Shown here: one piece after another, positions 1-64,000 of the stretch
How the letters are laid out: the number at the start of each line of letters is the position of its first letter
Position numbering within the stretch: position 1 is the stretch's first letter
NCBI GenBank assembly: GCA_934131695.1
Contig: CAKOZV010000001.1
Location: 10,060 to 74,059, forward strand
DNA: 64,000 nucleotides
Direction of reading: 5' to 3'
From: an uncultured Bacilli bacterium
GTDB taxonomy: Bacteria; Bacillota_I; Bacilli_A; RF39; UBA660
Position numbers and translations under genes: made by a program
The notes under the pieces: generated by a model
Told to the model about the DNA's origin: nothing
What the model saw: the letters and a program-made list of their open reading frames with translations, nothing else
The model's database searches: none

Positions 1-316
1 TTATACCTTTACCTTAAAAAATACTGGTACTAGAACTATAACATATGATGTTTATCTTGATGATGATAGTGATTGTACTGATTGTGCAACCTTCACTCAT
101 AGCTTCTTATCATATGATTTAAAGAAAGATGGGACATCAGTATCAAATGGGAAACTATCAACTAGTAGCAATAAATTAGGTTCTTATTCAATAGCAGGTA
201 ATACTACTCAAAACTTTGAATTTCGTTTATGGTTAAACTTAGATGCTACAAACGATGTTATGGCAAAATCTTTCTACAGTAGAATAAGAGTAGAAGCTAC
301 TGAGCAAGTTGATTAA
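1..316 (+). CDS. 3' end of an unidentified secreted/surface-type protein (5' part outside window)
   Basis: The frame with codons starting at nt 2 is open from the window edge to TAA 314-316 (YTFTLKNTGTRTITYDVYLDDDSDCTDC...FYSRIRVEATEQVD*). Composition is Thr/Ser/Asn-rich. A hairpin terminator follows directly. No family recognised with confidence. Confidence 0.45.
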   Translation, partial: YTFTLKNTGTRTITYDVYLDDDSDCTDCATFTHSFLSYDLKKDGTSVSNGKLSTSSNKLGSYSIAGNTTQNFEFRLWLNLDATNDVMAKSFYSRIRVEATEQVD

Positions 317-346
317 ACTAGTTCACATTAAGAACTAGTTTTTTTT
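316..346 (+). terminator. Rho-independent terminator
   Basis: Perfect 9-bp stem aactagttc/gaactagtt (316-324 / 332-340), 7-nt loop, then a T-run to 346. Confidence 0.7.
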
Positions 347-425
347 GTCACTTTTTTTGGTCTTAAAGTAATTGCTTAACCATATTCCTTCTCGTTAAAA
401 TATAAGTATACAAGGAGGAAATAAA

Positions 426-2720
426 ATGTTTTCGAAATTTAGTGAAGATGCTCAGAAAGCCTTAGTATTAGCTAGAAAAGAAATGAGGACTTTAAAGCAT
501 CCTTATGTAGGAAGTGAACATTTACTATTAGCTATACTATCAATGAAAGAGTTAAAAGTAACTAATCATTTAAAACTATTAGGTTTAACTTATGATAAAT
601 TTAAAGATGAATTAATAAGAGTAGTAGGAATAGGAAAGACAACCAATGACTGGTTTTTATATACCCCTCTTTTAAAAAGAGTACTAGAGACAGCTATGTT
701 AAATAGTAAAGAAAATAAAGAAAGTGAAGTATCAGTTACAGAGTTATTCTTATCATTATTAGAAGAAGGAGAAGGTATAGCTATTAGATTATTAATGGGT
801 ATGAATATAGATATAGATAGACTATATCAAGAGTTTTCTACTTCTTTTACAGAAAAGAAAATAACGGGACATAAAAAATTACTAATTGAAGAGTTTTCCG
901 TTAATCTAAATAAAAGAATTATGTCCAATGAAATAGATCCTGTTATAGGTAGAGAAACAGAGCTAAAAAGAATGATAGAAATACTTTGTAGAAGAACTAA
1001 GAATAATCCACTACTATTAGGGGAAGCAGGAGTTGGAAAAACAGCTATAGTTGAAGAATTAGCAAGACAAATAGTAGAAAATAATGTTCCAAGAGCTTTA
1101 AGAGGTAAAGAGATATTATCTCTTTCGATGGCATCTTTAGTAGCAGGCACTAAGTATCGAGGAGAATTTGAAGAAAGAGTAGGTAAAATACTTAAAGAAA
1201 TAGAAGAACATGATGAGTACCTAATCTTTATAGATGAGATTCATACTTTAGTAGGTGCAGGTGGGGCAGAAGGTGCAATAGATGCATCTAATATCTTAAA
1301 ACCGGCTTTGGCTAGAGGAAAAATACATTTGATAGGAGCCACTACTGTATCTGAATATAGAGAATTTATTGAGAAAGATAAAGCCTTAAATAGAAGATTT
1401 CAAATACTATTAATAGAAGAGCCTAATAAAGAAAAGACTAAAGAAATATTAAAGAAATTAAAACCATTATATGAAGCTTATCACTCTGTATCAATATCAG
1501 ATGAAATGATTGATATGATAGTAGATTTATCAAATACTTATATATATGAATATTATCAACCAGATAAAGCGATAGATATATTAGATGAAGTATGTGCTAA
1601 AGCTAGTCTTATAGAAGATAAAAAAGATAAAGAACTAAAAAAATTAAATAATTCACTGCAAAAAATTGTAATAGAAAAAAAAGAAGCAGTTACAAGTCAA
1701 AACTTTAAAAAAGCATCTAAACTAAAACAAAGTGAAAAAAATTTAATTACTAAAAAGAATGAACTTGAGTTTTCTCTTCTTGGTAAAAAGAAACCTAGGA
1801 AAATAACTAAAGAAATGATAGCAGAAGTTATTTATTTAAAAACAAAAATTCCTGTATATGAAATAATAGAAGGTAATAAGACAAAACTATTTTCCCTAGA
1901 AAAAGAATTATTAAGTAAGATTATTGGTCAAGATGAGATAATCCATGATTTATGTAATTTAACTAAAAAAATACAATTAGGTTTTCAAGATAGTCCTAAG
2001 ATACATACCTTTCTTTTAGCTGGTAGTACAGGAATAGGTAAAACTTATTTAGTAAAAGAATATGCTTCTCTTCTTTATGGAAAAGATCACTTTATTAGAT
2101 TAGATATGAGTGAGTATAAAGAAGAACATTCAGTAAGTAAAATACTTGGAGCTCCTCCAGGATATGTGGGCTTTGATAATCATGAGACTATACTTGATCA
2201 GATAAGACTATATCCTCATTGTGTAATACTATTAGATGAGATAGAAAAAGCATCACCTTCTGTATTAAAACTATTTCTCCAAGTGATGGATGAAGGTTAT
2301 TTAAAAGACTCTAAAGGACGAAAAGTGTCTTTTGAACACATTTTTCTCTTTATGACAACTAATTTAGGAGCAAATAAAAAAGATATTGGTTTTGTGGAAA
2401 CAGTAGATAGTAAGAATACAGATATAGAAGAATTTTTAGGAGTAGAGTTTGTTAACCGTATAGATAAGAAATACTATTTCAAAGATTTAACTAAAGAAGA
2501 TATTGAAAGAATAGTAAATCTAAAATTAGACCTGTTAATAAATGCTTTTAAGAAAAAGAATATAGAAGTAGAAATATCCACAGATATTGTGGAAAAAATA
2601 ATTTCTAAAGCAAACTATGAAAAGTTTGGAGCAAGACAAGTGGATAAAGTTATTGATGATATTGTAACACCTGTTATAGTTGATGCTTGGTATCATGGTG
2701 AAAGTTGTGTTTCTATCTAG
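426..2720 (+). CDS. clpC: ATP-dependent Clp protease ATP-binding subunit ClpC-like (class I Clp/Hsp100)
   Basis: 764-aa ORF with an AGGAGG RBS. N-terminal Clp_N-type repeats. Two AAA+ modules: Walker A GEAGVGKT and GSTGIGKT, Walker B IFIDEIH and ILLDEIEK. Confidence 0.85.
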   Translation: MFSKFSEDAQKALVLARKEMRTLKHPYVGSEHLLLAILSMKELKVTNHLKLLGLTYDKFKDELIRVVGIGKTTNDWFLYTPLLKRVLETAMLNSKENKESEVSVTELFLSLLEEGEGIAIRLLMGMNIDIDRLYQEFSTSFTEKKITGHKKLLIEEFSVNLNKRIMSNEIDPVIGRETELKRMIEILCRRTKNNPLLLGEAGVGKTAIVEELARQIVENNVPRALRGKEILSLSMASLVAGTKYRGEFEERVGKILKEIEEHDEYLIFIDEIHTLVGAGGAEGAIDASNILKPALARGKIHLIGATTVSEYREFIEKDKALNRRFQILLIEEPNKEKTKEILKKLKPLYEAYHSVSISDEMIDMIVDLSNTYIYEYYQPDKAIDILDEVCAKASLIEDKKDKELKKLNNSLQKIVIEKKEAVTSQNFKKASKLKQSEKNLITKKNELEFSLLGKKKPRKITKEMIAEVIYLKTKIPVYEIIEGNKTKLFSLEKELLSKIIGQDEIIHDLCNLTKKIQLGFQDSPKIHTFLLAGSTGIGKTYLVKEYASLLYGKDHFIRLDMSEYKEEHSVSKILGAPPGYVGFDNHETILDQIRLYPHCVILLDEIEKASPSVLKLFLQVMDEGYLKDSKGRKVSFEHIFLFMTTNLGANKKDIGFVETVDSKNTDIEEFLGVEFVNRIDKKYYFKDLTKEDIERIVNLKLDLLINAFKKKNIEVEISTDIVEKIISKANYEKFGARQVDKVIDDIVTPVIVDAWYHGESCVSI

Positions 2721-2737
2721 AAAATAAGTGAAAATTA

Positions 2738-2769
2738 AGAGAAAATGCTTTCTATTGTCTCTTTTTTTT
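2738..2769 (+). terminator. Probable terminator after clpC
   Basis: Imperfect 9-bp stem (one mismatch) at 2738-2746 / 2754-2762, followed by T8. Confidence 0.5.
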
Positions 2770-2797
2770 GTTACAATAATCAGTAGGAGATGATACA

Positions 2798-5284
2798 ATG
2801 GGATTATTTACAAGATTATTTGATCATGAATATAAAGAATTAAAAAAATTTGAATCTTTAGCAGACAAAATAGTAGCCTTAGATGAAGACTATCAAAAGT
2901 TATCTGATGAAGAGTTAAAGAATAAAACAGAGGAATTTAAGAAACGTTTAGAAAATGGAGAAACACTAGAAGATATTTTAGTAGAAGCTTTTGCTACCGC
3001 AAGAGAAGCAGCTTATCGTGTTATAGGAGAAAAACCTTTCTATGTTCAGATACTAGGTGCTTTAGCAATACACTATGGTAATATAGCAGAAATGAAAACT
3101 GGTGAAGGAAAAACACTAACATCCGTTTTACCAGCTTACTTAAATGCATTAGATGGAAAAGGAGTACATATCATTACTGTTAACGAATATCTAGCTACTC
3201 GTGATGCTGAATGGATGGGTGGAATTCATAGATTTTTAGGTCTAACAGTAGGAGTTAATACAAGAGAATTAAGTCCTAAAGAAAAGCAAGAAGCTTATGC
3301 TTGTGATATTTTATATTCTACTAATAATGAAATTGGATTTGATTATCTAAGAGACAATATGGTTATTAGAAAAGAAGATAGAGTACAAAGACCATTAAAT
3401 TTTGCTATCGTTGATGAGGTTGATTCAGTATTAATAGATGAAGCAAGAACTCCATTAATTATTTCTGGTGGACAATTAGTTAGTGCAAACCTTTATCAAG
3501 ATGCTGATAGCTTTGTTAAAGGATTAAAAGATGATGTGGATTATCTATATGATGAAACTACTAAGAGTGTAACATTAACTGATGAAGGTAGTGAAAAAGC
3601 AGAAAAAGCTTTTCGAGTTAAAAATCTTTATGAAGTAGAAAATGCAACTTTAGTACATTATATTAATCAAGCTTTAAGAGCAAACTATTCTATGAAATTA
3701 GATGTAGATTATGTTGTTCAAGATGGAGAAGTTGTCATAGTAGACCAATTTACTGGACGTTTGATGAAAGGACGTGCTTATAGTGATGGACTTCATCAAG
3801 CAATTGAAGCTAAAGAAGGAGTTCGTATTAATCAAGAAACTAAAACTTTAGCAACTATTACTTTCCAAAACTTATTTAGAATGTATAAAAAATTATCTGG
3901 TATGACTGGTACTGCTAAAACAGAAGAAGAAGAGTTCCGTGATATTTATAATATGTATGTTATTTGTATTCCAACTAATAAACCAGTTGAAAGAATTGAT
4001 GCTTCTGACTTAGTATTTGCTACTAAAAATGCTAAGTATAAAGCTATTATTAATGAAGTAAAAGAAAGATATGCTAAAGGTCAACCAGTATTAATTGGTA
4101 CTATTGCTATTGAAACTAGTGAATTAATAAGTGCTTTATTAAAGAAAGAAAAGATTCCACATGAAATATTAAATGCTAAGAATCATGCAAGAGAAGCTGA
4201 AATTATTTCTAAAATTGGTCAACATAAGTCAGTTACTATCGCTACTAATATGGCTGGTCGTGGTACTGATATTAAATTATCAGATGAGATAAGAGCACTT
4301 GGTGGATTATGTGTTATTGGTACTGAACGTCATGAATCTCGTCGTATTGATAATCAGTTAAGAGGACGTTCTGGTCGTCAAGGAGATCCTGGATTTACAC
4401 AGTTCTTTGTATCTATGGAAGATGATTTAATGGTTCGCTTTGGTAGTGAAAAAATTAAAGAAATGATGACTAGTTTTGGATTTGGTGATCAAGCTATTCA
4501 AAACAAATACTTTTCTAAAGCTATTACAACTGCTCAAAAAAGAGTTGAAGGAAATAACTTTGATGCTAGAAAACAATTATTACAATATGATGATGTAATG
4601 AATACTCAACGTGAAATCATGTATGGTAGAAGAAATGAAATACTAGATAGTGAATCTGTTCATGAACAAGTTCTTGAATGTATGAGAAATTATGTTACTG
4701 ACTTAGTTAAGTCACATACTATAGATGGTATTTTAAGTGAACAAGATAAGAAAGAAATAGTATCTTTTGCTAACGAAAATTTACTAGATAAAGATATTAC
4801 TGAAAATGATATTAGTTCACTATTAGATGATGATATGATAGACTTCTTATATAATAAAGCAAAAGAGGAATATGAAGAAAAACTTAGTGATGTTCCAGTA
4901 GAAATAACTAGTGAATTTGAAAAAGCATTATCTTTACAAGTCATTGATAACTATTGGATGGAACAAATTAATGTAATGAGTCACTTACGTGAAGGTATCT
5001 ATTTACGTAGTTATGGTCAAGAAGATCCATTAAGAGCATATAGTACTGAAGGATTTGATTTATTTGATCAAATGTTACAAAAGATTGATCATGATGTTAC
5101 TATATTCTTACTAAAAGCAGAAATACAAAAAACTGTTGAAAGAAAACCAGTTACAAGAAATGTTCAAACTAATGATGATAAATCAGATTCAGTAAAGAAA
5201 CCAAAGAAAAGTAAAAAAGTAGGACGTAATGATCCTTGTCCATGTGGTTCAGGAAAAAAATATAAACAATGTTGTGGTAAATAA
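2798..5284 (+). CDS. secA: Preprotein translocase ATPase SecA
   Basis: 828 aa. Motor motifs MKTGEGKT, DEVDSVLIDEARTPLIISG and TNMAGRGTDI. C-terminal zinc-binding SEC-C motif CPCGSGKKYKQCCGK. Confidence 0.97.
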   Translation: MGLFTRLFDHEYKELKKFESLADKIVALDEDYQKLSDEELKNKTEEFKKRLENGETLEDILVEAFATAREAAYRVIGEKPFYVQILGALAIHYGNIAEMKTGEGKTLTSVLPAYLNALDGKGVHIITVNEYLATRDAEWMGGIHRFLGLTVGVNTRELSPKEKQEAYACDILYSTNNEIGFDYLRDNMVIRKEDRVQRPLNFAIVDEVDSVLIDEARTPLIISGGQLVSANLYQDADSFVKGLKDDVDYLYDETTKSVTLTDEGSEKAEKAFRVKNLYEVENATLVHYINQALRANYSMKLDVDYVVQDGEVVIVDQFTGRLMKGRAYSDGLHQAIEAKEGVRINQETKTLATITFQNLFRMYKKLSGMTGTAKTEEEEFRDIYNMYVICIPTNKPVERIDASDLVFATKNAKYKAIINEVKERYAKGQPVLIGTIAIETSELISALLKKEKIPHEILNAKNHAREAEIISKIGQHKSVTIATNMAGRGTDIKLSDEIRALGGLCVIGTERHESRRIDNQLRGRSGRQGDPGFTQFFVSMEDDLMVRFGSEKIKEMMTSFGFGDQAIQNKYFSKAITTAQKRVEGNNFDARKQLLQYDDVMNTQREIMYGRRNEILDSESVHEQVLECMRNYVTDLVKSHTIDGILSEQDKKEIVSFANENLLDKDITENDISSLLDDDMIDFLYNKAKEEYEEKLSDVPVEITSEFEKALSLQVIDNYWMEQINVMSHLREGIYLRSYGQEDPLRAYSTEGFDLFDQMLQKIDHDVTIFLLKAEIQKTVERKPVTRNVQTNDDKSDSVKKPKKSKKVGRNDPCPCGSGKKYKQCCGK

Positions 5285-5292
5285 ACCTGCAA

Positions 5293-5324
5293 ACCCGCAT
5301 AAAATAAGGAATTGCGGGTTTTTC
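5293..5324 (+). terminator. secA terminator
   Basis: 7-bp stem acccgca/tgcgggt (5293-5299 / 5313-5319) followed by TTTTT. Confidence 0.7.
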
Positions 5325-5442
5325 TATGATTACAATATTTAGGTAATTATAGGCATGTCTTTTGTCTTGGATAAGTTTTAGATAAGTCTTTTCACCAAAA
5401 TCAGCCGTAAAATAGGGCGTATATGATATAATTAAAAAGGAA

Positions 5443-6120
5443 GTGATAACAATGAATAAAATAAATTCTAAAAATTTATATACTGATAGATTGGAATTGA
5501 GGATTCCAACTATGGAGGAGCAACATAGATTATGGGAAATATTAATTAATGAAGATATCAATCAATATTATTTTCCTACTCCAGATAGAATATTTGATAA
5601 AAATAATTTGTCTAAGGACAATATAGAAGATTTAAAAAAAGCAAGACGAATTTTTACAGAACAATTGTCTGATTGGAAAAGACAAGAACCTTTTTATGAA
5701 AAGAAGATAGAATCCATCCAAGCACAAGATGATAGTCAAAAGTATACTTGGAGTATTTTTCTTAAAGGAACCAATACAGTTATAGGTCAAATAACTTGTC
5801 AACCAAAAGATAATGAACCTGAAAATATAAGAGATGTTGGATGGTTTATTGATCCTAATTGTCAGGGAAAAGGCTATGCAACAGAAGCAGCCGTTGCAAT
5901 ATTAGATTTTATGTTTAATGAAGTAGAAATAACTGATATTAAAACAAGTGCAGCTGAAATAAATCCTGGATCATGGAGAATTATGGAAAAACTTGGATTT
6001 GAATTCGTTGGAACAAAAAAATCATCATATTTTAAAGATGATGAGATTTTGATATCTAAAGAATATCATGGAACTAAAGAATTATTCTTAAATAGAAACA
6101 ACAGTATTAAGAAAAAATAG
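5443..6120 (+). CDS. GNAT family N-acetyltransferase (RimJ/RimL-like)
   Basis: 225 aa. Acetyl-CoA motif region WFIDPNCQGKGYATEAAVAILDFMF and the typical RimJ/RimL-type N-terminus (LYTDRLELRIPTMEE). Confidence 0.75.
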   Translation: MITMNKINSKNLYTDRLELRIPTMEEQHRLWEILINEDINQYYFPTPDRIFDKNNLSKDNIEDLKKARRIFTEQLSDWKRQEPFYEKKIESIQAQDDSQKYTWSIFLKGTNTVIGQITCQPKDNEPENIRDVGWFIDPNCQGKGYATEAAVAILDFMFNEVEITDIKTSAAEINPGSWRIMEKLGFEFVGTKKSSYFKDDEILISKEYHGTKELFLNRNNSIKKK

Positions 6121-6250
6121 ATTTTTTTTAGATAAGTTATTAGACAAGTTGTTGAATAAAAACTTGTAATATTTCAACAAAAAATCATTAAATTAAAATA
6201 AAAAATAACAATTTAAAAGGAAAAAATTACTAGGTTATTTTAATATTTTA

Positions 6251-6337
6251 CCATGTGGAAGTGGTAAAAAATATAAGCAATGTTGTGACAAATGACTCGT
6301 AAAGTCCCATAAATAAAGGGAAAACGCGAGTTTTTCT
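6251..6337 (+). repeat. Degenerate non-coding copy (copy 2) of the secA 3' end plus terminator
   Basis: ccatgtggaagtggtaaaaaatataagcaatgttgtgacaaatga... aligns with secA 5240-5325. It would read PCGSGKKYKQCCDK* but has an in-frame stop a few codons upstream. The downstream hairpin/T-run region is also homologous. Confidence 0.8.
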
Positions 6338-6455
6338 TTTTATCAAAAAATTGCCCAAAATATGGGCTGGAGCCACTTTGGAGACATTTTGATTTAAATA
6401 TTGGACTATACAAGTAAAATCTATTATGGTTTCATGGTATAATTATGTATGAAAG

Positions 6456-6944
6456 TTGGTGATTAAATTGAATTATGAAATAATTGATGTAAAACAAGAT
6501 GAAAAAGAAAAGTTATATAAATTATTACAGTATGCTTTATATGATGGTTCGCAATACATTGATAATGACATAAATAAAGATTGTATATTTGAATATAGAT
6601 GGTTTGATAATTATTTTACCGATAATGATCGAAATTCATATTTTATTAAAAGTGGAAATGCCTATGTAGGAATGGTTATGGTAAACGAGAATTTGAAATT
6701 TAATAAAGACGGTAAATGCATTGCCGAGTTCTTAATAATGCCAAGATTCAGAAGAAATCATATTGGTAAAAAGGTTGCATATGAAATATTTGAAAAATTT
6801 AAGGGCAATTGGGAAGTTCAACCGATGGAGAATAATCCTATTGCATATTCATTTTGGAAGAATATTATATCAGAATATACAAATGGTAATTATATAACTA
6901 AAAATGATGGAATAGAGGATGTATTCGTTTTTAATAATAAATAA
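6456..6944 (+). CDS. GNAT-like acetyltransferase
   Basis: 162 aa. Motif A-like FLIMPRFRRNHIGKKVAYEIFEKF. Non-ATG start (TTG 6456, or GTG 6459 / TTG 6468), so the start is uncertain. Confidence 0.55.
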   Translation: MVIKLNYEIIDVKQDEKEKLYKLLQYALYDGSQYIDNDINKDCIFEYRWFDNYFTDNDRNSYFIKSGNAYVGMVMVNENLKFNKDGKCIAEFLIMPRFRRNHIGKKVAYEIFEKFKGNWEVQPMENNPIAYSFWKNIISEYTNGNYITKNDGIEDVFVFNNK

Positions 6945-6956
6945 AGGTGTTAATTT

Positions 6957-7439
6957 ATGCAAATAGTAGAATATGAAAATAAGTATTTAGGAGATGTCAA
7001 AGACTTATTAGTTGAACTTGAAGAGTATATTGTATCAATAGATAAAGATCATTTGGATCAAGTTCATCCTGAATATAGGGAAAAAATGGCAGTTTTAGAT
7101 TTAGAAGAAGTTAATAAGAACAACGGTAAATGTTATTTGGCAGTAGAAAATAATAAAGCAATTGGCTTAATCATGGGTTGCATATTCCCATATGATAAAT
7201 ATGATTATCTAGACTATAAATGTCCAAAAAGAGGAGAAATTACAGAATTAATCGTTACAAATAAAATTAGAAGTAAAGGCATAGGTCAAGAACTAATAAA
7301 TAAAATGGAAGAATACTTTAAATACGTTGAATGTGAATATGTAATAGTTGATGTATTCGCCTACAATGATATTGGTAAGAATTTTTATAATAAAAAAGAT
7401 TATCATGCAAGAATGGAAACAATGATAAAGAAAATATAG
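6957..7439 (+). CDS. GNAT family N-acetyltransferase
   Basis: 160 aa. Motif A ELIVTNKIRSKGIGQELINKME. Lies 12 nt after the previous ORF. Confidence 0.7.
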   Translation: MQIVEYENKYLGDVKDLLVELEEYIVSIDKDHLDQVHPEYREKMAVLDLEEVNKNNGKCYLAVENNKAIGLIMGCIFPYDKYDYLDYKCPKRGEITELIVTNKIRSKGIGQELINKMEEYFKYVECEYVIVDVFAYNDIGKNFYNKKDYHARMETMIKKI

Positions 7440-7792
7440 TGAGGGAAGCAAATAATATGAAACATGAAATGAAATTAAACAATGGACCATTTGAACGAAT
7501 AAAAAATGGAACAAAGACTATAGAATTAAGATTAAATGATGAAAAAAGACAATTGCTAAAAATTAAGGATTTAATAGAATTTACTAATAGAACTAACAAC
7601 GAAAAAATGTTAGTTGAAATCGCGAACTTATATCATTATCCATCATTCGAAGAATTATATAAACATTTTGATAAGGTAGCAATGGGATATGATGAAGATG
7701 ATATAGCTGATCCGAAAGATATGGAAGAATATTATTCGCCAGAAGAACAATCTAAATATGGTGTATTAGGTATTAAAATTAAAAAAATGTAA
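7439..7792 (+). CDS. ASCH domain protein
   Basis: 117 aa. N-terminus MKLNNGPFERIKNGTKTIELRLNDEKR is typical of the ASCH (ASC-1 homology) beta-barrel family. The likely true start is ATG 7457, with a GAGGGAAG RBS. Abuts the preceding GNAT gene. Confidence 0.55.
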   Translation: MREANNMKHEMKLNNGPFERIKNGTKTIELRLNDEKRQLLKIKDLIEFTNRTNNEKMLVEIANLYHYPSFEELYKHFDKVAMGYDEDDIADPKDMEEYYSPEEQSKYGVLGIKIKKM

Positions 7793-7810
7793 TTTTATTA
7801 GTAAAATATG

Positions 7811-7855
7811 TCAGGTCAAAGACATGAAAAGTTTTTTTCATAGTCTTTGACCTGA
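7811..7855. repeat. Long near-perfect palindrome/hairpin downstream of the ASCH gene
   Basis: tcaggtcaaagac (7811-7823) pairs with gtctttgacctga (7843-7855). The inner atgaaaa/ttttcat extends the stem to about 20 bp. There is no external T-run, so it is a possible bidirectional terminator or a protein-binding palindrome. Confidence 0.5.
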
Positions 7856-8081
7856 ACTATTGCTTGACAATATAAAATCCTTATACTAAAAGGCTGAACG
7901 CAGTGTTGATAGAAGCAACAACTGAGAAACTCCGGTTGTGAGATTTTTCTTTGCTTGAAAAAATGGTATAAATTGTAAAGACTACAGCACTATCGACACA
8001 TTATCTACATTTAACAACTTTTCAAAAATACGTTAAAATTCTTATAACAAAAGGGAAAAACAAGAATCGTTCACTTCGAAA

Positions 8082-9893
8082 GTGGTGTTGGTAAAAATGT
8101 GTTATAATTGTAATAGAGGTGTATTTATGAAAAGAAATAATTTGAAGAAGGTATTAGGAAAAATATATAGATTATTAGATTTTAAGCAAAAAATAAAATT
8201 TTTAATTATTATATTAATAATGATTGTATCAGCTGTTTTAACTCAGATGACTCCAAAAGCAATTGGATGGCTAACAGATGATGTTTTAAATGTAAATGGT
8301 GTTACGTTTGAAAAAGTTGTTCCTTTTCTTATTTTGATTCTTGTAGTTAATGTAGGTAATGAAATAATCAAGATTATAAGAAGAGTAATGGTAGAAGATG
8401 TTGCAACAAGAACTGAAAAGAAAGCTCGTGGAATGGTTATAAAATCACTATTAATGGCCCCATTATCATATTTTAGAAAGAATATGATAGGTAATATTCA
8501 TGGAAGAATGAATAGATGCTTAGATGGTACTATAAAATTAGAAAAATTATTATTTATGGATTTTGCTCCAGCTGTTTTTAATAGTGTGGCTGCTATTATA
8601 ACAATTTTCTTAACTTTGCCAATTACACTTGCTTTGCCTATGTTAATGGTTATTCCTATAGGTGTTACTATTGTTTTAGCTCAAATAAATAGTCAAAGAG
8701 GTATAAGAGTAGAATTGTTAGAAAGAAAATCAAGTATGGATGGTACAATAGTTGAACTTATTAATGGAATAGAAGTTATTAGAATTTGTGATAGTGTTGA
8801 CTTTGAAACAAATAGGTTTGATACTAAGTCTGAATTTTTAAGAAATAAAGAAATGAAACATCATAAAGCGATGGCATTATATGATTGTTTAAAATTTATA
8901 AATCAAGCGGTGTTCACGGTATTAATAATAGGAATATCTACTTATTTAGCAACTAAAGGTATAATATCAGTAGGTGCTGTATTAACAGCTTATTTATGTT
9001 TTAATCAATTAACAAAACCATTAGAAGAATTACACAGAATATTTGATGAAGTATCAGAATGTACAATACTAGCAAGTGATTTCTTTGAAATGGTTGAAAT
9101 ACCAAATGATTTCTCATATTTGGATACGAAAAGAGAATTAAATAATGAAGTAACTGATGAAATTATAAATATAAAAAATTTAAGTTTTCACTATTCGGAA
9201 GATAAAGATAAGTTAATTCTAAAAGACTTAAATATTGATATAGAAAAAGGAATGTATTTAGGAATAGCTGGTCCTTCAGGATGCGGTAAATCATCATTAA
9301 TTAAATCAATTTGTAAATTAGAAAAAGCAGATGGTACTATCATTTTGGATGATACAAATATTGATAACTTAAATAGAAAAGATATTTCTAATATAATTGC
9401 CTTAGTTCCTCAGAGCCCATTTTTAATTGCTGGAACAATTTATGAAAATATTACTTATGGAATTAATAGAGAAGTATCAATAGAAGAAGTAGAAGAAGCT
9501 GCTAAAAAAGCCTATATACTTGATTATATAGAAGAACTACCAGAAAAATTCGATACATTAATATCTGAAGGTGGAAATAATCTTTCAGGAGGACAAAGAC
9601 AAAGAATTGCAATTGCAAGAATATTCTTAAGAAAGCCTAAAATATTAATATTAGATGAAGCAACAAGTGCTCTTGATAACACATCAGAAAAACATATTCA
9701 AAGTGAAATAGAAAAATTACAAAAAGAAAACAATACTACTATAATAGCAATTGCCCATAGATTAACTACTTTAAAGAATTGCGACAGAATAATTGTATTG
9801 AATAAAGGTAAGATTGAAGAAAGTGGAAAATTTGATGAATTGATTGAAAAAGAAGGAATCTTTAGTGACATGTATTATGGAAAACTAAAATAA
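8082..9893 (+). CDS. ABC exporter, fused permease/ATPase (type I exporter)
   Basis: N-terminal 6-TM domain. NBD with Walker A GPSGCGKS, signature LSGGQRQRIAIAR and Walker B ILILDEATSALD. The likely true start is ATG 8127 (MKRNNLKK), with an AGAGGTG RBS. Confidence 0.85.
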   Translation: MVLVKMCYNCNRGVFMKRNNLKKVLGKIYRLLDFKQKIKFLIIILIMIVSAVLTQMTPKAIGWLTDDVLNVNGVTFEKVVPFLILILVVNVGNEIIKIIRRVMVEDVATRTEKKARGMVIKSLLMAPLSYFRKNMIGNIHGRMNRCLDGTIKLEKLLFMDFAPAVFNSVAAIITIFLTLPITLALPMLMVIPIGVTIVLAQINSQRGIRVELLERKSSMDGTIVELINGIEVIRICDSVDFETNRFDTKSEFLRNKEMKHHKAMALYDCLKFINQAVFTVLIIGISTYLATKGIISVGAVLTAYLCFNQLTKPLEELHRIFDEVSECTILASDFFEMVEIPNDFSYLDTKRELNNEVTDEIINIKNLSFHYSEDKDKLILKDLNIDIEKGMYLGIAGPSGCGKSSLIKSICKLEKADGTIILDDTNIDNLNRKDISNIIALVPQSPFLIAGTIYENITYGINREVSIEEVEEAAKKAYILDYIEELPEKFDTLISEGGNNLSGGQRQRIAIARIFLRKPKILILDEATSALDNTSEKHIQSEIEKLQKENNTTIIAIAHRLTTLKNCDRIIVLNKGKIEESGKFDELIEKEGIFSDMYYGKLK

Positions 9894-10014
9894 ATTTTTA
9901 TCTACATTTTAGTAGAGTTTTGCCAAAAACGATTTAATGTGAATTAACATAAAATAACGTGTTTTAAAGGGATTAGAATAGTATCTAAGATCTCAGAATT
10001 GCAAAACATCGCAT

Positions 10015-10087
10015 CTGTGTGGCTCAGGAAAAAAATATAAAAATTGTTGTGGTAAATAAGCTCGCAAGTCTGCATAAAATAAGGAAT
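10015..10087 (+). repeat. Degenerate non-coding copy (copy 3) of the secA 3' end plus downstream sequence
   Basis: ctgtgtggctcaggaaaaaaatataaaaattgttgtggtaaataagctcgcaagtctgcataaaataaggaat aligns with secA 5240-5312 at roughly 85% identity, including the sequence after the stop codon. It would read CGSGKKYKNCCGK*. Confidence 0.8.
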
Positions 10088-10158
10088 GCTATCACAGAAA
10101 ATATGATAACATTTTTCTTTTGAAGATAGAATTATAAAATTTAAAGAAAATAATACTT

Positions 10159-10233
10159 ATGAATAAAGAAAAATTAATTTTACAACTTATAGAAGATAAT
10201 AATGGAGTTATTACAACTAAAAAAATTATCTAA
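10159..10233 (+). pseudogene. Possible N-terminal remnant of an AbiEi-type antitoxin/HTH gene
   Basis: The 24-codon ORF MNKEKLILQLIEDNNGVITTKKII* resembles, from memory, the start of AbiEi_4-type proteins. It then stops abruptly. Confidence 0.25.
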
Positions 10234-10375
10234 AATGATATTAACATAGTGCTTTGACTTGTGTTTATTTCAAAACTTGTTCACAAAAATTAAAATTATG
10301 TAGTAAAATAAAGGTGTGAACAATAAATATATTTGTTAATATCTTTTAAAATCTAAGTAGGAATGAGAAAAAAGA

Positions 10376-10780
10376 TTGAAAAAAGATTTAGTAACAGCAG
10401 AAATAATAGTTAAAGAAAATAAAGTAGGAATACTAAGAGTTGGAAATGTTAATTATATTTCTTTAATTGATTCAGTAAAGTATCAAAACTCAAATGAGCC
10501 ATCTTTTACAGTTAAAAACTGGTTAAGAAGAATAAATAATATTGATTATATTGGCCTATGGGAAGAAATTCATAATCAGAATTTTAATTTGATCGAATTC
10601 GACCAAATTAAAACTGAGTATGGTAAAAATTCGTTTGCAATGTCACCAACGCAATGGATAAAAAGGACTAAAGCAATAGGAATAATTTCAAAAGGAGGGA
10701 GATATAGTATTGGAACTTATGCTCATCCAGATATTGTATTTGAATTAAATACAGGAGAACAAATTAAGTTTCAAAACTAA
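10376..10780 (+). pseudogene. KilA-N domain gene, 3'-truncated
   Basis: YISLIDSVKYQNSNEPSFTVKNWLRRINNIDYIGLWEEIHNQNFNLIEFD...AIGIISKGGRYSIGTYAHPDIVFE matches the KilA-N DNA-binding family pattern as I recall it. Full-length members continue for about 130 more residues, but here the frame runs into direct repeat A and ends (..NTGEQIKFQN*). TTG start with a weak RBS. Confidence 0.5.
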
Positions 10781-10822
10781 AGGAGAAAGAGAAAAATGAA
10801 AGTTCAAAAAATAATATATAAT
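10751..10822 (+). repeat. Direct repeat A (about 72 bp), partner at 11981-12052
   Basis: aaatacaggagaacaaattaagtttcaaaactaaaggagaaagagaaaaatgaaagttcaaaaaataat matches aaataaaggagaacaaattaaattacaaaactaaagggtgagagaaaaatgaaagttcaaaaattaat at roughly 88% identity. Copy A includes a dead-end start, MKVQKIIYNGYLEV*. Confidence 0.8.
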
Positions 10823-10842
10823 GGATATTTGGAGGTATAGAA

Positions 10843-11412
10843 ATGAAAACAATAGCACTTGATTTGGATGGAGTTGTATTTGATTCTGAAAACTTATACA
10901 GGGTATATACAGAAATATATGATGTAGAAAAGAATGGAAAAGATAATATTATAGATAATACTCAGAGAATATTTCAAAAGAGATATAATTGGACTGAAGA
11001 AGAATTTAAGGAATTTTATAATACTAATGTGGAAAAAATATTAACTACAGCAAATTTCATGACTGGTGTTGCTATAGTATTAAATAAACTAAAAAATCAT
11101 TTTAAATTTATTGTAGTAACATCTAGAAATGATTTTGAGACTGAAATAGCAAGAGAAAAATTAAAAACTATTGGATTTGAAAATATTAAAATATTTAATA
11201 ATGAACATCATAAAATAGAGAAGTTATTAGAGGAACATGTTGATTATATAATTGATGATGACGATAATATTTGTATAAATGCAGCTGATAATGGAATATG
11301 TGCGTTGTATTTTAAAAATAATGCATCAAATAAAGTTAATAAAGAAAAAGTTATAAATGTAAATAACTGGGGAGAGATATATAAATACCTAATGTTAAAT
11401 GAAGGAGAGTAG
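10843..11412 (+). CDS. HAD-superfamily phosphatase, 5'(3')-deoxyribonucleotidase-like
   Basis: 189 aa. N-terminal HAD motif I ALDLDGVVFD, motif II VVTSR, C-terminal acidic DDDD motif. GGAGG RBS. The subfamily call is from memory only. Confidence 0.55.
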   Translation: MKTIALDLDGVVFDSENLYRVYTEIYDVEKNGKDNIIDNTQRIFQKRYNWTEEEFKEFYNTNVEKILTTANFMTGVAIVLNKLKNHFKFIVVTSRNDFETEIAREKLKTIGFENIKIFNNEHHKIEKLLEEHVDYIIDDDDNICINAADNGICALYFKNNASNKVNKEKVINVNNWGEIYKYLMLNEGE

Positions 11413-12010
11413 TATGAAATTAAAAAATATGAGAGAATATACTCATGAAGAATTTGTTAATCTAGTTTTAAGTTTAAGTGAAGAAGAACTATTAAATTTA
11501 AGTAAAAATTATGGAGGGTATCCAGTATTATTTAGGATGGCTTTAGATAGTAGAATCTGTCATATACCTTTTATACAAACTGGAGCTGCCATTGTTATTG
11601 AAAATGATAAAGGTGAAATACTACTTCAAGAAAGAACGGATAGAAATAAATGGGGACTACCAGGAGGATGCCAAGAGCTTGGAGAAGATTTAAGAGAAAC
11701 TGCAGTAAGAGAAGCTTATGAAGAAACAGGATTAAAAATAGAGGCAAATAGTATTATTCTAATAGATACATTATCTGGTAAATCAAGAAAGAATAGTTAT
11801 CCAAATGGAGATATAGTTTATAACAATACATCACTTTATTTAGCAAAAGTATCTAATATTGACGTTAATAATTTAAAAGGTGATTCTGAAACTAAAAGAT
11901 TAAAATTCTTTAAACCAGAGGAAGTACCTGAAAATTTAATGGATAAAGATTTAATTAATTTCTACTTAAATTATTTAAATAAAGGAGAACAAATTAAATT
12001 ACAAAACTAA
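11399..12010 (+). CDS. NUDIX hydrolase
   Basis: Canonical Nudix box GLPGGCQELGEDLRETAVREAYEETGL. The probable true start is ATG 11414 (MKLKNMREY), with an AAGGAGAG RBS. The last 8 codons lie in direct repeat B. Confidence 0.85.
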   Translation: MKESSMKLKNMREYTHEEFVNLVLSLSEEELLNLSKNYGGYPVLFRMALDSRICHIPFIQTGAAIVIENDKGEILLQERTDRNKWGLPGGCQELGEDLRETAVREAYEETGLKIEANSIILIDTLSGKSRKNSYPNGDIVYNNTSLYLAKVSNIDVNNLKGDSETKRLKFFKPEEVPENLMDKDLINFYLNYLNKGEQIKLQN

Positions 12011-12052
12011 AGGGTGAGAGAAAAATGAAAGTTCAAAAATTAATCAAAATGG
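11981..12052 (+). repeat. Direct repeat B, partner of 10751-10822
   Basis: See repeat A. It spans the NUDIX stop codon, the RBS and the first 9 codons of the 12025 membrane gene. Confidence 0.8.
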
Positions 12053-12855
12053 CTTATAAAGAAAATAAAAGAAGTTCTCTAGCTATATATTTAATATTGA
12101 GATTTTTAGTTATATTATGTATGGTTCTTCAACTTATAAGAGGAGATTTAAATAATGCTTTATTATGTTTATTATCATTAATACTATTATTTGCACCATT
12201 ATTTATTCAAAATAAATTTGAAATAACTTTGCCAGATGGATTAGAAATAGCTATATACCTATTTATATTTTCTGCTGAAATATTAGGCGAAATTAACAAT
12301 TTCTATGGAATAATTCCTTATTGGGATACAATGTTACATACAATTAATGGATTTTTAGCGACAGCTGTTGGTTTTTCCTTAGTAAATTTATTAAACAATA
12401 ATAGTACACATATTAATTTATCACCATTTTATTTGTGCTTAGTAGCTTTTTGTTTTTCTATGACGATAGGAGTATTATGGGAATTTTTTGAATATGGAAG
12501 CGATAAAATATTAAAACTCGATATGCAAAAAGATACGATTGTACAAGAAATATCATCAGTAGCATTAAATCCTGATGGTAAAAATAAGCCAGTCATAATT
12601 GATAATATTGGAAAAACGGTTATTTATGATACTAAAGGAAATATAATCCAAACAATAGATAACGGTTATTTGGATATAGGTATAAATGATACTATGAAAG
12701 ATTTATTTGTTAATTTTGTTGGTGCTTTAGTATTTAGTTTCTTTGCTTACTTTGGCTTGAAACATAATGAAGATAATTTATTTATAAATAATTTTGTTCC
12801 AACAAAAGGTAAAAGAGAAATGGCAAAATCTGTAGCAAAATTTCTATCAAAATGA
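12025..12855 (+). CDS. Polytopic membrane protein of unknown function
   Basis: 276 aa with several long hydrophobic helices. RBS GGGTGAGAG. Ends just before IR-L. Confidence 0.6.
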   Translation: MKVQKLIKMAYKENKRSSLAIYLILRFLVILCMVLQLIRGDLNNALLCLLSLILLFAPLFIQNKFEITLPDGLEIAIYLFIFSAEILGEINNFYGIIPYWDTMLHTINGFLATAVGFSLVNLLNNNSTHINLSPFYLCLVAFCFSMTIGVLWEFFEYGSDKILKLDMQKDTIVQEISSVALNPDGKNKPVIIDNIGKTVIYDTKGNIIQTIDNGYLDIGINDTMKDLFVNFVGALVFSFFAYFGLKHNEDNLFINNFVPTKGKREMAKSVAKFLSK

Positions 12856-12868
12856 TATTTATAATAGG

Positions 12869-13002
12869 GGGGCTGTCGAGAAATTAGTAAGATAACTAAT
12901 TTACGATAATCCCCTTTTTTAATTTTCCTTTTAAAATAAAGAAATTAAATTATACAAAAAGAGGCTTTTGGCAAAATTATACAATTTTGCGACAGCCCCT
13001 TT
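12869..13002 (+). repeat. IR-L: 134-bp inverted repeat, left arm
   Basis: Its reverse complement matches 17021-17154 at 133/134 positions, by manual alignment. Internally it is two hairpins: ggggctgtcgagaaattagt...actaatttacgataatcccc+T6 and gaggcttttggcaaaatt...aattttgcgacagcccc+T5. Both ends carry the motif GGGGCTGTCGNNAAATT in inverted orientation. Confidence 0.9.
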
Positions 13003-13058
13003 TTATTTAAGAGTAGAATTATTATTATTTTTGTATATTATACTAATAGGAGGTTGTT

Positions 13059-14171
13059 ATGTACAATAATGATAATTTTGAGAAGTTAAAAAAAAGAATA
13101 GATAAATGTAGAAATTGTTATATTCAAGGACCAACAGGACCTAAAGGAGAAAAGGGAGATACTGGAGATAGAGGAATACAAGGACCTACTACTATAGAAG
13201 TAGGTATTACAGAAACAGTAGAGTCACATCAAGAAGCTAAAGTAGAAAATATTGGTACCAATGAAGATGTAGTTTTAAGATTTAGAATACCAAAAGGGGA
13301 GCAAGGGATAGAGGGAAAAATAGGACCCCAAGGAATTCCCGGACCTAAAGGAGATAAAGGAGATATTGGACCCCAAGGAATAAAAGGTGAAAAAGGAGAT
13401 CAAGGACCAGCCACTATTCAAATTGGAAATGTTGAAACAGTTGATCCGACAAAAGATGCTGAAGTTGTAAATACTGGTACACCTGTTGATGTAGTTTTAG
13501 ATTTTAAAATACCAAAGGGAGAGAAAGGCGACCAAGGAGAAATGGGACCTAGGGGATTACCAGGAGAAATAGGAAGAACAGAACATATAGCTATTGATGA
13601 GACAGAAACTTTAGAACCAGGTGAACCAGCTCAAGTTATGGATACTTTTGAAAACTGGGTACATCATTTAGCATTTTTAATTCCAAAAGGTGAAAAAGGT
13701 GCTACGGGAGAAAGAGGTCCACAAGGACCAGCCGGACCACCAGGAACAGAATTTGTATCTTCTTATGGGATTAGATATTCAATGTCTACTACTCCACTTG
13801 CTTTACTTCAAGGAACAGATAATATTATTCCTTTACCTGAAAAAGGAGCAGCTTTTCTTACCGAATATCCAGATGGTAATTCAATTAAAATAAAAGAAAA
13901 TGGAGTTTATCTCATATCTTATTCATTATGTGGTGCTACCAATGAAGAATGTTCTTTAACTATGTCAGTAAGAGCTAATGATATATTACAACCAGCAACA
14001 AATCTTACTAGTGAGTTTCAAGCACAAATAATTAATTCTATAAGTTCATCTACCATTGTAGCACTAAGTAAAGATGATTTAATAACATTAAATGTAAAAC
14101 CATCTATGGCAGTTAACATAACGTTTAATGGAAGTACTAATGCGATATTAAGTGTTGTAAAAATACATTAA
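13059..14171 (+). CDS. Collagen-like triple-helix repeat protein with a C-terminal BclA/C1q-like globular domain
   Basis: Four Gly-X-Y blocks of about 7, 13, 7 and 7 triplets (GPTGPKGEKGDTGDRGIQGPT etc.). They alternate with three roughly 35-aa modules ending (F/L)xIPKGE(K/Q)G (TIEVGITETVESHQEAKVENIGTNEDVVLRFRIPKGEQG and variants). The C-terminal roughly 140 aa is beta-rich (ENGVYLISYSL...AILSVVKIH). AGGAGG RBS and no signal peptide. Confidence 0.85.
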   Translation: MYNNDNFEKLKKRIDKCRNCYIQGPTGPKGEKGDTGDRGIQGPTTIEVGITETVESHQEAKVENIGTNEDVVLRFRIPKGEQGIEGKIGPQGIPGPKGDKGDIGPQGIKGEKGDQGPATIQIGNVETVDPTKDAEVVNTGTPVDVVLDFKIPKGEKGDQGEMGPRGLPGEIGRTEHIAIDETETLEPGEPAQVMDTFENWVHHLAFLIPKGEKGATGERGPQGPAGPPGTEFVSSYGIRYSMSTTPLALLQGTDNIIPLPEKGAAFLTEYPDGNSIKIKENGVYLISYSLCGATNEECSLTMSVRANDILQPATNLTSEFQAQIINSISSSTIVALSKDDLITLNVKPSMAVNITFNGSTNAILSVVKIH

Positions 14172-14217
14172 AAGTAATGAAAATTGATTATTTCAAAATA
14201 CTTTTCCAGCATAATTT

Positions 14218-16095
14218 ATGGTAAAGGAAAGTGATAATATGGAAATAATTAATAATAATACAGTGGTAGTAACTAATAGTGAAGAATTAAAAGATGTACT
14301 AAGTAATACAAATGATTATAATTATGTATATTTAGGTAATGATATAACTTTAACGAGTGGATTTAAAATAAATGCTAATAAAACAAAAGTAACTATTGAT
14401 GGTACATATAATAATATTAAAGCAACCTATACAAATAATTTAACTGATAGTACAGATGTTATAACGGTTAGTACTACGAATAAAAGAATTATACTTAAAA
14501 ATATGAATATAGTTAGTTCCCATACCTATAGCGTAGTTTATGTACCATCTCATCCTAATTATTCTAACTTAACTGTTGAGTATAATAATATTAATTTTAA
14601 TGGTATAGAACTATCTAATAATTACTATGGTTCAACAAAGATTATGGATTCTATTATAACTGTCAGTGATACAAATGGTGTAACTGCTCAAAAAGTATGT
14701 GATTCTAATAGAATAATAATAGGTGGAAATACAACAATTACAAGTAATTCCACTACCAACACAGTATTCTTCTTTAATGATGTAATACCATCTTATATTA
14801 AAATAGTACCCAATAGTAATGTAAATATCACAACTAATAAAGAATTAATGAATGGTACTAATCGACTTGATTTAATAGTAGGACATGGAGCAGAATTCCT
14901 TTTAACTACTGGAAATGGTTTTGCTATCACAACAACACATGGAGCTAGGAATGTCATAATTGAACAAATGGCTAATTTTACTTTTATAGAAAAGAGCCAT
15001 CAACGAGTCCCTATGTGGAATGTATTTGGTGATTTTAAAGTTTTAGAAGGAGCTAGTATATCAGTACTAAATACTTATATGACTACTCCAACTGATAATT
15101 ATAATATCTATTTTAAAGGTACAAACCAAAAATTTATATTAGATAATCCTAAATATGTGAATATCTATACTAAAAATGCCAATGTAGTATATGCCAATAA
15201 TTCTGTTGATTTTTCCTTTAAATTTTCAAGGATTAATATGTGGATTTATGCTCTAGATTATACAAGTGCTTGTACACTAGATGACCAACCTGCATTTTTC
15301 TGGTATAAAGAAAATACTCCTGCTGAAATAACTGGCTCTTTTAGTAAAGATACTACTACAGTTACATCTCACAATTTTACAGATAGTGAATTAAGCTCAA
15401 TATCAGATATAACTAGTTTTAAATTTCAAGGTATAAAGATATTAACTTTAGGACAATTAAAAACTAATGTACATCCAGTCCTCAATTCTACCAATACCAT
15501 ATCAGGTCATACCACACCATATGCTAATGTAAAAATAGAATATGATAGTAAAAACTTACTAGCAACTGCTGATGAAAATGGTTTATTTGAAGCTGATCTT
15601 GATACTACTATTCCTGATAATACAAGAATTAAAATAATATCTTGTTTAAATAGTTGTTATACCGAAAGAAAAGTGACAGTACCATTTAGTGGAGAATTAA
15701 CCCTTTTAAGAGTAACAGAGAATATTCCTTTTAGTATGAATCCGTCATCTATTAAACCACTTATTTTACCTAAAAAGAATCAAACAATAGTAACAGTAGT
15801 TGATAGTAGAATAAATAGTAGTAAGTGGAAACTATATTTAAACTATACAAATCCAATGATAGAAAAAGAGGGAAAAGTATTAATAGATTCATTAGTCTTT
15901 AAAAAGTTTGATAATGAGGAGATTATTTTAAAGACTAATAAGAAACTAATATATGAATCAAGTGATAATGGTGGAAATATAAGTGTAAGTAATGTTACTT
16001 TTTCTACGGATAAAGGATTATTACTTAAACCGAGTAAAGATTTATTAGAAGATGAGGATTATTCTACATTAATAATTTGGAGTGTAGAGGAGTAA
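14218..16095 (+). CDS. Large Asn/Thr-rich protein, probable right-handed beta-helix (adhesin or pectate-lyase-like fold)
   Basis: 625 aa. The likely start is ATG 14239 (MEIINNNTVVVTNSEELKDVL). Repetitive N/T/I/V-rich strand pattern (NITLTSGFKINANKTKVTIDGT...). No signal peptide. The fold is an inference only. Confidence 0.45.
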   Translation: MVKESDNMEIINNNTVVVTNSEELKDVLSNTNDYNYVYLGNDITLTSGFKINANKTKVTIDGTYNNIKATYTNNLTDSTDVITVSTTNKRIILKNMNIVSSHTYSVVYVPSHPNYSNLTVEYNNINFNGIELSNNYYGSTKIMDSIITVSDTNGVTAQKVCDSNRIIIGGNTTITSNSTTNTVFFFNDVIPSYIKIVPNSNVNITTNKELMNGTNRLDLIVGHGAEFLLTTGNGFAITTTHGARNVIIEQMANFTFIEKSHQRVPMWNVFGDFKVLEGASISVLNTYMTTPTDNYNIYFKGTNQKFILDNPKYVNIYTKNANVVYANNSVDFSFKFSRINMWIYALDYTSACTLDDQPAFFWYKENTPAEITGSFSKDTTTVTSHNFTDSELSSISDITSFKFQGIKILTLGQLKTNVHPVLNSTNTISGHTTPYANVKIEYDSKNLLATADENGLFEADLDTTIPDNTRIKIISCLNSCYTERKVTVPFSGELTLLRVTENIPFSMNPSSIKPLILPKKNQTIVTVVDSRINSSKWKLYLNYTNPMIEKEGKVLIDSLVFKKFDNEEIILKTNKKLIYESSDNGGNISVSNVTFSTDKGLLLKPSKDLLEDEDYSTLIIWSVEE

Positions 16096-16149
16096 TGCTT
16101 TTTCCAAATATTAAATTGATTCATAAAATATTGCGTAATGAGGTGAAAT

Positions 16150-16491
16150 ATGAAAAATGATTATATTTATATTAAACTTTATAATAATAAAGAAGTAAAA
16201 TTAAATGTTAAATTAAAGGATAAATGTAATAAGGTGGTTTTTGAAGGTAAAACTGATAATTTAGGAAGAATTAAAATACCAATATGTAACAATGAACTTT
16301 ATAATCTAATAATATATTCTAATTTAACAGTTATCAAAGTATCTTTAATCGCTAAAAAGAATAGAGTCTATCATATAAATATTAATAATAAAAGCAATGG
16401 TAAACTCATTACAATTTTACTAATGGATAAGAATTATCCTAATATAAAAATAGAAGGAGGTAAAATGACATTATGGCAAGACAGACAATAA
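16150..16491 (+). CDS. Small protein with a carboxypeptidase-regulatory/prealbumin-like beta-sandwich signature
   Basis: 113 aa. KVVFEGKTDNLGRIKIP resembles the CarboxypepD_reg-type motif. GAGGTGA RBS. Confidence 0.4.
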   Translation: MKNDYIYIKLYNNKEVKLNVKLKDKCNKVVFEGKTDNLGRIKIPICNNELYNLIIYSNLTVIKVSLIAKKNRVYHININNKSNGKLITILLMDKNYPNIKIEGGKMTLWQDRQ

Positions 16492-17018
16492 ACATAACAA
16501 ATGGTAAAGGAAGTATTGAGTTAGTTAATGGAAATTATAATGCTACAGCAGTAGTTGGAGGATATGATTCTTCAACTCTTACTCCAACTAGTGTAAATGT
16601 GGTAGATGGTGTTGATACATATGCTTTTACTATAAGTGCTACAGGAACTTTAACTCTTCATGTGACTGATACAGGTGATCCTGATACTGGTGTTGATATT
16701 GTTGGTGCAAAGTTTATAAGAACTGATAGTACAGGGGCAATAGTTGGAACAGAAGCTGTTACTAATCAAGATGGTAATGCCGTATTTAATAATGTTCCTT
16801 TCGCTGCAACTGGAAGTAATCCAATATATTACAAACAAATAGCAGGAGATGGAGGACATACATTTGATGATGGTGTTAAATCAATTACTATGACTGTAGA
16901 AACCCAAACTGTAGAAATAACAAATCCTCAAGCTCCACTTAGAAACTTTACATTAATGGATGAAAGCTATCCAAATATACCAATTATAGATGGACAAATA
17001 ATACTTCAAGATAATTAA
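16473..17018 (+). CDS. Ig-like/prealbumin-fold (Cna-B/SdrD-B-like) protein
   Basis: 181 aa. LTLHVTDTGDPDTGVDIVGAKFIRTDSTGAIVGTEAVTNQDGNAVFNNVPF is typical of Cna-B/SpaA-type beta-sandwich repeats. Overlaps the previous ORF by 19 nt. No signal peptide. Confidence 0.45.
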   Translation: MARQTINITNGKGSIELVNGNYNATAVVGGYDSSTLTPTSVNVVDGVDTYAFTISATGTLTLHVTDTGDPDTGVDIVGAKFIRTDSTGAIVGTEAVTNQDGNAVFNNVPFAATGSNPIYYKQIAGDGGHTFDDGVKSITMTVETQTVEITNPQAPLRNFTLMDESYPNIPIIDGQIILQDN

Positions 17019-17020
17019 TG

Positions 17021-17154
17021 AAAGGGGCTGTCGCAAAATTGTATAATTTTGCCAAAAGCCTCTTTTTGTATAATTTAATTTCTTTATTTTAAAAGGAAAA
17101 TTAAAAAAGGGGATTATCGTAAATTAGTTAGCTTACTAATTTCTCGACAGCCCC
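17021..17154 (-). repeat. IR-R: 134-bp inverted repeat, right arm
   Basis: Reverse complement of 12869-13002 with one mismatch (IR-L aagAtaac versus aagCtaac). Starts 2 nt after the stop codon of the 16473 gene and ends 7 nt before the jet promoter -35. Confidence 0.9.
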
Positions 17155-17161
17155 TTTTTTG

Positions 17162-17190
17162 TTTACAAGTAGCTACTCATATGTTAAAAT
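17162..17190 (+). promoter_or_regulatory. Candidate sigma-A promoter of the jet operon
   Basis: TTTACA (17162-17167), 17-bp spacer, TAAAAT (17185-17190) preceded by TGT (extended -10). Lies 30 nt upstream of jetA. Confidence 0.45.
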
Positions 17191-17219
17191 AACGAAGAAA
17201 AGAAGAAAGCAGGTAGTTT

Positions 17220-18686
17220 ATGGAAAATAAGTCTTTAGAACAAATAGATGAAGTAAAATATTTAGCTCAAGAAAATACTCCTCGATATAGGCTTATAATG
17301 AAATATTTATTTAATAAATATGAAGAAGCAGAGTACTGGCTATATAAAGAAGAAATATATACTGAGGTAAAAAAAACAATAACTGATTATACTGAAGAAG
17401 AATGTGATAGGGATTTAGAATTTTTACTAAATAATGGTTCTTTAACTAAACTACAAGATACCCAAAATATTAATACAATCAGTGACTTTAAGTTTCATAA
17501 CTTTCGTTATCAAATGACTGATAAAGCCGTAATAATAGAAAGAATGACTATAGAGCTAGAAGAAATAGAGGTAAAAGTAGCATCATTAGAGCCAAGATTA
17601 TTTGAAAGAATTAATAACCTAATTAAAAGACTTACTGATATTTATAATCTAGATGAGAATCAAATATATGAATTATGGATAGATATAAATAATGACTTTA
17701 AAAGCTTGAATGAACATTATCAAGACTTTTTGAAAAAATTTCATGAGGCTAAAACTGAAGAACTACTACAAAGTGAAGCATTTTTAGAATTTAAAAGTAG
17801 TGTAATAAATTATATTAATGATTTTATTAATAGTTATATAAAAAATTCTACATCAATAAAAAACTATTTAATAGAGATTGATGATAAAAAGACAAAATAT
17901 CTAATGGATAGTCTTATTTCCCATCAGAAAAAAGCACCTAAGATATCACCAGAATTTGATTATGAAAAATTAAGAAAAGTAAACTATGGAAAATGGCAAA
18001 GCCTTAAGAAATGGTTTGTTTCATCTACTACCCAGAGTGAAGGAGAACGTCTATTAGAAGCAACACAAAATATTATTCAAAAAATATACAAATATGCCAG
18101 TTCATTAATAGAATTACATGGAAATATGATTAATAGGAAAGAAGAGTATAAACATATTTGTCATTTATTTGATAATTTAGAAACAGTTGAAGATGCAAGT
18201 AAATTATCATCAGCAATATTTGGAATAACTGTAGCTAATCATTATAAAATGTCATCAATGATTAATACTGATTCCTTAATTAAAAGTTATGATGTACCAC
18301 CAATTGAAGTACCAATAAATACAACTATTAAAGAATATAAAATTAAAAGTCAAAATTCACAGATTGTTGATAAATCAATGGAAAAGGAACGTATCTTAGA
18401 AGAGATAAGACAAAATGAAAAAATTAGAAAAGAAAAGATTAGAAATTTAATAAAATCAGGTAAAATAGTTTTAGAAAAAGAGATATATTTGGATGAAATT
18501 GAAAGAAGATATGTATTAGGTCTAATTGAAAAAGCAAAAAAAGAGTCAAATAAAGAATCAGAATTTGGCTATTCATACTATATAACTAATGAAACTAAAG
18601 AAAAATGTAAGATAATCTCTAAAGATGGAATATTTGAGTTATTAGGTAGAACGATAGTGATTGAAGTGGGTGAAGATAATGAATAA
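17220..18686 (+). CDS. jetA: Wadjet JetA (TIGR02677/DUF2397-like, kleisin-like subunit)
   Basis: 488 aa. First gene of four overlapping genes whose sizes and order match the TIGR02677-02680 cassette. The N-terminus YLAQENTPRYRLIMKYLFNKY resembles the family's conserved start. Assigned by context plus recollection. Confidence 0.7.
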   Translation: MENKSLEQIDEVKYLAQENTPRYRLIMKYLFNKYEEAEYWLYKEEIYTEVKKTITDYTEEECDRDLEFLLNNGSLTKLQDTQNINTISDFKFHNFRYQMTDKAVIIERMTIELEEIEVKVASLEPRLFERINNLIKRLTDIYNLDENQIYELWIDINNDFKSLNEHYQDFLKKFHEAKTEELLQSEAFLEFKSSVINYINDFINSYIKNSTSIKNYLIEIDDKKTKYLMDSLISHQKKAPKISPEFDYEKLRKVNYGKWQSLKKWFVSSTTQSEGERLLEATQNIIQKIYKYASSLIELHGNMINRKEEYKHICHLFDNLETVEDASKLSSAIFGITVANHYKMSSMINTDSLIKSYDVPPIEVPINTTIKEYKIKSQNSQIVDKSMEKERILEEIRQNEKIRKEKIRNLIKSGKIVLEKEIYLDEIERRYVLGLIEKAKKESNKESEFGYSYYITNETKEKCKIISKDGIFELLGRTIVIEVGEDNE

Positions 18687-19869
18687 TGATATAGAAAAAG
18701 AAATGAAAGCCCTATTATATAACTTTTGGATAACAAAAGATAAAGATAAAGAACTGTATTATCAGATAAAGAATAATCAAAATAAAATGAAAGAATTTAT
18801 TTCTAAAAACTTAGGTAGTAATTTAATAATTCATGATAGATTTATAAAATTAGAAAAGATTCCAACAATAGTTAAATCTAATGCTAAACTAAATAATTTT
18901 TATTCAGTATTAGAATACGTAATCTTAACAATAATGTTATTATTTCTTGAAGATAAGACAAGAGGAGACTATTTTGTTCTATCTGATTTAATCGAATATG
19001 TAAAAAACACTTCAATAACTTTAGAATTAAACCATATACCCGATTGGAATAAAGTTCAAGATAGAAGATGCTTATCAAATGTAATATCATTATTAGAAGA
19101 ATTACAAATTATAAAGGTAAAAGACTCGTCTAAAGTATCATTCATCGAAAGTACAGAAGCAGAAACACTATATGAGTCGTTAGGAACGTCTAATTATTTG
19201 ATGAGAATGTTTGATGATAATATAAATGAATTAACAACACCAGAAGATTTTATCAAAAGTGAATTTGCTACTCAAGATGAAGAAAAAGGGGATATAAGAA
19301 GATATAAAGTATTTAGAAATATCTTATATACACCAGCAGTATCTTCTAAAGATTTATCAATACCTGAACTAGATTATATAAAGAAAAACCGCAATTATAT
19401 AAAATCAGAAATAGATAAGAACTTAAATATGGAAGTAGAAATAACCCATAATTTAGCTATATTATATGATGAAGAAAGTAATACCCAGAAAGATAACTTT
19501 CCTAATAGTAAAAAACTTACAGAAATTGTATTAATGGTAAATGAAAAATTATTACAAGAGATAAATGCTAATAAAATAGTGTTAGATAATCATGAAATAG
19601 CTACTATAAAAGAAGATTACTTTGAAAATATAATAAAAGACATAAAGAAGACAAAAGCACCATATATAGGAAAAACCTTATTAAGAGAAACAGACAAGAA
19701 ATTTTATGACATGATATTAGAATATATGGAAAAGTATAACATTATAGAAAAAAATAATGATGAGATAATAATTTATCCAACAGTAGCTAGATTAGTAGGC
19801 AAGGCAAAGGTTATAGAAAAAGATACAGCAAAGCAAACAAGTTTATTTGGAGGTAGTAATGAATTATAA
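18661..19869 (+). CDS. jetB: Wadjet JetB (TIGR02678/DUF2398-like, KITE-like subunit)
   Basis: 402 aa. The probable start is ATG 18679, which overlaps the jetA stop (ATGAATAA). Position and size fit JetB, but no catalytic motifs can confirm it. Confidence 0.65.
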   Translation: MKWVKIMNNDIEKEMKALLYNFWITKDKDKELYYQIKNNQNKMKEFISKNLGSNLIIHDRFIKLEKIPTIVKSNAKLNNFYSVLEYVILTIMLLFLEDKTRGDYFVLSDLIEYVKNTSITLELNHIPDWNKVQDRRCLSNVISLLEELQIIKVKDSSKVSFIESTEAETLYESLGTSNYLMRMFDDNINELTTPEDFIKSEFATQDEEKGDIRRYKVFRNILYTPAVSSKDLSIPELDYIKKNRNYIKSEIDKNLNMEVEITHNLAILYDEESNTQKDNFPNSKKLTEIVLMVNEKLLQEINANKIVLDNHEIATIKEDYFENIIKDIKKTKAPYIGKTLLRETDKKFYDMILEYMEKYNIIEKNNDEIIIYPTVARLVGKAKVIEKDTAKQTSLFGGSNEL

Positions 19870-22800
19870 AGTAACAAAAATAGGATTATTAAACTTTTGG
19901 TATTTTGACGATGAAGAATTTAATTTCTTTGATGGAAAACTATTATTAAGAGGTGGAAATGGTAGTGGTAAATCAGTAACTATGCAGTCATTTATCCCTT
20001 TGATATTAGATGGTAATAAAACACCATCTAGACTGGATCCGTTTGGTACTAAAGAAAAAAGAATAGAAGACTATTTATTAGGACCATCTGATGGAGAACA
20101 AAAAGATGATGCTATTGGCTATCTTTACATGGAAACATATAATGAAGAAAAAGATAAATATATAACAATCGGAATGGGACTTCACGCAAGAAAAGGAAGA
20201 TCAACTGATTTTTGGGGTTTTGCTTTAAAAGATGGAAAGAGAATAGGAAAAGACTTTGAACTTTATAAAAGTTATAGCAATAAAGTATTAATGACTAAAA
20301 AAGAATTAAAGGCAAATATTGGTGTAGATAATGCCTTTGTAGAAACAACTAAAGAATATAAAAGTTTAGTAAACGACTTATTATTTGGATTTAAAGATTT
20401 AGACTCATATGATGAATTTATAAATGTGTTACTACAATTAAGAAGTTCTAAATTATCAAAAGAATATAATCCTGTCAAACTAATGTCTATATTAAGTAGT
20501 GTTCTTCAACCACTAACAGATGATGATATAAGACCACTATCTGAAGCTATTGAAGATACTAATAAGACAAAAGAGAAGATAGATACATTAAATAATAATT
20601 TAAAAGACTTATCAAATATATCTAAGTCATATCAAAATTATAATGAGATAAATTTATATAACAAAGCTAAAATAGTAAAAGATAGCCAAGAAAGAATTGA
20701 ACTTTTAACTAAAGAATTAGAAACTAAAGAAACAAATATTAAAGGTATAAACAATAGACTAAAGGAAATAGATGAAAGTATTAATTATCTAGAACAAGAA
20801 TCAGTAGAAATAACAACAAAGTTAGCAAGTATTGATAATAAAGACTTAAAAGATTATACCGAAAAATTAAATGAGTTAAAAATAGATATTGAAAAAGTAA
20901 AAACTTCAATAGATAATATTAAACAAAAGCTAGAAAGAAATATAGATAGAGAAAGAAAATGTCAAAATGATATTGAAAAAATAGATGACAAAATATATCA
21001 AAAAGAAAAAGCAATAACAAGTATTAAAGAAGATATAGCTTTATTAAGTGAAGAGATAAAAATATCAGATATAAATATAGGTATAAAGAATAAAGAAATA
21101 AATTTTGATTACTTAGAAGATAGAATATTAAAGTATAAGAATAGGTTAAATCAGATAAAGATAAAGTTAGAAGAAAAGGAGAATCTTGAAAATTCATTAA
21201 GTAAGCTAGAAGAAGAAAACGAAATAGCTAAGAAGGAACTAGAAGAAAAAGAAGATGAAAGAAAAAATGATATCAAAAGATTAAATGAAGAAATAGATAA
21301 TTTTAAAGATGAAGTAAATAAAATAGATAAACAAAGTAAGGTAGTAAAACTTGGTGAAGATAGAAAAAGAAAGATATTTGACTTAATAAATAATTATAAT
21401 GTAGAAAACTATATAGTAGCCAAAGAAGAATATCAAACAGAAATAAGCTATTATGAAACGATGGTTATTACTGAAAAGAGTAATATTGAAAATAAAATAA
21501 CTAATGAAAAGAAAGAGTTAAATAGTTTAAAAGAAGAATTAAGAGTATTAGAAGAAACTGACGAATTAGAATATGTTGAAGAAGAACTAACTAAAGAATC
21601 AGAAATATTACTAAAAGAGGCAAACATACCATTTACTACATTATATAAAGTAATAGAATTTAAAGATAATATTAAGGAAGAAGAAAAAAATAAATTAGAA
21701 GAGTTATTGATATCTTTAAATATTTTAAATGCTAAATTAGTACCAGCTAAGTATTTTAATGATATTAAAAATATTAAGTCAGTATTTCTAAAGAAAGGTA
21801 CACCAAAGAAAAATAATATATTAACCTACTTTAATGTTATAGATAATAGTGTTATATCTAAACAGGAAATAACAGATATTTTATCTAGTATAAGTGTAGA
21901 TAAAAGTGATGAATTCTATATAAATGCAGATAACTATGAATATGACTTTTTATTAGGTTATCCATCATCAAAATATCAAAGTAAATATATTGGAATAACT
22001 AAAAGACAAGAAGAACATAAAAGACAAATTAGTTTAAAAGAAGAAGAAATATTAGAAAAAGAAAAAATATTAAATAATTATCAAAATATATTATTATCAA
22101 TAAATGATAAATTAGATGATATTAAAAAAGTAGCAACTATGTTTCCTAATAGTAAAAACTTAGAAGAGATAAATACGGCTATAACCAAAATAACAACTTC
22201 TATAGATTTAATATTTGAACGAAGTAAAAAGCTAACTGAAGAAGCTAATAAAATAAATAATGATATTAAGGTTAAAATAGAAGAAATAAATAAAATCAAA
22301 GAAAATATTAATGTTCCTTTAAACTTATCAAGTTATAAAAAGGCTTTAGCTCTAACTGATGAATTAACTAAAAACGTAATTACATTAAAAAATAATATTG
22401 AAACACAAAATTCTTATAATGAACAAAAATTAAGTAAAGAAATATCGTTAGAAAATGCAAAAGAAGAAATAGAATATCAAAATGGAGAACTATCAGATAA
22501 AACTAAGATATTAGGAGAATTATCAAGTAAAAAGAAAGCTATAGATGAAATATTAGAAAATCCTGATTATAAAAAACAAATAGAAGAGATAAAAAGATTA
22601 ACTGAAAGAGCAAAAAAGATACCTGATGAAAATAATGCATTAAGAGAAGAAAAAGGAAAATTAGAAAATAGCTTAGAAAACTTAAATGTTTTGCTAGATA
22701 CAAATAAAAGTAATTTAGAGAAAGAAAAATTAAAGCTGGATTTAAGAAATAATATCTTAGAAAAAGAATATAGTTTAAATTATGTTTATAAAGATGAAGA

Positions 22801-23911
22801 ATTAAATGCAGATAAAATTATATTAGATTTAAAAAGTAGAGAGAATAGTGACATTAAAAGAGCCTTTGAAAACTACTTTATTGCTTTCAACAATCATAAA
22901 CAAAATCTACTTGATTATAGATTGACTAGTAAAGAAATATTTGCAAGTAAGGAAGAATTAAGAGAAGAATTTTTAGAAAAAGGTTTAGAAAAAGCTGAGA
23001 TTGAAGAAATACTAGATTTAATGCCTAGACAAGATTTAGAAACAACTTATCAAGGTAAAAAGTTAAATATCTATGAATTAACAGATTGCTTAAAAGAGAC
23101 TATAAAAGAAAGTGAAAATTATATAAGTACTCAAGAAAGACATTTATTTGAAGATATTTTATTAAAAACAGTAGGTAATAAAATAAGAGATAAGATAGAA
23201 TCATCTAAAGAATGGGTAAAGAAAATAAATACAATAATGAAAGAAACTCAAATAGATAGTAATTTATCTTTTGAACTAGAATGGAGAAGTAAAACAGCTT
23301 TTACAGAAGATGAACTAGATACCAAAGAATTAGTTAGATTATTTAAAATAGATGCTGGCCAGTTGAATCCCAAGGATAGTGAAAAATTAATCACTCATTT
23401 TCGTAGTCAAATAAAGAAAGAATTAGAATTTAATGAAAAGATAAATGATAGTTATTCAAATATAATATTTAAAGTATTAGATTATAGAAATTGGTTTGAA
23501 TTTAAATTGTACTATAGAAGAAAATCTGGTGAAAAGAAAGAATTAACTAATAAAGTCTTCTCAATACTAAGTGGTGGAGAAAGAGCTAAAAGTATGTATG
23601 TTCCATTATTTGCAGCTGTTTATGCTAAACTACTAAATGCTAAAAAATTATCATTGAGATTAATAGCTCTTGATGAAGCTTTTGCAGGAGTAGACAACAG
23701 TAACATTAGAGAAATGTTTGATATTTTAGCTCAGTTAAATCTTGATTATATTTTAACGTCTCAATCATTATGGGGTGATTATGACACAGTAAGAGAACTA
23801 TCAATATGTGAACTTATAAAGGATGAAATACATAAAGCTGTAGCAGTTCGTCATTATCGTTGGAATGGGCATTCTAAAGAGATATTAGAAAAAAGTGATG
23901 TATATGAATAA
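19847..23911 (+). CDS. jetC: Wadjet JetC (TIGR02680-like SMC-family ATPase)
   Basis: About 1350 aa. The probable start is ATG 19859, with a GGAGG RBS. N-terminal head: IGLLNFWYFDDEEFNFFDGKLLLRGGNGSGKS (Walker A). The roughly 900-aa K/E/N-rich middle is coiled-coil. C-terminal head: LSGGERAKSMYVPLFAAVYA (signature) and LRLIALDEAFAGVD (Walker B). Confidence 0.85.
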   Translation: MEVVMNYKVTKIGLLNFWYFDDEEFNFFDGKLLLRGGNGSGKSVTMQSFIPLILDGNKTPSRLDPFGTKEKRIEDYLLGPSDGEQKDDAIGYLYMETYNEEKDKYITIGMGLHARKGRSTDFWGFALKDGKRIGKDFELYKSYSNKVLMTKKELKANIGVDNAFVETTKEYKSLVNDLLFGFKDLDSYDEFINVLLQLRSSKLSKEYNPVKLMSILSSVLQPLTDDDIRPLSEAIEDTNKTKEKIDTLNNNLKDLSNISKSYQNYNEINLYNKAKIVKDSQERIELLTKELETKETNIKGINNRLKEIDESINYLEQESVEITTKLASIDNKDLKDYTEKLNELKIDIEKVKTSIDNIKQKLERNIDRERKCQNDIEKIDDKIYQKEKAITSIKEDIALLSEEIKISDINIGIKNKEINFDYLEDRILKYKNRLNQIKIKLEEKENLENSLSKLEEENEIAKKELEEKEDERKNDIKRLNEEIDNFKDEVNKIDKQSKVVKLGEDRKRKIFDLINNYNVENYIVAKEEYQTEISYYETMVITEKSNIENKITNEKKELNSLKEELRVLEETDELEYVEEELTKESEILLKEANIPFTTLYKVIEFKDNIKEEEKNKLEELLISLNILNAKLVPAKYFNDIKNIKSVFLKKGTPKKNNILTYFNVIDNSVISKQEITDILSSISVDKSDEFYINADNYEYDFLLGYPSSKYQSKYIGITKRQEEHKRQISLKEEEILEKEKILNNYQNILLSINDKLDDIKKVATMFPNSKNLEEINTAITKITTSIDLIFERSKKLTEEANKINNDIKVKIEEINKIKENINVPLNLSSYKKALALTDELTKNVITLKNNIETQNSYNEQKLSKEISLENAKEEIEYQNGELSDKTKILGELSSKKKAIDEILENPDYKKQIEEIKRLTERAKKIPDENNALREEKGKLENSLENLNVLLDTNKSNLEKEKLKLDLRNNILEKEYSLNYVYKDEELNADKIILDLKSRENSDIKRAFENYFIAFNNHKQNLLDYRLTSKEIFASKEELREEFLEKGLEKAEIEEILDLMPRQDLETTYQGKKLNIYELTDCLKETIKESENYISTQERHLFEDILLKTVGNKIRDKIESSKEWVKKINTIMKETQIDSNLSFELEWRSKTAFTEDELDTKELVRLFKIDAGQLNPKDSEKLITHFRSQIKKELEFNEKINDSYSNIIFKVLDYRNWFEFKLYYRRKSGEKKELTNKVFSILSGGERAKSMYVPLFAAVYAKLLNAKKLSLRLIALDEAFAGVDNSNIREMFDILAQLNLDYILTSQSLWGDYDTVRELSICELIKDEIHKAVAVRHYRWNGHSKEILEKSDVYE

Positions 23912-25148
23912 TGTAAATAAAGAATTAGCAAACTATTTAAAGTCAAAAAAAGGCTTAACAAGATTAATGAACAAATTAAAAGAAAAATATATATCGCTTT
24001 CTAGACCTAGTGGTACTGTTGTACTTAATAATCTAACAGAAATAGAAAGTATAGATATAAGTAATTTACTAGGTAAAAGAATTAATAAGGAAAAATTAAA
24101 AACTTCTTTTAAGGAAATAACTAAGAAAATAAATGAAGGAAAATACAGTGATTTCACTTGGAGAGAATTACTAAACTACTACTTTAATGAGAATATAGTA
24201 ACTAAGGAAGAAGAAAAGTTCAATAAAAAGCAGGAAGAAGTAGAATTTTATAAAAAGTTATTTGAAGAAAATAATAATAAAAAGTATATAAAAACTATAA
24301 AGGATATAATTATAAATGATGAAATAATTAGTAAAATAATTAAACAAAAATATCATAAGAATAAGATTACTCTACAAGAAGAACTTAACAATATACTATT
24401 GTTATTAGATAATATTCCGGAATATCCTACCTCTTTAGCAGTTTATGCATCATTAACAGGTAATCCACATTATTTAGATTTAAATAAAACCACAAGTACT
24501 TTATTTCTTAAGATATTATCAAAGATAAAGAATATAGAATATAAGGAAAAGTTAGAATCAAAAATAAATATACTATCAGAGATAAATGTTTATATTGATC
24601 CTATATCTAATTTTGTAATAACTTACAAGTTAACAGGAAATTCCATATTAAATGAACTAGCTAAAAATAATGAAGTAGTTAACTTAAATTTATTAAATAT
24701 AAATAAACTAAGTAAAGTAGATACAAATAATAAAATAGTATATGTCTTTGAAAATCCATCTTTACTAACCTCATTAATTGATTTAAATGTTCCAATAGTA
24801 ATTACATCTGGAATTCCCAATATATCCTTATATACATTATTAAAAAAATTAGAGGAAAGTAATACTAAAATATATTATAATGGTGATTTTGATCCAGAAG
24901 GATTATTAATAGCAGAAAAGTTAAAACAAAGATTTCCTAATATAGAATTATTTTGCTATAGTGATATAGATTATAATAACGCTAAATCAAAAGAAAAAAT
25001 CTCTAATAGCAGGTTGAAAAAATTAGATAATATTAATTCAAAGGAATTACAAGAAATAAAAAATATAATACTAGAAAATAAAGTATCAGCATATCAAGAA
25101 CAAAATCTAGATAGAATTAGAAAATATATTGAAAAATCTAAACTTTAA
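23895..25148 (+). CDS. jetD: Wadjet JetD (TIGR02679/DUF2399-like, Toprim nuclease subunit)
   Basis: About 415 aa. Overlaps the jetC end. The C-terminal region VYVFENPSLLTSLID...VITSGIPNISLYTLLKKL...IYYNGDFDPEGLLIAEKLK matches the Toprim-like DUF2399 pattern (conserved E, and DxD in GDFD). Confidence 0.8.
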   Translation: MMYMNNVNKELANYLKSKKGLTRLMNKLKEKYISLSRPSGTVVLNNLTEIESIDISNLLGKRINKEKLKTSFKEITKKINEGKYSDFTWRELLNYYFNENIVTKEEEKFNKKQEEVEFYKKLFEENNNKKYIKTIKDIIINDEIISKIIKQKYHKNKITLQEELNNILLLLDNIPEYPTSLAVYASLTGNPHYLDLNKTTSTLFLKILSKIKNIEYKEKLESKINILSEINVYIDPISNFVITYKLTGNSILNELAKNNEVVNLNLLNINKLSKVDTNNKIVYVFENPSLLTSLIDLNVPIVITSGIPNISLYTLLKKLEESNTKIYYNGDFDPEGLLIAEKLKQRFPNIELFCYSDIDYNNAKSKEKISNSRLKKLDNINSKELQEIKNIILENKVSAYQEQNLDRIRKYIEKSKL

Positions 25149-25666
25149 TGATGGAGGTAATTATGGACTATATTATAAGAAAAATGAATAAAAATGATTG
25201 CTTTTCTGTAGCAAAAATAGTAACAACTGCATGGAATGAAACTTATAGAGGTATAGTAAATGATGAATTTTTAGATAATCTTTATTTAAATGAACAAGAA
25301 AGAGCAAATAATTTCTATAAAGAATTTGATAAGAATATTAATCATCAATATGTTCTTGAAATAAATAATGAGATAGTAGGGTTTATTAATGTAGATGTAT
25401 CTGATGATGCTGAATATAATGATTGTGGAGAGTTGTATGCTTTATATTTGATAAATGATTATAAGGGACAGGGTTATGGTAGAAAGCTATTTGCTATGGC
25501 AATTAAAGAATTAAAAAATATGGGATTTACAAAAATGATAGTAGGTTGTTTAGTAGCTAATCCTACAAATGAATTTTATAGACATATGGGTGGAAAATTA
25601 ATAAAACAAAGAGTATTTGAAAAACTAAAACTACCTGAAAATGTATATTTGTTTGAAGAAATATAA
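25148..25666 (+). CDS. GNAT family N-acetyltransferase appended to the jet operon
   Basis: Motif A LYLINDYKGQGYGRKLFAMAIKELK. ATG 25148 overlaps the jetD stop (TAATG). The better start is ATG 25163, 6 nt after GGAGG. No terminator lies between jetD and this gene. Confidence 0.8.
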   Translation: MMEVIMDYIIRKMNKNDCFSVAKIVTTAWNETYRGIVNDEFLDNLYLNEQERANNFYKEFDKNINHQYVLEINNEIVGFINVDVSDDAEYNDCGELYALYLINDYKGQGYGRKLFAMAIKELKNMGFTKMIVGCLVANPTNEFYRHMGGKLIKQRVFEKLKLPENVYLFEEI

Positions 25667-25676
25667 TTATAAAAAT

Positions 25677-25708
25677 GATACATAGCTTATAAAATATGTA
25701 TCGTTTTT
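25677..25708 (+). terminator. Terminator closing the jet-GNAT transcription unit
   Basis: Stem gatacata/tatgtatc (25677-25684 / 25695-25702) followed by GTTTTT. Confidence 0.7.
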
Positions 25709-25857
25709 GCTTTTTTTCTAAGATAAAATAAAAAAATAACTTGTGATAAAAAAGAAAATATTATATAATTATTATGCCATTTATACATATAAATGGTTCT
25801 TTTAAAGTATATTAGTGTATTGAGTTATTTTTTATATATATAGATTGGGGGAATAAA

Positions 25858-26388
25858 ATGGAACAAGAAATTTTAGAAAATTTAAGATTAGATATAGAAG
25901 ATGTAAAAGAAATAATTAGATCAAACTTTGAGGAAATGCAAGAATTAGAAAAAAATCCTAAAGTTAAAAGATATATTCATTTATTGCATTTAAAAGAAGA
26001 GTTAGAAAATGGTTTGAACTTAAAGAGTGATAAAGAAATTGCAATTCATGAACTTGGAAAATATACGCAAGGTGTTATACAAGAAACTAATGATATTTGG
26101 TTTTTAATTGGTAAATATACTTTAGAAGAATATTTAGATACTTTTGGTACTACTCCTAGTGTAAAAAATAATTTCTTATTATATGTCAATTTAGAAAATG
26201 AAAAAATGCATAACTGTATTACACCAGAAAAACAATTAGACTTTGAAAATGAACATACTGTTATTAAGACTAATAAAAAGAATGATTGGCAGGGATATTA
26301 TAAAATGAGAAATAAATTCTTTGTTGATTGTGTAAAAGAAGGAGAAACTACGGCATACCAAAAAGTATTAACAAAAACTAATGGCTAG
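25858..26388 (+). CDS. Hypothetical protein (176 aa)
   Basis: Good RBS (GGGGGAA). A TTGTGA-17-TATAAT promoter-like sequence lies about 90 nt upstream, and a hairpin with T-run follows at 26392-26411. No recognisable domain. Confidence 0.5.
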   Translation: MEQEILENLRLDIEDVKEIIRSNFEEMQELEKNPKVKRYIHLLHLKEELENGLNLKSDKEIAIHELGKYTQGVIQETNDIWFLIGKYTLEEYLDTFGTTPSVKNNFLLYVNLENEKMHNCITPEKQLDFENEHTVIKTNKKNDWQGYYKMRNKFFVDCVKEGETTAYQKVLTKTNG

Positions 26389-26478
26389 TGCAAATGACTA
26401 GTCATTTTTTTGATAAATTAATTAATTATTAGCTAAATATGTGCTATAGTATTTTTAGTAATATTTTGGAGGTTTAAA

Positions 26479-27408
26479 GTGCTAAAAGAAGTAGAAGAAA
26501 AATTAAAGAATATGGGATATGATGTTAAGTTATCTAAAGACAATATGTTAATAGTAACATTACTTAGTGAAACTACTGATAAAAAACAAATAGAAAGAAT
26601 CTTAGAATTAATGTCAGTTAGTACTATACAGGAAGGAAAATTTACTAAAGAAGAGTTAAAAGACTTAATAACCAATAGATACTCTAAAGGTTTAAGAAAA
26701 CTATTATGCTATTCATTTTTATCAAAAGAAGAGATTTTAGATTATTCCTTTATCTTGTCAAGAACAAATGATGATGTATTACTTAATTGTATGAGAGATG
26801 TTATGTGTAGCTCTAGTATTCATAAAAATAATGAGGTAGAAGAGTCACTAATAATACTAAAAAAGTCAAAAGAAAGTTATCAAAGAATAGCAGAACGAAA
26901 TATCTTATTAAATAGTGAGGCGATAAAAGAAGATATATCATTAGAACTAGCTAGTAAAGTTTTAAATAGTAGGGAAGAGTATCAAGCTAGAGGGATAAGT
27001 GAATTATTATATGATCAAGAAGAATTAAATAAAGAACAATTATTAACGGCAGCTGATTCTATTAATAGTTCTAAAAGTGAAAGACAAGTAAAGTTTATTG
27101 AAAAACTTGCTAAAGATGAATATTATAAAAGTACAGGACTATTACTACCTGCTCTAAGAATAATTGATGAAGTACAAGAAGACTTTCAGCTAGACTATTT
27201 AAAAAGAACAGTAGGAATTTGTAAAGAACCGATTATATTATTACCTTCTCTAAAACTTTATACACAAACAGAGACTAGAGAAGAATGTGATTTATTACAA
27301 AAAAGATTATCATCATTAAAGAAAGAAGATATAATAGCATCTCTTGGTAGTGATTTATCATTAGTATCAGCTACTGAGAAAGCTAAAGTAAAAGAAAAAA
27401 CAATCTAA
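26479..27408 (+). CDS. Hypothetical helical protein (309 aa)
   Basis: GTG start 6 nt after GGAGG. Predominantly helical, acidic composition. No recognisable domain. Confidence 0.5.
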   Translation: MLKEVEEKLKNMGYDVKLSKDNMLIVTLLSETTDKKQIERILELMSVSTIQEGKFTKEELKDLITNRYSKGLRKLLCYSFLSKEEILDYSFILSRTNDDVLLNCMRDVMCSSSIHKNNEVEESLIILKKSKESYQRIAERNILLNSEAIKEDISLELASKVLNSREEYQARGISELLYDQEELNKEQLLTAADSINSSKSERQVKFIEKLAKDEYYKSTGLLLPALRIIDEVQEDFQLDYLKRTVGICKEPIILLPSLKLYTQTETREECDLLQKRLSSLKKEDIIASLGSDLSLVSATEKAKVKEKTI

Positions 27409-27584
27409 TCACTTTGATTACATTGTTTTTTTGATACTTAACAGTATCATCTATATATAATGGGAATCTTCACTAAACTCGTGAACCCTTCCCACTAATA
27501 TATTATGCAGTAATTACTAATTTATACACATAATTGATTAATAAAAAATAATTTGTTAAAATGTGAATAGAAAGAGGGATTATT

Positions 27585-28704
27585 ATGGAACTATCAGAAT
27601 TAAAAAGAAATTATGAAAAGATTGATAAAAAATTAGCAGAACTTTGGAGGTTACTTTGACTGTGATAAGAAAGTAAAAGAAAAAGAAGAATTAGAAAAGA
27701 AACAACTAGAAGAAGGATTCTGGGATAATAAAGAATTAAGAGAAAGTGTTTTTTCTAAACTTAGCAACATAAATGCAATTTTAGAGAATATAATTTCATA
27801 TAAAGGAGATACTAAGAATGCTCTAGATTTAATAGAACTATTATCCCTAGAACCAGATAACGAATTAGAAGAGACATTAGTAAAAGATTATGATAAATTA
27901 AAAGAAGAAGTAGAACAATTTGAAATATACTTACTATTTGATAGTGAATATGATGCTAATTCTTGTACCATTGATATTCATTCAGGAGCTGGTGGAACAG
28001 AAGCTTGTGATTGGGCAGAAATGCTATATAGAATGTATCTAAGATACTGTGAAAGACAAGGCTATAAAGTAACATTATATAACTATCAAGCAGGAGAAGA
28101 AGCGGGTATTAAAAGTGTTTCTTTCAAAGTAGATGGTAGTTATGCTTATGGCTATTTAAAAGAAGAAAAAGGTGTTCATCGTCTAGTTAGGTTATCTCCA
28201 TTTGATTCTTCCAATAGACGCCATACATCATTTGCAAGTGTTGATGTTACTCCAGAAATAGATAAAAATATAGATATAAATATAGATGAAAAGGACATAA
28301 GAATAGATGTATATCGTTCAACTGGAGCAGGAGGTCAAGGAGTAAATACCACAGATAGTGCCGTAAGAGTAACTCATCTTCCTACTGGTATAGTAGTAAC
28401 TTGTCAGAATGAAAGAAGTCAAATTCAAAATAAAGAAACAGCTCTACAGGTTCTAAAGTCTAAACTTTATGTATTAGAACAACAAAAAAAGGAACAAGAA
28501 TTAGCTAAAGAAAAAGGAGAACAAATGAATATAGAGTTTGGTTCACAAATAAGAAGTTATGTAATGCACCCATATTCAATGGTAAAAGATCATAGAACAT
28601 CCTATGAGACAAGTAATGTAACTAAAGTTTTAGATGGAGACTTAACTCCATTTATGGAAGCATATTTGAAAGGAGCAAAGAATGAATCCCAAGGCAATTG
28701 TTAA
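27585..28704 (+). CDS. prfB: Peptide chain release factor 2, with programmed +1 frameshift
   Basis: Frame 0 runs from ATG 27585 to an in-frame TGA at 27657-27659 (MELSELKRNYEKIDKKLAELWRLL*). The +1 frame from 27658 is open and continuous with the listed ORF 28021-28704 (..DIHSGAGGTEACDWAEMLYRMY..; SPF and GGQ motifs present). Confidence 0.93.
27646..27660 (+). promoter_or_regulatory. RF2 autoregulatory +1 frameshift site
   Basis: GGAGG (27646-27650), 3-nt spacer TTA, then CTT TGA C (27654-27660). This is the same architecture as the classical prfB recoding signal. Confidence 0.9.
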
Positions 28705-29545
28705 TAATATTTATCAGCATAGTAAAATAAAAAGATATTTTCAGTTTATTTTTGGTTGTCTACTAGTAGCTCTTGCTTTTAATTTATTTTATTCACCTAA
28801 TAACATAGTAGCAGGAGGCGTAAGTGGTTTATCTATCGTCTTAAATCATTTCTTTAAATTTAATCAATCTTATGTAATAATGATAGCTAACATATTTTTA
28901 CTAGTACTATCTTATATTTTTCTTGGAAAAGATAAAACAAAATTAAGTATTTTAGGTTCAATCTTATTTCCCGTCTTTGTAAACCTAACCAGTTTTTTAT
29001 CTAAATATGTTAGTTTTAATCAAAGTGAGATGCTTTTAGTAGCAATCTTTGGTGGACTACTTCAAGGAGTAGGAGCAGGTCTTATTTTTAAAGCTGGTTT
29101 TTCTACTGGAGGAACTGATATTTTAAATATGATTATCTCTAAAAAACTAAAAATAGGTATGGGACAAGCAATGATATTTACTGATGGAACAATAGTTTTA
29201 CTAGGATTCTTTGCTTTTGGCTTTAATAAATTAATGTATGCCTTGATAGTTTTATATCTAGTTACATGGGCGATGGATAGAGTACTACTAGGAATAAGTG
29301 ATGCTAAAGCATTTTATATAATAACTAAAAAAGATAAGGAAGTTAAAGAGTATATCTTAAAAGAAATGAAACATGGAGTTACTAAATTTGAAGCAACTGG
29401 TGGTTATAAAGATAAAGATCAAAATGTCTTAATGAGTGTTATACCAACTAAAGAGTATTATAGATTCAAAGAAGGAATTCATCTAATAGATCCAGATGCT
29501 TTCTTTGTAGTAACGGATGCTTATCAAGTATTTGGAGGAGAATAG
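28682..29545 (+). CDS. YitT-family membrane protein (DUF161 membrane domain plus C-terminal DUF2179-like domain)
   Basis: 287 aa. Has the typical GGVSGLSI and STGGTD motifs. C-terminal soluble domain (ITKKDKEVKEYILKEMKHGVTKFEATGGY...). Confidence 0.7.
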   Translation: MNPKAIVNNIYQHSKIKRYFQFIFGCLLVALAFNLFYSPNNIVAGGVSGLSIVLNHFFKFNQSYVIMIANIFLLVLSYIFLGKDKTKLSILGSILFPVFVNLTSFLSKYVSFNQSEMLLVAIFGGLLQGVGAGLIFKAGFSTGGTDILNMIISKKLKIGMGQAMIFTDGTIVLLGFFAFGFNKLMYALIVLYLVTWAMDRVLLGISDAKAFYIITKKDKEVKEYILKEMKHGVTKFEATGGYKDKDQNVLMSVIPTKEYYRFKEGIHLIDPDAFFVVTDAYQVFGGE

Positions 29546-30154
29546 ATGAAGAATATTCTATATCGATATGGAGTATTAATAATCTGTCTCTTTTTTTCTA
29601 GTATTGTTTTTAACCTATTTTTATATCCAATTAAATTGGTAACTGGGGGAATGAATGGTATAGCAATTATTGTTAATCATCTAATAAAAGTATCACCATC
29701 AATAATTATTTTTGTAGGAAGTAGTATTTGTCTTTTTTTAAGTACAATCCTCTTATCTAAAGAACAAACAATAGCAAGCCTACTAGCAACATTTATTTAT
29801 CCATTTTTTGTATCAATAACATCACCTGTTACTAAAATTATTACCATAGATACCTCTGACTTACTTCTAAGTTGTCTAATAATTGGTATATCCTTAGGAA
29901 TAAGTAATGGTTTTATGTATAAAGTAGGATTTAGTAACGGAGGAATTAATATTATTAGTCAAATATTTTATAAGTACTTTAAGATTCCTCTTAGTAATAC
30001 CACTTTATTTATCAATATGATAATAGTAGTACTTGGTGGCGTTTATTTTACTTTTACTAAAGTCTTATATGCTAGTTTTATCTTAATAATAAGTAAATTA
30101 GTAATGGATAAAATTTTAAGAAAAGATGAATTGCTATGTATAATTACTAATTAA
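29546..30154 (+). CDS. YitT-like membrane protein paralog lacking the C-terminal soluble domain
   Basis: 202 aa. Carries the same GGMNGIAI and SNGGIN motifs. Starts at the nucleotide after the previous stop codon. Confidence 0.6.
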   Translation: MKNILYRYGVLIICLFFSSIVFNLFLYPIKLVTGGMNGIAIIVNHLIKVSPSIIIFVGSSICLFLSTILLSKEQTIASLLATFIYPFFVSITSPVTKIITIDTSDLLLSCLIIGISLGISNGFMYKVGFSNGGINIISQIFYKYFKIPLSNTTLFINMIIVVLGGVYFTFTKVLYASFILIISKLVMDKILRKDELLCIITN

Positions 30155-30264
30155 TAGTGTCAAGATTAAAGATTTTGATGCTTTTTTGTGCTTGGTAATA
30201 ATTAACTCTATCAAAAAATGTCTAATTATGCTAAAATGTTAAGTGAATACAAAGGTGGGATAAG

Positions 30265-30954
30265 ATGGAACTAATTAGAATAAAAAATGTAACCAAACAA
30301 TACAAAAATGGTGTAACTGCAATTTATGACTTATCTCTTTCAATAAAAAAAGGATCTTTTGTCTTTGTAATAGGTGGAAGCGGAAGTGGAAAGAGTACAT
30401 TTATAAAGATGTTATATCGTGAAGAGAAACCAACCAAAGGAGAAATAATTGTTGGTGGACTTAATGTTTTAAAACTTAGAAATAAAAAGGTTTATAAACT
30501 AAGAAGAAAATTAGGAATAGTATTTCAAGATTACCGTTTATTACCTAAGTCTACTGTTTATGAAAATGTTGCTTTTACTATGGAAGTTTTAGGAGCAAGA
30601 CGTGATGAAATTAGAAAGAAAACGCTAAAGGCTATAGAACTAGTCGGCTTAAAACATAAGATTCATAACTATCCAGACCAATTATCAGGTGGTGAACAAC
30701 AACGTGTGGCAATAGCAAGAGCCATCGTTAATGAACCTAAACTTTTACTTTGTGATGAGCCTACTGGTAACTTAGACCCTGATATGAGTATGGAAATTAT
30801 GCAAGTACTAGAAGAGATTAACAAGTCTTGTGGAACAACCATTATTATGGCAACTCATGATAAGGATATTGTTAATAGAATGAAAAAAGAAGTAATAGTC
30901 TTAAAAGATGGACATTTAGTAAAACATGTAGAGAAAGGGGAGTATGAAGAATGA
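30265..30954 (+). CDS. ftsE: Cell-division ABC ATPase FtsE
   Basis: 229 aa. Walker [10 protein letters not shown], signature [14 protein letters not shown], Walker [13 protein letters not shown]. Overlaps ftsX by 4 nt. Confidence 0.9.
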
Positions 30955-31850
30955 AATTCTTTAGAATGTTAGGTAGAAGTATTAGAGATGCCTTTAAATC
31001 AGTCTTTCGTAACTTTTCTCTATCACTAGCTTCTATCTCTTGTATTATAATAACCTTGCTTATAGTAGCAGTTGCAATCATTTTAACATTTAATGTAGAA
31101 AATTTTACTAAAGAGATGGAAAAAGACTTAACAATAGTTGTCTTTCTAAATAATAATGCTACAGAAGAGCAGGTAAAAGATGTTCAAAATAAATTAGAGA
31201 AGATGGATAATGTTGAAAGTTTAACTTATCAAAGTAAAAATGCTGTCAAAGAAGAGATGCGAAAAGAAAATGAAGTATTTAATGAGGTAATGTCTACTTG
31301 GAAAGACAATGATAATCCTTTAAAGGATACATTTCAAGTAAAAGTAAAAGATGTAGAGAAGATTAAAACTACGGCTGAGAAAATTAAGAAAATGGAACAA
31401 GTAAGTGTTGTTAATTATGGTGAAGCTTGGGTTGATAAGATGATTAGTATGTTTAGTGTAGTAGAAAAAGGAGCTTATGGTGTAGTTATTGCCTTAATAT
31501 TAGTAACTGTTTTCTTAATTGTTAACACTATTAAACTAACAATCTTCTCAAGAAAAAGAGAAATATCAATTATGCGACTTGTTGGAGCTAGTAATGTAGC
31601 TATTAAAACACCATTTATTGTAGAAGGAATGATACTAGGTTGTCTTGGAGCAATATTACCAATATTAGGAGTATGTTTTGGTTATGTAGCCCTTTATAAT
31701 CACTTACATGGTTACTTATATACAGAAATCATTAGACTAGTAGAACCAGAACCATTTATTTATATGGTATCAGGAATAATACTTGTAATAGGAATATTAG
31801 TAGGTATGATAGGCTCATCTTCTGCTGTAAGAAAGTATTTAAAGGTGTAG
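30951..31850 (+). CDS. ftsX: Cell-division permease-like protein FtsX
   Basis: 299 aa. Layout is TM1, a large extracellular loop, then 3 TM helices. Coupled to ftsE. Confidence 0.85.
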   Translation: MKFFRMLGRSIRDAFKSVFRNFSLSLASISCIIITLLIVAVAIILTFNVENFTKEMEKDLTIVVFLNNNATEEQVKDVQNKLEKMDNVESLTYQSKNAVKEEMRKENEVFNEVMSTWKDNDNPLKDTFQVKVKDVEKIKTTAEKIKKMEQVSVVNYGEAWVDKMISMFSVVEKGAYGVVIALILVTVFLIVNTIKLTIFSRKREISIMRLVGASNVAIKTPFIVEGMILGCLGAILPILGVCFGYVALYNHLHGYLYTEIIRLVEPEPFIYMVSGIILVIGILVGMIGSSSAVRKYLKV

Positions 31851-31851
31851 T

Positions 31852-33090
31852 ATGAATAGAAGAAAAATAATTATCTTACTATTAATATCTCTTTGCTTAC
31901 TACCTTTTAAAGTAGATGCTAAGACCATAAAAGAATTTGAAAATGAGGTAAATTCTTATGCAAAACAATTAGAAGAGAAAGAAGCAAAGATTGCTAAAAA
32001 TGATCAAGAAGTAGCAGAAATTAAGAAAAATATAGCTACTTATGAAAAACAAATAAGTGATTTAGAAGTATCTATGAAAAGTTTACAAGATGAGATAGAT
32101 AAGTCTAATGCTGAAATAGAAAAGAAAACAGAAGAGAGTAAACAACTATTTCAGTATTTACAAGTAAGTAATGGTAATAATGCTTATATGGAATATGTCT
32201 TTGGAGCAGAAAGTGTTACAGAGATGGTTTATAGATTAAGTGTAGTAGAACAATTAACAGAATATAATCAAAAAGTAATGAATGAATTAGATGAGTTAAT
32301 TAAAACAAATAAAGCTAAGTCAGCAGAAATAGCTACTAAGAAAGAAGAATTAAAATCACTTAAAGCCAAGCTTGAAAGTGAAAAAGAAAGAATTAATGCT
32401 GATACTAAATCTATTAGAGAATCAATGCCATCGGTTCAAGAACAGTTAAAAGCTGCTAAAGCCAATCTAGCTTACTATAAAAAGTTAGGTTGTGGACCAA
32501 GTGAAGATATTTATGCTTGTCAATATAGATATGATAGAGCTCATAGAGGTAGTAGTGCTGGTGGTAGTAATATTCCTGTTCCTCCTTCAGTAAATGGTTT
32601 CTTTAGACCAATGACTAGTGGTTATGTTACGCAAAACTGGGGTGGATATGGAGGACACTTAGGAATTGATTTATCTAATTCAAATGATAGAACTATTCCG
32701 ATTTATCCAATAGCAGATGGTGTTATCTTTAAAATATATAGTGATTCATGTACTAGTGGTAACTGGTGTCCTTATGGCTGTAATGGAAATGCTAAGGTTG
32801 TTAAAATAAGACACTTAGTAAATGGTAGATATATTTATTCAACTTATGCACACTTAAGTAGTTATGGAAATATCCGTGAAGGAATGCAAGTTAATACGGG
32901 TACGATGATTGGTAGAATGGGTAATAGTGGTTGTTCAACTGCTGCCCACTTACACTTAGAAGTTACAAGTTGTGATTGGAATGTTGGAGGAGGATGTAGT
33001 AGTTACTATGCCTATGAAAAAAGTACTATTAATCCAAGACAATATATTGGTTTCCCATCTGCTCTTAGGGCTTGGTGGACAGAAAGATAA
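31852..33090 (+). CDS. Secreted coiled-coil M23 (LytM-type) peptidoglycan hydrolase
   Basis: Signal peptide and a roughly 200-aa coiled coil. The C-terminal M23 domain has intact HxxxD (HLGIDL) and HxH (HLHLE) zinc ligands. Starts 1 nt after ftsX. Confidence 0.8.
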   Translation: MNRRKIIILLLISLCLLPFKVDAKTIKEFENEVNSYAKQLEEKEAKIAKNDQEVAEIKKNIATYEKQISDLEVSMKSLQDEIDKSNAEIEKKTEESKQLFQYLQVSNGNNAYMEYVFGAESVTEMVYRLSVVEQLTEYNQKVMNELDELIKTNKAKSAEIATKKEELKSLKAKLESEKERINADTKSIRESMPSVQEQLKAAKANLAYYKKLGCGPSEDIYACQYRYDRAHRGSSAGGSNIPVPPSVNGFFRPMTSGYVTQNWGGYGGHLGIDLSNSNDRTIPIYPIADGVIFKIYSDSCTSGNWCPYGCNGNAKVVKIRHLVNGRYIYSTYAHLSSYGNIREGMQVNTGTMIGRMGNSGCSTAAHLHLEVTSCDWNVGGGCSSYYAYEKSTINPRQYIGFPSALRAWWTER

Positions 33091-33150
33091 GAAAATTCTT
33101 GTCTTTTTTCTTTTCTTTATTTACAATAACTAACAAAGTGAGGGGTTTTT

Positions 33151-34139
33151 ATGACAGAAAATCAAGAATTATTATTAAAACTTATTAAAGAGGGGAGAAC
33201 TTGTAATGATATAAGTAAAGAATTGAATATCTCTAATAGGCAATTATATAACAGGTTGCTTACTCTTAAAAATAAAGGAATAATGCTAGAAAGAAGTTAT
33301 TATAGTAATGGGCAAATAACCTATAAAAGTCCATCTTCCTCATCTATTGTACATAGTGAATATAACGATATTTCTAATAATATTCTGTCTTTGCATGAAG
33401 AAACTAATATGAAAATGTTAGTAATATCTGATTTGCACTTTGGTAATAAATTAGAACGATTAGACTTAGTAGATAATGCCTTTAATTATTGTGCAAAGAA
33501 TGGTATAAATATTATTTTGTGTGCTGGTGATATGATTGATTCATCACTTACTAGATGTAAGGAAAAATATGATACTTTAGAAAAAAAATAAAACACTTTG
33601 TTAAAGATTATCCGCATGACAAGAATATTTTAACTTTTGCAGTAGGTGGTAATCATGATATATATGCATTTTATAAAGAGTCAAGGTCAATAATTGATTA
33701 TACTAATAATTATAGACATGATATTATAATTAGTGATTTCTTAATGAGCACTATTAATATTAAAAATGAAAGCATAAATTTGTATCATCATATAGATAAT
33801 TATGGTAAAAGTAATTCGGATGCAATAATCACACTGCATGGTCATGCACATAAATATAAGACTGAAGTAGACTCAAATAATAGATTACAAGTAGTTGTTC
33901 CGTCTCTTTCTGGTATTAATAATCCACTGCCAACTGCTTTAGAAATGAATTTACATTTTAAAAAAGGATTTATTGAAACTGCTGATTTAAAACAAATATA
34001 TTTTATTTATCGTGATCTGGTATTAAGTGAGGTTAGTTATAATCTTATGAAAAATAGAAATATTATACATAAGGCAATAGATAATGAAATACATAAAGGT
34101 GATTTGGCTAGACAAAAAGTTTATTCACTAACAAATTAA
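33151..34139 (+). pseudogene. HTH plus calcineurin-like metallophosphoesterase, split by a frameshift at an A8 tract
   Basis: ORF 33151-33591 carries the HTH and phosphoesterase motifs I/II (SDLHFGN, GDMID). The open frame from about 33588 carries motifs III-V (GGNHD, HGHAH). Adding one A to the A8 run (33581-33588) joins the two frames (..TLEKKIKHFVKDYPHDK..). Confidence 0.6.
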
Positions 34140-34230
34140 ATTAAAACTAGACAAGACTTTACATTTAAAATCTAAAAATGTTAGTAAATTTCTTGGATTG
34201 TGTTAAACTTAATATTAAGGAGGATACAAT

Positions 34231-35010
34231 ATGAAATTTAATTTTAAAGGAAAAAAAGCTCTTGTTACTGGAGGAGGAAGCGGTCTTGGTAGAGAATGTG
34301 CTATACTTTTTGCCAAGAATGGAGCAGATGTTTTAATCGCTGATTTATTACCAGAAAGATGTGAAGAAGTAGCAGCTGAAGTAAGAAAATATGGTGTTAA
34401 TGCAATTGCCTATCAAGTAGATGTTACTAATTATGAACAAGTAGCTTCAATGTACAAAAAAATAGTGGATGAATGGGGAACAGTTGATATAGTTGTTAAC
34501 TCAGCAGGTGTTTGTTTAACTGGTGAATTAACTAAAGAAAGCTTAGAAAATATTGATAAGACAATAGATATTAATATCAAAGGAACAATCTATTCTTGTA
34601 GAGAAGCTTTAAATATTATGAGAGCTAATAAATATGGTAAGATTGTTAATATGTCATCAATAGCAGCAAAGGCATGTTCTGCTGGATTTAGTGTTTATAG
34701 CTGTACTAAGTCTGCAGTATTGGCATTAACTGCTAGTTTAGGAAGAGAAGCTGCAAAAGATAATGTTAATGTTAACTGTGTATGTCCAGGAATTATTAGA
34801 ACAAGTATGTGGGAAGATATTCTTGATCAAATGGCTGGAAGTGAAGATGCTACTCGTGAAAAAGTATGGAATGCTTGTAATAATGTAACACCTAATGGAA
34901 AACCACAAGAACCAATAGATATCGCTTATATGACAGCTTTCTTATGTACTGATGAAGCAAGATATATCACCTCTCAAAATATTGGCGTTGATGGTGGATA
35001 TACTTTCTAG
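34231..35010 (+). CDS. Short-chain dehydrogenase/reductase (SDR)
   Basis: TGGGSGLG cofactor motif and YSCTK catalytic YxxxK. 259 aa with a GGAGG RBS. Confidence 0.85.
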   Translation: MKFNFKGKKALVTGGGSGLGRECAILFAKNGADVLIADLLPERCEEVAAEVRKYGVNAIAYQVDVTNYEQVASMYKKIVDEWGTVDIVVNSAGVCLTGELTKESLENIDKTIDINIKGTIYSCREALNIMRANKYGKIVNMSSIAAKACSAGFSVYSCTKSAVLALTASLGREAAKDNVNVNCVCPGIIRTSMWEDILDQMAGSEDATREKVWNACNNVTPNGKPQEPIDIAYMTAFLCTDEARYITSQNIGVDGGYTF

Positions 35011-35025
35011 TAATAATTATAAAAT

Positions 35026-35049
35026 AGAGCTATTATTTAGCTCTTTTTT
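35026..35049 (+). terminator. Terminator after the SDR gene
   Basis: Stem agagcta/tagctct, 5-nt loop, T-run. Confidence 0.7.
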
Positions 35050-35098
35050 AGTGACAATTTATCATAAGCTTGATAAACTTTAGTTAAGAGAGGAAAAT

Positions 35099-36634
35099 AT
35101 GATGAAAAATGTAGTAATTATAGGAGCTGGTCCCGCAGGTCTAGCTTGTGCTTATGAGATTTTAAAAAATAATAAGAATATTAAGGTAACAATTCTTGAG
35201 GAAGAAAAAATGGTTGGTGGTATTAGTAAAACAGTAAATTATAAAGGTAATAGAATAGATATAGGAGGACACCGTTTCTTTACTAAAAATGAAGAGGTAA
35301 AAAAACTATGGTTAGAATTATTACCACCTCAAAATAAACCAGCTTATGATGATAAGATATTAGACACAGAAAAAAGGTTTCCCAAGAAAGGAAAGAATCC
35401 AGAAAAAGGTGACGCAGTAATGCTTATTAGAAATAGAGTGAGTAGAATTTATTATAATCATAAATTTTTTGATTATCCTGTTAATTTTAATTTTAAAACC
35501 ATTAAAAATATGGGATTTGCTACTACTTGTTCTTGTGGAGTAAGTTATTTAAAATCAACAATTCATAAATTAGATGAATTTAACTTAGAAAATTTTTATA
35601 TTAATCGCTTTGGTAAGAAACTATACTCTATGTTTTTTGAAGGATATACAACTAAAGTTTGGGGTAGAACGCCTAGTGAAATAGACTCTAGTTGGGGTAG
35701 TCAACGGGTAAAAGGAATTTCTATTAGTAAAGTCCTAGTTGATTATTTTAAACGTATCTTTCATCTTGAAAATAAGAATAAAGAAACATCTTTAATAGAA
35801 TCATTTTATTATCCTAAATATGGACCCGGTCAGTTATATGAAACATTAGCAGATGAGGTAAAAAAACTAGGCGGTAAAATTATCAAAAATGCTAAAGTAG
35901 TAAAAATAAAGAAAAATAATAGAGAAATAACCTCTATTGTATATTTAAAAGATAATAAATATATAAATTATCAATGTGATACTTTAGTTAGTTCTATGCC
36001 TTTGAAAGATTTAATATTAAGTATGAATGATATACCTAAGAGAATTACTAAGATAAGTAGTAATTTACCATATCGTGACTTTGTAACTGTTGGTTTGTTA
36101 GTACCAAGCTTTAAAGTAGAAAATAGTCATACTATTCATGGTAGCGTTAATGATAACTGGATTTATGTTCAAGATAAAAATGTAAAATTAGGAAGAATAC
36201 AAATATTTAATAATTGGTCACCATATATGGTTAAAGATCCTGTTAATACTATCTGGATGGGACTTGAATATTTTTGTAAAGAAAATGATGAATTTTGGAC
36301 TATGCAAGATAAAGATATAATTAATATGGCTAAAGAAGAATTGAAAACAATGAAATTTTATGAGGGAAAAATATTAGATGGTATTGTAATAAGAGTAAAG
36401 AAAGCCTATCCCGCTTACTTTGATAGTTATAAACACATTGATGAAGTAAGAAAGTATATAAATAATATAGATAATTTATATTGTATTGGAAGAAATGGAA
36501 CGCATTCTTATAATAATATGGATCACTCAATTTATAGTGGATTGTTATGTGGAAAAATGATTAATAAAGGAGAACATGACTTAGATAAATTATGGAATGT
36601 TAATGTGGATAAGTCATACCATGAGGAGAAGTAA
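35099..36634 (+). CDS. FAD/NAD(P)-dependent oxidoreductase (amine-oxidase/phytoene-desaturase superfamily)
   Basis: N-terminal Rossmann motif [16 protein letters not shown] and the GGHRFF motif. 511 aa. Its stop codon abuts the start of the next gene. Confidence 0.7.
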
Positions 36635-38047
36635 ATGAAATATAAACCTAATAAATATACTAGTTATTTATACTTTATTATTCCTCTTCTTCTTTCAACT
36701 ACTATAAAGATAAGTAAAGAAAGGGATATTTGGTTTATTCTCTCATATGGTAAATACATACTAAAAAATGGTTTACCTCATCATGATATACTATCTATGC
36801 ATAATAATTTTTCTCTAGTAGTTCAACAATGGTTATCAGATATAATTTACTACTTATCCTATAAATTATTAGGAGGAGTAGGAATATACATATTAGTATT
36901 CTTACTAAATTCTTTAATACTTTACTTTCTTTATAAACTAAGTATGGTTATAAGTAAGAAAAAAGTATTTAGTTCAGTTATCACTAGTTCTATTATAGAT
37001 ATACTTTTAATGACTTACTTTGTAACACCAAGACCACAGATGTTTACTTTTCTAATATTTATAATACTACTTTATATCTTAGAAAAATATTTACAAAAAG
37101 AATCAAAAATTATTTGGTTTATTCCAATTCTTTCTTTGTTACTAGTTAATCTTCATGCTTCTATGTGGCCTTGTTTATTTATACTTATGCTACCTTATTT
37201 GGTCGAATTTAGTTATAACTACTTAAAGAAGAAAGATAAAAAAGTATTTAAATTATTACAAGTTATTTTCTTCTCTATTATAGTAAGTTTTCTAAATCCT
37301 TATGGCTTAGGAGCAATGACTTATTCTCTAACTAGTTATGGAGTAGATACTATAAATAAAATGGTTATGGAAATGTCACCATTCACTTTAAAAGGTGTAT
37401 TAGCTCCTACTAATTATATAGTGTTAAGCTTATTCTTTGGCTTATTAGCTTGTATGTTTATCAAAAAGAAATATTCAGTCCATCAAGTATTATTAATGCT
37501 TGGAATATTTTATATGGTATTATGTAATTTTCGAAATGTAACTTTATTCTATATTTGTGTTTTACCATTTCTTAGTATCTATCTACCATTTAGTGATGGA
37601 AAAAGTAAGTTTATACCTAAAAAACTTTACATAGTAGTTATAATTTGTCTTTTAATACTAATAGGTTATAATACTGTGGATGGAAAGTATAATCTAGTAA
37701 ATCCTAATAAGAAAATAATAGAATACTTAGATAAGAATGACAAGAAAGATATAAAACTATATGCTAATAATGATAATGGTTCTTACTATGAATTTAGTGG
37801 TTATCATCCTTATATAGATGGAAGGGTAGAAGTATTTGTAAAAGCTAATAATCATCAAGAAGATATCATGTTAGAGTATTATAATATGTCATTTGGAATA
37901 TTAGATGTAGAGAAGTTTTTAGATAAGTATAAATTTACTCATTTAGTTGTTGATAAAAATGAAATACTATATAACTATTTAAAAAATAATGAAAACTATC
38001 AAAAAGTAGTAACAATTGATGAGACTTATCTCTATATTAGAAAGTAG
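36635..38047 (+). CDS. Polytopic membrane protein, putative GT-C-type glycosyltransferase/polymerase (paralog 1)
   Basis: 470 aa with more than 10 TM helices. A conserved acidic motif follows TM1 (KERDIWFILSYGK). The C-terminal soluble domain is shared with its paralog. Confidence 0.45.
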   Translation: MKYKPNKYTSYLYFIIPLLLSTTIKISKERDIWFILSYGKYILKNGLPHHDILSMHNNFSLVVQQWLSDIIYYLSYKLLGGVGIYILVFLLNSLILYFLYKLSMVISKKKVFSSVITSSIIDILLMTYFVTPRPQMFTFLIFIILLYILEKYLQKESKIIWFIPILSLLLVNLHASMWPCLFILMLPYLVEFSYNYLKKKDKKVFKLLQVIFFSIIVSFLNPYGLGAMTYSLTSYGVDTINKMVMEMSPFTLKGVLAPTNYIVLSLFFGLLACMFIKKKYSVHQVLLMLGIFYMVLCNFRNVTLFYICVLPFLSIYLPFSDGKSKFIPKKLYIVVIICLLILIGYNTVDGKYNLVNPNKKIIEYLDKNDKKDIKLYANNDNGSYYEFSGYHPYIDGRVEVFVKANNHQEDIMLEYYNMSFGILDVEKFLDKYKFTHLVVDKNEILYNYLKNNENYQKVVTIDETYLYIRK

Positions 38048-38055
38048 GTATTAAA

Positions 38056-39489
38056 ATGTTTAAAAAGTATAAACCAAGTAAGTGGCTTAGTTATTTATAT
38101 TTTATATTTCCTCTTTTTTTAGTAACAAAAATAAATATTGGAAAGGAAAGTGATATCTGGTTTTTGTTATCATACGGTAAGAAAATAGTAACAAGTGGTT
38201 TTCCTAAATATGATTTCTTATCAATGCATGAAAACTTTTCTTTTGTAATGCAACAGTGGTTGTCAGTTTTATCTTTTTATCAAGTTTATAAATTACTAGG
38301 AGGGGTAGGATTATTCTTACTAGTATTTATTATAAATACTTTAATTATCTTCTTCTTATATAAACTATGTATGTTACTAAGTGATAATAAAGTATTTTCT
38401 TCCGTGGTAACTACTTGTATGATAGATATTTTATTACAGAGCTTTTTTATAATACCAAGACCACAGATTTATAGTTTATTATTATTTATAATAACTATAT
38501 ATATACTAGAGTTGTATCTTAAAAAGAATAGTAAATCTATTTATTTATTACCTTTGATATCACTATTACTGATTAATTTTCATGCTTCTATGTGGTTATG
38601 TTTATTTATACTTACTATGCCTTTTATCTTTGAATTTACTTTATTATTTATTAGAAAGAAGGATAAGAGAATAGTTAAATTAGTACTTATGGTTTTATTA
38701 TCATTCTTAGTTGGCTTCTTAAATCCCTATGGTATAAAGAATATGTTTTATTCACTAACTAGTTATGGGGTTGATATAATAAATAGTGAAGTTATTGAAA
38801 TGCATTCATTTACTACAATGGAACCTTTAACATTCGCTAATTATTGTTTTATTGGAACATTTTTTATCCTTTTAATTGGAATTATTTATCATAAGAATAA
38901 GAAAATAGAAGCTAGTCAGTTATTATTAATATTAGGTACTACTTATATGGCACTTTGTAATTTTAGAAATATTAGTATATTTTATGTGTGTGCTCTTCCT
39001 TTCCTTAGTATTTATTTACCAGTTCAAGATGGAAAAGAAGAAAAAATACCTATTAAATTATATATCTTATTTATAGCTATGATAGTTCTAACTATTTCTA
39101 TGAACATTTATAATGGTAGTTACACCTTAAAAAATGCTAATCAAAAGTATATTAATTATCTTGATAAAAATGTTAGTAAAGATATAAAACTATATGCAGG
39201 TTATAATGATGGTTCTTATTTTGAGTATAGTGGTTATCATCCTTATATGGATGGAAGAGCAGAAATATTTTTAAAGAGTAATAATAAAAAAGAAGATATA
39301 TTAAATGAATATTTTGATGTTTATTATGGAAAAACTGATATAGCCAAGTTCTTAAAAAAATATGATTTTGATTACTTAATAGTTGGAAAAGCTGATTATT
39401 TCTTGTATAATTATTTGAAGACTGATAAAAATTACCAAGTAGTAGTTAAATCTAAAAATAAGAAAATGTATAAAAGAATTAGGGAGTGA
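38056..39489 (+). CDS. Polytopic membrane protein, putative GT-C-type glycosyltransferase/polymerase (paralog 2)
   Basis: 477 aa and collinear with 36635-38047. Shared blocks include KYKPSKWLSYLYFIFPL, KESDIWFLLSYGK, FLNPYG, LTSYGVD and YSGYHPYMDGR. Confidence 0.45.
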   Translation: MFKKYKPSKWLSYLYFIFPLFLVTKINIGKESDIWFLLSYGKKIVTSGFPKYDFLSMHENFSFVMQQWLSVLSFYQVYKLLGGVGLFLLVFIINTLIIFFLYKLCMLLSDNKVFSSVVTTCMIDILLQSFFIIPRPQIYSLLLFIITIYILELYLKKNSKSIYLLPLISLLLINFHASMWLCLFILTMPFIFEFTLLFIRKKDKRIVKLVLMVLLSFLVGFLNPYGIKNMFYSLTSYGVDIINSEVIEMHSFTTMEPLTFANYCFIGTFFILLIGIIYHKNKKIEASQLLLILGTTYMALCNFRNISIFYVCALPFLSIYLPVQDGKEEKIPIKLYILFIAMIVLTISMNIYNGSYTLKNANQKYINYLDKNVSKDIKLYAGYNDGSYFEYSGYHPYMDGRAEIFLKSNNKKEDILNEYFDVYYGKTDIAKFLKKYDFDYLIVGKADYFLYNYLKTDKNYQVVVKSKNKKMYKRIRE

Positions 39490-39983
39490 TAAGTATGTAT
39501 AGAAAAGATTATATATCATGGGATAGCTATTTTATGAGTATAGCTAAATTATCAGCTTTAAGAAGTAAAGATCCATCAACACAGGTAGGTGCTTGTATTG
39601 TAAGTAATGATAACAGAATTTTATCAATTGGTTATAATGGGGCACCTAATGGATTTCATGATAGTGATTTTCCTTGGGAAAGAGATGGAAAGCCAGTAGA
39701 TACTAAATATATGTACGTTTGTCATGCAGAATTAAATGCTATTTTAAATTTTCGAGGAAACAAAAGAGACTTAGAAGGTTCCAAACTTTATGCTTCACTT
39801 TTTCCTTGTAATGAATGTGCTAAGTCAATAATTCAATCTGGTATAAAAGAGATTATTTATTTAGATAATAAATATAAAGATACTGATAGTTGTATTGCTT
39901 CTAGAAGATTATTTGATGAATGTGGAGTTATTTATAGAGAATTCAATCCAGATATTGATTCTATTACAATTAAATTAAAATAA
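39486..39983 (+). CDS. comEB: dCMP deaminase (ComEB-type)
   Basis: Zinc motifs HAELNA and PCNECAK. The likely start is ATG 39495, after an AGGGAG RBS. Confidence 0.8.
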   Translation: MISMYRKDYISWDSYFMSIAKLSALRSKDPSTQVGACIVSNDNRILSIGYNGAPNGFHDSDFPWERDGKPVDTKYMYVCHAELNAILNFRGNKRDLEGSKLYASLFPCNECAKSIIQSGIKEIIYLDNKYKDTDSCIASRRLFDECGVIYREFNPDIDSITIKLK

Positions 39984-40010
39984 AGCATATAATTTAGAGG
40001 AGTTGATATT

Positions 40011-40748
40011 ATGCTAGAAAATCTAAAAGTTGGTCAAAAAGTTAATTGTTCTGATTTCCTTTTTGAAAATAAAGATATAGTAGAAAATGATGATATATAT
40101 AAAAGAATTAATTGTAAGAGTTATCAAAAAAATGATGATATTTCTTTGAGTGATTTAACTTATATAAAAATGTTACATTATAATTATGATGATGATGTAG
40201 TAGTAGGAGAAATGATAGTTAATAAAGTTATTCTTGATGAAGTAAGAGAAGCATTTTCTTCATTATTTATGTTAAAATATCAGATTAATTCTATGAGATT
40301 AATAGATGACTTTTGGGTGGAAAGTGCAATTAAAAGTGATAGAAATAGTATTTATCATAATAATAGTAGTTCTTTTTGTTATAGAAAAATACCTAATCAA
40401 ACTAACTTGTCAAAGCATGCTTTAGGACTTGCTATTGATATCAATCCACTAGATAATCCTTATACTCCAAGAAATAAGGATGGTAGTTTTGATGATAGTT
40501 TATTGACAGACTATGAAAAAGATTTGCTTATTGATAGAGAAGAAAAAGCTAAACATAATCCCCATATAATTACCCTAGGTGACACAATCTGTAAGGTGTT
40601 TGCATCGGTTGGTTATGAGTGTGGTGGTATTTGGCCATTACAGAGTGATGAATTTTCTTGCGACTGGCAACATTTTGAACCAAATGAAGCTAAGATGAAA
40701 GAAATTAATGAAAGAATAAATACTAGTAAGAAAGAAAAGAGAATTTAA
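40011..40748 (+). CDS. M15-family (VanY/D-Ala-D-Ala carboxypeptidase-like) metallopeptidase
   Basis: SKHALGLAIDINP (Hx6D) and DWQHFE (second His) motifs. No signal peptide. Confidence 0.65.
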   Translation: MLENLKVGQKVNCSDFLFENKDIVENDDIYKRINCKSYQKNDDISLSDLTYIKMLHYNYDDDVVVGEMIVNKVILDEVREAFSSLFMLKYQINSMRLIDDFWVESAIKSDRNSIYHNNSSSFCYRKIPNQTNLSKHALGLAIDINPLDNPYTPRNKDGSFDDSLLTDYEKDLLIDREEKAKHNPHIITLGDTICKVFASVGYECGGIWPLQSDEFSCDWQHFEPNEAKMKEINERINTSKKEKRI

Positions 40749-40777
40749 TGATTTTCTTTTTCTTTTGTAAAAAAACA

Positions 40778-40806
40778 TTGACGAACGTATATTTGGTAAT
40801 TATAAT
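40778..40806 (+). promoter_or_regulatory. uvrB promoter with an overlapping LexA-like (SOS) box
   Basis: TTGACG (40778-40783), 17 bp, TATAAT (40801-40806). CGAACGTATATTTG (40782-40795) matches the Firmicute consensus CGAACATATGTTCG at 11/14 positions. Confidence 0.45.
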
Positions 40807-40887
40807 AGAGATAATTAAAAACAAGTGAAAAAAATTTGATTAATTGTTTATAATAAAAATAGATGATATAAATGAGCGGAGGTAAAA

Positions 40888-42849
40888 ATGTTTGAATTAG
40901 TTAGTAAATATAAACCAAGTGGAGATCAACCAGAAGCAATTGAAAAGTTAGTTGATGGTATAGAAAAAGGTAAAAAAGAACAAGTGTTATTAGGAGCAAC
41001 GGGTACAGGTAAAACCTTTACTATGGCTAATGTTATTAAAAGAACTAATAAACCAACTTTGATACTTGCTCATAATAAGACTTTAGCTGGTCAATTATAT
41101 GCTGAAATGAAGGAGTTATTTCCTAACAATCATGTTTGTTACTTTGTTTCATATTATGATTATTACCAACCGGAAGCATATGTTCCAAGTACTGATACTT
41201 ATATAGAAAAAGACTCATCTATAAATGATGAGATAGATGAGTTAAGACATGAGGCAACATCTTCTCTTTTAACTTATCGTGATACAATAGTAGTAGCATC
41301 AGTATCATGTATATATGGTATTGGAGAAGTAGAAGAATATAAGAATAAAATGTTAACTCTTAGTGTAACTGATGAATTAGAAAGAGATAAGGTACTTGCA
41401 AAGCTGGTGGAAATGCAATTTGAAAGAAATGACTATGATTTTCATCGAGGAACTTTTAGAGTTAGAGGTGATATAGTAGAGATAATTCCTGTTAATCAAG
41501 ATAAAACGGGTTACAGAATCGAGTTTTTTGGTAACGAAATAGATAGAATTAGTGAAATAGATGTTTTAACAGGAGCGGTTATTACTAATAAAAAGACAAT
41601 AAGTATCTTTCCAGCTAGTCACTTTGTAGTTAGTGATGATAAATTAAAAGCTGCAATTAAGAGAATAAAAAGTGAGCTAGCAGAACGATTAACTGAATTA
41701 AAAGCAGAAAATAAATTATTAGCAGCTGAAAGATTAGAACAAAGGACAAACTATGATATAGAGATGTTAGAAGAGACTGGTTTTTGTCATGGGATTGAAA
41801 ACTATTCTGCTCCTATGGCTGGTAGAGAAAGAGGTGAAACTCCAACTACTTTAATGGACTTCTTTCCAGATGATTATTTACTAATGGTAGATGAGTCGCA
41901 TGTAACCCTACCACAAGTAAGAGGAATGTATAATGGAGATAGAGCTAGAAAAATGAATCTTGTTGATTATGGTTTTCGTTTACCCAGTGCCTTAGATAAT
42001 AGACCATTAAAATATGAAGAGTTTGAAAAGAAAATTAATCAAGCTATTTATGTATCAGCTACACCAGGTGATTATGAACTTTCTAAGACAAATGGTGAGT
42101 ATGTAGAACAAATCATTAGACCTACCGGTTTACTAGATCCTACTATTGAAGTAAGAGGACAAGAAGGACAAATAGATAATTTAATAGAAGAAATAAGAAT
42201 TCGTAAAGAAAAAAATGAAAGAGTATTAATTACAACCTTAACAATAAGAATGGCAGAAGAATTAACTAATTACTTAAAAGATGTTGATATAAAAGTAGCT
42301 TATCTTCATACTGAGATTAAAACCTTAGAAAGATTACAAATTATTCATGACTTAAGAGTAGGTAAATATGATGTAGTAGTTGGTATTAACCTTTTAAGAG
42401 AAGGTATAGATATTCCTGAAGTATCACTAATAGCAATTCTAGATGCTGATAAAGAAGGATTCTTACGAAGTGAAAGAAGTTTGATTCAAACAATAGGTCG
42501 TTGTGCTAGAAATAAAGACGGACATGTTATCATGTATGCAGATAAGATAACTGATAGTATGCAAAAAGCTATAGATGAAACAGCAAGAAGAAGAACTATT
42601 CAAGATAACTATAATAAAGAGCATAAAATAGTACCTAAAACAATAATTAAAGAGATTAGAGAAGTAGTAAGTAATATAGATAATAAGACAAGTAGCAAGA
42701 AAGTTAAGAGATTAACTAAGCAAGAGAAATTAAATGAAATAGAAAGAATTGAAACGGAAATGATGAAAGCAGCTAAAGAGTTAGATTTTGAAAGAGCAAT
42801 GGAATTAAGAAATATTTTATTTGAGATGAAAGTAGATAGTCAAAAATAA
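40888..42849 (+). CDS. uvrB: Excinuclease ABC subunit B
   Basis: 653 aa. GATGTGKTF Walker A, DESH box and a C-terminal UVR motif ([12 protein letters not shown]). Confidence 0.97.
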
Positions 42850-42901
42850 TTATTAAAATTTATATTACTGTGGTAAAATAAAGATATAGTGAGGTAATGA
42901 G

Positions 42902-44995
42902 ATGAAAGATAGAATATTAGAAATACTAAAAAAATCAGAAAAAAGTTTAACTGTTTTTGAATTAGAAGAACAACTAGGTACTAGTAATTTAGAAGAACTT
43001 TTACATATCTTAAATGAAATGGAAGTAGAAACAAGTATATATCATACTAATAAAGATAAATATATGTTGTTTTCTGATAGTCATTTATTAAAAGGATATT
43101 TACATTCTAATAAAAAAGGATTTGGTTTTGTTGATGTAGATTCTTTAAGTGATGATGTATATATAAGTGCTGATAATATGAATGGAGCACTTCATGGGGA
43201 TTATGTTATTGTAGAATTAACATCTAAAAAAGACTTAGGTAGATTAGAAGGACGAATAATTAGAGTTTTAAAACATGAAACTAATACATTTGTTGGTGAG
43301 ATTAACTTCTTTAATAATGTTGGGAAAGTAAAACTAGATGAAGATAAAGTTAACTTAGAAATAATCGTTAAAAAAGAAAACTCTTTAAATGCTGTAGATG
43401 GACATAAAGTAGTTGTAGAAATTATTAAAAGAATTAGTAATCATCAAGCGGAAGGAAAAGTATTAAGAATAATAGGACATAAAAATGATCCAGGGGTTGA
43501 TATTTTATCAATTGTAGAAAAGTATCATATAAATAGTAGTTTTCCAGAAGATGTAGTAGAAGAAGTTAAAACTTTACCTATGGAAGTAAGAGAAGAAGAT
43601 TTAAAAGGAAGAAGAGATTTACGCGATAAAGTAATATTTACGATAGATGGTGATGATACTAGAGATATTGACGATGCTATTAGTATTGATAAAAAAGAAA
43701 ATGGTAATTATGTTTTAGGGGTTCATATAGCTGATGTTTCTTATTATGTTAAAGAAGGTAGCCCACTAGATAAAGAAGCCATGGATAGAGGAACTTCTGT
43801 CTACCTTGTTGATAGAGTAATTCCTATGCTTCCTCATGAATTATCTAATGGTATTTGTTCACTAAATCCTAATGTTGATCGTTTAGCTATAAGCTGTGTA
43901 ATGGAATATACTAATGAAGGTAAATTAGTTGATTATGATATCTTTGAAAGTGTTATTAAATCTAGAAAACAAATGACTTACAAGAAAGTTAATAGTATTT
44001 TAGAAAAGAATATTGTTCCAGAAGGTTATGAAGAATTTGCTGATGACTTAAGAGAAATGGAAGAGTTAGCAACTATTTTAAGAAAAGCTAAAACTAAAAG
44101 AGGTTATATAGACTTTGATGTAGATGAACCTAAAATATTAGTGGATGAAAATTGTAAACCAACTGATATAGTTTTAAGAGAAAGAGGTTTAGGAGAAAAC
44201 TTAATTGAAGACTTTATGATAGCAGCTAATGAATGTGTAGCAACTCATATTTTCTATATGAATTTACCATTTATTTATCGTGTACATGAATATCCTAAGC
44301 AGGAAAGAATTCAAAACTTTTTAGCATTTGTTAGTAATTTAGGTTATCACGTAACTGGAAATATTAAAGATAATAAACCTACAACTGTTCAACATATTCT
44401 AAATTGTTTGAAAAATAAAAAAGAGTTTCCTATACTATCAAGCCTATTATTAAGAAGTATGCAAAAAGCTATCTATTTACCACAAAATTTAGGACATTAT
44501 GGTCTAGCAAGTCCTTGCTATACGCATTTTACATCTCCTATTAGAAGATATCCTGATACAACAGTTCATAGACTATTAAGAACTTATTTATTTAATCATG
44601 ATATGTCTTATCAAACTCTTCATCATTGGGAGGAAAAACTAATCTTTGTAGCAGATCACTCATCTGCTATGGAAAGAGCTTCTATTGATTGTGAAAGAGA
44701 AGTAGAAGATATGAAAATGGCTGAATATATGGAAGAACATATTGGTGAAGAATATATAGGTATGATATCTTCTGTTATGAGTTTTGGGATGTTTGTCCAA
44801 CTAGATAACTTAGTTGAAGGACTAGTACCTCTTCGTTTATTAGATGACTATTTTATCTATGACGAAGAAAGAATGACTCTAACTGGTGAAAAATCAAATA
44901 TAAGATATACTATTGGTGACAGAGTAAAAATTAAAGTAGTAGCAGCTAATAAACAAGCTAAAACAATTGACTTTAAAATTATTAAAAAAATGTAG
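42902..44995 (+). CDS. rnr: Ribonuclease R
   Basis: 697 aa. RNB catalytic region (FTIDGDDTRDIDDAIS), cold-shock-like N-terminal domains and a C-terminal S1 domain. Confidence 0.92.
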   Translation: MKDRILEILKKSEKSLTVFELEEQLGTSNLEELLHILNEMEVETSIYHTNKDKYMLFSDSHLLKGYLHSNKKGFGFVDVDSLSDDVYISADNMNGALHGDYVIVELTSKKDLGRLEGRIIRVLKHETNTFVGEINFFNNVGKVKLDEDKVNLEIIVKKENSLNAVDGHKVVVEIIKRISNHQAEGKVLRIIGHKNDPGVDILSIVEKYHINSSFPEDVVEEVKTLPMEVREEDLKGRRDLRDKVIFTIDGDDTRDIDDAISIDKKENGNYVLGVHIADVSYYVKEGSPLDKEAMDRGTSVYLVDRVIPMLPHELSNGICSLNPNVDRLAISCVMEYTNEGKLVDYDIFESVIKSRKQMTYKKVNSILEKNIVPEGYEEFADDLREMEELATILRKAKTKRGYIDFDVDEPKILVDENCKPTDIVLRERGLGENLIEDFMIAANECVATHIFYMNLPFIYRVHEYPKQERIQNFLAFVSNLGYHVTGNIKDNKPTTVQHILNCLKNKKEFPILSSLLLRSMQKAIYLPQNLGHYGLASPCYTHFTSPIRRYPDTTVHRLLRTYLFNHDMSYQTLHHWEEKLIFVADHSSAMERASIDCEREVEDMKMAEYMEEHIGEEYIGMISSVMSFGMFVQLDNLVEGLVPLRLLDDYFIYDEERMTLTGEKSNIRYTIGDRVKIKVVAANKQAKTIDFKIIKKM

Positions 44996-46177
44996 GTGAT
45001 TACAATGCGTAGTAAGAAGAGAAAGAAAAGACATAATTTAACTATTTTTGTAAAAGTAATAGTCATATTTTTCTTCCTTCTTACGGCCTTTTTCGTTTTT
45101 AAAAGTATCCCTAGAAAAGAAATAAAAGAGAATAAGAGTATCAAAAAAGTTTTAAAAAAAGAAACTAAAAAGGAAATGAAAGCTTCCTTGTTTATGGTAG
45201 GAGATGTCCTTATTCATAGTACTCTATATCAAGATGCTAAAACTAATGATAGTTATGACTTTAAACCAATGCTAGAAAGAATAAAACCTATAGCTAGTAA
45301 ATATGATTTAGAGTACTATAATCAAGAAACTATACTAGGTGGTGAAGAATTAGGCCTTTCTAACTATCCAAGATTTAATTCACCTTATGAAGTAGGAGAT
45401 GCCTTTATAGATGCCGGATTTAATCTTGTTTCTCTTGCTACTAATCATACTATGGATAAAGGAGAACAAGGTGTTTTAAATTCTCTAGCATATTGGAATA
45501 AACAGAAAAATGTTTTAACTGCTGGTAGCTATAGTTCATTTGAAGATAGAGATAAAAAGGTAATTAAAGAAATAAATGGAATAAAGTATGCCTTTTTCTC
45601 TTACACAACTTGGACAAATGGTTTATCTACTCCAACTGGTAAAGAATATTTAAATAATGTTTATAATGAAGAATTAGTTAAAGCTGATATAGAAAGAGTA
45701 AAAGAAGAAGCAGATGTTATAATAGTAGCCATGCATTGGGGAACAGAATACTCAACCGGAATAAGTGATACTCAAGTAGAAATAGCTAACTATTTAGCAA
45801 ATCTTGGGGTTGATATAGTTATAGGAAGTCATCCACATGTAGTAGAACCAATTGAGTTTATTGGAAAGACTATGGTAATATATTCATTGGGAAACTTTAT
45901 CTCTGATCAAGTTGGAGTTGAACGTTTAACTGGACTAATGGTAAGTGTAGATATTAAAAAAACTGTGGAAAAAGATAATACCACTATAAGTTTAGAGAAT
46001 CAGGCAGCTGAATTAATATATACTTACTCTAATAGTTATCCACAGAAAAGAGATTTTAAAGTATATCCTTATAGTGAACTAAATGATAACTTGTTACCGG
46101 GATATAGAGACTACTATAATAAATATAAAGATATAGTTTTATCAAAAACAGATGTTGTTAAAATGAAAGATATATAG
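44996..46177 (+). CDS. CapA/PgsA-family metallophosphatase-like membrane-anchored protein
   Basis: N-terminal TM helix. Motifs GDVLIH, TNHTMD, HWGTEY, GSHPHV and SLGNF. The likely start is ATG 45005. Confidence 0.7.
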   Translation: MITMRSKKRKKRHNLTIFVKVIVIFFFLLTAFFVFKSIPRKEIKENKSIKKVLKKETKKEMKASLFMVGDVLIHSTLYQDAKTNDSYDFKPMLERIKPIASKYDLEYYNQETILGGEELGLSNYPRFNSPYEVGDAFIDAGFNLVSLATNHTMDKGEQGVLNSLAYWNKQKNVLTAGSYSSFEDRDKKVIKEINGIKYAFFSYTTWTNGLSTPTGKEYLNNVYNEELVKADIERVKEEADVIIVAMHWGTEYSTGISDTQVEIANYLANLGVDIVIGSHPHVVEPIEFIGKTMVIYSLGNFISDQVGVERLTGLMVSVDIKKTVEKDNTTISLENQAAELIYTYSNSYPQKRDFKVYPYSELNDNLLPGYRDYYNKYKDIVLSKTDVVKMKDI

Positions 46178-46186
46178 GGAGGCATT

Positions 46187-46624
46187 ATGGAAATACTAAA
46201 TAGAAAAGCAAAACACGATTACTTTATAGATGAAGCCTTAGAATGTGGAATAGTACTAAAAGGTACAGAAATTAAATCCATCAGAAAAGGTAGTGCTAAT
46301 TTAAAAGATTGTTATGCTAGAATTAAAGATGGAGAAGTATTCTTAGTTAACATGTATATTGCACCTTATGAAGAAGGAAATCTATTTAATCATGAAGAAA
46401 CAAGAAGTAGAAAACTTCTCTTACATAAAAAACAAATAAAGAAATTAGCAGTTAAAGTGGAACAGCAAGGCTATACCTTAATACCTCTAAAAGTATACTT
46501 TGTAAGAGGAAGAGCAAAGGTTGAATTGGGAGTTTGTCGTGGAAAGAAAAACTATGATAAGAGAGAAACGATAAAAGAAAGAGATATTAACAGGGATATA
46601 GCTAAACAAATAAAATATCACTAA
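46187..46624 (+). CDS. smpB: SsrA-binding protein SmpB
   Basis: 145 aa. [10 protein letters not shown]...GTEIKSIR...YIAPYE..GN..NH...[11 protein letters not shown] is the typical SmpB pattern. Lies directly upstream of ssrA. Confidence 0.95.
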
Positions 46625-46663
46625 TAGACAATTAGAGTCTAGTGTGTTATAATATAGCTACTT

Positions 46664-47041
46664 GGGGATGTCTTGGTTTCGACAGGAATAGTAGAGCATA
46701 GATAGCAAGTCGAATTATCTACGTCACAGATTAAACCAGAATAACTGGAAACAAAATTAAAAATGTACTTGCAAACTTTGGTGGAAACACTAGTTTAGCA
46801 TTTGCCTAAGAATAGGCTTGTACGCTGTCTTTCTTAATTTCTTACGTTAAGAATGTACGGTTCAATTTAGTAAGATATAATTATTTATCGTCTTAGTAAA
46901 TAATTGAATATTATAAGACTAGAATTATAGTTTGGTTGATTATTTCTTTACTATAATTCGAATTTAATAAATAATCTAAACTTGTAGAAGTTTATGTAGC
47001 TCTATTTTTGGACAGGGGTTCGATACCCCTCATCTCCACCA
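46664..47041 (+). ncRNA. ssrA: tmRNA (ssrA)
   Basis: The 5' end GGGGATGTCTTGGTTTCGACAGG pairs with the 3' tRNA-like end GGACAGGGGTTCGATACCCCTCATCTCCACCA. The internal tag frame ends at TAA 46807-46809 (..GNKIKNVLANFGGNTSLAFA*). An extended -10, TGTTATAAT, lies at 46644-46652. Confidence 0.9.
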
Positions 47042-47054
47042 TAATGTAAGTAGA

Positions 47055-47079
47055 CGTACACCTTAAGATGTACGATTTT
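47055..47079 (+). terminator. Terminator after ssrA
   Basis: Stem cgtaca/tgtacg, 8-nt loop, ATTTT. Confidence 0.5.
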
Positions 47080-47085
47080 ATATAA

Positions 47086-47766
47086 TTGAAAGAGGAAAAT
47101 ATGAATCAAGGGAAAATAATAGTTATAGAAGGAGCATGTGATGGTATAGGTAAAACTACTCAATATGAATTATTACATAATAGACTTCTTCAAGATGGAT
47201 ATAATGTTACAACACACCATTTTCCAAGCTATAATACATATCAAGGAAAACCTATAGAAGAATATTTAAGTGGTAAATATGGAAGTCCTAGGGATTTGTC
47301 GCCTTACTTTGTAAATAATTTATATGCTAATGATAGGGCAATTACATGGCATACTATTTTAAAAGATAGTTATAACCATGGAAATATTTTGTTGTTTGAT
47401 AGATATACTACCTCGAGTTTAATTTATCAGTCTGCACTTATTGATAATATGGAAGAAAAAAAGAAATTTATTGATTATGTAAGTGATTTTGAATATAACA
47501 AATTAGGTATAAAAAAACCAGATAAAGTTATATTTTTAACTGCTCCATTTGATTTAGTTACAAATCTTAGAAAGCAAAGACCAGATAATGAAGGAATAAT
47601 AAATGATATTCATGAAAGAGACTTGAAATTTATGAAAAAAGTCTATGATAATGCCTTGTTTGTAGCAGATTATCTTTCATGGGAAAAAGTAGAGTGTAGT
47701 GATAATGGTAAAATGAAGGATATAAATACTATTCATGAAAAAATATATAACTTAGTCAAAAATTAG
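47086..47766 (+). CDS. Thymidylate kinase-like nucleoside-monophosphate kinase
   Basis: P-loop IVIEGACDGIGKTTQ and the DRY motif (FDRYTTSS). The likely start is ATG 47101. Confidence 0.65.
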   Translation: MKEENMNQGKIIVIEGACDGIGKTTQYELLHNRLLQDGYNVTTHHFPSYNTYQGKPIEEYLSGKYGSPRDLSPYFVNNLYANDRAITWHTILKDSYNHGNILLFDRYTTSSLIYQSALIDNMEEKKKFIDYVSDFEYNKLGIKKPDKVIFLTAPFDLVTNLRKQRPDNEGIINDIHERDLKFMKKVYDNALFVADYLSWEKVECSDNGKMKDINTIHEKIYNLVKN

Positions 47767-47850
47767 TCTATTATAGATTAATTTTTTTTATACCTTTCTT
47801 TCGACAAATCTTATGTTAGTAAACTGCTATATTGGAAAAAAGGAGGGAAG

Positions 47851-48522
47851 ATGAGAAAAAAGATAGCAGTTGTCAGTATAATAATATGTCTTTTAGTAAT
47901 TATGATTCCTAGTAAGGAAGAAAAACAGATAGTAGATAATAAACAGCAAGAGATAAAAAGTGAAGAAATAACAACAACTCCAGTAGTAAACCAAGAAAAT
48001 ACAGATCAAAAATTCACTCTATCAATTAATAACTTAATAACAAAAGAACCAGTTATGCAAACTACTGATAATGAGTTCTATATGAATCATAATAATAAAA
48101 AAGAGGAATTTATTGGTGGAAGTCTCTTTGTGGATTATCGAATTAATTTAAATAGTACTAGAAAAATAATTATTTATGGACATAGTTCTTCTACAGTAGA
48201 TATACCATTTACTAAACTGTTGGGGTATAAAAAACAAGACTTTTTTTTAAAACATCAAGATATAGAACTTAACTACAAAGACAAGAAAGAAACATATCAA
48301 GTATTCACCGTTATGTTATTAAAAGAAGACTATTTTTATACTAGATTAGAGTTTACTGATGAAACATTTAAGAAACACTTAGAGGAACTTAAGAAAAAAT
48401 CTATATATGATACAGGTATAAATATAGATAAAACTAATAAACTATTAATACTACAGACCTGTTCCCAAGATGAAGATGGACTTTATCTGGTAATAGGAGC
48501 AAAATTAAAGGAGAAATTATGA
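47851..48522 (+). CDS. Sortase (class B-like)
   Basis: N-terminal membrane anchor, YGHS histidine motif and catalytic LILQTCS (TLxTC-type). Overlaps the next gene by 4 nt. Confidence 0.7.
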   Translation: MRKKIAVVSIIICLLVIMIPSKEEKQIVDNKQQEIKSEEITTTPVVNQENTDQKFTLSINNLITKEPVMQTTDNEFYMNHNNKKEEFIGGSLFVDYRINLNSTRKIIIYGHSSSTVDIPFTKLLGYKKQDFFLKHQDIELNYKDKKETYQVFTVMLLKEDYFYTRLEFTDETFKKHLEELKKKSIYDTGINIDKTNKLLILQTCSQDEDGLYLVIGAKLKEKL

Positions 48523-49580
48523 AAAGAAAATTATTTTTAATTATGGTAATAGCATTTCTATTACTAATAAGTAGTATACCAGTGTCTGCTAAAAACTTAA
48601 GTAAATATCAGACAGTAAAGACAAAAGAAAAAACTTTATCCACAGGTATTGTGGAAAAAATTGATGTGAATATAACTAAGAGAGTAATAGATAGTGTTAC
48701 AGCAACTTATACTATTCCTGAAAATTATAATGAAGATACCATTGATATAGTACCAACTATTTTTAAATCAATAAGTGAAAGTGATGGCTATCTACCAGGA
48801 GATGGAATAAAAGTAAATATTAAAATAGTAAATAAATCAAATAATAAATATCACTATAAAGATAAAAGTTTTATTTTATCAACTATGGATATAAGTGATT
48901 ATCAAGAAAAAATTATTGGTAGTAAAGGATTCGATGGTCAGGAGATAGCAACTAGCTATGGACCAGATAGAACTGCCAATACAGCATTACGAAGCTTGTA
49001 TCAAAAAAGTATTAAAAAAGAGATGGTAACAGATGAAGCATTAGCTGAAAAACTCAAAGAGAATGGTTATAAAGGTATAGAAGAATTAGATAAATATTAC
49101 TTAGACTTCTATAATAAGAAATATAATCTAGAATGTACTAAGTTAGAAGATTTTCCAGCTAAAGTAGTTAGTGAAATATTTAATGGAAACGACTTACCAA
49201 TTAAAGAAAGTAATCTAGAAATAGTAGAGCTTGGTTATAATTATTGGTATAACATGTTATTTAGTCTTTTATTTGGTGATGAGAAATATGACTATAAGAC
49301 TAGTGATTTAACCTCAGTTGGTAGTTATATGCGAAATAGAGAATTAGGTAATAATTATTTTGCTAAAGATTTAGAGACAATTAATTCAATGGGTGAAAAT
49401 AATCTAACAACTATGAAATTCTTTATAAATGGACCATATACAACAAATGCTTATATGAATTATGAATTTAGTAGTTATTTAGAATTTCAATTAGTAAAAG
49501 AACAAAAGGAAGAAGTAGAAGTTAGTAATGTAGTTGAAGAACAAACAGATGAAATTATACCTCCTAAGACAGGAGTTTAG
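48519..49580 (+). CDS. Secreted protein ending in a PPKTG sortase motif with no membrane anchor
   Basis: Signal peptide (LLLISSIPVSAKN). The C-terminus is ..EIIPPKTGV*, so the (S/P)PxTG-type motif is followed by one residue and a stop. Confidence 0.55.
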   Translation: MKRKLFLIMVIAFLLLISSIPVSAKNLSKYQTVKTKEKTLSTGIVEKIDVNITKRVIDSVTATYTIPENYNEDTIDIVPTIFKSISESDGYLPGDGIKVNIKIVNKSNNKYHYKDKSFILSTMDISDYQEKIIGSKGFDGQEIATSYGPDRTANTALRSLYQKSIKKEMVTDEALAEKLKENGYKGIEELDKYYLDFYNKKYNLECTKLEDFPAKVVSEIFNGNDLPIKESNLEIVELGYNYWYNMLFSLLFGDEKYDYKTSDLTSVGSYMRNRELGNNYFAKDLETINSMGENNLTTMKFFINGPYTTNAYMNYEFSSYLEFQLVKEQKEEVEVSNVVEEQTDEIIPPKTGV

Positions 49581-49581
49581 T

Positions 49582-49608
49582 ATCAGTTATTATAACTGAT
49601 ATTTTTTT
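49582..49608 (+). terminator. Rho-independent terminator
   Basis: Stem atcagtta/taactgat (8 bp), 3-nt loop, T7. Confidence 0.75.
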
Positions 49609-49647
49609 GTATAAAAGTTAAAAAACTATTAATAATAATATTGGAGG

Positions 49648-49878
49648 ATGATAAAAATGAATTATGAACAAGTACCAGATATTATTTCTAGTAAAGATTT
49701 AGATTATTTAGAAGATATGTTTAATTATAATTATCTAGGTTATAAAAAAATAGTTAATTATATAGATATGGTAAATAATCTAGAAATAGAAGAGATAATG
49801 GAAAAAGCAGGTAATACTTTTAATGAAAATATGCAAGAGATATTAGATATCCTAAAACAAGGAGGTAACAATGAATAA
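49648..49878 (+). CDS. Small helical protein, possible partner of a Coat-F-like protein
   Basis: 76 aa. Overlaps the next ORF. Weak resemblance to a Coat F half-domain. Confidence 0.35.
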   Translation: MIKMNYEQVPDIISSKDLDYLEDMFNYNYLGYKKIVNYIDMVNNLEIEEIMEKAGNTFNENMQEILDILKQGGNNE

Positions 49879-50188
49879 AGAAATTTCTAATCAAAAGATA
49901 GAAGTAGAAGAAGGTATAGAATTAAATGATAAAGATTATATAAATGATTTGTTAGCAACCTTAAAATATATGGTGAAAGATTATAACGTAGCACTTACAG
50001 AAGCAAGTAATGAGACATTATTTAGTAAATATAAGAAAATGTATGATGACTTATTACAATTACAAAGAGAAACATTTGAAACTATGTTTAGATGTGGATT
50101 TTATAAATTAGAAGAAGCGGATGCTACTAAAATGACAGAAAAATATCAAATATTATCACAAGAAAAAGAAAAAATAGAAGGAGAATAA
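49871..50188 (+). CDS. Spore coat protein F (Coat_F domain)-like protein
   Basis: LNDKDYINDLLATLKYMVKDYNVALTEASNETLFSKYKKMYDDLLQLQRETFETMFRCGFY fits the Coat F four-helix pattern. Confidence 0.6.
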   Translation: MNKEISNQKIEVEEGIELNDKDYINDLLATLKYMVKDYNVALTEASNETLFSKYKKMYDDLLQLQRETFETMFRCGFYKLEEADATKMTEKYQILSQEKEKIEGE

Positions 50189-50189
50189 A

Positions 50190-50627
50190 ATGAAAGAGAC
50201 AAATGAATTATTAGAACATATTTATAAAGATGCTTCCATGGGAAGTTATACAATGGAACACTTATTAGAAGATTTGAAAGATAGAGATAATAAGATTAAA
50301 GGACTAGCTGAAGATATCTTAAAAGAATATCAAGAATTTAAAAGTAAGGCTAAAGAACAATTAAAAAAAGAAAATGTTAAACTTGAAGAAGAAGGACTAA
50401 TTGCAAAAATGATGTCAACGATGGGAATTACTAAAGAAATAAAGAAAGATAATAGTGATGCTGCTATTGCTGATATGTTAATTAAAGGTGTATCAATGGG
50501 CTCTATTGAAATGGAAAAGAAAATAAAAGACTTTGCAAAAGAAGCAGAGAAAGAAGATAAAAAATTAGCAGAAGACTTTTTAAAGTTTCAACAGAAAACT
50601 GTGGATAAATTAAAAGAATACTTATAA
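50190..50627 (+). CDS. Hypothetical helical protein
   Basis: 145 aa, K/E-rich and helical. Begins 2 nt after the previous stop codon. A terminator follows at 50629-50649. Confidence 0.4.
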   Translation: MKETNELLEHIYKDASMGSYTMEHLLEDLKDRDNKIKGLAEDILKEYQEFKSKAKEQLKKENVKLEEEGLIAKMMSTMGITKEIKKDNSDAAIADMLIKGVSMGSIEMEKKIKDFAKEAEKEDKKLAEDFLKFQQKTVDKLKEYL

Positions 50628-50697
50628 GACTGTGGAAAACAGTTTTTTTCTTGACAAAATTTTAATATAAGATATTATTAAAATAGAGGTATGCGGT

Positions 50698-51978
50698 ATG
50701 AGAAAAAAAGTGTTAATAGTATTAGGCATCTTATCACTGATTATAGCTGTTTCTCTTTTTGGAATGGCTAAGATAGTTAACGATAGAAATGAATTACAAT
50801 ATAAAAAAACTTATCAAGCTTATACATTGTTATATAAGGATGTGGATAAAAAGATTCCCATAGATGATATTACTTTGGAATCTGTGGAAAAAGTTAAAAA
50901 GTCAGTTGATTTAGTTGTGGATAAAGAAAAAAAGAAAGATTTAACGACAAATCTACAAGAATTAAATAAATACATTAAACTTAGAGATGATATTAATAAC
51001 TACTATGAAAATGATATAGTTAAGTCTAGTACCACTCTTGAAATGGTAAATGAACTATTAGAAAGAAATAATAAATTAATAAAGGCTCATCAAGAATTAT
51101 TACTTCCTAAGATTAATACCATTAAAGAACAAGTTACTAATATTAACACTTATAAATCATCAGTAGTATCATTATTTACTGATAATACATATCAAACAGT
51201 AAGAAGTGATATAACAAGAGAAAATTTAAATCAAGTTCTTGCTCTAAAAAATAATGTATTACAACAAGATGTAATTAATGAACAAGATAATTATCTTAAT
51301 ATAGTAGATAAAGAATTAGCTTATAGGGAAGAACAAGAAAGAATAAGACAAGAAGAGGAGAGAAAAAGAAAAGAAGAAGAAGCTAGAAAAGAAAGAGAAA
51401 GACAAATAAAAGAAGCTTGGACAGTTTTAAATGTGCCATATATTAGTCAAAATAAAAATGGGGTTATTAATGGTTGTGAAGCAGCTTGTATGTTGATGGC
51501 TTTACAATATAAAGGTTATTTACAAAATATGGATTTAGTGACTTATGCTACTGATATGCCTAAAAGTACTAATCCATTTAGTGGTTTTACCTATGATATT
51601 TTCACAGAAGATCCAGTAAGCGTACCTCATTGGATAGCACCTAGCCCTTTAGTAGCTTATGGTAAAACATCATCGGGGTATATTAATATAGAAGATGCTA
51701 CAGGAGCAACATTAACCGACTTAGACAATCAAGTAGCAGCAGGTAATCCAGTAATAATTTATTTAACATCAAAACTAAATAAACCTAAAGCTTATATAGA
51801 AGGAGCACCTAAGAATGTTCATGTCTTATTATTAGTAGGATATAATTCAATCACTAAAGAACAAATATTAATTGACCCATGGACACATGATGATGGAAGA
51901 ACCAGCTGGCATGTTCCTAAAAGTAAAATAGAACAAATATATAATAATACATCTAAAAGAGCAGTCGTTATAAAATAA
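50698..51978 (+). CDS. Membrane-anchored protein with a C-terminal C39-like (YvpB-type) cysteine peptidase domain
   Basis: N-terminal TM helix, a long helical linker with an E/R/K-rich segment, then VPYISQNKNGVINGCEAACMLMALQYKG, which is the catalytic Cys context typical of Peptidase_C39_2. Confidence 0.55.
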   Translation: MRKKVLIVLGILSLIIAVSLFGMAKIVNDRNELQYKKTYQAYTLLYKDVDKKIPIDDITLESVEKVKKSVDLVVDKEKKKDLTTNLQELNKYIKLRDDINNYYENDIVKSSTTLEMVNELLERNNKLIKAHQELLLPKINTIKEQVTNINTYKSSVVSLFTDNTYQTVRSDITRENLNQVLALKNNVLQQDVINEQDNYLNIVDKELAYREEQERIRQEEERKRKEEEARKERERQIKEAWTVLNVPYISQNKNGVINGCEAACMLMALQYKGYLQNMDLVTYATDMPKSTNPFSGFTYDIFTEDPVSVPHWIAPSPLVAYGKTSSGYINIEDATGATLTDLDNQVAAGNPVIIYLTSKLNKPKAYIEGAPKNVHVLLLVGYNSITKEQILIDPWTHDDGRTSWHVPKSKIEQIYNNTSKRAVVIK

Positions 51979-52029
51979 TATGACTGTTTTTTAACTTCTA
52001 ATGATATACTTATAAAGAGAAGGTGAAAT

Positions 52030-54330
52030 ATGTTAGATTTAAAAAATATAAGTAAAAGTTATAAGACAGGTAACTTTGTTCAGCATGCTTTGAAAAAAGT
52101 AAACTTAAGTTTTAGAAAGAATGAGTTTGTAGCTATACTTGGTCCATCTGGTAGTGGAAAAACAACTCTATTAAATATCATTGGTGGACTAGATAGATAT
52201 GACTCAGGTGATTTAATTATTAATGGAAAGAGTACTAAAAAGTTTAAAGCAACAGAATGGGATAGTTATCGTAATAACTGTGTTGGTTTTATTTTTCAAT
52301 CATATAACCTAATTAGTCACATCAGTGTTTTAGAAAATGTAGAAATGGCTTTAACCTTATCTGGTTATAAAAGAAAAAATAAAAGAGAAAAGGCTTTAGA
52401 AGCCTTAGATAAAGTTGGTTTAAAAGACCATGCTCATAAAAGACCTAATCAATTAAGTGGTGGTCAAATGCAAAGAGTAGCAATAGCTAGAAGTTTAGTC
52501 AATAACCCTGATATAATTCTAGCAGATGAACCAACTGGAGCACTTGACTCTACTACTAGTGTGCAAATAATGAATCTTATTAAAGAAATAGCTAAAGATA
52601 AATTAGTTATAATGGTAACTCATAATCCAGAACTTGCCAAAGATTATGCTAGTAGAATTATTGAATTTAAAGATGGAGAAATACTATCAGACTCTAATCC
52701 GATTAAAGAGGAAGAAATAGATACAGGAACAGTTCATATCAAAAAAACAGTACTTAGTTATTTATCAGCTATTCACTTGTCATTCAATAACATTAAAACT
52801 AAAAAAGGAAGAACATTTCTTACTGCCTTTGCTGCTTCTATTGGTATAATTGGTATTGCTCTAATTCTATCACTTTCCAATGGTTTTCAACTACAAATAG
52901 ATAAGTTTGAGAAAAGTACCTTATCACAAATGCCTATAACTATTAGTAGTCAAGCTATGCAAATGGATGATGATACTCTTGAAAAACAAATGCAAACATC
53001 AACTAATAAAGAAGATAAGTATCCAACTGAAAAGATAATAAAACCAACTGAATCCGTAATGGAAAAAATAGTACATACTAACAATATAACTAAAGATTAT
53101 ATAAATTATATAGAAAACATTGATAGTAATCTTTTAAGCGGTATATCTTATCTTAAGAAAACAGGACTTAATCTAATAACTAAAGATAACAATAATAACT
53201 ATAAAAAAGTAGATATGGCAAATAGTATGGTGTGGCAAATTTTCCCTACTAGGACACAAGACAAAGAATCAGGCATAGTAGAAGATAATTATGATGTTTT
53301 AGCAGGAAAGATAGATAGTAAAGAAGAAGGACTGATTTTAGCAATAGATTCCAAAAATGAGGTTAGTAAAACACTAATTGAATCTTTAGGATTTGATTCA
53401 TCTAAAAATATATCCTTCGATGACATATTAAATAAAGAATTAAAAATAGTTACTAATAATGATTACTATAAAAAACTAGGTAATAATTTTATTCCGACTA
53501 GTAATTATGACGAAGCATATAACAATGCTAATAGTATAACGGTTAAAATAAAAGCTATTATTAGAGGAAAAGAAGATAAGGAAATGTTTACTAATCAAGC
53601 AGTAATATTTTATACTGGGGCTTTAGTTGATAAAGTTATTTCTATAAATAAAGATAGTGAGATAGTAAAAGATCAAGAAGATAAAGATTATAATATTTTA
53701 ACTGGTACTAGTTTTGATGATACTACTACTAAAGATGATATCTTAGCTTATTTAGGAGCAGATATGACACCGGCTGTTATTTATCTTTATCCAAAGGATT
53801 TTGCTAGTAAGGATAAAATAACTAGTTACTTAGATAAATATAATAAAAATAAAGCTGATAATGATAAAATAACTTATACAGATATGGCAAAATTAATGAG
53901 TAGTTTATCTAGTGGAATAATGGATGCTATTACCGTAGTATTAATTGCTTTTTCATCAATATCTTTAGTAGTATCTAGTATAATGATAGCTATAATTACT
54001 TATATATCTGTCTTAGAAAGAACTAAAGAAATAGGTATTTTAAGAGCTTTGGGTGCAAGAGCAAAAGATATAACTAGAGTATTTAATGCTGAAACTATGT
54101 TAATTGGTTTATGTAGTGGAATCTTAGGACTAGTTATCGCTTATCTATTAACTTTTCCAGCTAATAGAATAATTGAAAATTTGTCAGGACTAGCTTCTGT
54201 TGCTAAACTTAATCCAGTTCATGCTTTAATTCTCTTATTAATAAGTGTATCTTTAACTGTACTTAGTGGTTTCATTCCTGCTAAGATGGCAAGTAAAAAA
54301 GACCCAGTTATTGCTCTTAGAACAGAATAG
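52030..54330 (+). CDS. Fused ABC ATPase plus FtsX-type permease (MacB-like)
   Basis: N-terminal NBD (GPSGSGKTT, LSGGQMQRVAIARS, ILADEPTGALD), a large extracytoplasmic domain and a C-terminal FtsX 4-TM module. Confidence 0.85.
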   Translation: MLDLKNISKSYKTGNFVQHALKKVNLSFRKNEFVAILGPSGSGKTTLLNIIGGLDRYDSGDLIINGKSTKKFKATEWDSYRNNCVGFIFQSYNLISHISVLENVEMALTLSGYKRKNKREKALEALDKVGLKDHAHKRPNQLSGGQMQRVAIARSLVNNPDIILADEPTGALDSTTSVQIMNLIKEIAKDKLVIMVTHNPELAKDYASRIIEFKDGEILSDSNPIKEEEIDTGTVHIKKTVLSYLSAIHLSFNNIKTKKGRTFLTAFAASIGIIGIALILSLSNGFQLQIDKFEKSTLSQMPITISSQAMQMDDDTLEKQMQTSTNKEDKYPTEKIIKPTESVMEKIVHTNNITKDYINYIENIDSNLLSGISYLKKTGLNLITKDNNNNYKKVDMANSMVWQIFPTRTQDKESGIVEDNYDVLAGKIDSKEEGLILAIDSKNEVSKTLIESLGFDSSKNISFDDILNKELKIVTNNDYYKKLGNNFIPTSNYDEAYNNANSITVKIKAIIRGKEDKEMFTNQAVIFYTGALVDKVISINKDSEIVKDQEDKDYNILTGTSFDDTTTKDDILAYLGADMTPAVIYLYPKDFASKDKITSYLDKYNKNKADNDKITYTDMAKLMSSLSSGIMDAITVVLIAFSSISLVVSSIMIAIITYISVLERTKEIGILRALGARAKDITRVFNAETMLIGLCSGILGLVIAYLLTFPANRIIENLSGLASVAKLNPVHALILLLISVSLTVLSGFIPAKMASKKDPVIALRTE

Positions 54331-54382
54331 TCTTTAAAAAGTAAAAAAACTTTGCTATACTTAAGTAGTAAAGTTTTTACAT

Positions 54383-54458
54383 GCCGACTTAGCTTAGCTG
54401 GTAGAGCAACGCACTCGTAACGCGTAGGTCGAAGGTTCGAATCCTTTAGTCGGCACCA
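54383..54458 (+). tRNA. tRNA-Thr (anticodon CGT)
   Basis: Manual cloverleaf: acceptor gccgact/agtcggc, D arm gctt..gagc, anticodon loop ctCGTaa, T arm gaagg-ttcgaat-ccttt, encoded CCA. 76 nt. A terminator hairpin with T7 follows at 54500-54522. Confidence 0.9.
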
Positions 54459-54701
54459 TTAATTAATATATTCGATTATTCGACCTTCTAGATATATATC
54501 AATCAGAAATGATTGTTTTTTTATTTTTGAAAACCACCTTAGAAAGTTAAACACTTTAGATAAAGGATAAATGAGATGCATATCAGTGACAAAGTAAAGT
54601 TGTGTTGAATATTGATAGATGATGATATTGAATTATAATGTAAAATAATTGTAAAAAATATAATATTTCAAGCAATTGTGTTACAATGGTATTGAAAGGA
54701 A

Positions 54702-55106
54702 GTGCAATGTATGAATGTAGATTTAAGAAAAGGGGAATATTTTAATTATGGTGATAGATACTTTGTTAAATTTAATTATGAAAACAAAGAACAACAAGAT
54801 AAAATTTACAAGTTATTTAAAGAAGGATTAATTGGAAGTTATGGTTCAAATTCTGCAAGGGCAAATGAAGGAAAAGATTATATGATGCCTTATTTTGTAG
54901 ATGAAAATGAACAAATGACTCCAGAAAACACTGGAAAAATTGGTGGAACAAGTGTACCTGAAGATTTATTACCAGAGTTTATAAGAAGACTTGTTGAAGT
55001 TGATGGAGCAACTGTTAAAATTGGTGACAGTCAAATAAAAGAAAATTTTGATTATAATCAATTTGATGAAAATTTATCTTCAATTGAACGTCATAAAACT
55101 AAATAG
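54702..55106 (+). CDS. Hypothetical protein
   Basis: 134 aa with no recognisable domain. The probable start is ATG 54711. Confidence 0.4.
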   Translation: MQCMNVDLRKGEYFNYGDRYFVKFNYENKEQQDKIYKLFKEGLIGSYGSNSARANEGKDYMMPYFVDENEQMTPENTGKIGGTSVPEDLLPEFIRRLVEVDGATVKIGDSQIKENFDYNQFDENLSSIERHKTK

Positions 55107-55564
55107 TATTCTATAAAGAGTCTTTCCGTTTATTTTCGCTTATTGTATTATTTATATAGATTGATTCATTATAATTGTTATTGGCGAAAAAGTTATAAGC
55201 TTCTGAGTGTCAACACTATTAAGGATTATTTGAATTTTTTATGAAGTTCGTTTTTCATAAAAATGCACAATAAACGGTAAAAACAATAGTAAAAATAGCA
55301 TAAAATGCACAATAATTCAAAAATATTGTGCATTTTGTTGTAAAAAGTTAAAAAAAGTATATAGCAAAATTATAAATAAGAATGTAACTAATAGAAGTTA
55401 AAAAGTGTAATTATAATAAGAGATTATTAGAATTATTTGTTGATGCAAACGAAAGATATAGTAAATATAAATTTCTTCTGAAAAGTAATATTCCTAACTA
55501 TAACAGTTAGTTTTTTCTTTTTTATCTTGATCAAAAGAAGTATAATATAAGTAAGAAAAAATCA

Positions 55565-56074
55565 ATGTGTATAGGAGTAGTTATGAGTAAAGAAAATACA
55601 AAGTCAAATAAATTAATAATAGTGGCGTTTACTTTATATGTTTTATTACTAACTTGGATTATTGTCTTTAAATTTAGATTAAACTTATCGGATTTAAAAT
55701 ATATAAGAACAATTAACATTATTCCTTTTAAAGCTAATGGAGTAGTCAATGGAATGAGAGAAACAATTATCAATTTAGTTTTATTTATTCCTTTAGGAAT
55801 GTATCTAAAATATCTTTTAAATGATAGAAAAATTTTAAGTATAATTATAATTTCTTCAACTTCACTTTTATTTGAAATATTACAATACATCTTTCATATT
55901 GGTGTATCAGATATAACAGATATTATTATGAACACTATAGGTGGTATCATAGGAATGATTTTAATGATGATATTTCTTTCAATAACTAAGAAAAATAATA
56001 TATTAAATAAAACTTTAGATTATCTATTAATATTTTTACCACTAGTAATGTTTTTAGGACTATTTATAATTTAA
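55565..56074 (+). CDS. VanZ-family membrane protein
   Basis: 169 aa with 4-5 TM helices. Motifs NIIPFK, NLVLFIPLG, E.LQ and DITDIIMNTIGG are typical of VanZ-like proteins. Confidence 0.7.
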   Translation: MCIGVVMSKENTKSNKLIIVAFTLYVLLLTWIIVFKFRLNLSDLKYIRTINIIPFKANGVVNGMRETIINLVLFIPLGMYLKYLLNDRKILSIIIISSTSLLFEILQYIFHIGVSDITDIIMNTIGGIIGMILMMIFLSITKKNNILNKTLDYLLIFLPLVMFLGLFII

Positions 56075-56186
56075 TAAAAAGAAAGATAACAATGGTATTT
56101 TGTATAATATGGAAGATATTATAAAGGCTTACAAAAATGATATAATAGATGGTGAACAAATTACACTATTTTAATTATATAACTAC

Positions 56187-57062
56187 ATGAAAGGAATCGT
56201 TATGAGAAAAGAAGATATTATAAGAGATGAAAGGTTTAGACAGAAATGTAATTTATATGGTTTAAGTTGGGATGATTTTAGTTTAGGTCATCAAGAAATA
56301 TATGTAAATAATTCAACAAATAATATGTGTGTATTGCTCAATAATAATTATAATACGATAAACGTATTTGACTGGAATAAAGATTTTTGGTCTTGTTCTG
56401 ATGAAAAAATGATGTACAATTATTGTAAAGTTCATGGGATAATACCACTAAGCGAATGGTCATGTTATCCAATTCAAAAGTTTACCTTAAAACAGATAAT
56501 AAAGTTATCTAATATAACTGAAATATTAGAATCCACAGATAATCAAATAATAAGTATGAAAATAAATGGTAGCCTATATAATATTCAACAAGATAAGAAT
56601 GACAAAACCATTCAACTGCTATCTTACATAAAATTTTTAGGTGATGAATTAGAACTGTACTTTACAACAAGTTATCATTTTCAATCCATTGGTCTTGAGG
56701 TTCCAGACGTTTATTCTTATCTTGAAATTCTGATTAATAAAATAAATAATTATATCAAGAGTAATAATCAGGTATTACCAAATGATATTTTAGAACATAT
56801 TGGACGAAACGGTATGAACATACATACAAGTGCAATTTTATCAAATGTGATTGATTTAATTAAAAATGAAAAAAAAGTTGAAGACGAATCAGATGATTTA
56901 ACAGTAGCAACAAATAATTTATTGAAGATACTAGATAAAAGTGCTGATGAAATAAATAATTATAAAAAAAATAACAATCCGTTATCAACTGCTGATAATT
57001 ATGATTCATTTAAATCAACTGATGAAAAAAGAGTGGTATTAACAAAGGTGAAAAATAAATAA
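56187..57062 (+). CDS. Hypothetical protein
   Basis: 291 aa with no recognisable domain. Confidence 0.4.
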   Translation: MKGIVMRKEDIIRDERFRQKCNLYGLSWDDFSLGHQEIYVNNSTNNMCVLLNNNYNTINVFDWNKDFWSCSDEKMMYNYCKVHGIIPLSEWSCYPIQKFTLKQIIKLSNITEILESTDNQIISMKINGSLYNIQQDKNDKTIQLLSYIKFLGDELELYFTTSYHFQSIGLEVPDVYSYLEILINKINNYIKSNNQVLPNDILEHIGRNGMNIHTSAILSNVIDLIKNEKKVEDESDDLTVATNNLLKILDKSADEINNYKKNNNPLSTADNYDSFKSTDEKRVVLTKVKNK

Positions 57063-57083
57063 TAGTAAGGGAGAAGATAAATA

Positions 57084-57611
57084 ATGAATAAAACATTAGA
57101 AGATTTAAAAAGTAGAAGAAGTTGTAGAAACTTCAAAAATGATATGATAACTGAAAAAGAATTAGAGGCTGTTATAGAAACTGGTACTTATGCTCCAACT
57201 GGACATGGAAAACAATCACCAATTATTATAGCAATAACTAATAAAGAAATACGTGATAAAGTTGCTGAAGAGAATAGAAAAATAGCTGACTTTAAAGAAG
57301 AGATTGATCCATTTTATGGAGCACCAGTTATTTTAGCAGTCTTAGCTGACAAAACTGTACCAACCTATATTTATGATGGAAGTTTAGTTCTTGGTAATAT
57401 GTTAAATGCTGCTGAAAGTTTAGGCTTGGGTAGCATTTGGATCCATAGAGCAAAGGAAGAATTTGAATTACCTTTTGGAAAAGAATTACTTAAAAATTTA
57501 GGAATAGAAGGAGACTATGAGGGGATTGGTTTTTGTGCATTAGGTTACAAAAATAAAGAAACTCCAAAAGCAACTCCTCGTAAAGATAATTATATATATT
57601 ATATAAGATAA
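57084..57611 (+). CDS. Nitroreductase-family protein
   Basis: RRSCRNF N-terminal motif and overall nitroreductase layout. 175 aa. Confidence 0.8.
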   Translation: MNKTLEDLKSRRSCRNFKNDMITEKELEAVIETGTYAPTGHGKQSPIIIAITNKEIRDKVAEENRKIADFKEEIDPFYGAPVILAVLADKTVPTYIYDGSLVLGNMLNAAESLGLGSIWIHRAKEEFELPFGKELLKNLGIEGDYEGIGFCALGYKNKETPKATPRKDNYIYYIR

Positions 57612-57635
57612 TATTATTATAGGATGTGAAAATTT

Positions 57636-58151
57636 ATGAATGAAATAATGAAAATAATGGATACTATTGAGTATGGTTTTTTAGATAATTCTTCAAATGA
57701 TATCTTTAAAGATAAAGATGTAGAGCAAGTTTTTAATAAAATTTATTATCTTATGTCACCAGAAGAATTATTAGTAAAAAAGAAAGGCGTCTGTTGGGAT
57801 CAAGTGGAATTAGAAAGAAAACTATTTACAAACAATAGTATTAAAAACAAAACATACTTCATATATGTAGATAATCATGATACACTACCATCACATACTT
57901 TTCTTGTATTTTATAAGAATAATAAAGTCTACTGGTTTGAACATTCTTGGTATGATGAAAAAGGTATTCATGAGTATAATACTTTGAATGAGTTATTGTT
58001 AGATGTTAAAGAAAAGTTTTTAAGTAGTAGAAAAGATGAAATAGAATCAACTGATAAAGTTCATTTATATGAATATCAAAAACCTAAAAAATATCACCTT
58101 AGTTGTGAAGAGTTTTATCAATATATATTTACTCAAGAGAAAATATATTAA
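57636..58151 (+). CDS. Hypothetical protein (possible Cys-His hydrolase fold)
   Basis: 171 aa. The KKGVCWDQ and SHTF contexts hint at a transglutaminase or papain-like fold. This is speculative. Confidence 0.35.
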   Translation: MNEIMKIMDTIEYGFLDNSSNDIFKDKDVEQVFNKIYYLMSPEELLVKKKGVCWDQVELERKLFTNNSIKNKTYFIYVDNHDTLPSHTFLVFYKNNKVYWFEHSWYDEKGIHEYNTLNELLLDVKEKFLSSRKDEIESTDKVHLYEYQKPKKYHLSCEEFYQYIFTQEKIY

Positions 58152-58217
58152 AAAATAAAGTCCTGATAGGTCATAAAGCATCTTGTTAAAAGCTGTTTTA
58201 TATGATACTATTAGTAT

Positions 58218-58352
58218 GTAAGTAAGACTACTTGCATACAATAAAAAAAGGGAGTACTTAACTTTGCGTTGTTGAGTACTTGCCCTAAAATTAAGTTATA
58301 CTTAATCTAGACAGAGTACTTAATCTACACTTAGATTGAGTACTATTTTTTT
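58218..58352 (+). ncRNA. Candidate antisense (antitoxin) sRNA of a type I TA locus
   Basis: Promoter-like TTGTTA (58183-58188), 17 bp, TACTAT (58206-58211) with an upstream TG. 5' hairpin at 58214-58239. Strong terminator: 13-bp stem agtacttaatcta/tagattgagtact (58315-58344) plus T7 (58346-52). It would be complementary to the 3' end of the minus-strand peptide mRNA. Confidence 0.35.
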
Positions 58353-58432
58353 ATGCATAGAATCATTAAAGAGACTATTAATAAAATGATAATTAGTATT
58401 AGAAATGAGATTAGTAAATCTTTTTTCTTCAT
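58343..58432 (-). CDS. 29-aa hydrophobic peptide, candidate type I toxin
   Basis: Not in the ORF track. GGAGGC RBS (58446-58441), 8 nt, then ATG 58432. Translation is MKKKDLLISFLILIIILLIVSLMILCIKK*. Upstream on the minus strand is TTGTTT (58526-58521), 17 bp, TATAAT (58503-58498). Downstream is the hairpin gggcaagtact..agtactccc plus T7 (58287-58243). Confidence 0.5.
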   Translation of the reverse strand: MKKKDLLISFLILIIILLIVSLMILCIKK

Positions 58433-58697
58433 AATATCAAGCCTCCTTCCTATAAGAAGTCGGCAAGTACTCGAACAGTTAGTATTCCCTGTGCTTAATT
58501 ATACTATTTGCGTTCTGTAAAAACAATTTAACTATTAATTTTTTAGTAAAATCCGTAGTAATTTGAGTTAGTATTTAATTGTAAAATAACAAAAATGCTA
58601 ACTATTTTTTTTAATAAAATTATGCTATACTCAATATATCATTTGTGATTATCTAGAAAAGTATATCATAATATGATAAAAGAAAGGTTGGTTATTA

Positions 58698-59585
58698 ATG
58701 ATAATTGATGTTATAAGAGGTTTTTTTATGGCACTAGCTGATAGTGTGCCAGGAGTAAGTGGTGGAACAATAGCATTTTTAATGGGATTTTTTGATAAAT
58801 TTATTAATTCATTAAATTATTTAATGAAAGGAACAAAAGAGGAAAGAATTAAATCAATAAAATTCTTAGCAAAACTATTCTTAGGATGGATTATTGGAAT
58901 GGGCTTAGCTGTCACTATCTTAGCTAACTTATTTGATAAAGAAATATATAAGATGAGTTCCTTATTCTTAGGGTTTATAATAGCAGCAATTCCCGTTATG
59001 ATTATTGAAGAAAAAGAGACAGTTAAAGGAAAATATATAAATATAATATGGGCTATTGTAGGAGCTTTAGCAGTTATACTACTATCATCATTAAAGATGG
59101 GAAGTAATCTAGACCTAACTCACTTAAATATAGGAATGCTTATCTATATCTTTATTGCTGGAATGCTTGCTATCTCTGCTATGGTTTTACCAGGAATATC
59201 AGGATCTACTATACTTTTATCATTTGGACTATATATACCAGTGATAAGCGGTGTTAAAGATTTTATTCATTTTGACTTTAGTAGTTTTCCCCTTTTATTA
59301 GCACTAGGACTTGGAATCTTGTTTGGAGTAGCTACAGTACTAAGAATAATTAAAAAACTATTAGATAAACATCGTTCTGCCATGGTATATGCTATTATTG
59401 GAATGATGTTAGGTTCATTATATGCTATAGTAATAGGACCAACAACGCTAAAAGTACCACAAGCTGCAATGACTATTAAAACATTTAGTATTTTATTCTT
59501 TATTATAGGAGCAGTAATAGTAGTTGCTTTTCAACAACTTAAAAATCTTCCATTTTATAAAAAACAAATAGCTGAAGATGAATAA
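58698..59585 (+). CDS. DUF368-family membrane protein (polyprenyl-phosphate transporter family)
   Basis: Duplicated signature motifs ADSVPGVSGGTIAF and VLPGISGSTILL. 295 aa and polytopic. Confidence 0.8.
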   Translation: MIIDVIRGFFMALADSVPGVSGGTIAFLMGFFDKFINSLNYLMKGTKEERIKSIKFLAKLFLGWIIGMGLAVTILANLFDKEIYKMSSLFLGFIIAAIPVMIIEEKETVKGKYINIIWAIVGALAVILLSSLKMGSNLDLTHLNIGMLIYIFIAGMLAISAMVLPGISGSTILLSFGLYIPVISGVKDFIHFDFSSFPLLLALGLGILFGVATVLRIIKKLLDKHRSAMVYAIIGMMLGSLYAIVIGPTTLKVPQAAMTIKTFSILFFIIGAVIVVAFQQLKNLPFYKKQIAEDE

Positions 59586-60878
59586 TTAAATCTTTTCTAT
59601 AACAAAAGAGTAATAATAAATAGAAGAAGAATTAGTATGAATAGAAGATATTGATTCTTTTTCTTTATGATAAAAAGGATAAATGGTAACAACTCTATAT
59701 TTAGAATCAAGTGCCATTCTTATAATATCATTTCTAGTGAAATTATTTTGTTTATTAAAATTTTCATAATACCAATTATCACTTAGTAATAAATTAATAT
59801 TCTTAAGATAACTAATATTTTTAAACTCACCAATTATTCTACCTTTATCCTTTAGATATGGTCTTAGACTATTAAGAAATAAAATAGGACTATCAACCTT
59901 TTCTAGATAATTACCAATAAAAATAGTATCAAAAGTGTTACCATTTAATTCATTTAAACAACTTACTGTTTTAAAAAACATATTACTAAACTTTCTCTTA
60001 TCAGCGTCTTCTTCAAGTGAAATGATATTACTGTTTCTAAAGAAGTACTTAATTCTTAAAGATGATACTCCAATAGATGAATTATAATCTAGAATATCTT
60101 TGGGTTTATTAGCAAGGAAAATAGATGAGTTTTTACTATTATCAAATTCAAAACAGGAAAAATGCCATTTATCTTCAAAAATAGCTCTGTTCCTTAATAT
60201 AAGAGAATTAAACTTATTAATATCTTCCCTAAAACTAGTACCTCTTTCATGATAGACGAAAGAATCATGACATAAAAATAACTTGTAAGAAGAAGATAGT
60301 ATTTGTAAAGCTAAATCATTATCCTCAATATAACCAGGACTGTATCTTTCATCTAACATCTTAATCTTATCAATAACTTCTCTTTTAATAAGTAGACAAA
60401 AACCAGTAAGAAAAACTTTTTCTTCCCATCTATTACTATCACTGATATTATTTTTTATAGCCTTCATCTGCATATCTATAAAGCGTTTAAAGGTAAAACT
60501 ACCGCCTTGTAGATTATCATTACAATTAGAAACAGGACCAACAGCTCCAATGTTAGACTTAGAATATAAACACTTTCTTAAATTAGTCAACCAGTTAGTA
60601 GTTACAATAGTATCATTATTAAGAAGAAGAATATCATAATTTTTATTAGCCTCACTAATACCTTGGTTACACCCACTTGGAAACCCTCTATTCTCCTTAT
60701 TATAAATTACAGTAATGTCAGACTGAGTTTTTAACCAGTTAATAGTACCATCATTAGAATTATTATCTACTACAATAATTTCATAAACCTCATCCTTAGT
60801 ATACTTTTTAATACTCTCAATACACTTCTTAGTTTTCTCTAAATGATTATAAGTAAGAATAATAATACTAGTACCCAT
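59586..60878 (-). CDS. Family 2 glycosyltransferase with an extra C-terminal domain
   Basis: This is the only clear minus-strand gene of normal length. N-terminus SIIILTYNHLEKTKKCIESI..VVDNNSNDGT..LLLNNDT and an acidic YIEDNDL motif. The C-terminal roughly 180 aa (FDTIFIGNYLEKV) may be methyltransferase-like. Confidence 0.75.
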   Translation of the reverse strand: MGTSIIILTYNHLEKTKKCIESIKKYTKDEVYEIIVVDNNSNDGTINWLKTQSDITVIYNKENRGFPSGCNQGISEANKNYDILLLNNDTIVTTNWLTNLRKCLYSKSNIGAVGPVSNCNDNLQGGSFTFKRFIDMQMKAIKNNISDSNRWEEKVFLTGFCLLIKREVIDKIKMLDERYSPGYIEDNDLALQILSSSYKLFLCHDSFVYHERGTSFREDINKFNSLILRNRAIFEDKWHFSCFEFDNSKNSSIFLANKPKDILDYNSSIGVSSLRIKYFFRNSNIISLEEDADKRKFSNMFFKTVSCLNELNGNTFDTIFIGNYLEKVDSPILFLNSLRPYLKDKGRIIGEFKNISYLKNINLLLSDNWYYENFNKQNNFTRNDIIRMALDSKYRVVTIYPFYHKEKESISSIHTNSSSIYYYSFVIEKI

Positions 60879-60949
60879 TATGTCACCTCATTAAAGAATA
60901 TGATTTAAAATAACTATTAATAAATTTAATTAGTCGACATCTATTTACA

Positions 60950-62830
60950 ATGAAAGTAAAGAAAACTATTCTTTTTTTCCTTAAATATTATATAATTGGT
61001 ATAGGAATGAGGAGAGTTATGAGAAATAAGATTAAATATTTTTTCTTAAGTATATTAACAGTTATAGCAATTTCTATTAATAAGAAAATGATTTATGAAA
61101 AACTATTACCAAATCTAAACATTTTAAAGCTAAGTTTTATTGTGATGGCTATTCTTGCTATAGCTCTATATTTATTTTATAAACGATATAATAAAAGAAT
61201 TCATCCAATGAAGCATGTTTTAGCCCTTGTATTTTCTTTATGTTATGTAATAGGTAATAGCTATCAAGAAATATCTTCTTGGGATTTAGTCTTTTCAAGT
61301 GTTCCATTATTCTTGATAAGTATAATACAAGTATTTTGTTATTATTACTTAATAAAGACTATATTCTGTTTTATAGATACATTTTTAGAAAAAAAAGTAA
61401 CTTTTAAATTTAATACAAAGAATAAAATTATTAAACTTTTTAAAGAGCATCCATTCCTATTTTCATTAATAGTTATATTACTATTTTGGTTGATTTATAT
61501 GATAGCATTTTATCCATTAATACTATCAAAAGATCCAAGTTTTCAAATAAAACAGTTTTTTAATGTAAAAACTAAATATATAGATTATGTTATTCCCTTA
61601 TCAGATAAAGTTAATCTTACTAATCATCATCCAGTTTTTCATACTATGCTTTTAGGTGGTTCTATTAAACTAGGAAGATTGTTAGGTAGTGATAATTTAG
61701 GATTATTTATTTATGCTATTATGCAAAGTATTACTCTTGCTAGTAGTTTAGCTTATACTATCTCTTATCTTTATAAGAAAAAGAAATCATTAATATTATC
61801 ATTTGTCTTACTTATGATTTATTCATTAGTACCAATGTTTCCTTTCTATGCGATGAGTGCAGTTAAAGATACCTTATATACTGCCATAATTATCTTCTTT
61901 GTTATAACATTGTTTACTATAATAGATAATAACAAAGAGATAAAAATGTCTAAGTATGTAGTATTACTACTATTAAGTATCTTATTATATCTATTAAGAA
62001 ATAATGGAATATATGTAGCAGTTGGTACTATTTTAGTACTAGCTATTTATAGAAGAAAAGAATTTATCTATTTAATAGCTATTTTACTATTCGTGATAGG
62101 TACTTATATTTCTTACGATAAAATACTTTTACCAGCTTTAAAGATACCAGCAGGTAGTATAAGAGAAACATTATCAGTACCATTTCAACAAACAGCTAGA
62201 TATGTGAAAGAGCATGGTGATGAGATACCTTTAAAAGATAGAAAGAAGATAGATAAACTATTAGAATATGATACATTAAAAGATAGATATAATCCTAATC
62301 TAGCAGACCCAGTTAAAAATAAGTATAATAAATATACAACAAAGAAAGAGTTAAAAGACTACTTTAAAGTTTGGTGGAAAGAATTTTTAATTCATCCAAC
62401 TACTTATATAGAAGCGACACTAAATAATACTTATGGTTATTTTTATCCAGATACAGCTAATTGGTATATATATAGTGGTATTCATTATAATAAGCTTATT
62501 ACAGAAGATAACTTAGTTAACTATCACTATAATAATCTATCATTTCTAAGAATGATACTTTCAGGTTATGGAATTATCTTCCCTTACATACCTTTAATAG
62601 GATTAATATCTAATATAGGATTTTCTGCTATGGGATTAATTACCTTAATAGTTTATTTATTAACATCAAAGTATAAAAAGTATGTAATTGCTATGTTACC
62701 AAGCCTATTATCATTAGCAATATGTTTTATCTCACCAGCCAATACCTATTTCCGTTATAGTATGCCATTTACTTTCCTAATGCCATTTTATGTAAGCTAT
62801 ATTTATTTACTATTAGTTAAAGATAATTAA
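60950..62830 (+). CDS. Large polytopic membrane protein, possibly a glycosyltransferase or polymerase
   Basis: About 600 aa with more than 12 TM helices. Divergent from the GT2 gene. The true start is perhaps ATG 61008 or 61020. Confidence 0.45.
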   Translation: MKVKKTILFFLKYYIIGIGMRRVMRNKIKYFFLSILTVIAISINKKMIYEKLLPNLNILKLSFIVMAILAIALYLFYKRYNKRIHPMKHVLALVFSLCYVIGNSYQEISSWDLVFSSVPLFLISIIQVFCYYYLIKTIFCFIDTFLEKKVTFKFNTKNKIIKLFKEHPFLFSLIVILLFWLIYMIAFYPLILSKDPSFQIKQFFNVKTKYIDYVIPLSDKVNLTNHHPVFHTMLLGGSIKLGRLLGSDNLGLFIYAIMQSITLASSLAYTISYLYKKKKSLILSFVLLMIYSLVPMFPFYAMSAVKDTLYTAIIIFFVITLFTIIDNNKEIKMSKYVVLLLLSILLYLLRNNGIYVAVGTILVLAIYRRKEFIYLIAILLFVIGTYISYDKILLPALKIPAGSIRETLSVPFQQTARYVKEHGDEIPLKDRKKIDKLLEYDTLKDRYNPNLADPVKNKYNKYTTKKELKDYFKVWWKEFLIHPTTYIEATLNNTYGYFYPDTANWYIYSGIHYNKLITEDNLVNYHYNNLSFLRMILSGYGIIFPYIPLIGLISNIGFSAMGLITLIVYLLTSKYKKYVIAMLPSLLSLAICFISPANTYFRYSMPFTFLMPFYVSYIYLLLVKDN

Positions 62831-62884
62831 ATTCTTGAAAAACAAGCTTGTTAATGTTATTATAAAAATAAGAATAGAGGGTGA

Positions 62885-63397
62885 ATGATGGAAAACGTTA
62901 TACATTTTTTTAGGGACACACTTAGTGGACCTAGTTATATAATTTATGTAATAGTATTAGTTATTTTAATCTTTGCATGTATTGGTTATATAGCAGAAAA
63001 TAAACTTAAAGAGAAAAAACAGAAAGATAAATATGCTGAAGTAGCAAAACCAGGAGAAGTTGTTAAATCTTTAGAAGAAACAGCACCTATTCCTGTTGTT
63101 AATAATCCAGTTGAAGAAGTAAATTTAAATCAGGCAGTAACACCAAATAGTAATCAACAAATTAAAGTAGCACCAGTTAATGAAAATGTGGTAAATAGTG
63201 TACCTTTACAACCAGTAGCTATACCACCACAACAAATACAACCAGTTATGGAACCACAAGTAGAAGTACAACCAGTAGGGATTAATCCTGTTTCACCAGT
63301 AGTCGAAGCACCAGTTCAATCAGTTAATCCAATCCCGCAAGTTGTTCAAGAGTCTACCCAAACAGTTAATCCCGTTCCAGAACAAAAAACTAATTGA
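62885..63397 (+). CDS. Membrane-anchored Pro/Val/Gln-rich low-complexity protein
   Basis: One N-terminal TM helix followed by a P/V/Q-rich tail (..VAIPPQQIQPVMEPQVEVQPVGINPVSPVVEAPVQSVNPIPQVV..). Confidence 0.45.
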   Translation: MMENVIHFFRDTLSGPSYIIYVIVLVILIFACIGYIAENKLKEKKQKDKYAEVAKPGEVVKSLEETAPIPVVNNPVEEVNLNQAVTPNSNQQIKVAPVNENVVNSVPLQPVAIPPQQIQPVMEPQVEVQPVGINPVSPVVEAPVQSVNPIPQVVQESTQTVNPVPEQKTN

Positions 63398-63448
63398 TTA
63401 CAAAATAATTAAAATATAGTATACTAATAAGAGGTAAGGAGGAATGTT

Positions 63449-64000
63449 ATGGTTATTACAGCAACAACAGTAATTACAATTATTAAGAAAATTATTGATA
63501 TATCGATAGTTTGGTTAATGGTTTATATATTATTAAAAAGTATTAGAAATAATGTAAAATTGACGCTTCTATTTAAGGGTGTCATTATTATCGTATTTTT
63601 GAAAGTAATAAGTGATAAGTGTGGTTTTACCACCGTAGGAGTTTTACTTGAGTATATTATCATGTATGGACCACTTGCACTTATCGTTATTTTCCAACCA
63701 GAAATACGTAATATATTAGAGCAGTTAGGAAGAAATCAATTACTTGGTAGACATAAGGTTTTAACTGTAGATGAAAGAGAACACTTAGTTTATGAAATTA
63801 TTCAAGCCCTAGATTACTTAAGAAAGAATCGTATTGGAGCTTTAATGGTAATAGAGAGAGATGTAAGTCTAGGAAACTATATAGATAAGGCTAAAAAAGT
63901 ATATGCTGATTTAACAAGTGATTTACTAGGAGCTATCTTCTATGAAGGAAATCCATTACATGATGGTGGAGTTATTATTCAAGGAGATCGTATAACTTGT
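63449..64000 (+). CDS. cdaA: Diadenylate cyclase CdaA (partial; 3' end outside window)
   Basis: Three N-terminal TM helices, then a DAC domain (..RIGALMVIERDVSLGNYI...GNPLHDGGVIIQGDRI). AAGGAGG RBS. Confidence 0.85.
   Translation, partial: MVITATTVITIIKKIIDISIVWLMVYILLKSIRNNVKLTLLFKGVIIIVFLKVISDKCGFTTVGVLLEYIIMYGPLALIVIFQPEIRNILEQLGRNQLLGRHKVLTVDEREHLVYEIIQALDYLRKNRIGALMVIERDVSLGNYIDKAKKVYADLTSDLLGAIFYEGNPLHDGGVIIQGDRITC

Follow-up and report, generated by a model that had tools for sequence, protein, structure and literature searches.

A co-oriented cassette array at the 3' end of secA in uncultured gut Bacilli, very probably built by serial site-specific insertion

The DNA analysed here (the window, a stretch of 64,000 nucleotides from an uncultured Bacilli bacterium) carries an array of small gene cassettes and additional copies of the secA 3' end directly downstream of secA. 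Very probably, this array was built by serial site-specific insertion at the secA 3' end, with the target regenerated each time and the integrase-less cassettes presumably moved by a recombinase acting in trans. In the proposed mechanism, a population of integrative elements in an uncultured gut Bacilli lineage would use the 42 nt that end secA, beginning with TGTGG and including the stop codon, as attB. The attP of a circular element would join the element's left flank to a synonymous imitation of the secA end, which is followed by a stop codon and, in most cassettes, by a terminator as well. A tyrosine recombinase would swap strands within about 8 bp at TGTGG, so that secA would retain an intact zinc-finger end, supplied by the element, and the old end would be displaced downstream as an untranslated orphan. 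Repeated insertion at the regenerated site would yield a co-oriented array; the window would hold three units, the copy between the second and third having been deleted, and the stump downstream of the array would derive from an older element, probably a former integrase carrier.

The secA gene of the ORF list lies at 2798..5284 on the + strand and encodes an 828-aa protein with the Pfam domains SecA_DEAD, SecA_PP_bind, SecA_SW and SEC-C (residues 810-828); the attachment-site core (5243-5284, + strand) comprises its last 14 codons. A repeat search grouped the secA 3' end into one direct-repeat family whose three co-oriented members begin at 5243, 6254 and 10018 (5243-5312, the true secA end, 6254-6323 and 10018-10087). 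A 22-nt degenerate probe matched these three copies, all on the + strand, and nothing else in the 64 kb; by chance no match is expected (100 shuffles). A sequence-only reading had likewise described two co-oriented extra copies of the secA end and its post-stop DNA; it let them begin at 6251 and 10015, whereas the homology starts 3 nt further inside, at TGTGG (6254 and 10018). Each copy runs from TGTGG, the Cys-Gly codons of CGSGKKYK, to the stop and about 30 nt further. The third is 87% identical to the secA end over 70 nt, 28 nt of which lie 3' of the stop, in line with the similarity past the stop claimed for it earlier; the second is 66% identical without gaps, and one gap improves the alignment. 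Neither extra copy is the end of a long ORF, since only 15 and 12 sense codons, respectively, lie upstream, and the two would translate, as first written, as (P)CGSGKKYKQCCDK (copy 2) and CGSGKKYKNCCGK (copy 3), each followed by a stop.

Copy 1 (5243..5330, + strand) is of attL type and forms the functional secA end; after its core TGTGG...TAA (5243-5284) come a terminator hairpin, whose loop contains ATAAAATAAGG, and the conserved cassette left end (CTATGATTACAATATTTAGGTAATT). Copy 2 (6254..6339, + strand) is an orphan whose core (6254-6295, encoding CGSGKKYKQCCDK with a Gly to Asp exchange and the stop TGA) also precedes a terminator hairpin, and it contains the inverted repeat TTTTACCA/TGGTAAAA around TGTGGAAG; a functional version of this type of end is the secA terminus in loci L008 and L034. 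The hairpins of copies 1 and 2, each with a U-run after it, are stable, at -14.4 and -14.1 kcal/mol, respectively (z about -3 to -3.8). Copy 3 (10018..10087, + strand), an orphan with its core at 10018-10059, has kept the 5' arm of the terminator and CATAAAATAAGGAAT and lacks the 3' arm. It is not the native end of the species, since the motif ATAAAATAAGG, which derives from the element, lies within it.

At least three cassettes are present in the window, with a GNAT gene, a GNAT-GNAT-ASCH set and an ABC exporter gene. The gene content assigned earlier to two modules stands; their number does not, as the second module consists of two cassettes joined at about 7936. Cassette 1 (5331..6253, + strand), flanked by copies 1 and 2, carries one GNAT gene (5452-6120; Pfam Acetyltransf_3). 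Its right end, about 110 nt long (6141-6253) and conserved, is termed type a (...AAAAGGAAAAAATTACTAGGTTATTTTAATATTTTACCA) and is also joined to other cargo, for example in L022 (12330-12476, 91% identical). This cassette is absent from L008 and occurs elsewhere with differing neighbours on both sides (cluster 0, 18 occurrences). The fused cassettes 2a and 2b are flanked by copies 2 and 3. Cassette 2a (6340..7935, + strand) carries two GNAT genes (6456-6944 and 6957-7439) and an ASCH gene (7457-7792; all Pfam), having lost both its own right end and the copy after it. It is missing in L001 and L003 and is the sole insert of L034, where a native orphan copy bounds it; the two versions share 97.7% nucleotide identity, although the SecA proteins of the hosts are only about 72% identical. 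Cassette 2b (7936..10017, + strand) carries an ABC exporter gene (8082-9893, fused permease and ATPase; Pfam ABC_membrane and ABC_tran) and a type b right end; in L001 and L003 it stands alone as a cassette of 2.15 kb with a copy on either side, and its upstream neighbours vary. At the joint, a terminator 3' arm and T-run (GTTGTGAGATTTTTC; 7918..7950, + strand) are all that remains of the lost copy, as seen from this terminator-like site and from alignment to L001, which has a full copy (12579-12679) before the ABC cassette. Since the junction at about 7936 lacks a copy, deletions also shape the array.

The earlier suggestion that elements integrate at the secA 3' end and bring a replacement end is borne out by matched empty and occupied sites with junctions at TGTGG, and strains lacking modules do have their junctions exactly at the repeat (L008 and L093 compared with the window, and the L022 and L034 pairs). 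L008 (Clostridium sp. CAG:451, 98% identical) corresponds to the window minus cassette 1, with secA joining a copy-2-type end directly. Two further comparisons, L022 with L031, L028 and L029, and L034 with L026, pair an occupied with an empty site; in both, the orphan and its downstream flank match, from TGTGG onwards, the native secA end and flank of the empty relative at 92-96% identity (L022 12440-13587 against L031 10853-12000, 96%; L034 12705-13900 against L026 4348-5544, 92%). The orphans of L022 and L034 retain the species-native end CCGKNK before the stop, while secA there now terminates in CCGK and a stop followed by the cassette terminator. In strain L093, secA is 98.3% and the array 99.3% identical to the window, with an additional 5,229-bp element inserted at window position 5243 that encodes a DUF6602 nuclease-like protein, a tyrosine integrase and proteins of 66 and 781 aa. 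The insertion converts the functional secA end of the window into an orphan, the copy 1 sequence lying at 7792 behind the integrase element, which points to ongoing insertion in the same species. Polymorphisms place the exchange at or before +8 (L093), +5 (L008) and +2 (L022) of TGTGG, hence within the first 2-8 nt in all three resolvable pairs, a small sample; in L034 polymorphisms do not place the exchange point. Type a cassette ends form an inverted repeat around an 8-bp spacer at the exchange point, and this 8-nt inverted repeat is limited to type a junctions.

These comparisons refute the alternative that decayed SEC-C-motif genes unrelated to secA left the extra copies as their 3' ends, a reading with practically no probability. 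SEC-C motifs do end many unrelated proteins, and most of the pattern matches in IMG/VR (n=79) are the ends of phage ORFs of 80-250 codons. However, the likeness of the copies runs past the stop into native downstream flanks, homology starts at the same base in every case, orphan and flank equal the native secA end and flank of empty relatives, and the window's own functional end is an orphan in L093.

Of the loci fetched for comparison, 73 contain two or more copies (up to five), and in every one of them the copies are co-oriented; the first copy always ends a long ORF, secA, and later copies never do. In L001-L052, the 10 kb preceding secA contained no copy. Among 65 distinct modules of 0.7-5.2 kb (median 1.6 kb), 32 contain a single ORF, and 125 of the 130 module ORFs are oriented as secA. 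An integrase is missing from most small modules, which have conserved ends around varied cargo, including GNATs, methyltransferases, ABC exporters and defence candidates. In class II cassettes (type a, b, d or e ends), unrelated cargo lies between a common left end (about 85 nt) and a common right end (about 70 nt), the same short ends being carried by more than 30 different cargos. The neighbours of a given cassette differ from locus to locus, which must be taken with caution, since metagenome assemblies supplied all of the comparison data, and some mis-joins that mimic shuffling could arise at conserved boundaries of 100-230 nt. Orphan copies decay, with lesions in 21 of 104 distinct orphan cores as against 0 of 58 functional ends, and the variation among copies is 3-periodic. 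It is very improbable that the array is an assembly artefact, or a slippage duplication of the secA end into which genes were inserted later by unrelated means. Repeats can indeed lead assemblers astray, and the window is metagenome-derived; yet assemblies of at least four other samples (L092, L096, L097, L105) independently show this arrangement, so it is not an artefact of this record. Moreover, the copies differ by 13-34% and are therefore not recent duplicates, and each cassette moves between species with its own ends.

The anticipated integrases with a matching attachment site were found in elements adjacent to secA and bounded by orphan copies, as in the L093 insertion at 5243. These class I elements encode a tyrosine integrase family with the Pfam domains Arm-DNA-bind_4, Phage_int_SAM_3 and Phage_integrase, whose intact homologues P0002 and P0005 lie one gene past secA and are followed by orphan copies in 10 of 11 places examined; in the closest strains the integrase is split by a frameshift. 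Other integrase lineages adjoin secA in L013, L025 and L035, and two prophage contigs in IMG/VR are bounded by secA-end copies. Of a circular form, only an attP-type junction between two tandem element copies (99.65% identical) was seen, in L095, which is not proof of a circle, and the assemblies contained no small-cassette circle. The window, its three cassettes included, has no integrase homologue anywhere in its 64 kb. Downstream of copy 3, a probable truncated left end of an integrase-bearing element (10268..10780, + strand) comprises a promoter-proximal region and a KilA-N ORF (10376-10780) whose match to the candidate defence protein PDC-S22 (PADLOC) is confined to the N-terminal 122 of 281 positions. 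Homologous regions lie directly 3' of a secA-end copy and 5' of a RhuM/KilA-N gene and an integrase in L006 and L009, and directly 3' of an orphan copy in L004, consistent with a remnant of such an element. The view that the island has no resident integrase hence describes its present state, but given this apparent truncated end an integrase may once have been resident.

A different reading would restrict site-specific integration to the first duplication or duplications and have the small cassettes shuffled by homologous recombination, for example after uptake of foreign DNA, at boundaries made up of right end, 42-nt core and left end (about 150-230 nt), with no recombinase involved. The length of these boundaries and their 85-95% likeness speak for it, as do the lack of an integrase in the window and in any element with class II ends, and the copy missing at 7936, which points to recombination or deletion not centred on TGTGG. 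It is nevertheless unlikely: in the distant hosts L022 and L034, single cassettes sit in otherwise empty sites, and these recipients share just the imperfect 42-nt core, a poor RecA substrate. In addition, exchange falls within the first 2-8 nt of the core in three of three resolvable cases rather than being spread along it, the occurrence of the same short ends on more than 30 cargos suggests that the ends are selected as sites, and the type a end and the core together make an inverted repeat with the exchange point between its arms. Returning to site-specific insertion, we infer that the integrase-less cassettes are excised and inserted by a recombinase in trans, akin to the cis/trans mobilisation of CIMEs, rather than being inert remnants. 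Mobilisation of class II cassettes by the class I integrase is unproven, because the arms of the two classes are dissimilar.

Temperate phages and islands integrate at the 3' ends of tRNA, tmRNA or protein genes, with an attP that carries the duplicated end. The elements described here similarly use a conserved target and replace the displaced end, and the IMG/VR prophages occupy this very site; here the target is a conserved protein motif, CxCx8C[CH], so that copies vary mainly at third codon positions. In staphylococci, composite SCCmec/SCC islands form at the 3' end of rlmH (orfX) through large serine recombinases (Ccr). They share serial insertion at a conserved-gene 3' end, gene-end direct repeats that delimit units and recombinase-less units (pseudo-SCC) within the array, but differ in host phylogeny, in their much larger units and in recombinase and target, which here are a tyrosine integrase with an arm-binding domain and secA. 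Another known case is tandem accretion of ICEs or IMEs and CIMEs at the 3' end of a housekeeping gene, as for ICESt1/ICESt3 at fda in Streptococcus thermophilus; CIMEs lack integration and transfer genes, retain attL and attR, and are decay products of ICEs or IMEs mobilised in cis by an accreted ICE or IME (PMC5704250). Common features are a tyrosine integrase acting at a protein-gene 3' end that the element restores, attL/attR direct repeats, integrase-less units with both att sites, as in cassette 1 and the fused cassettes 2a and 2b, and newcomers that enter a resident's att site to give tandem arrays, accretion with an integrase element being observed in L093. In contrast, the target here is the zinc-finger codons of secA, no unit contained a conjugation or mobilisation gene, and at 0.7-5 kb, often with one gene, the units are much smaller. 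Since the integrase-less units look like a family with conserved ends and diverse cargo, not like independent decay products, a CIME-type origin by decay is doubtful for cassettes with these short common ends. Tycheposons and the tRNA-anchored islands of Prochlorococcus (bioRxiv 10.1101/2020.12.28.424599) resemble the present array as cargo-carrying tyrosine-recombinase elements whose repeated integration at one site displaces older elements inward and scatters degenerate remnants and partial target copies; their target is a tRNA gene rather than protein-coding codons, they usually carry replication modules, and that work describes no miniature single-gene cassette family with common ends.

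Sedentary chromosomal integrons offer a further parallel, with short, co-oriented, mostly single-ORF cassettes between recombination sites, cargo with many acetyltransferase, toxin-antitoxin or defence genes and many without known function, and cassettes that are shuffled and common to several species. However, there is no IntI and no attI, the array is headed by the essential gene secA, and the integrases have Arm-DNA-bind_4 N-termini and reside within elements. Nor are the sites attC hairpins with a GTTRRRY exchange point, as exchange occurs in the duplex-like core TGTGG of secA-like codons; apart from the terminator 3' of the core there is no strong hairpin, and with a terminator at each site expression from a common Pc promoter is unlikely. 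Taken together, site-specific tandem accretion is known in kind, the use of secA zinc-finger codons as its target and the miniature cassette family appear to be undescribed, and the result is an integron-like array built by a different route, within the final 42 nt of secA.

The secA gene (2798-5284, forward strand) is followed, in the same orientation, by two further occurrences of its last 14 codons and about 30 nt past the stop codon. Copy 1, the end of secA itself, occupies 5243-5312, copy 2 lies at 6254-6323 and is 66% identical to copy 1 without gaps and closer if one gap is allowed, and copy 3 lies at 10018-10087 and over 70 nt shares 87% identity with copy 1. A degenerate 22-mer probe hits only these three sites in the 64 kb, where chance would be expected to give none. 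Since just 15 and 12 sense codons precede them, the two extra copies are orphans, displaced secA ends without a long ORF. The three co-oriented ends and the position of the extra two outside long ORFs are thus confirmed as the sequence-only reading had described them, and the genes it had listed between the copies, three GNATs, one ASCH protein and one ABC exporter, match the annotation. A strong hairpin with a U-run follows copies 1 and 2, and copy 3 has the 5' arm of the hairpin only. The nearest records belong to uncultured gut Bacilli ('Clostridium sp. CAG:451', with Candidatus Onthousia related), and several independent assemblies show the same arrangement; Fusobacterium (27% GC) was considered as the source and rejected.

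The pattern recurs in other members of the group. Among the secA regions fetched from 52 related species representatives, nine carry orphan copies downstream of secA, one to four each and all co-oriented, and none carries one upstream. When the set was widened with contigs at strain level and with a scan of metagenomes that took one cassette end as its seed, 73 loci with two to five copies were obtained, none of them in mixed orientation, and the 127 modules between copies (684-5229 bp, median 1.6 kb) fall into 65 distinct clusters. In the 73 loci it is the first copy that closes a long ORF, secA, and later copies never do so; in every orphan the homology to secA begins at one fixed base, the T of TGTGG. 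Most hits to the SEC-C codon pattern in IMG/VR loci (L112-L190; L numbers denote related loci or contigs compared with the window) are the true termini of phage ORFs 80-250 codons long, so a motif scan alone over-calls attachment sites and the orphan test, few upstream sense codons, is needed beside it.

Three comparisons of empty and occupied sites, of the kind the sequence-only reading had itself proposed as a check, support its claim of serial insertion at the secA 3' end. A 98% identical record (L008) lacks cassette 1, the GNAT unit next to secA, and window segments 1-5325 and 6251-7257 abut there, overlapping in the repeat only. The second locus (L022) carries a 1,587-bp insert encoding a 184-aa protein and a SAM methyltransferase, and from TGTGG onwards its orphan and 1.1 kb downstream are about 96% identical to what L031, L028 and L029 have natively at the end of secA and beyond it. 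The third (L034) holds the GNAT-GNAT-ASCH cassette of the window, with 97.7% of nucleotides identical in spite of a SecA identity of only about 72%, and its orphan copy, together with the flank, corresponds to the end of secA in L026. In both L022 and L034 the orphan has retained the species-typical CCGKNK* and secA ends in CCGK* followed by the cassette terminator, which shows that the incoming DNA supplies the new secA end and the old end is displaced. Two other explanations fail on these loci. If the extra copies had come from decayed, unrelated SEC-C genes, the orphans would not match empty sites as they do in L022 and L034, and the comparison with L093 described below speaks against this origin as well; the idea of a conserved boundary that had inserted, MITE-like, between genes already present was rejected since the single cassettes of L022 and L034 show half-boundaries joined to native sequence. 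L006, considered as a clean empty site, was dropped, as a RhuM-integrase element sits directly after its secA.

Two classes of unit use the site. Class I units (3.2-5.2 kb) contain an integrase and run from a left end CATAAAATAAGGAAAA...TTGTTTGTCAAC to a right end that is an AT-rich arm, GAAATAYSAATAATAYTATAAATATT...GATAATATRGGA. Class II units (0.7-2.5 kb, usually one gene) are free of an integrase and begin with a terminator hairpin and then CTACTTACAATTTTTAGGTAATTTTACCTCAAAAAAGGC, the conserved left end being the terminator plus CTTACAATTTTTAGGTAATTTTAC... and the conserved right end ...AAAAGGAAAAAATTACCTGGTTGTTTTAATATTTTACCA, with ...AATTTAAAAGGAAAAAATTACCTGGTTGTTTTAATATTTTACCA in the commonest type, a. 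These ends are common to more than 30 cassettes of unrelated cargo; cassette 1 of the window (5331-6253) is a typical class II unit, cassette 2a (GNAT-GNAT-ASCH, 6340-7935) has a variant left end and cassette 2b (ABC exporter, 7936-10017) a type-b right end. The post-stop motif ATAAAATAAGG comes with the elements and is missing from native flanks. The ORFs are co-oriented with secA in 125 of 130 cases, and about half of the modules contain a single one. No integrase was found in a search of the large modules with class II ends, and a consensus scan for cassette promoters stayed at background level.

A scan of 112 proteins met GNAT acetyltransferases (14) and SAM methyltransferases (6) most often as cargo, besides integrases, Fic, DUF4379 and Peptidase_S51 proteins, extra aminoacyl-tRNA synthetases, ABC exporters and restriction-like nucleases; the cargo of the window received no specific NCBIfam name. 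Cargo at the secA site, that of class I units included, has matches to candidate anti-phage systems in PADLOC (L081 8635-12764, L093 2803-3639, L007 10950-12005 and window 10376-10780), the candidates being PDC-M59A/B (a 340-aa protein with Fic), a PD-T4-6-like kinase, a DUF6602 protein resembling NucC/PD-DExK nucleases, PDC-S19 (DUF3644 with a restriction-like domain) and, in the window, a truncated PDC-S22. L081 also has a separate 1.9-kb module of an MqsR-like toxin and a SocA/Panacea antitoxin. The extra synthetase genes (L009 11435-12427, L215 8349-9614) are of a class I Trp/Tyr type and of a type with a class II core and an HGTP anticodon domain. Second copies of aminoacyl-tRNA synthetases are a classic route to antibiotic resistance, and such a role might be imagined for the module-borne ones.

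The modules adjoining secA in L042, L009 and L006 code for a tyrosine recombinase that has an Arm-DNA-bind_4, a SAM-like and a catalytic domain. Full-length homologues, such as P0002 (82% identity) and P0005 (78%), lie one gene after secA in 10 of the 11 places examined; the elements bearing integrases of these two types terminate in an orphan copy and are often followed by a second, integrase-less module and a further copy before the native terminator. More distant integrases stand immediately behind secA in L013, L025 and L035, and integrases of cultured phages, at most 35% identical, are uninformative on att specificity. The most direct evidence for insertion at the secA end is L093, whose secA and array are 98.3% and 99.3% identical to those of the window and in which an additional integrase-bearing element of 5,229 bp has entered precisely at window position 5243. 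Copy 1 and its terminator, the functional end in the window, are an orphan there, and secA ends in the element's own version. In L095 (1-7832) the 5.2-kb integrase element occurs twice in tandem, 99.65% identical over 2.6 kb, and the joint is composed like an attP, of a type-c arm, the core and a class I left end. Either the element really inserted in tandem or the assembler followed a path through a circular form. The element of L093 and L095 seems to have been active recently.

Six diverged alleles of the secA-targeting integrase (L042 12571-12590, L093 ~4240, L009 ~12980, L006 ~12630, L217 and L218) are split at the same spot, GAAT(C/T)AAAAAAAAC(G/A)AT(G/A)TA(A/G), where an A8 run is followed, two codons on, by a stop in frame 0. 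A -1 shift on A_AAA_AAA or one added A in the mRNA restores the full-length integrase, and intact alleles have A9 or a different sequence at this position. The split alleles look like cases of programmed frameshifting, transcriptional slippage or phase variation and not like pseudogenes, and the conserved -1 site may throttle the integrase.

Polymorphisms compared between attB, attP, attL and attR put the exchange no further along than +8 (L093 against the window), +5 (L008 against the window) and +2 (L022), counted from the T of TGTGG; those of L034 do not place it. The crossover therefore lies at the extreme left of the repeat, and the remaining 35 nt or so serve to rebuild the reading frame. 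Such a position is expected of a tyrosine recombinase with a short overlap and not of homologous recombination along the repeat, which speaks against the alternative that the integrase-less cassettes are reshuffled by homologous recombination only. The same cassette has different neighbours in different loci, a shuffling part of which assembly error could explain. Cassettes of the commonest type end in 8 nt, TTTTACCA, that mirror TGGTAAAA on the far side of an 8-nt spacer, TGTGGAAG, and the inverted-repeat matches average 5.8 of 8 at junctions of this type against 3.5-4.0 at others, a modest clue that core-type binding sites may flank the exchange point.

An intact CGSG[KR]KYKxC[CH]G[KRE] end is still encoded by 83 of the 104 distinct orphan cores, the core being the 42 nt from TGTGG through the stop. 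Missense, nonsense or frameshift changes affect 21 of these 104 and none of 58 functional ends, and variation is mostly at third codon positions (entropy 1.19 against 0.36-0.38 at the first two), which indicates that the cores change in the manner of coding sequence for as long as they end secA and that drift follows their displacement. Copy 2 of the window shows such drift, with Gly to Asp and a TGA stop, when compared with the functional version in L008.

Copy 3 retains the element-type motif and is hence not the native end. Beyond it, 10268-10780 matches the left end of the RhuM/KilA-N and integrase elements of L006, L009 and L004, a match that stops after a truncated KilA-N ORF, and the oldest visible event was probably the arrival of an integrase-bearing element, the integrase being deleted afterwards. 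The ABC, GNAT-GNAT-ASCH and GNAT cassettes would then have entered nearer secA, and the copy between 2a and 2b would have been lost, leaving a terminator arm at ~7936. After the ASCH gene, 7805-7861 forms an inverted repeat (19-nt arms, 89% complementary, 19-nt spacer) and about 70 nt (7862-7935) have no counterpart in the same cassette of L034 and L098; 7805-7935 is where the normal right end of the cassette and the next copy are expected. A fourth degenerate copy at 10268-10325 was rejected, as it resembles a second ATAAAATAAAGG motif in the left end of the RhuM/KilA-N elements, and motif searches up to 64 kb found no further remnants. The variable region behind secA (5285-28020) is larger than the repeat array: the backbone common with L007 resumes at ~17162 (17.2 kb) and the family-wide backbone only at 28.0 kb, with a conserved three-gene block that starts at 28021 and lies just 2.0-2.3 kb after secA in L024 and L044. 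The genes intervening before these points include HAD, NUDIX and DUF2238 genes, a collagen-repeat BclA-like protein (13059-14171, GC up to 40%) and a Big_6 protein (14218-16095). Genes for tmRNA and tRNA are classic integration targets, and no duplicated 3' ends of the tmRNA (46664-47041, tag GNKIKNVLANFGGNTSLAFA) or tRNA-Thr(CGT) (54383-54458) genes were found anywhere in the window.

Two IMG/VR prophage contigs, each about 35-40 kb long and derived from other low-GC bacteria (L146/L128, IMGVR_UViG_3300028833_003330; L178/L143, IMGVR_UViG_3300029134_000104) have a secA 3' end at one side and an orphan copy from TGTGG, with the integrase on the secA side. As both run from secA end to orphan, whole prophages use the same site outside this lineage; the sole full SecA match (L146) is 53% identical to that of the window. 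In L128 the left flank of the orphan is like 'type d' cassette ends.

It is possible, though rated at less than even confidence, that the class II units are not debris but a functioning system of gene cassettes, with an evolutionary origin separate from that of integrons, and are moved by a recombinase supplied in trans. A tyrosine recombinase so supplied would capture, excise and insert the cassettes at the secA zinc-finger codons, and the very high conservation of this motif would admit the same cassette to hosts whose SecA is only about 70% identical. The secA array resembles an integron in its architecture and cargo but is not one, as IntI, attI and attC are absent and a terminator stands at each site. 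SCC elements form composite islands at rlmH, which the secA array resembles by analogy, but its recombinase is of the tyrosine type and it is therefore not SCC. Parallels in process are the streptococcal ICEs and IMEs, for which CIMEs were defined and which likewise show site-specific tandem accretion with integrase-less CIMEs (PMC5704250), and tycheposons, in which newcomers also push older elements deeper into the island (bioRxiv 10.1101/2020.12.28.424599). In contrast to ICEs and IMEs, no conjugation or mobilisation genes were found in the secA-site units, which are therefore neither. The mechanism itself is of a known kind and the protein-motif target appears to be new; the family of miniature cassettes is apparently undescribed, and the limited literature searched contained no description naming the secA 3' end as an attachment site.

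Taken together, insertion at the secA end explains, as the sequence-only reading had proposed, how a 5-kb accessory island beside an essential gene grew without a resident integrase, no integrase homologue being found in the 64 kb, and the fresh insertion in a sister strain shows that the process is still running. The SEC-C zinc-finger codons are a recombination target conserved for protein reasons, a protein-gene analogue of tRNA 3' ends, used by small elements, cassettes and prophages across a little-studied family of gut Bacilli as well as in other Firmicutes, and orphan SEC-C ends behind secA offer a simple annotation marker for such islands in metagenome-assembled genomes. If the cassettes are actively mobilised, they would constitute a second, integron-independent route by which bacteria stack and exchange single accessory genes, such as acetyltransferases, methyltransferases, exporters, extra aminoacyl-tRNA synthetases and defence genes, and a tractable place to study the birth of gene cassettes.

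Follow-up and report, generated by a model that had tools for sequence, protein, structure and literature searches.

Inverted arms around a four-gene cassette beside a Wadjet operon as candidate copies of a portable double-terminator module

Two near-identical arms in inverted orientation enclose a four-gene cassette in the window, the whole 64-kb stretch of DNA from an uncultured Bacilli bacterium analyzed here. On balance, we favor the reading that the arms are recently duplicated copies of a portable, low-copy, SPRITE/MITE-like double-terminator module; we take them neither for composite-transposon ends nor for an invertible switch that can be demonstrated. A 134-bp inverted repeat of this kind is striking and suggests a transposon or a switch, but comparison of populations supports neither. 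It points to a lineage-specific swap, in which weak terminators would have been exchanged for a predicted strong and symmetric double terminator in a recombination-prone accessory region beside Wadjet.

Results

A repeat search of the 64-kb window aligned positions 12869-13002 with the reverse complement of 17021-17154 at 133/134 positions (134 nt, 99% complementary, 4018 nt between the arms), in agreement with the original prediction. No other long inverted repeat is present in the 64 kb, the runner-up being 43 nt at 72%. The sole mismatch lies at unit position 24 in the loop of hairpin 1, where the plus strand has an A at 12892 and a G at 17131. In the window, GGGGCTGTCGNNAAATT has exactly four occurrences, one at each arm end, with 0 expected (100 shuffles); each arm is bounded by inverted copies of one sequence, as had been proposed. 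The open reading frame list likewise agrees that exactly four genes (13059-17018) are enclosed by the arms, and the proteins they encode are of surface type. The features of the region are as follows, with the haplotypes compared further below.

12025..12855, plus strand: DUF2238 membrane-protein gene, upstream of the left arm
12869..13002, plus strand: left arm; unit proper (terminal repeat to terminal repeat) 12869-12999; in place of the 19-bp hairpin ACTATTCAAAGGAATAGTT of haplotypes B and C
12869..12885, plus strand: 17-nt terminal inverted repeat GGGGCTGTCGAGAAATT; partners at 12983-12999 (minus), 17024-17040 (plus) and 17138-17154 (minus)
12866..12920, plus strand: left arm hairpin 1, -22.0 kcal/mol, T-run 12915-12920; predicted first terminator of the DUF2238 gene
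12956..13004, plus strand: left arm hairpin 2, -17.1 kcal/mol (plus strand) and -23.5 (minus strand), A-run before and T-run 13000-13004 after; predicted bidirectional terminator
13001..17025, plus strand: four-gene cassette block, boundaries identical in haplotypes A, B, C and E
13059-14171: cassette gene, BclA-like collagen protein
14218-16095: cassette gene, 618/625-aa protein with a weak Big_6 match
16150-16491: cassette gene, 113-aa protein
16473-17018: cassette gene, 181-aa protein
17021..17154, minus strand: right arm; reversed unit, unit proper 17024-17154; left edge of the lineage-specific block 17026-25145
17020..17066, plus strand: first right-arm hairpin on this strand, -20.1 kcal/mol, then a T-run; predicted terminator of the cassette operon
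17104..17160, plus strand: second right-arm hairpin on this strand, -20.1 kcal/mol, T-run 17155-17160; immediately 5' of the jet promoter
17162..17190, plus strand: jet promoter (TTTACA, 17 nt, TG-n-TAAAAT); homology to other Wadjet operons starts here
17220..25148, plus strand: jetABCD (Wadjet); jetA 17220-18686, jetB 18661-19869, jetC 19847-23911, jetD 23895-25148 (ORF coordinates)
25148-25666: GNAT gene, abutted by jetABCD

Each arm consists of a quasi-palindromic unit of ~131 nt (131-134 nt) with no ORF inside. Its terminal inverted repeats are 17 nt long and are complementary at 15/17 positions in the window and at 18/18 in a copy from another species (L020, see below). Folding yields two hairpins and T-runs per arm (z ~ -6), consistent with the discrete, MITE- or REP-like palindromic unit with two hairpin/T-run modules that had been recognized originally. 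The four arm hairpins range from -17 to -22 kcal/mol, and each is followed by U5-6 on the plus strand; both unit hairpins have a U-run on their 3' side in either orientation of the unit. The unit shares with Rho-independent terminators a GC-containing stem-loop, a U-tract and a location downstream of a gene, and from the predicted hairpins and U-tracts the arms would act as terminators. The arms escaped a simple terminator scan, whose limits on loops and bulges they exceed, and a search of the unit against Rfam returned only sub-threshold chance matches to eukaryotic miRNA models.

The right arm ends at 17154 and the -35 box TTTACA of the jet promoter starts at 17162, with the 7 nt between them that had been noted. 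The flanks are ..TATAATAGG / TTTTTATTT and ..TAATGAAA / TTTTTTGTT. Read in unit orientation, the flanks of the two arms and of the L020 copy are TAATAGG/TTTTTAT, ACAAAAAA/TTTCATT and GTTCAA/TTTTTTT; a direct repeat is absent, and these flanks confirm that none of the three copies has a target-site duplication. The unit begins 14 nt, 3-6 nt and 24 nt past stop codons at the three known copies. An assembly artefact as the source of the repeat was ruled out by its recurrence in independent assemblies from several samples and assemblers, and contigs assembled at k=141 cover a whole arm.

We compared the locus with about 45 related metagenome loci and found its setting to be hypervariable. The arms are confined to a near-clonal lineage (haplotype A) that also carries jetABCD, and both sites are occupied there; ERZ28617211, ERZ27287368 and ERR7738156 are among the samples with this lineage. 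The same cassette occurs without the unit on either side in L002-L005, L008-L010 and L035-L039. Haplotypes B and C have it at the same locus, bounded as in the window (13001-17025) and ~98% identical, and lack both arms; in haplotype E it lies beside another upstream gene, again without arms. The original prediction had looked to the presence or absence of the cassette among strains, and it turns out to be present where both arms are missing. Between haplotypes the cassette is 97.6-98.6% identical, comparable to its flanks, with SNPs spread evenly. Because its divergence resembles that of the flanks and the SNPs are evenly spread, the cassette appears to be resident DNA, with no sign in these sequences of moving or flipping.

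Armless strains carry weak single hairpins at both arm positions (-7.7 and -8.5 kcal/mol in haplotype B). At the left site, a 19-bp native hairpin has been exchanged for the unit between identical flanks, which argues for replacement and not insertion. Among strains, the terminator position after the DUF2238 gene, directly past ..TATAATAG, holds three alternative hairpin modules, and in L007 a related single palindrome at this site borders a different cargo. At the right site, homology stops at TAATGAAAGG and returns just before the ATG of the GNAT gene; the right arm and jetABCD stand in place of a ~335 bp spacer of haplotype B, the arm belonging to an 8.1-kb lineage-specific replacement block. 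A clean empty site for the unit was found at neither position, with another 19-bp hairpin at the left and the 8.1-kb replacement at the right, and arms and cassette were never found together at any other of the compared loci. A putative relic of the unit upstream of the cargo promoter in haplotype C (TATAAAATTTTCAACAGCCC, 18/21 positions) was discarded, its local alignment not being significant versus shuffles. Relatives of JetA at 96%, 87% and 82% identity reside in three other contexts without the unit, and there homology begins at the jet promoter. These unit-free operons contradict import of the unit as part of Wadjet; in the immediate donor, the unit may have been adjacent to Wadjet.

Besides the two copies in the 64 kb, one diverged copy (82%) was found in a MAG of another species (L020), between convergent genes and 24 nt after a stop codon. 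A CBAH gene that both organisms share is only ~72% identical in DNA and 66% in protein; the unit is better conserved between the two organisms than coding DNA. Within the L020 copy, the outer terminal repeats are best kept (88-100%), and hairpin 1 has diverged in its inner arm (72%). Comparison of the window and L020 units gave no clear compensatory pairs, these being too few sequences for covariation. Neither the relatives of L020 nor those of a gene neighboring its copy carry the unit, the flanks of the latter being too diverged to define a footprint. The conservation of terminal repeats between species is a pattern that would also suit an element recognized by a transposase.

No further copies were detected in ~590 kb of related loci with a core regex and an nhmmer profile. 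A pattern of both terminal repeats and their gap matched one locus among the genome contigs of 185,579 species representatives and none among viral or JGI metagenome contigs. A less strict pattern for hairpin 2 likewise had no match in these viral and metagenome collections, and BLAST of the unit against plasmids gave none either. The one phage BLAST match (48 nt) is an ordinary bidirectional terminator and not a copy of the unit. A dispersed repeat family found no support in these collections, where the pattern, BLAST, regex and nhmmer searches gave no copies beyond the window and L020. The only transposase seen (DDE_Tnp_1) is that of L035, a locus without a match to the terminal-repeat core GGGGCTGTC in a comparison that lay outside the transposase's own ends. 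We know of no parent IS of the unit.

The cassette has the same orientation in all contigs from look-ups of the DUF2238, BclA, 181-aa and JetA proteins, and no inverted junctions were found in them; these are consensus assemblies, in which a rare minority orientation would be missed. A Pfam search found no recombinase within ~12 kb on either side, as originally noted, with genes beyond ~33 kb sampled only. The cassette upstream region (13003-13058) lies inside the arms and the jet promoter outside them, and termination is predicted to be symmetric; a flip would therefore leave expression unchanged. The right arm of L012 has the left-arm allele and that of L013, from the same human subject, does not, a hint of ongoing homogenization of the arms. 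One Logan unitig ends exactly at the SNP that distinguishes the arms; the ends of the Logan k=31 unitigs are compatible with an inverted-repeat graph and give no orientation. Pairing of both arms as a long RNA stem, in the style of rRNA-operon processing, was rejected: a transcript containing both arms is unlikely, given the terminators within the left arm itself and where the cassette upstream region lies. An analogy to integron attC sites was also dismissed, as the copies are inverted and not direct, there is no integrase, and no R'/R'' core sites are evident on inspection.

Discussion

In the explanation that we favor, each arm would be a copy of a ~131-nt double intrinsic terminator that is quasi-palindromic and complete in itself, with an A-run and a T-run around each hairpin. 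Because of its symmetry, such a unit is predicted to stop transcripts arriving from left or right, whichever way it is oriented. A single near-clonal lineage of a low-GC gut Firmicute would carry the module at the terminator positions before and after a resident BclA-like operon. The likely effect would be to insulate the cassette strongly from transcription of the DUF2238 gene, and the jet operon from that of the cassette. That the two copies are inverted would be incidental. With 1 difference in 134 positions, the copies probably arose by recent duplication and may have been kept alike by occasional gene conversion; of the two origins first suggested for their identity, recent duplication stands, and ongoing homogenization is hinted at by the L012 and L013 alleles. 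The duplication most likely came about at A/T-flanked hairpins, through recombination or template switching in an accessory region prone to recombination, rather than by classical transposition, although we know of no mechanism by which an inverted copy would land precisely at another terminator, 4 kb distant. The static duplicated terminator pair that the original prediction had envisaged as occurring only here largely describes our findings, but the unit is also present in another species.

The unit could alternatively be a non-autonomous transposable element (MITE, SPRITE or REPIN-like) served by a transposase elsewhere and inserted independently at both terminator positions. It is indeed discrete, its 17-18-nt terminal inverted repeats are its best-kept part across species, its presence varies at all three known sites, and its 82% copy in the other species is conserved above coding DNA in an unrelated context, with a placement near 3' gene ends or between convergent genes as in SPRITE (PMC3049150). 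We nevertheless consider such an origin somewhat unlikely, since a target-site duplication is absent at every copy, the left "empty" allele has another hairpin and speaks for replacement rather than insertion, and the copy number is very low, with two in 64 kb, no others in the ~590 kb of related loci, one locus in 185,579 representatives and no viral, JGI metagenome or plasmid matches. No transposase lies nearby either, and the L035 transposase locus, compared outside the enzyme's own ends, is without the core. A further reading that we regard as unlikely holds that the unit is an undescribed small mobile element that replaces intrinsic-terminator hairpins without target-site duplication, by means of a hairpin-recognizing enzyme or of template switching at A/T-flanked stems. 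It would then spread between species as a portable "terminator upgrade" that marks the borders of gene modules in accessory and defense regions, and the single palindrome of L007 would be a further family member.

The two meanings originally offered for the repeat fared worse. Inversion of the 4-kb cassette at the arms, be it programmed phase variation of a spore-surface operon or a RecA-mediated flip-flop, would find an ample substrate for homologous recombination in a 134-bp near-perfect inverted repeat, and phase variation commonly affects surface-type proteins; invertible sites can be served by distant recombinases (PMC9881135), and the right-arm SNP that is polymorphic within one host, together with the unitig break at this SNP, indicates that the arms interact. 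Yet every contig of the four look-ups, including arm-spanning k=141 contigs, has one orientation, there is no recombinase within ~12 kb, the cassette upstream region and the jet promoter sit where a flip alters nothing, and other lineages keep the cassette without any inverted repeat. We found no positive evidence for an invertible segment and consider it very unlikely, rare RecA-mediated flipping being compatible with consensus assemblies. A composite non-autonomous transposon, with arms and cassette moving as a unit, would account for identical inverted elements around a discrete gene block, for its sharp and recurrent boundaries and for the other upstream neighbor in haplotype E. Neither arm is present in haplotype E, however, where the usual upstream neighbor is missing, nor in B and C, where the armless cassette occupies the same locus. 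Cassette divergence equals flank divergence, a target-site duplication is lacking, and the arms never accompany the cassette at another locus; we thus judge this reading extremely unlikely.

The double-terminator module that we favor would be a non-coding unit at variable junctions, conserved across species above coding DNA. Terminator positions appear to act as exchangeable modules, with three hairpin modules after the same stop codon in different strains, and such exchange bears on how accessory and defense genes are slotted into chromosomes without disturbing their neighbors.

Ordinary bidirectional intrinsic terminators share with the unit an A-run, a GC-rich stem and a T-run, and a similar stem (GGCTGTGGCAAAATG...) serves by itself as a terminator in an unrelated phage contig from faeces; the unit differs in its two hairpins within a fixed 131-nt block that is duplicated in full and conserved between species. 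REP doublets, BIMEs and REPINs of Enterobacteria and Pseudomonas consist of two imperfect inverted palindromes with a short linker, can form one long hairpin, often lie 3' of genes and can affect termination and mRNA stability. The unit likewise pairs related imperfect palindromes in inverted orientation. REPINs, however, number in the tens to hundreds and go together with a RAYT transposase gene, whereas neither high copy number nor a RAYT link was seen for the unit, and the two are unrelated in sequence. Invertons (PMC9881135 and the PhaseFinder-type literature) resemble the locus in having inverted repeats around a segment near surface-protein genes in a gut bacterium. In known invertons, a recombinase is usually close by and the two orientations are found side by side, with inversion moving a promoter or swapping coding segments; at our locus, in contrast, we saw no nearby recombinase, second orientation or promoter or coding swap.

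Compared by the criteria of a review (PMC10969869), the unit is like prokaryotic MITEs (for example Correia/CREE, RUP, ERIC, bcr1) in its size (about 50-400 bp, non-coding), terminal inverted repeats, strong secondary structure, intergenic location and strain-to-strain presence or absence, and unlike them in having no target-site duplication, no clean empty site and a very low copy number among the loci searched. SPRITE, which is present at ~30 copies in a genome and has one 18-bp duplex with AAAA/TTTT as its only termini, is enriched between convergent genes and has been proposed as a terminator (PMC3049150). Both it and the unit are <200 bp, AT-rich and non-coding, with a predicted, unusually long stem followed by a U-rich tract, and both lie close to gene 3' ends, the L020 copy sitting between convergent genes, where SPRITE is enriched; for neither has a target-site duplication been established or an IS with matching terminal repeats been found. 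Unlike SPRITE, the unit has two mirror hairpins, 17-18-nt GC-rich terminal repeats and only two known host copies, the likeness drawn here being one of features. With our unit, the small terminator-like repeats, a poorly understood class that includes SPRITE, would gain a case from the Firmicutes.

The Arms Form an Inverted Repeat of Two Double-hairpin Units

The original prediction described near-identical inverted arms around a four-gene block, and we recovered them as 134 nt that are 99% complementary with a spacing of 4018 nt; no other inverted repeat in the 64 kb exceeds 43 nt (72%).

12869-13002, + strand: left arm, one palindromic double-hairpin unit
13001-17025: BclA-like cassette
17021-17154, - strand: right arm, second copy of the unit

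The sole difference between the arms maps to unit position 24 (12892 versus 17131), within a hairpin loop. As predicted, the arms enclose four ORFs, and a jet promoter (TTTACA, 17 nt, TAAAAT, preceded by TG) starts 7 nt past the right arm. All four occurrences of the motif GGGGCTGTCGNNAAATT in the window fall at arm ends (chance expectation, none). The arms are not an artifact, because separate assemblies, built from different samples with different assemblers, also contain them.

In the computed fold each arm contains two hairpins, numbered here in left-arm order. Read on the + strand, the transcription direction of all neighboring genes, they reach -22.0 and -17.1 kcal/mol in the left arm and -20.1 and -20.1 kcal/mol in the right. 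Every hairpin is followed in this reading by 5-6 U and is also preceded by an A-run, and the module is thus predicted to form a double terminator in both orientations; hairpin 2 (-23.5 kcal/mol on the minus strand) is a predicted terminator on both strands. Since the outer half of each hairpin makes up one 17-nt terminal inverted repeat, the entire unit can alternatively fold into a single long stem. An Rfam search of the unit gave no family match.

Genes of the Cassette and Its Surroundings

The first cassette protein combines collagen repeats with a BclA C-terminal domain slightly under the Pfam cut-off, and its PHROG tail-fiber matches stem from the collagen repeats. The second (618/625 aa) has a weak Big_6 match, and no family was found for the third and fourth (113 and 181 aa). 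The collagen-type GXX repeats (13125-13726) are an internal direct-repeat family of the bclA-like gene, within which several metagenome contigs (L012, L013) end. A DUF2238 membrane protein gene lies upstream of the cassette; the Wadjet defense operon jetABCD and then a GNAT acetyltransferase gene lie downstream. This is a chromosomal locus, preceded by clpB-like and secA genes and followed by prfB, ftsEX, and tmRNA. The tmRNA gene (46664-47041, tag peptide GNKIKNVLANFGGNTSLAFA) and a tRNA-Thr(CGT) gene (54383-54458) are ordinary chromosomal markers. In agreement with the original prediction, no recombinase is found within about 12 kb of the arms; no transposase is found there either. A 300-nt direct repeat of 72% identity (36638-36937 and 38065-38364) falls in adjoining 470- and 477-aa genes, probably tandem paralogues.

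The Unit Replaces Predicted Terminators Flanking a Resident Cassette

We compared the locus with many human-gut metagenome contigs of the same species, retrieved by exact-protein look-ups (consensus assemblies, part of the indexed contigs), among which five haplotypes occur.

Haplotypes of the locus (L-numbers, related metagenome or MAG loci)
A (window, L001, L006, L011-16, L032-34, L038, L047-48): DUF2238, unit, cassette, unit, jetABCD, GNAT
B (L003-5, L008, L009): flanks and cassette as in A; no unit on either side; no Wadjet; 335-bp spacer before GNAT
C (L002, L010): cassette without units, then a 244-aa gene and a 2930-aa Glug-repeat gene
D (L007): cassette missing except a 426-bp bclA fragment; single palindrome directly after the DUF2238 stop; other small genes next
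E (L035-37, L039): cassette with another upstream neighbor (class II tRNA synthetase and small ORF); no units; B-like right hairpin; extra small genes; DDE transposase

Haplotype A is near-clonal (L001 100% and L006 99.98% identical to the window). The unit is confined to it and is present at both sites whenever a contig spans both. In haplotype D the predicted DUF2238 terminator (L007 3667-3704, equivalent to window position 12867) is a perfect 16-bp-stem palindrome, GGGGCTGTCATGAAAT/ATTTCATGACAGCCCC, of -29.9 kcal/mol. Its first arm is common with the unit, it borders a different cargo, and the palindrome and the unit may be members of one element family. The haplotype E cassette is 98.6% identical, its 181-aa protein is identical, and downstream follow an extra 160-aa gene, a truncated GNAT gene, and a DDE_Tnp_1 transposase; 72 nt of its upstream spacer (96%) also precede the bclA fragment in L007.

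The boundaries of block 13001-17025 are identical in haplotypes A, B, C, and E. Cassette identity between haplotypes (97.6-98.6%) is similar to that of flanking genes, and the A cassette differs from the others by 55-95 evenly scattered SNPs in 4025 positions, with all lineages roughly equidistant. These findings together rule out that the arms carried the cassette in. A composite mobile cassette or transposon, one of two meanings originally proposed, is contradicted by the armless cassette in B, C, and E. The strain comparison suggested at that time envisaged a solo repeat left behind; we found an armless cassette at the same locus in B and C, and the unit at both sites in haplotype A contigs that reach both. 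The expectation of recent duplication or homogenization holds: the arms diverge at 1/134 positions (0.75%), below the 1.4-2.6% between lineages, so the duplication postdates the lineage split or the copies are being homogenized.

At the left junction, A equals B as far as ..TATAATAG, and identity resumes at TTTTTATTTAA; the stretch in between is a 19-bp hairpin in B, ACTATTCAAAGGAATAGTT (-7.7 kcal/mol), and the unit in A. At the right junction, homology ends at TAATGAAAGG. A weak hairpin (-8.5 kcal/mol) comes next in B, C, and E; in A its place is taken by the unit, after which come the jet promoter and jetABCD. Homology returns just ahead of the GNAT start codon. Both copies thus replace native terminators, and neither is a simple insertion. 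No target-site duplication is found at either copy, as noted previously. The GNAT gene of lineage A (25148-25666) abuts the jetD stop, the 335-bp spacer being gone, and judging from this arrangement is probably co-transcribed with jetABCD. In haplotype C, upstream of the 244-aa gene (L002 ~14990-15010), TATAAAATTTTCAACAGCCC resembles the hairpin 2 3' arm at 18/21 positions and is followed by a TTTACA -35 box, an order also seen at the jet promoter. Against shuffled sequences the alignment score does not reach significance, and this sequence may or may not be a unit relic.

The secA-to-GNAT interval is hypervariable, with at least six arrangements. The same DUF2238 stop codon is followed by three different hairpin modules across strains, and in this region terminator positions act as boundaries between modules. 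The secA 3' end, coding for CGSGKKYK(Q/N)CCGK* plus ~25 nt downstream, occurs in three direct copies (5243-5312, 6254-6323, and 10018-10087). The first is the true gene end; the others, at 66% and 87% identity, are non-coding relics flanking blocks of GNAT, ASCH, and ABC-transporter genes. They resemble att-type scars, which suggests serial insertion at the secA 3' end.

Copies Elsewhere and Relation to Wadjet

We scanned 185,579 species, each represented by one genome, with both terminal repeats and a gap as query, and found a single locus, L020, in a rabbit-gut 'uncultured Bacilli' MAG. This copy is 80-82% identical over the full unit with perfect terminal repeats (18/18), and begins 24 nt past the stop of a DUF4143 ATPase gene; the genes on its two sides are convergent. 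A CBAH gene common to both organisms is 66% (protein) and about 72% (DNA) identical, and no other non-coding similarity between them was detectable. Conservation is highest in the outer terminal repeats (one 88%, the other 100%) and the hairpin 2 inner arm (91%); least conserved are the hairpin 1 inner arm (72%) and the AT-rich center (73%). The unit is missing in the close relatives of L020, L044 (93.6%) and L046 (85%), where homology ends 13 nt past the neighboring stop codon. No additional copies were found in about 590 kb of fetched loci, IMG/VR, JGI metagenomes, or plasmids; one phage match was a generic terminator.

JetA relatives occur in three other contexts, all without the unit.

Contexts of JetA relatives
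L026, L042: JetA 96% identity; SecA, DUF3644 gene, Wadjet, GNAT; no cassette
L021-25: JetA 87%; sister species; Wadjet after secA and rhuM
L027-31: JetA 82%; adjoining integrase and Abi genes

The neighbors in L027-L031 are a tyrosine integrase with Abi_2 and Fic genes and an N6/N4 methyltransferase; L023 has an ICE-like block (relaxase, sortase, integrase) just upstream. Similarity of these loci to the window begins at the jet promoter, directly past the right-arm end. Together with the absence of the unit, this indicates that the unit is not a standard Wadjet component, and it may have been adjacent to Wadjet in the immediate donor.

Orientation, Origin, and Function

The second meaning originally proposed was an invertible segment. 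Apart from the repeats, the defining features of programmed inversion (PMC9881135) are missing. Every look-up contig joining flank and cassette, each a consensus assembly, is in the reference orientation, including MEGAHIT k=141 contigs L015 and L048, whose k-mers exceed the arm length. Breaks in Logan k=31 unitigs fall exactly where an inverted-repeat graph would have them (L018 and L019 break at unit position 54, and L040 covers the cassette and 30 nt of each arm); they confirm the repeat and are uninformative on orientation. In two assemblies from the same Hadza subject, L012 carries the left-arm allele at the distinguishing SNP of the right arm and L013 does not, and unitig L017 terminates at this SNP. 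This fits occasional gene conversion between arms, mixed strains being the alternative.

The best-supported reading is a putative portable, symmetric double-terminator module, whose inverted arrangement is not functional in itself. In one lineage it would have taken the place of weak terminators flanking a resident operon, its right copy bordering the block that carries Wadjet. Its terminator activity is predicted from the fold, and it probably serves to insulate transcription. The module was duplicated in haplotype A. Three observations argue against ordinary transposition: target-site duplications are lacking, one hairpin is exchanged exactly for another, and copies are very few. Conservation of the terminal repeats and the copy in another species are in line with a mobile origin, and the double-terminator module may thus derive from a MITE/SPRITE-like element (PMC3049150, PMC10969869).

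Follow-up and report, generated by a model that had tools for sequence, protein, structure and literature searches.

The window analysed here is a 64,000-nt stretch of DNA from an uncultured Bacilli bacterium. Between secA and prfB, in a variable region to which a sequence-only reading had correctly assigned it, lies a run of four forward-strand genes, jetA to jetD. They are preceded by a 135-nt element and a promoter and followed by an acetyltransferase gene of the GNAT family (Table 1).

Table 1. Features of the jet locus (positions are those of the window; protein lengths follow the favoured starts).
Feature	Position	Strand	Length	Remarks
135-nt element	17022..17158	+		13-bp terminal inverted repeats (AAAGGGGCTGTCG...CGACAGCCCCTTT), then a T run
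jet operon promoter, extended -10 type	17162..17190	+		TTTACA-17 nt-(TG)TTAAAAT; sequence read and consensus scan
jetA	17220..18686	+	488 aa	type II kleisin
jetB	18679..19869	+	396 aa	type II KITE subunit, predicted tandem form; maximal ORF 18661-19869 (402 aa)
jetC	19859..23911	+	1350 aa	SMC-type ABC ATPase; maximal ORF 19847-23911 (1354 aa)
jetD	23904..25148	+	414 aa	Toprim (Top6A/Spo11-like) nuclease effector; maximal ORF 23895-25148 (417 aa)
GNAT acetyltransferase gene	25163..25666	+	167 aa	resident, not a Wadjet component; Pfam Acetyltransf_1, E=6.7e-15

Gene starts, coupling and promoter

The four frames of 488, 402, 1354 and 417 aa lie at the coordinates originally given for them and represent maximal open reading frames. 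Later starts, at 18679 (jetB), 19859 (jetC) and 23904 (jetD), agree better with the ribosome-binding sites and with gene calls made independently on metagenome contigs of identical sequence. The jetC ATG at 19859 has a GGAGGT ribosome-binding site 6 nt upstream; jetD has a weak ribosome-binding site and an uncertain exact start. The tight coupling proposed for these genes persists with the shorter frames, as jetA and jetB overlap by 8 nt, jetB and jetC by 11 nt, and jetC and jetD by 8 nt.

The TTTACA-17-TAAAAT promoter of the sequence-only reading is present, with a TGn extension of its -10 hexamer, and 29 nt separate its end from the jetA ATG. This AT-rich region shows no excess of promoter-like matches (76, with 91.8 expected in shuffled sequence), and conservation therefore carries the whole weight of the call. 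In most of six related loci, TTTACA-17-TGnTAnAAT is found at the same distance from jetA; JetA identity in this comparison extends down to about 56%, and more distant loci have variant hexamers. No intrinsic terminator was found after jetD, the sole terminator-like site being located at 26380-26406.

Protein families encoded by the operon

JetA matches Pfam DUF2397 over its full length (E=1.6e-96), TIGR02677 at 217 bits (cut-off 166) and the PADLOC model JetA2 (E=3.8e-128). Its residues 5-455 of 488 also align with the JetA chain of Neobacillus vireti (9qe0_E, E=7e-44). JetB scores 131 bits against TIGR02678 (cut-off 125) and matches both Pfam DUF2398 (E=1.7e-70) and PADLOC JetB2 (E=6.9e-93). 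Residues 9-332 of its 396 align with the N. vireti tandem KITE (9qe0_D, E=3e-38 to 4.6e-38), a match that covers positions 17-332 of the 389 in that chain and thus runs through lobe 1 (5-205) and well into lobe 2 (206-388). A comparison of the N and C halves of JetB with hhalign, using a 21-sequence alignment, gave an in-register, non-significant match (probability 2%). The earlier description of JetB as KITE-like holds for the family, but in type II systems one JetB chain holds a tandem KITE, with four winged-helix domains in all, in place of an ordinary KITE dimer (bioRxiv 10.1101/2025.03.10.642339).

JetC is matched by TIGR02680 at 646 bits (cut-off 463) across profile positions 2-1355 of 1356, by PADLOC JetC2 (E=0) and, over residues 5-1342, by N. 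vireti JetC (9qe0_A, E=2e-160). Pfam AAA_23 and SbcC_Walker_B also match the protein. The split ABC/SMC head noticed earlier is intact in all its motifs: in the 1350-aa numbering, Walker A (GGNGSGKS) is at 32 with K38, the signature motif (LSGGE) at 1237, and Walker B (LIALDEAF) at 1268 with D1272/E1273. Between the head halves lie about 920 residues in which E, K, I, L and N are abundant. This segment, first described as about 900 residues of coiled coil, probably includes a hinge, so that it is not coiled coil throughout.

JetD matches Pfam DUF3323 (E=1.9e-28) and DUF2399 (E=1.5e-24) as well as PADLOC JetD2 (E=8e-103). These models pass easily, while TIGR02679 reaches 132.7 bits, under its curated cut-off of 196. 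Of the profile searches suggested with the sequence-only reading, those with TIGR02677, TIGR02678 and TIGR02680 thus exceed their cut-offs and TIGR02679 falls below; DUF2397, DUF2398 and DUF2399 are all matched by the respective proteins, and the PADLOC matches of the four proteins range from E=7e-93 to 0. The Toprim-like module recognised in JetD is borne out by its motifs, FENPS at 282 and GDFDPEG at 327 (414-aa numbering), and by its predicted fold. A confident AlphaFold2 model (pLDDT 90.2) matches MksG (8b7f), Top6A (1d3y), Spo11 (8uru) and Pseudomonas aeruginosa JetD (7til) with a Foldseek probability of 1.00, and with the same probability 9o0g, with a Toprim plus CAP-like fold. Across 17 homologues, with identity down to 48%, residues E283, D328, D330 and E332 never vary. 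JetD shares with topoisomerase VI A and Spo11 a Toprim and CAP-like fold as well as acidic residues for metal binding (E283, D328 and D330 in JetD), at a sequence identity of just 12-16%. In contrast to Top6A and Spo11, proteins of the JetD type reportedly have no catalytic tyrosine (bioRxiv 10.1101/2025.03.10.642339). They act as JetABC-dependent hydrolytic nucleases.

The operon presents the type II family set: DUF2397/TIGR02677, DUF2398/TIGR02678, TIGR02680, and DUF3323 plus DUF2399/TIGR02679, the last under the TIGR cut-off. Profile, solved-structure and fold evidence thus support the earlier identification of a Wadjet JetABCD system with a kleisin, a KITE subunit, an SMC ATPase and a Toprim nuclease. 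Positions 17162-25148 most probably constitute an intact, self-promoted Wadjet operon of type II (probability about 0.93), to which plasmid restriction is assigned by homology.

A strain-variable cassette and its neighbours

jetABCD is an accessory, strain-variable cassette. In strains of the same species that lack it, nothing but a 350-nt spacer lies between orf181 and the GNAT gene; in the window, 8,120 nt (17026-25145) stand in place of this spacer. The jet-less strains encode an identical prfB product, and their flanks are 94-98% identical to those of the window. They also carry the GNAT gene, orf176 and orf309 in the same order, so these three genes, earlier taken as appended to the operon, are resident and not Wadjet accessories. 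As accessory candidates they were rejected, since sister strains have them without jetABCD and the more distant jet loci do not have them; none has a PADLOC match. The GNAT gene does not lie downstream of jetD in loci with JetD identity of 75% or less. In the window it starts 14 nt past the jetD stop, with a GGAGGT ribosome-binding site inside the gap, and read-through from the jet promoter probably reaches it, since no terminator lies between the two genes. In other loci, the place directly 3' of jetD is taken by genes for proteins of 520-660 aa with a C-terminal SEC-C motif, which could be a hitherto undescribed partner in some type II Wadjet systems.

The 135-nt element marks the left boundary of the strain-specific segment. 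Its predicted RNA fold is unusually stable (-46.4 kcal/mol, z=-6.2; none of 200 shuffles did as well). A second, inverted copy, 99% identical, is found at 12869-13002, and both copies are missing from jet-less strains. It is a probable terminator for the operon upstream, with an uncertain role in the cassette. No Rfam family matched it in a search of 16000-28200 in E-value mode. Six metagenome matches to the terminal repeats (with a 100-125 nt spacer) were rejected as members of the same family, having unrelated interiors and coming from unrelated organisms. The sole further likeness found is a partial 80% copy in another locus, L009. Neither a tRNA nor an integrase was found beside the cassette. 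Att-like repeats of the secA 3' end were observed.

A more elaborate account would have jetABCD, from promoter to stop, exchanged between strains as a precise 8.1-kb cassette in place of the 350-nt spacer, with the 135-nt element, whose inverted copy lies 4 kb upstream, active in its mobilisation or insulation, the GNAT gene captured as a fifth cistron because the cassette supplies its ribosome-binding site, and the SEC-C proteins as an accessory lead. We consider this account unlikely. Faster evolution or allelic exchange of the jet genes relative to their flanks was rejected, with dS to the related locus L008 of about 0.8 in the jet genes and 0.57-0.93 in flanking housekeeping genes. Because dS is similar in both, the higher divergence of the Jet proteins is attributed to weaker constraint. 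No close plasmid-borne JetD appeared in a plasmid database search; the homologues found there are distant (28-31% identity) and reside on plasmids of 149 kb to 1.08 Mb from Bacillus-like genera.

Metagenome-assembled genomes of gut Bacilli provide about 25 loci with the same order jetABCD, at JetD identities of 37-88%. Against three relatives, dN/dS is 0.08-0.17 in all four jet genes, and with the invariant catalytic residues this makes the system look functional. A genuine type II Wadjet might still be silent or inactive in this strain, as a recently acquired or decaying cassette. The operon is missing in 9 of the 10 distinct same-species contexts listed, and the ribosome-binding site at the jetD start is poor, as such a state could predict. 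This reading is nevertheless very improbable: the four frames are full length relative to their profiles, catalytic residues are intact, dN/dS is low, the promoter is conserved, and 16 contigs, drawn from several human-gut metagenome samples and from different cohorts, carry identical copies.

Related systems and a proposed mechanism

The closest characterised counterpart of the type II operon is nvJET-II from Neobacillus vireti LMG 21834 (PDB 9QE0/9QE1; Roisne-Hamelin, Liu & Gruber, bioRxiv 10.1101/2025.03.10.642339), whose four genes agree with those of the window in order and family. Sizes are close (488 aa in the window versus 500 aa for JetA, 396 versus 388-389 aa for JetB, and 1350 versus 1371 aa for JetC), whereas the sequences are distant and the coiled coil is weakly conserved. 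The hosts also differ, an uncultured gut Bacilli lineage with about 26% G+C versus a soil relative of Bacillus.

MukBEF and MksBEF condensins share the SMC-kleisin-KITE architecture, and an operon of this kind could instead fold or segregate the host chromosome, with no part in defence. JetB has a weak Pfam MksE match (residues 26-164, E=2.8e-4), JetC has weak SMC matches and a MukB match, and the hinge and dimer geometry of type II systems are MukBEF-like (bioRxiv 10.1101/2025.03.10.642339). These condensins, however, lack a nuclease subunit and are housekeeping systems that do not vary between strains, whereas the fourth gene of the operon overlaps jetC and encodes a Toprim nuclease with invariant catalytic residues under purifying selection. 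Absence of the operon from same-species strains fits poorly with housekeeping, and the homologous N. vireti system restricts plasmids (bioRxiv 10.1101/2025.03.10.642339). A chromosomal condensin is therefore a highly improbable reading.

Wadjet type I (Escherichia coli GF4-3, P. aeruginosa PA14, Bacillus cereus Q1) and Corynebacterium glutamicum MksBEFG follow the same logic, an SMC sensor with a Toprim nuclease directed against small circles. The JetD model matches the nucleases of both groups (PaJetD 7til and MksG 8b7f), but the protein families differ. In type I systems the SMC is smaller, the KITE subunits form a homodimer and the resting state is V-shaped, and JetD proteins of types I and II cannot replace each other (bioRxiv 10.1101/2025.03.10.642339). 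The sequence-only reading had named the operon type I, taking the TIGR02677/78/80/79 cassette to be that subtype; this cassette, with DUF2397/2398/2399, is that of type II, and the best PADLOC models are JetA2, JetB2, JetC2 and JetD2. A type I operon, with ordinary KITE dimers and a JetD-JetB interface of the type I kind, would have the same gene order and general architecture and could account for the weak matches to PADLOC JetC1 (9e-25 versus 0 for JetC2) and JetD1 (2e-4 versus 8e-103 for JetD2). It is scarcely credible here, as the type II models lead by 80 to more than 300 orders of magnitude and neither JetA1 nor JetB1 gave a match among the PADLOC models. In PDB sequence searches, JetA, JetB and JetC had solved relatives only among the type II chains of N. 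vireti in 9QE0/9QE1, matched at 1e-38 to 1e-160, and no type I JetA, JetB or JetC chain was matched at E<=0.01 to 1. The lengths of JetB (396 aa) and JetC (1350 aa) are likewise of type II size. The subtype call is based on the PADLOC labels and the solved type II structure.

A different SMC-like or ABC module of defence or repair (Lamassu LmuB, SbcCD/Rad50, RecN) sharing the head motifs alone has a negligible likelihood, as the Pfam SbcC_Walker_B and AAA_23 matches of JetC and its PADLOC LmuB match (E=1e-3, on a coiled-coil stretch only) concern generic head or coiled-coil segments, TIGR02680 and JetC2 match as full-length families, and the kleisin, KITE and JetD partners are present in canonical order, unlike in Lamassu with its LmuB plus LmuA effector and no kleisin or KITE.

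Returning to the type II Wadjet operon, its mechanism can be proposed by homology to the reconstituted N. vireti system. JetA as kleisin, JetB as one tandem-KITE subunit and JetC as dimeric SMC ABC ATPase would form a dimer of A1B1C2 motor units, which would load on DNA and extrude loops using ATP. On a small circle (tens of kb) extrusion would complete and then stall, whereupon JetD, a dimeric Toprim nuclease, would cleave the trapped DNA at a site that does not depend on sequence. Linear DNA would be spared, as would the long chromosome, and small plasmids would be destroyed on entry. Assembly, loop extrusion, circle sensing, metal dependence and plasmid restriction in this host are all inferred from relatives. 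The nvJET-II reaction requires ATP, JetABC, JetD and Mn2+ and cuts circular but not linear DNA, and the system restricts plasmids in Bacillus subtilis (bioRxiv 10.1101/2025.03.10.642339). A native clostridial Wadjet also restricts plasmids, and was compared in that study with type I B. cereus Q1 proteins (PMC12287153). Loop-extrusion sensing followed by JetD cleavage, as first suggested for the operon, is likely by homology to type II; the details cited for it came from type I, and for type II the mechanism is known from a single, distantly related, Mn2+-requiring reconstitution in which the JetD-JetABC interface is predicted, not solved.

The locus does not change the understanding of Wadjet, and PADLOC models from 2023 already recognise all four proteins. 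It adds a well-delimited, apparently functional type II system to a poorly studied, uncultured, AT-rich lineage of human-gut Bacilli, at a time when only one type II system has been studied biochemically. The natural presence/absence polymorphism, with its exact breakpoints at 17026 and 25145, allows a clean comparison, which could serve to ask whether gut strains with and without Wadjet differ in the plasmids they hold. Should the organism be brought into culture, plasmid-based genetics would predictably meet a barrier in this operon.

Subtype and protein identity of the jet operon

The sequence-only reading called the operon a Wadjet (JetABCD) defence system, and family, PADLOC and solved-structure matches bear it out. 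In the HMM comparison it had proposed, each of the four proteins matches its expected NCBIfam, Pfam and PADLOC families from end to end. JetA (TIGR02677, 217 bits, cut-off 166; DUF2397, E=1.6e-96), JetB (TIGR02678, 131 bits, cut-off 125; DUF2398, E=1.7e-70) and JetC (TIGR02680, 646 bits, cut-off 463; Pfam AAA_23 and SbcC_Walker_B) exceed their cut-offs. JetD scores 132.7 bits to TIGR02679, not reaching the cut-off of 196, and matches DUF3323 (E=1.9e-28) and DUF2399 (E=1.5e-24).

The proposed type I subtype did not hold. The best PADLOC models are JetA2 (E=3.8e-128), JetB2 (E=6.9e-93), JetC2 (E=0) and JetD2 (E=8e-103), and type I models give far lower scores or none. Among all PDB chains, JetA, JetB and JetC match essentially one complex, the JetABC of 9QE0/9QE1 (E-values 7e-44, 3e-38 and 2e-160, with the JetC alignment spanning residues 5-1342), which is the Wadjet type II complex of Neobacillus vireti (bioRxiv 10.1101/2025.03.10.642339). 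Type I is thereby excluded and, judged by its sequence, the operon is Wadjet type II. Several details change with the subtype. JetB of type II is a single tandem-KITE subunit, and the SMC protein is enlarged with a MukB-like hinge (bioRxiv 10.1101/2025.03.10.642339). Type II JetD docks differently from that of type I, with which it does not interchange, and cleavage by the sole type II system to have been reconstituted depends on Mn2+.

The motifs quoted earlier are all present, both in JetC (GGNGSGKS at 32, LSGGE at 1237, LIALDEAF at 1268) and in JetD (FENPS at 282, GDFDPEG at 327). A search of PDB chains found no sequence relative of JetD. The suggested structure prediction (AlphaFold2 on 17 homologues, pLDDT 90.2) agrees with the Toprim-like assignment, matching the folds of the Corynebacterium glutamicum MksG nuclease (8b7f), Top6A (1d3y), Spo11 (8uru) and Pseudomonas aeruginosa JetD (7til), each at a Foldseek probability of 1.00. 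All 17 homologues, without exception, have the Toprim residues E283, D328, D330 and E332.

Operon layout and the genes 3' of jetD

Features of the window and of related metagenome loci (L-numbers)
Feature	Position	Strand	Remark
secA	2798-5284
secA 3'-end direct repeats	5243-5312; 6254-6323; 10018-10087		identity 66% and 87%
135-nt element, copy 1	12869-13002	-	99% identical to copy 2
Collagen-repeat protein	13059-14171		BclA C-terminal domain (exosporium-type); internal GXX-coding repeats
135-nt element, copy 2	17021-17154	+	inverted relative to copy 1
jet promoter	17162-17190		TTTACA-17-TAAAAT
jetA	17220-18686	+	longest ORF, 488 aa
jetB	18661-19869	+	longest ORF, 402 aa; favoured start 18679 (396 aa)
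jetC	19847-23911	+	longest ORF, 1354 aa; favoured start 19859 (1350 aa)
jetD	23895-25148	+	longest ORF, 417 aa; favoured start 23904 (414 aa)
GNAT acetyltransferase	25163-25666		resident, kept without jetABCD
orf176	25858-26388		resident, kept without jetABCD
orf309	26479-27408		resident, kept without jetABCD
prfB	28021-28704		after frameshift
Short ORFs at metallophosphoesterase place	33151-33591; 33744-34139		146 aa; 131 aa
tmRNA	46664-47041		tag peptide GNKIKNVLANFGGNTSLAFA
tRNA-Thr(CGU)	54383-54458
Partial 135-nt element	L009:11723-11798		80%; downstream of jet locus
SEC-C proteins after jetD	L014:11231-12796; L022:7739-9700; L023:11218-15053; L025:11224-17024; L026:11222-13195; L027:11223-13160; L030:1660-3639; L036:11223-17203

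The four ORFs lie exactly where they were first placed. For jetB, jetC and jetD, ribosome-binding sites, together with genes called independently on metagenome contigs of identical sequence, favour later starts, which keep overlaps of 8, 11 and 8 nt between successive genes; GGAGGT stands 6 nt upstream of the favoured jetC start. The promoter was likewise recovered, with a TG-extended -10 besides. At ~26% G+C, the region yields no more promoter-like matches than its shuffled versions do (76 observed, 91.8 expected), so one match proves little. Of six related loci, with JetA identity down to ~56%, most nonetheless keep the arrangement TTTACA-17-TGnTAnAAT with unchanged spacing to jetA, the hexamers varying in the more distant of them.

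GNAT, orf176 and orf309 had been taken for genes appended to the cassette. Strains that lack jetABCD carry them too, in unchanged order, which rules them out as Wadjet accessories; orf176 and orf309 match no family in Pfam, NCBIfam or PADLOC. GNAT lacks its own 350-nt upstream region in the jet+ strain and starts 14 nt past the jetD stop. Because this gap holds a new GGAGGT ribosome-binding site and no terminator was found between jetD and 26380, GNAT is probably transcribed by read-through from the jet promoter, tying its expression to the operon.

Elsewhere, in two groups of type II Wadjet loci so divergent that JetD identity between them is only 38-39%, one to three tandem paralogues start within ~20-30 nt after jetD. 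These proteins measure 520-660 aa and carry a SEC-C metal-binding motif at the C-terminus. No recognisable domain was found beyond the C-terminal motif, nor any meaningful PADLOC or NCBIfam match, and they are absent from the window. They may serve some type II systems as an accessory not yet described, or be simply a clade-specific neighbour.

The secA-prfB locus and its history

The operon lies, as the sequence-only reading had it, between secA and prfB, in a variable stretch of ~22 kb. Among contigs encoding an identical prfB product, jetABCD is missing in nine of the ten distinct contexts shown. Three of these (L039, L042, L046) carry, in order, a BclA-like gene, a 618-aa gene, orf113, orf181, a 350-nt spacer, GNAT, orf176, orf309 and prfB. 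Nucleotide alignment with the jet-less strains places the breakpoints at 17025/17026 and 25145/25146, with flanks 94-98% identical. Since nucleotide comparison finds nothing in the window that corresponds to the spacer, the 8,120-nt segment between the breakpoints (135-nt element, promoter and jetABCD) takes the spacer's place. The segment looks like one swapped in by cassette exchange via flanking homology; no integrase, transposase or tRNA was found near it.

The two copies of the 135-nt element flank a 4-kb BclA-like/orf625/orf113/orf181 cluster. The element has 13-bp terminal inverted repeats (AAAGGGGCTGTCG...CGACAGCCCCTTT), three interior hairpins and a trailing T run; its RNA fold reaches -46.4 kcal/mol (z=-6.2), and it matches no Rfam family. 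Jet-less strains of the same species have neither copy, and ordinary terminators of short length stand in their places. The element may represent a MITE-like terminator cassette, or its copies may be arms flanking a segment that can invert or move.

The whole interval (5285-27700, compared with L038-L046, the contigs sharing the prfB product) is highly variable. Choloylglycine (bile-salt) hydrolase, methyltransferases, NUDIX, DUF2238, YjcQ, RhuM-like, KilA-N, several GNATs and a BclA-like collagen cluster occur in combinations that differ by strain. The last ~40 nt of secA (SEC-C motif CGSGKKYKQCCGK) and ~30 nt downstream are repeated directly inside the region, with similar extra copies in strains L040 and L041. 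These repeats look like att-type scars of stacked islands, left by successive integrations at the 3' end of secA. The genome's relatives bear the label uncultured Bacilli or Tenericutes, and the BclA-type protein would be unexpected if the lineage is non-sporulating. At the place of the two short ORFs, the L038-L046 strains shown have a single metallophosphoesterase gene (Pfam Metallophos, 329-330 aa); in the jet+ strain this gene seems to have been split or put out of action. The tmRNA and tRNA-Thr genes are not adjacent to the cassette.

Conservation speaks for a working operon. The jetABCD order recurs, with JetD identity of 37-88%, in ~25 loci of metagenome-assembled genomes from the gut that carry the labels uncultured Bacilli or Tenericutes, Candidatus Onthousia and Candidatus Ventrenecus. 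All four genes show dN/dS of 0.08-0.17 against three relatives. Their synonymous divergence between the window and the related locus L008 (~0.8) is the same as that of the adjacent prfB, yitT, ftsE and ftsX (0.57-0.93), which fits long co-residence at the site and not recent transfer. Accelerated evolution or allelic exchange of the jet genes was dropped on the same comparison.

Alternatives, predicted action and meaning

A housekeeping MksBEF-like condensin is unlikely, given the conserved nuclease gene and the absence of the operon from sister strains. That the type II operon is silent or decaying in this strain is very improbable, as frames and motifs are intact, selection is purifying and the promoter is conserved. 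The presence of dedicated kleisin, KITE and JetD partners excludes Lamassu, SbcCD and RecN.

By homology to nvJET-II, the N. vireti complex, JetA1B1C2 motor units of this type II system would dimerise via the JetA N-terminus and extrude DNA while hydrolysing ATP. When the DNA is a small circle, JetABC would stall and in that state permit cleavage by JetD at random positions, and long or linear DNA would be left uncut. In vitro, type II cleaves circular, not linear, DNA and requires ATP, JetABC and JetD; restriction in vivo fades at about 50 kb and beyond.

Wadjet systems are present in about 5% of bacterial species. PADLOC 2023 models already recognise the window operon outright, and NCBI's annotation pipeline names JetD relatives 'TIGR02679 domain-containing protein'; by sequence the operon is a member of the already known type II. 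What it offers is a second type II example, a divergent one, from an uncultured gut lineage in which the natural presence/absence polymorphism of jetABCD is clean.

Follow-up and report, generated by a model that had tools for sequence, protein, structure and literature searches.

A candidate type I toxin-antitoxin family with a 3′-overlapping antisense RNA in uncultured gut Bacilli

Within the 64,000-nt stretch of DNA analysed here (hereafter the window), ~400 bases between two ordinary genes are predicted to encode a tiny membrane peptide and an RNA on the opposite strand, which raises the question of what kind of element this locus might be. A preliminary description, made from the letters of the sequence alone, had noted a layout like that of type I toxin-antitoxin systems, i.e. 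a membrane-peptide mRNA, a 3′-overlapping antisense RNA and a 5′–3′ lock, and this layout turned out to be conserved in ~100 cassettes. Because the promoters on both strands, the peptide and the RNA folds are all retained in these copies, we take them to represent a new RNA-controlled toxin-antitoxin family; quite probably, the locus is a self-contained module of a hitherto undescribed type I family with the Gram-positive 3′-overlap layout, whose transcription, toxicity and neutralisation are presumed. All features of the preliminary description occur where it had placed them, and none of the elements described below is a chance feature:

58174–58584, no strand assigned: presence/absence segment of 411 bp with the whole module inside; ~15 nt instead in other strains
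58498–58526, minus: promoter of the toxin mRNA, read directly; −35 TTGTTT (58526–58521), 17-nt spacer, −10 TATAAT (58503–58498)
58243–58492, minus: predicted toxin mRNA of ~250 nt, its ends deduced from the −10 box and the terminator
58462–58490, minus: lock arm in the 5′ leader, AGGGAAUACUAAC UGUUC GAGUACUUGCC, pairing with 58285–58250
58446–58459, minus: anti-SD hairpin, CUUCU (58459–58455) pairing with GGAAG (58450–58446), the 5′ part of the Shine-Dalgarno (SD) sequence
58442–58448, minus: SD sequence AAGGAGG, 9 nt before the ATG at 58432
58343–58432, minus: 29-aa ORF, MKKKDLLISFLILIIILLIVSLMILCIKK, putative toxin; TAG stop, predicted single transmembrane helix, Lys-rich ends
58344–58315, minus: post-stop hairpin, no U-run on the minus strand; complement of the antisense terminator
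58243–58285, minus: mRNA terminator hairpin, arms 58285–58271 and 58262–58250, then T7 (58249–58243)
58183–58211, plus: antisense promoter, likewise read directly; −35 TTGTTA (58183–58188), 17-nt spacer, TG (58203–58204), −10 TACTAT (58206–58211)
58218–58352, plus: predicted antisense RNA of ~135 nt, putative antitoxin, complementary to the last ~110 nt of the mRNA
58215–58238, plus: SL1, 5′ stem-loop of the antisense RNA, beyond the mRNA end
58286–58309, no strand assigned: subgroup-specific 24-nt insertion that adds a further small hairpin, SL3, to the antisense RNA
58315–58352, plus: intrinsic terminator of the antisense RNA, 13-bp hairpin (58315–58344) and T7

Comparison of closely related strains delimited the element. 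Three loci (L006, L007 and L010) matched window positions 57636–58173 at 98.7–99.3% identity; in L006 and L007 the alignment picked up again at 99% from position 58585, with 15 nt in between, and in L010 at 89% from 58585, close to the contig end. The intervening segment was carried by loci L001–L005, L008 and L009. With ~99% identical flanks both where it is present and where it is absent, the 411-bp segment is a discrete, strain-variable unit at the DUF553/PopT site. As TGA ends four of the 36 long ORFs in the window, we used genetic code 11 and discarded an alternative code.

Two pattern scans and a profile search together retrieved ~100 near-full copies of the cassette, 89 of them unique; within the window itself, tblastn and blastn found no further copy. 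A scan for the lock pattern returned 17 genome loci (18 copies, in distinct species) as compared to ~2 expected, a figure that is our own estimate from the pattern and the collection size, and a lock-independent pattern returned 70 metagenome loci. In contrast, viral contigs gave 0 matches to the lock pattern and likewise to the SD-plus-N-terminal-peptide and lock-independent patterns. The hosts comprise at least 17 species of uncultured gut Bacilli with 21–36% GC, and homology across cassettes runs from the −35 box of the mRNA to the −35 box of the antisense RNA. Blastn of the cassette against a plasmid and a phage collection yielded no match, and no prophage or CRISPR association of the cassettes was seen. 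The motif GAGTACTT occurs five times in the 64-kb window, four of them inside the locus; searched as a threefold pattern in viral contigs, it produced 45 matches, all of them unrelated tandem repeats, and was dropped as non-specific.

Since the DNA has 27% GC, promoter hexamers carry no weight on their own, and a consensus scan found promoter-like sites to be rarer in the real region than in shuffles; what supports them is that they occupy fixed, conserved positions in the cassettes. The minus-strand TTGTTT-17-TATAAT promoter proposed earlier is present, and 82 of 86 copies have a TTGnnn-16..18-TAnnnT sequence in the corresponding place (TATAAT in 55). Its plus-strand counterpart, a TG-extended TTGTTA-17-TACTAT, holds its place in 80 of the 86, the TG extension in 68. 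Downstream of the mRNA promoter, the ribosome-binding site, the ATG at 58432 and the 29-aa hydrophobic ORF were found as previously described, the peptide having ~22 consecutive hydrophobic residues. Thus, like type I toxins, the ORF product is hydrophobic, shorter than 60 aa and predicted to form a transmembrane helix. A strong SD sequence precedes the ORF in every ORF-bearing copy, and AGGAGG-N5-10-ATG occurs six times in the window (1.7 expected). Conservation of the small ORF, on which the preliminary description had staked its proposal, is extensive: 87 of the 89 unique copies keep it, as ~55 peptide variants of 24–30 aa, Lys-flanked and hydrophobic, and it persists in subfamilies with 34–63% peptide identity to the window peptide.

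The mRNA is predicted to fold at −70 kcal/mol, a stability that 0 of 200 shuffles matched (z = −6.4). A consensus structure of 40 pairs built from 57 sequences had 91.9% of cells paired, compared to 31–47% when the partners were slid, and 24 pairs changed on both sides, as opposed to 8.3 in shuffles (0 of 500 as high). Compensatory changes, contributed mostly by flank paralogs that the profile search retrieved, supported four predicted mRNA helices, namely the two parts of a 26-bp 5′–3′ lock, the anti-SD hairpin and the post-stop hairpin; the invariance of the lock core and of the post-stop hairpin is partly due to the search patterns by which copies were retrieved. The 11-nt exact inverted repeat (58274–58284/58462–58472) from which a lock had initially been proposed is real, but the lock is larger than that, the leader pairing over ~26 bp with both arms of the terminator. 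Thirteen of the 26 lock pairs changed on both sides, and the G-U pairs lie on the minus strand. Among divergent paralogs, cognate leader–tail pairing reached −31 to −37 kcal/mol and cross-pairing −8 to −22 kcal/mol. While both terminator arms serve as 3′ partners of the lock, the plus strand of the same segment forms the antisense hairpin SL2, to which the leader arm (58462–58490) is nearly identical in sequence. The post-stop hairpin without a U-run and, after it, the T7 terminator hairpin lie as originally noted.

Control of the toxin by mRNA folding, also part of the preliminary description, held in that the 5′–3′ lock is conserved; the SD sequence, however, is held by the local anti-SD hairpin instead of by the lock. 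Three of the four consensus pairs of this hairpin were compensatory (e.g. CG:29 / UA:20 at one pair), a covariation that points to cis-encoded SD sequestration, another trait of type I systems. The region from SD to AUG was predicted to be ~70–75% paired in every modelled state. We had considered SD control as the main role of the lock and rejected it, as predicted SD accessibility was the same in nascent, 3′-blocked, 3′-truncated and 5′-truncated forms, with no change on lock removal or on blocking of the 3′ region; in these models, the lock does not appear to be a controller of the SD sequence. Because accessibility is unchanged, antisense neutralisation of the mRNA is argued by analogy with RNase III-dependent systems. 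A helix between the SD and the coding region in the minimum-energy fold was also set aside: it was 89% paired, with covariation no higher than in shuffles.

On the opposite strand, the antisense RNA, with a predicted folding energy of −42.8 kcal/mol, likewise outdid all 200 shuffles (z = −6.4). Its consensus structure (56 sequences, 26 pairs) had 95.7% of cells paired as compared to 27–40% when slid, and 16 pairs changed on both sides, a number reached in 0 of 500 shuffles. Compensatory changes thus supported three hairpins in the predicted RNA. In the core helix of SL1, three of four pairs were compensatory, with CG:33, GU:9, UG:3 and AU:2 at one of them, and SL2 was 99% paired. The SL3 insertion is missing in most members and common to L068:1801, L067:198, L140, L106 and L083. 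The 5′ stem-loop and the 13-bp terminator with T7 over the stop codon were both present as anticipated; the terminator extends over the stop codon and the three codons before it, nine of its 11 pairs were compensatory, its T-run persists also in copies in which this run does not code, and it is the only terminator-like site in 1.7 kb, where 0.2 would be expected. The two transcripts would be convergent, and the complementarity of ~110 nt suggested earlier corresponds to a 110-nt overlap (58243–58352). Judged in silico, the antisense gene would hence have its own promoter, its own terminator and complementarity to the mRNA, as is expected of a type I antitoxin. SL2 contains an antisense-strand U-G pair in 52 of 56 sequences and the terminator a U-G wobble in 49 of 56, the latter being a C-A mismatch in the mRNA-strand equivalent. 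On the mRNA strand, both of these near-universal U-G pairs would turn into C-A mismatches, so that the antisense strand itself appears to be selected; taken together, the strand-specific wobble pairs indicate that both strands are selected as RNA.

In the following working model, we infer that both RNAs are transcribed, that the peptide is toxic, that RNase III takes part and what the lock does. The minus strand would be transcribed into a ~250-nt mRNA for the 29-aa single-helix membrane peptide, the putative toxin. This mRNA would stay silent with its strong SD sequence inside the short anti-SD hairpin, and its first ~28 nt would pair with both arms of its own terminator, closing the molecule by the 26-bp lock, which may mainly shield both RNA ends from exonucleases, much like the upstream helix of fst RNA I. 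From the plus strand, the TG-extended promoter would drive a ~135-nt antisense RNA that is shielded by a hairpin at its 5′ end, stops at a terminator of its own and matches the final ~110 nt of the mRNA without a mismatch, a stretch that begins with the stop codon and includes the terminator. The loop of the post-stop hairpin, which is exposed and highly variable, would be the most likely site of first contact, from where pairing would spread and displace the leader; the resulting long duplex would be cleaved by RNase III, by analogy with txpA/RatA, bsrE/SR5 and yonT/SR6. Once the antisense RNA drops, low-level translation of the stable mRNA would set in, with membrane damage by the peptide as the consequence.

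One extension of this model is tentative, and we rate it as rather doubtful: the mRNA leader may be a built-in antitoxin mimic, i.e. an SL2-like sequence occupying the very terminator arms that the antisense RNA must bind. If so, the mRNA would be a closed, exonuclease-resistant, silent molecule, and the antitoxin would act by strand exchange, evicting the leader, creating an RNase III substrate and freeing the 5′ end for 5′–3′ decay. A mimic in cis and an antitoxin in trans would then compete for one site, and the variable recognition loop together with the co-varying lock would render tandem paralogs mutually independent. We know of no description of such control logic for type I systems.

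How does the cassette relate to known type I systems? The likeness to txpA/RatA, bsrG/SR4 and fst/RNAII drawn in the preliminary description stood as far as the layout is concerned, whereas membership tests by sequence and signature failed. Gram-positive systems feature 3′ complementarity of 100–140 bp, a ribosome-binding site within a helix of 4–5 bp, and RNase III cleavage (PMC6562991; PMC8594479). In line with this, the cassette has a 110-nt overlap where B. subtilis txpA/RatA, bsrE/SR5, bsrG/SR4 and yonT/SR6 have ~100–140 nt of convergent 3′ complementarity, an anti-SD helix likewise of 4–5 bp, and a small hydrophobic peptide; by analogy, its long duplex would be expected to be cut by RNase III, and binding probably begins at the terminator or at recognition loops, as in those systems (PMC6562991). 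Unlike the B. subtilis systems, the cassette encodes a shorter peptide (24–30 aa) with charged residues at both ends, its antisense RNA reaches only the stop codon and ~3 codons of the ORF, its mRNA has a 26-bp 5′–3′ lock onto its own terminator, with which those systems are not described, and its hosts are uncultured gut Bacilli with loci off prophages. There is no sequence kinship of the peptide or the RNAs, and none of 20 peptides searched for homology to TxpA, BsrG, BsrE or YonT hit a Pfam or NCBIfam family at threshold.

With the Fst/Ldr superfamily (fst/RNA II, SprA1/SprA1AS, Lpt) the cassette shares convergent promoters and a toxin of ~30 aa with one transmembrane helix; in addition, the Fst 5′-UH sequesters the extreme 5′ end of the mRNA and is directly followed by the SD-sequestering 5′-SL, the same order as lock and anti-SD hairpin (PMC7472228; PMC5608710). 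This likeness is one in the order of elements. The Fst signature is missing: the cassette peptide has neither a Trp that separates the helix from a charged tail at the C-terminus nor the P/D/S/T-XXX-G(C) motif, its C-terminus is K or KK only (in 20 diverse members), and Pfam Fst_toxin gave no match at E up to 10. Moreover, in place of the bidirectional terminator shared in par, the cassette RNAs terminate separately (58285–58243 on the minus and 58315–58352 on the plus strand), and, unlike in Fst/par, transcription of the antisense RNA would continue across the complementary strand of the mRNA terminator. Antisense complementarity to the start-codon region of the par DRa/DRb type was not seen in the cassette alignments; by its repeated GAGTACTT motif, the leader resembles the antisense RNA rather than complementing it.

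In hok/sok and in Helicobacter aapA1/isoA1, the full-length toxin mRNA is closed by 5′–3′ pairing (PMC8594479), as covariation suggests here. Their long-distance pairing hides the SD sequence or an activator of translation, activation comes about by 3′ trimming of the mRNA, and the 5′ part is what their antisense RNA hits; in the cassette, by contrast, SD sequestration is local, the complementarity of the antisense RNA is confined to the 3′ end of the mRNA, and the 3′ partner of the lock doubles as antisense target. C. difficile type I systems show no sequence similarity to the cassette peptides. Their toxins are ~50 aa long, and the loci lie in prophages or adjoin CRISPR arrays. Systems such as CD2517.1/RCd8 resemble the cassette in their Firmicute gut host, in small membrane peptides with Lys-rich ends, in antisense RNAs that converge and overlap with the mRNA, and in having several copies in a genome (PMC6563280; PMC5961336).

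Databases offered no assignment. Pfam, NCBIfam, Rfam and PDB contained nothing that matches the cassette; Rfam gave no family over the locus at E up to 10, and over the whole window only one tmRNA and one tRNA. None of eight peptide variants was present in a collection of 15 billion proteins, and literature searches retrieved neither the peptide strings nor a description of the cassette. The peptides match no known toxin family, and the cassettes showed no link to plasmids or phages in the collections searched; both points speak against the toxin-antitoxin reading. So does the fact that many harmless small membrane proteins likewise look like a hydrophobic helix flanked by Lys. A rival reading is the gene of such a harmless protein, e.g. 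a transporter regulator or subunit, which happens to be controlled by a cis-antisense RNA and by structure; the toxicity of the peptide is here a presumption. The peptide has weak matches to MgtR, KdpF and SecE, far below the cut-offs (E > 0.03), which we regard as noise from hydrophobic composition, and a PopT-like transporter gene lies at a constant distance of 171 nt from the cassette in several genomes. Against this, cassettes occur in at least 50 different intergenic contexts, and since the flanking genes differ among them there is no constant partner gene. Presence varies between strains, head-to-tail tandem copies (12 of 87 loci) diverge as paralogs with copy-specific RNA pairing, copies have occasionally decayed in some genomes, and expression would be suppressed in three layers, i.e. 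by anti-SD hairpin, lock and antisense RNA. Such traits mark type I toxin loci, not small proteins with a housekeeping role, and we consider a harmless gene unlikely.

Considerably less likely still is a non-coding intergenic repeat, be it a structured RNA or a terminator-rich, MITE/REP-like element, with the ORF as a by-product of AT-rich DNA. The cassette is indeed a dispersed, hairpin-rich intergenic repeat of ~320 bp that often adjoins tRNA genes; random ORFs in AT-rich DNA yield I-, L-, K- and F-rich peptides, and in the main subfamily two other reading frames are open across the ORF as well. Yet the well-spaced strong SD, the ATG and the intact ORF recur in those 87 of 89 copies, the ORF surviving across subfamilies that differ in nucleotides, peptide length and stop position. 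Its second codon position is the least variable (0.037 vs 0.132), 3.5 times below the first and third, 44% of codon differences are synonymous where 22% would be expected at random, and peptide substitutions occur mainly among I, L, V, M and F. These codon-position and substitution patterns are those of coding sequence, and as read from the alignments the ORF is under coding-type constraint. An alternative frame, a 55-aa antisense ORF (58353–58520, plus strand), was rejected, having no SD sequence, beginning past the antisense terminator and being broken in divergent copies. Finally, two conserved outward-facing promoters bound the element, and transposon-like mobility was rejected in view of missing terminal inverted repeats and missing consistent target-site duplications, the direct repeats that flank cassettes deriving from duplications, either tandem or partial. 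That promoter-like, hairpin and ORF features came together by chance in AT-rich intergenic DNA, for which one might cite that promoter-like hexamers are commoner in shuffled than in real sequence, is refuted by the comparative data (~100 homologous copies, covariation in seven helices, z = −6.4, presence or absence as a single unit) and has a negligible probability.

As a type I toxin-antitoxin module, the preferred reading, the cassette would add a family from uncultured, very low-GC gut Bacilli. These hosts are known mostly as metagenome-assembled genomes, and our literature search found no type I family reported from low-GC gut Bacilli. For practical use, the cassette may serve as a strain-level presence/absence marker in gut metagenomes, and its variants might be drawn on for compact RNA control parts that work independently of one another. 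The ~100 natural variants provide covariation-supported structure for both RNAs, so that the family would be a ready system for the interplay between a lock of an mRNA onto its own terminator and a 3′-overlapping antitoxin, in a module that is conserved in many species and yet invisible to standard annotation.

A cassette of two predicted transcription units, a minus-strand mRNA for a 29-aa membrane peptide (the putative toxin) and a plus-strand antisense RNA (the putative antitoxin), lies within a 546-bp gap between two genes. Its elements and borders in the window are as follows:

57636-58151, plus strand: DUF553/transglutaminase-like gene, left border of the gap
58183-58188 and 58203-58211, plus strand: antisense promoter, -35 TTGTTA, 17-nt spacer, TG-a-TACTAT
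Plus strand: 5′ hairpin of the antisense RNA
58315-58344, plus strand: hairpin of the antisense terminator, 13 bp plus T7
58526-58521 and 58503-58498, minus strand: mRNA promoter as read in the sequence, -35 TTGTTT, 17-nt spacer, -10 TATAAT
58448-58442, minus strand: SD AAGGAGG, 9 nt before ATG 58432
58432-58343, minus strand: 29-codon ORF, from ATG 58432 to the TAG stop at 58345-58343
58344-58315, minus strand: post-stop hairpin, without a U-run
58285-58250, minus strand: second hairpin (mRNA terminator), then T7
58698-59585, plus strand: PopT-like polyprenyl-phosphate transporter gene, right border of the gap

This confirmed the observations of the preliminary description, which had read a type I toxin-antitoxin-like locus at 58183-58526: the promoters, RBS, ORF, hairpins and terminators all lie where it had placed them, and the 11-nt complementarity between leader and 3′ end is an exact inverted repeat (58274-58284 and 58462-58472). 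Promoter-like hexamers alone carry no weight in DNA this AT-rich (window GC 26.7%). The antisense terminator is the sole terminator-like site in 1.7 kb (0.2 expected), the 64 kb hold just six perfect AGGAGG-N5-10-ATG motifs, four of the five copies of GAGTACTT in the window fall inside the cassette locus, and both predicted RNAs fold with z = -6.4 relative to shuffled sequence.

Among contigs encoding an identical DUF553 protein, seven from gut metagenomes carry the cassette locus. On the empty-site contigs L006, L007 and L010, the flanks are ~99% identical and ~15 nt stand in place of window positions 58174-58584 (411 bp). The boundaries of this indel lie within a few bases of the plus-strand -35 box (left) and 58 nt upstream of the minus-strand -35 box (right); the cassette is a discrete unit. 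Over 6.2 kb, the sole differences between the window and another compared contig, L002, are 19 substitutions confined to 232 bp of the PopT-like gene (58787-59018), which looks like a short recombination tract. Upstream of the cassette, the window carries a tmRNA (46664-47041) and a tRNA-Thr(cgt) (54383-54458). In contig L090, 67 nt separate the cassette from the same tRNA-Thr, and a tmRNA lies at a distance of 7.4 kb; an additional block of ~3.7 kb between tRNA and cassette (VanZ-like, 291-aa orphan, nitroreductase and DUF553 genes; 55565-58151) therefore seems to be present in the window lineage. The 291-aa ORF (56187-57062) in this variable block adjoining the cassette matched no Pfam family, giving only faint sub-threshold matches to MLKL_N and the AbiJ N-terminal domain.

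When the two lock arms described below were used as a pattern (GAGTACTTGCC-N155-185-GGCAAGTACTC) to scan a single genome for each GTDB species, 17 loci with 18 copies were returned, where we estimate ~2 by chance from the pattern and the collection size; viral contigs gave no match. Hosts include uncultured Bacilli MAGs, "Coprobacillus sp. CAG:605", "Clostridium sp. CAG:609" and "Firmicutes bacterium CAG:822". A second pattern, without the lock arms, retrieved 70 metagenome loci (human gut, rumen and similar sources), and a profile search over all loci yielded ~100 near-full copies (89 unique), among them divergent paralogs beside pattern-found copies. The GC content of all family loci is 21-36%. 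The cassette-bearing contigs labelled Muribaculaceae (L060, L070 and L071), with a GC of 26-30% like other family loci, are probably mis-binned Bacilli contigs; 'Candidatus Scybalousia' (L069) is ambiguous in the NCBI taxonomy, being both a Bacteroidales genus and the former name of a Bacilli genus.

All cassette copies lie between genes, in no fewer than 50 distinct flanking-gene contexts; the flanking genes checked (n = 10) are ordinary chromosomal genes, and phage, plasmid and viral collections contained no cassette match. Some ten copies have a tRNA gene no more than ~100 nt away. On L066 (2404-2488), and likewise on L087 and L101, the usual antisense-promoter site is taken up by the 3′ end of a tRNA-Leu(tag) gene that runs on the strand of the antisense RNA; in these genomes, tRNA processing may release the antitoxin RNA from a transcript shared with a tRNA-Met/tRNA-Leu pair. 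Head-to-tail tandem copies, spaced 46-130 nt and 66-100% identical across the overlap region, occur at 12 of 87 loci. Some single cassettes are flanked by 25-31-nt direct repeats ~400 nt apart (L065:2686-2710 and 3101-3125; also L093, L070 and L110), which look like remnants of tandem or partial duplications; no target-site duplication was consistent across the family. The window copy itself has a 24-nt insertion (58286-58309), a partial duplication of the post-stop hairpin arm that adds a small hairpin and is common to the copies in L067, L068, L083, L106 and L140.

In alignments, family homology extends from the -35 box of the mRNA promoter to that of the antisense promoter. Of 86 copies, 82 have the mRNA promoter (TTGnnn-16..18-TAnnnT) upstream of the leader at a constant distance, and 80 have the antisense promoter, which lies downstream of the mRNA terminator and on the other strand (68 of those with the TG extension). 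Nearly all unique copies (87/89) retain a strong SD, an ATG and a 24-30-aa ORF, giving ~55 peptide variants such as MKKKDLLI[ST]FLILIIILLIVS.MIL.IKK, MRKIDFLVTALIIIIFLLIALLFVK, MDKKDFLILSLIIIIFLLIALLFTFVK, MSKRDYLIFFLIIIILLLIGLLYK and MKTKTFVIKVLRLIAIILLLSTLLVLAIKK. The main subfamily shows a coding signal: variability at the second codon position is 3.5-fold lower than at the other two, 44% of the codon differences are synonymous (22% expected at random), and amino-acid exchanges mostly stay within the set I, L, V, M and F. A competing 55-aa antisense ORF is broken in divergent subfamilies and was rejected. A few copies are decayed, being frameshifted, truncated or without the 5′ half: among L108, L094, L116 (1622-1953) and L126 (190-524) are one frameshifted and one truncated ORF and two replacements of the promoter/leader half by unrelated sequence, with the 3′ half (the antisense RNA region) intact.

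The four helices assessed for covariation across 57 non-redundant mRNA sequences (alignment A3) were the two parts of the lock, an anti-SD hairpin and the post-stop hairpin. The pattern searches themselves fixed the lock core (genome scan) and the post-stop hairpin (metagenomes), and compensatory changes come chiefly from paralogs recovered by profile search. In this structure 91.9% of cells are paired, vs 31-47% with the 3′ partners slid by 1-3 columns, and 24 of 40 pairs show two-sided changes, vs 8.3 in shuffles; none of 500 shuffles matched the observed value on any measure. The 5′-3′ lock proposed earlier is backed by covariation, albeit larger than first seen: it totals 26 bp, formed between the leader AGGGAAUACUAAC-UGUU(C)-GAGUACUUGCC and the two arms of the hairpin that terminates the mRNA itself, whose loop is bulged out. 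Because G-U pairs are frequent, we assign this pairing to the mRNA strand. Alignment-free leader-tail duplexes averaged -34 kcal/mol, vs -11 with shuffled tails. Five divergent paralogs have wholly different lock arms (e.g. GUGUCGUCCUC/GAGGUGACAU); their leaders pair with their own tails at -31 to -37 kcal/mol, ranking them first or second among 85 tails, and with window-type partners at only -8 to -22. An SD-to-coding-region helix from the minimum-energy fold, 89% paired, did not covary beyond shuffles and is not relied on.

For the antisense RNA (56 sequences; alignment A5), the structure comprises a 5′ stem-loop beyond the mRNA end, the hairpin SL2 opposite the mRNA terminator segment, and the terminator. 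Here, 95.7% of cells are paired (27-40% when slid), and 16 pairs show two-sided changes, a number reached in 0 of 500 shuffles. Two U-G pairs, present in 52 and 49 of the 56 sequences, correspond to C-A mismatches on the mRNA strand, and the hairpins are therefore stabler on the antisense strand. These wobble pairs are direct evidence for selection on the antisense strand as an RNA in its own right. The T-run after the terminator is retained even in subfamilies where it lies outside the Lys-Lys-stop codons.

The peptides matched no Pfam or NCBIfam family, their profile no PDB chain and the predicted RNAs no Rfam family; eight peptide variants were absent from a 15-billion-protein collection, and the peptide strings from the literature searched. 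The cassette peptides lack both the Trp before the charged tail and the PXXXG motif that form the Fst/Ldr signature, the cassette has neither the bidirectional terminator nor the DRa/DRb repeats of par, and its lock, unlike the long-distance pairing of hok and aapA1, is not predicted to hide the SD. On these grounds the cassette is a new family within a known kind. The type I interpretation is supported, except for the kinship with named families that had been implied. We consider it likely that the cassette is a type I toxin-antitoxin module; the main rival, a non-toxic small membrane protein under antisense control, strikes us as improbable.

In Gram-positive type I systems, the antisense RNA lies on the 3′ side and is complementary over 100-140 nt, a helix of 4-5 bp buries the RBS, and RNase III cuts the duplex (PMC6562991, PMC8594479), an architecture that the modelled cassette appears to share. 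Predicted SD accessibility is low (~0.25-0.3 unpaired) and unchanged without the lock, with the 3′ region blocked or with either end truncated. Since neither the lock nor the state of the 3′ region alters it, translation would be damped by the local anti-SD hairpin, the lock would mainly shield both mRNA ends, a role like that of the upstream helix in fst RNA I (PMC7472228, PMC5608710), and the antisense RNA would act via duplex formation and degradation rather than SD blocking. Because the mRNA leader is, unusually, a near copy of SL2 and occupies the antisense RNA's target, a strand-exchange control in which the leader mimics SL2 and competes with the antitoxin can be entertained as a rather doubtful option. 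The post-stop hairpin loop, the most variable segment of the alignment, is predicted to stay exposed when the lock is closed; it could plausibly serve for recognition and would then keep paralogs mutually independent.
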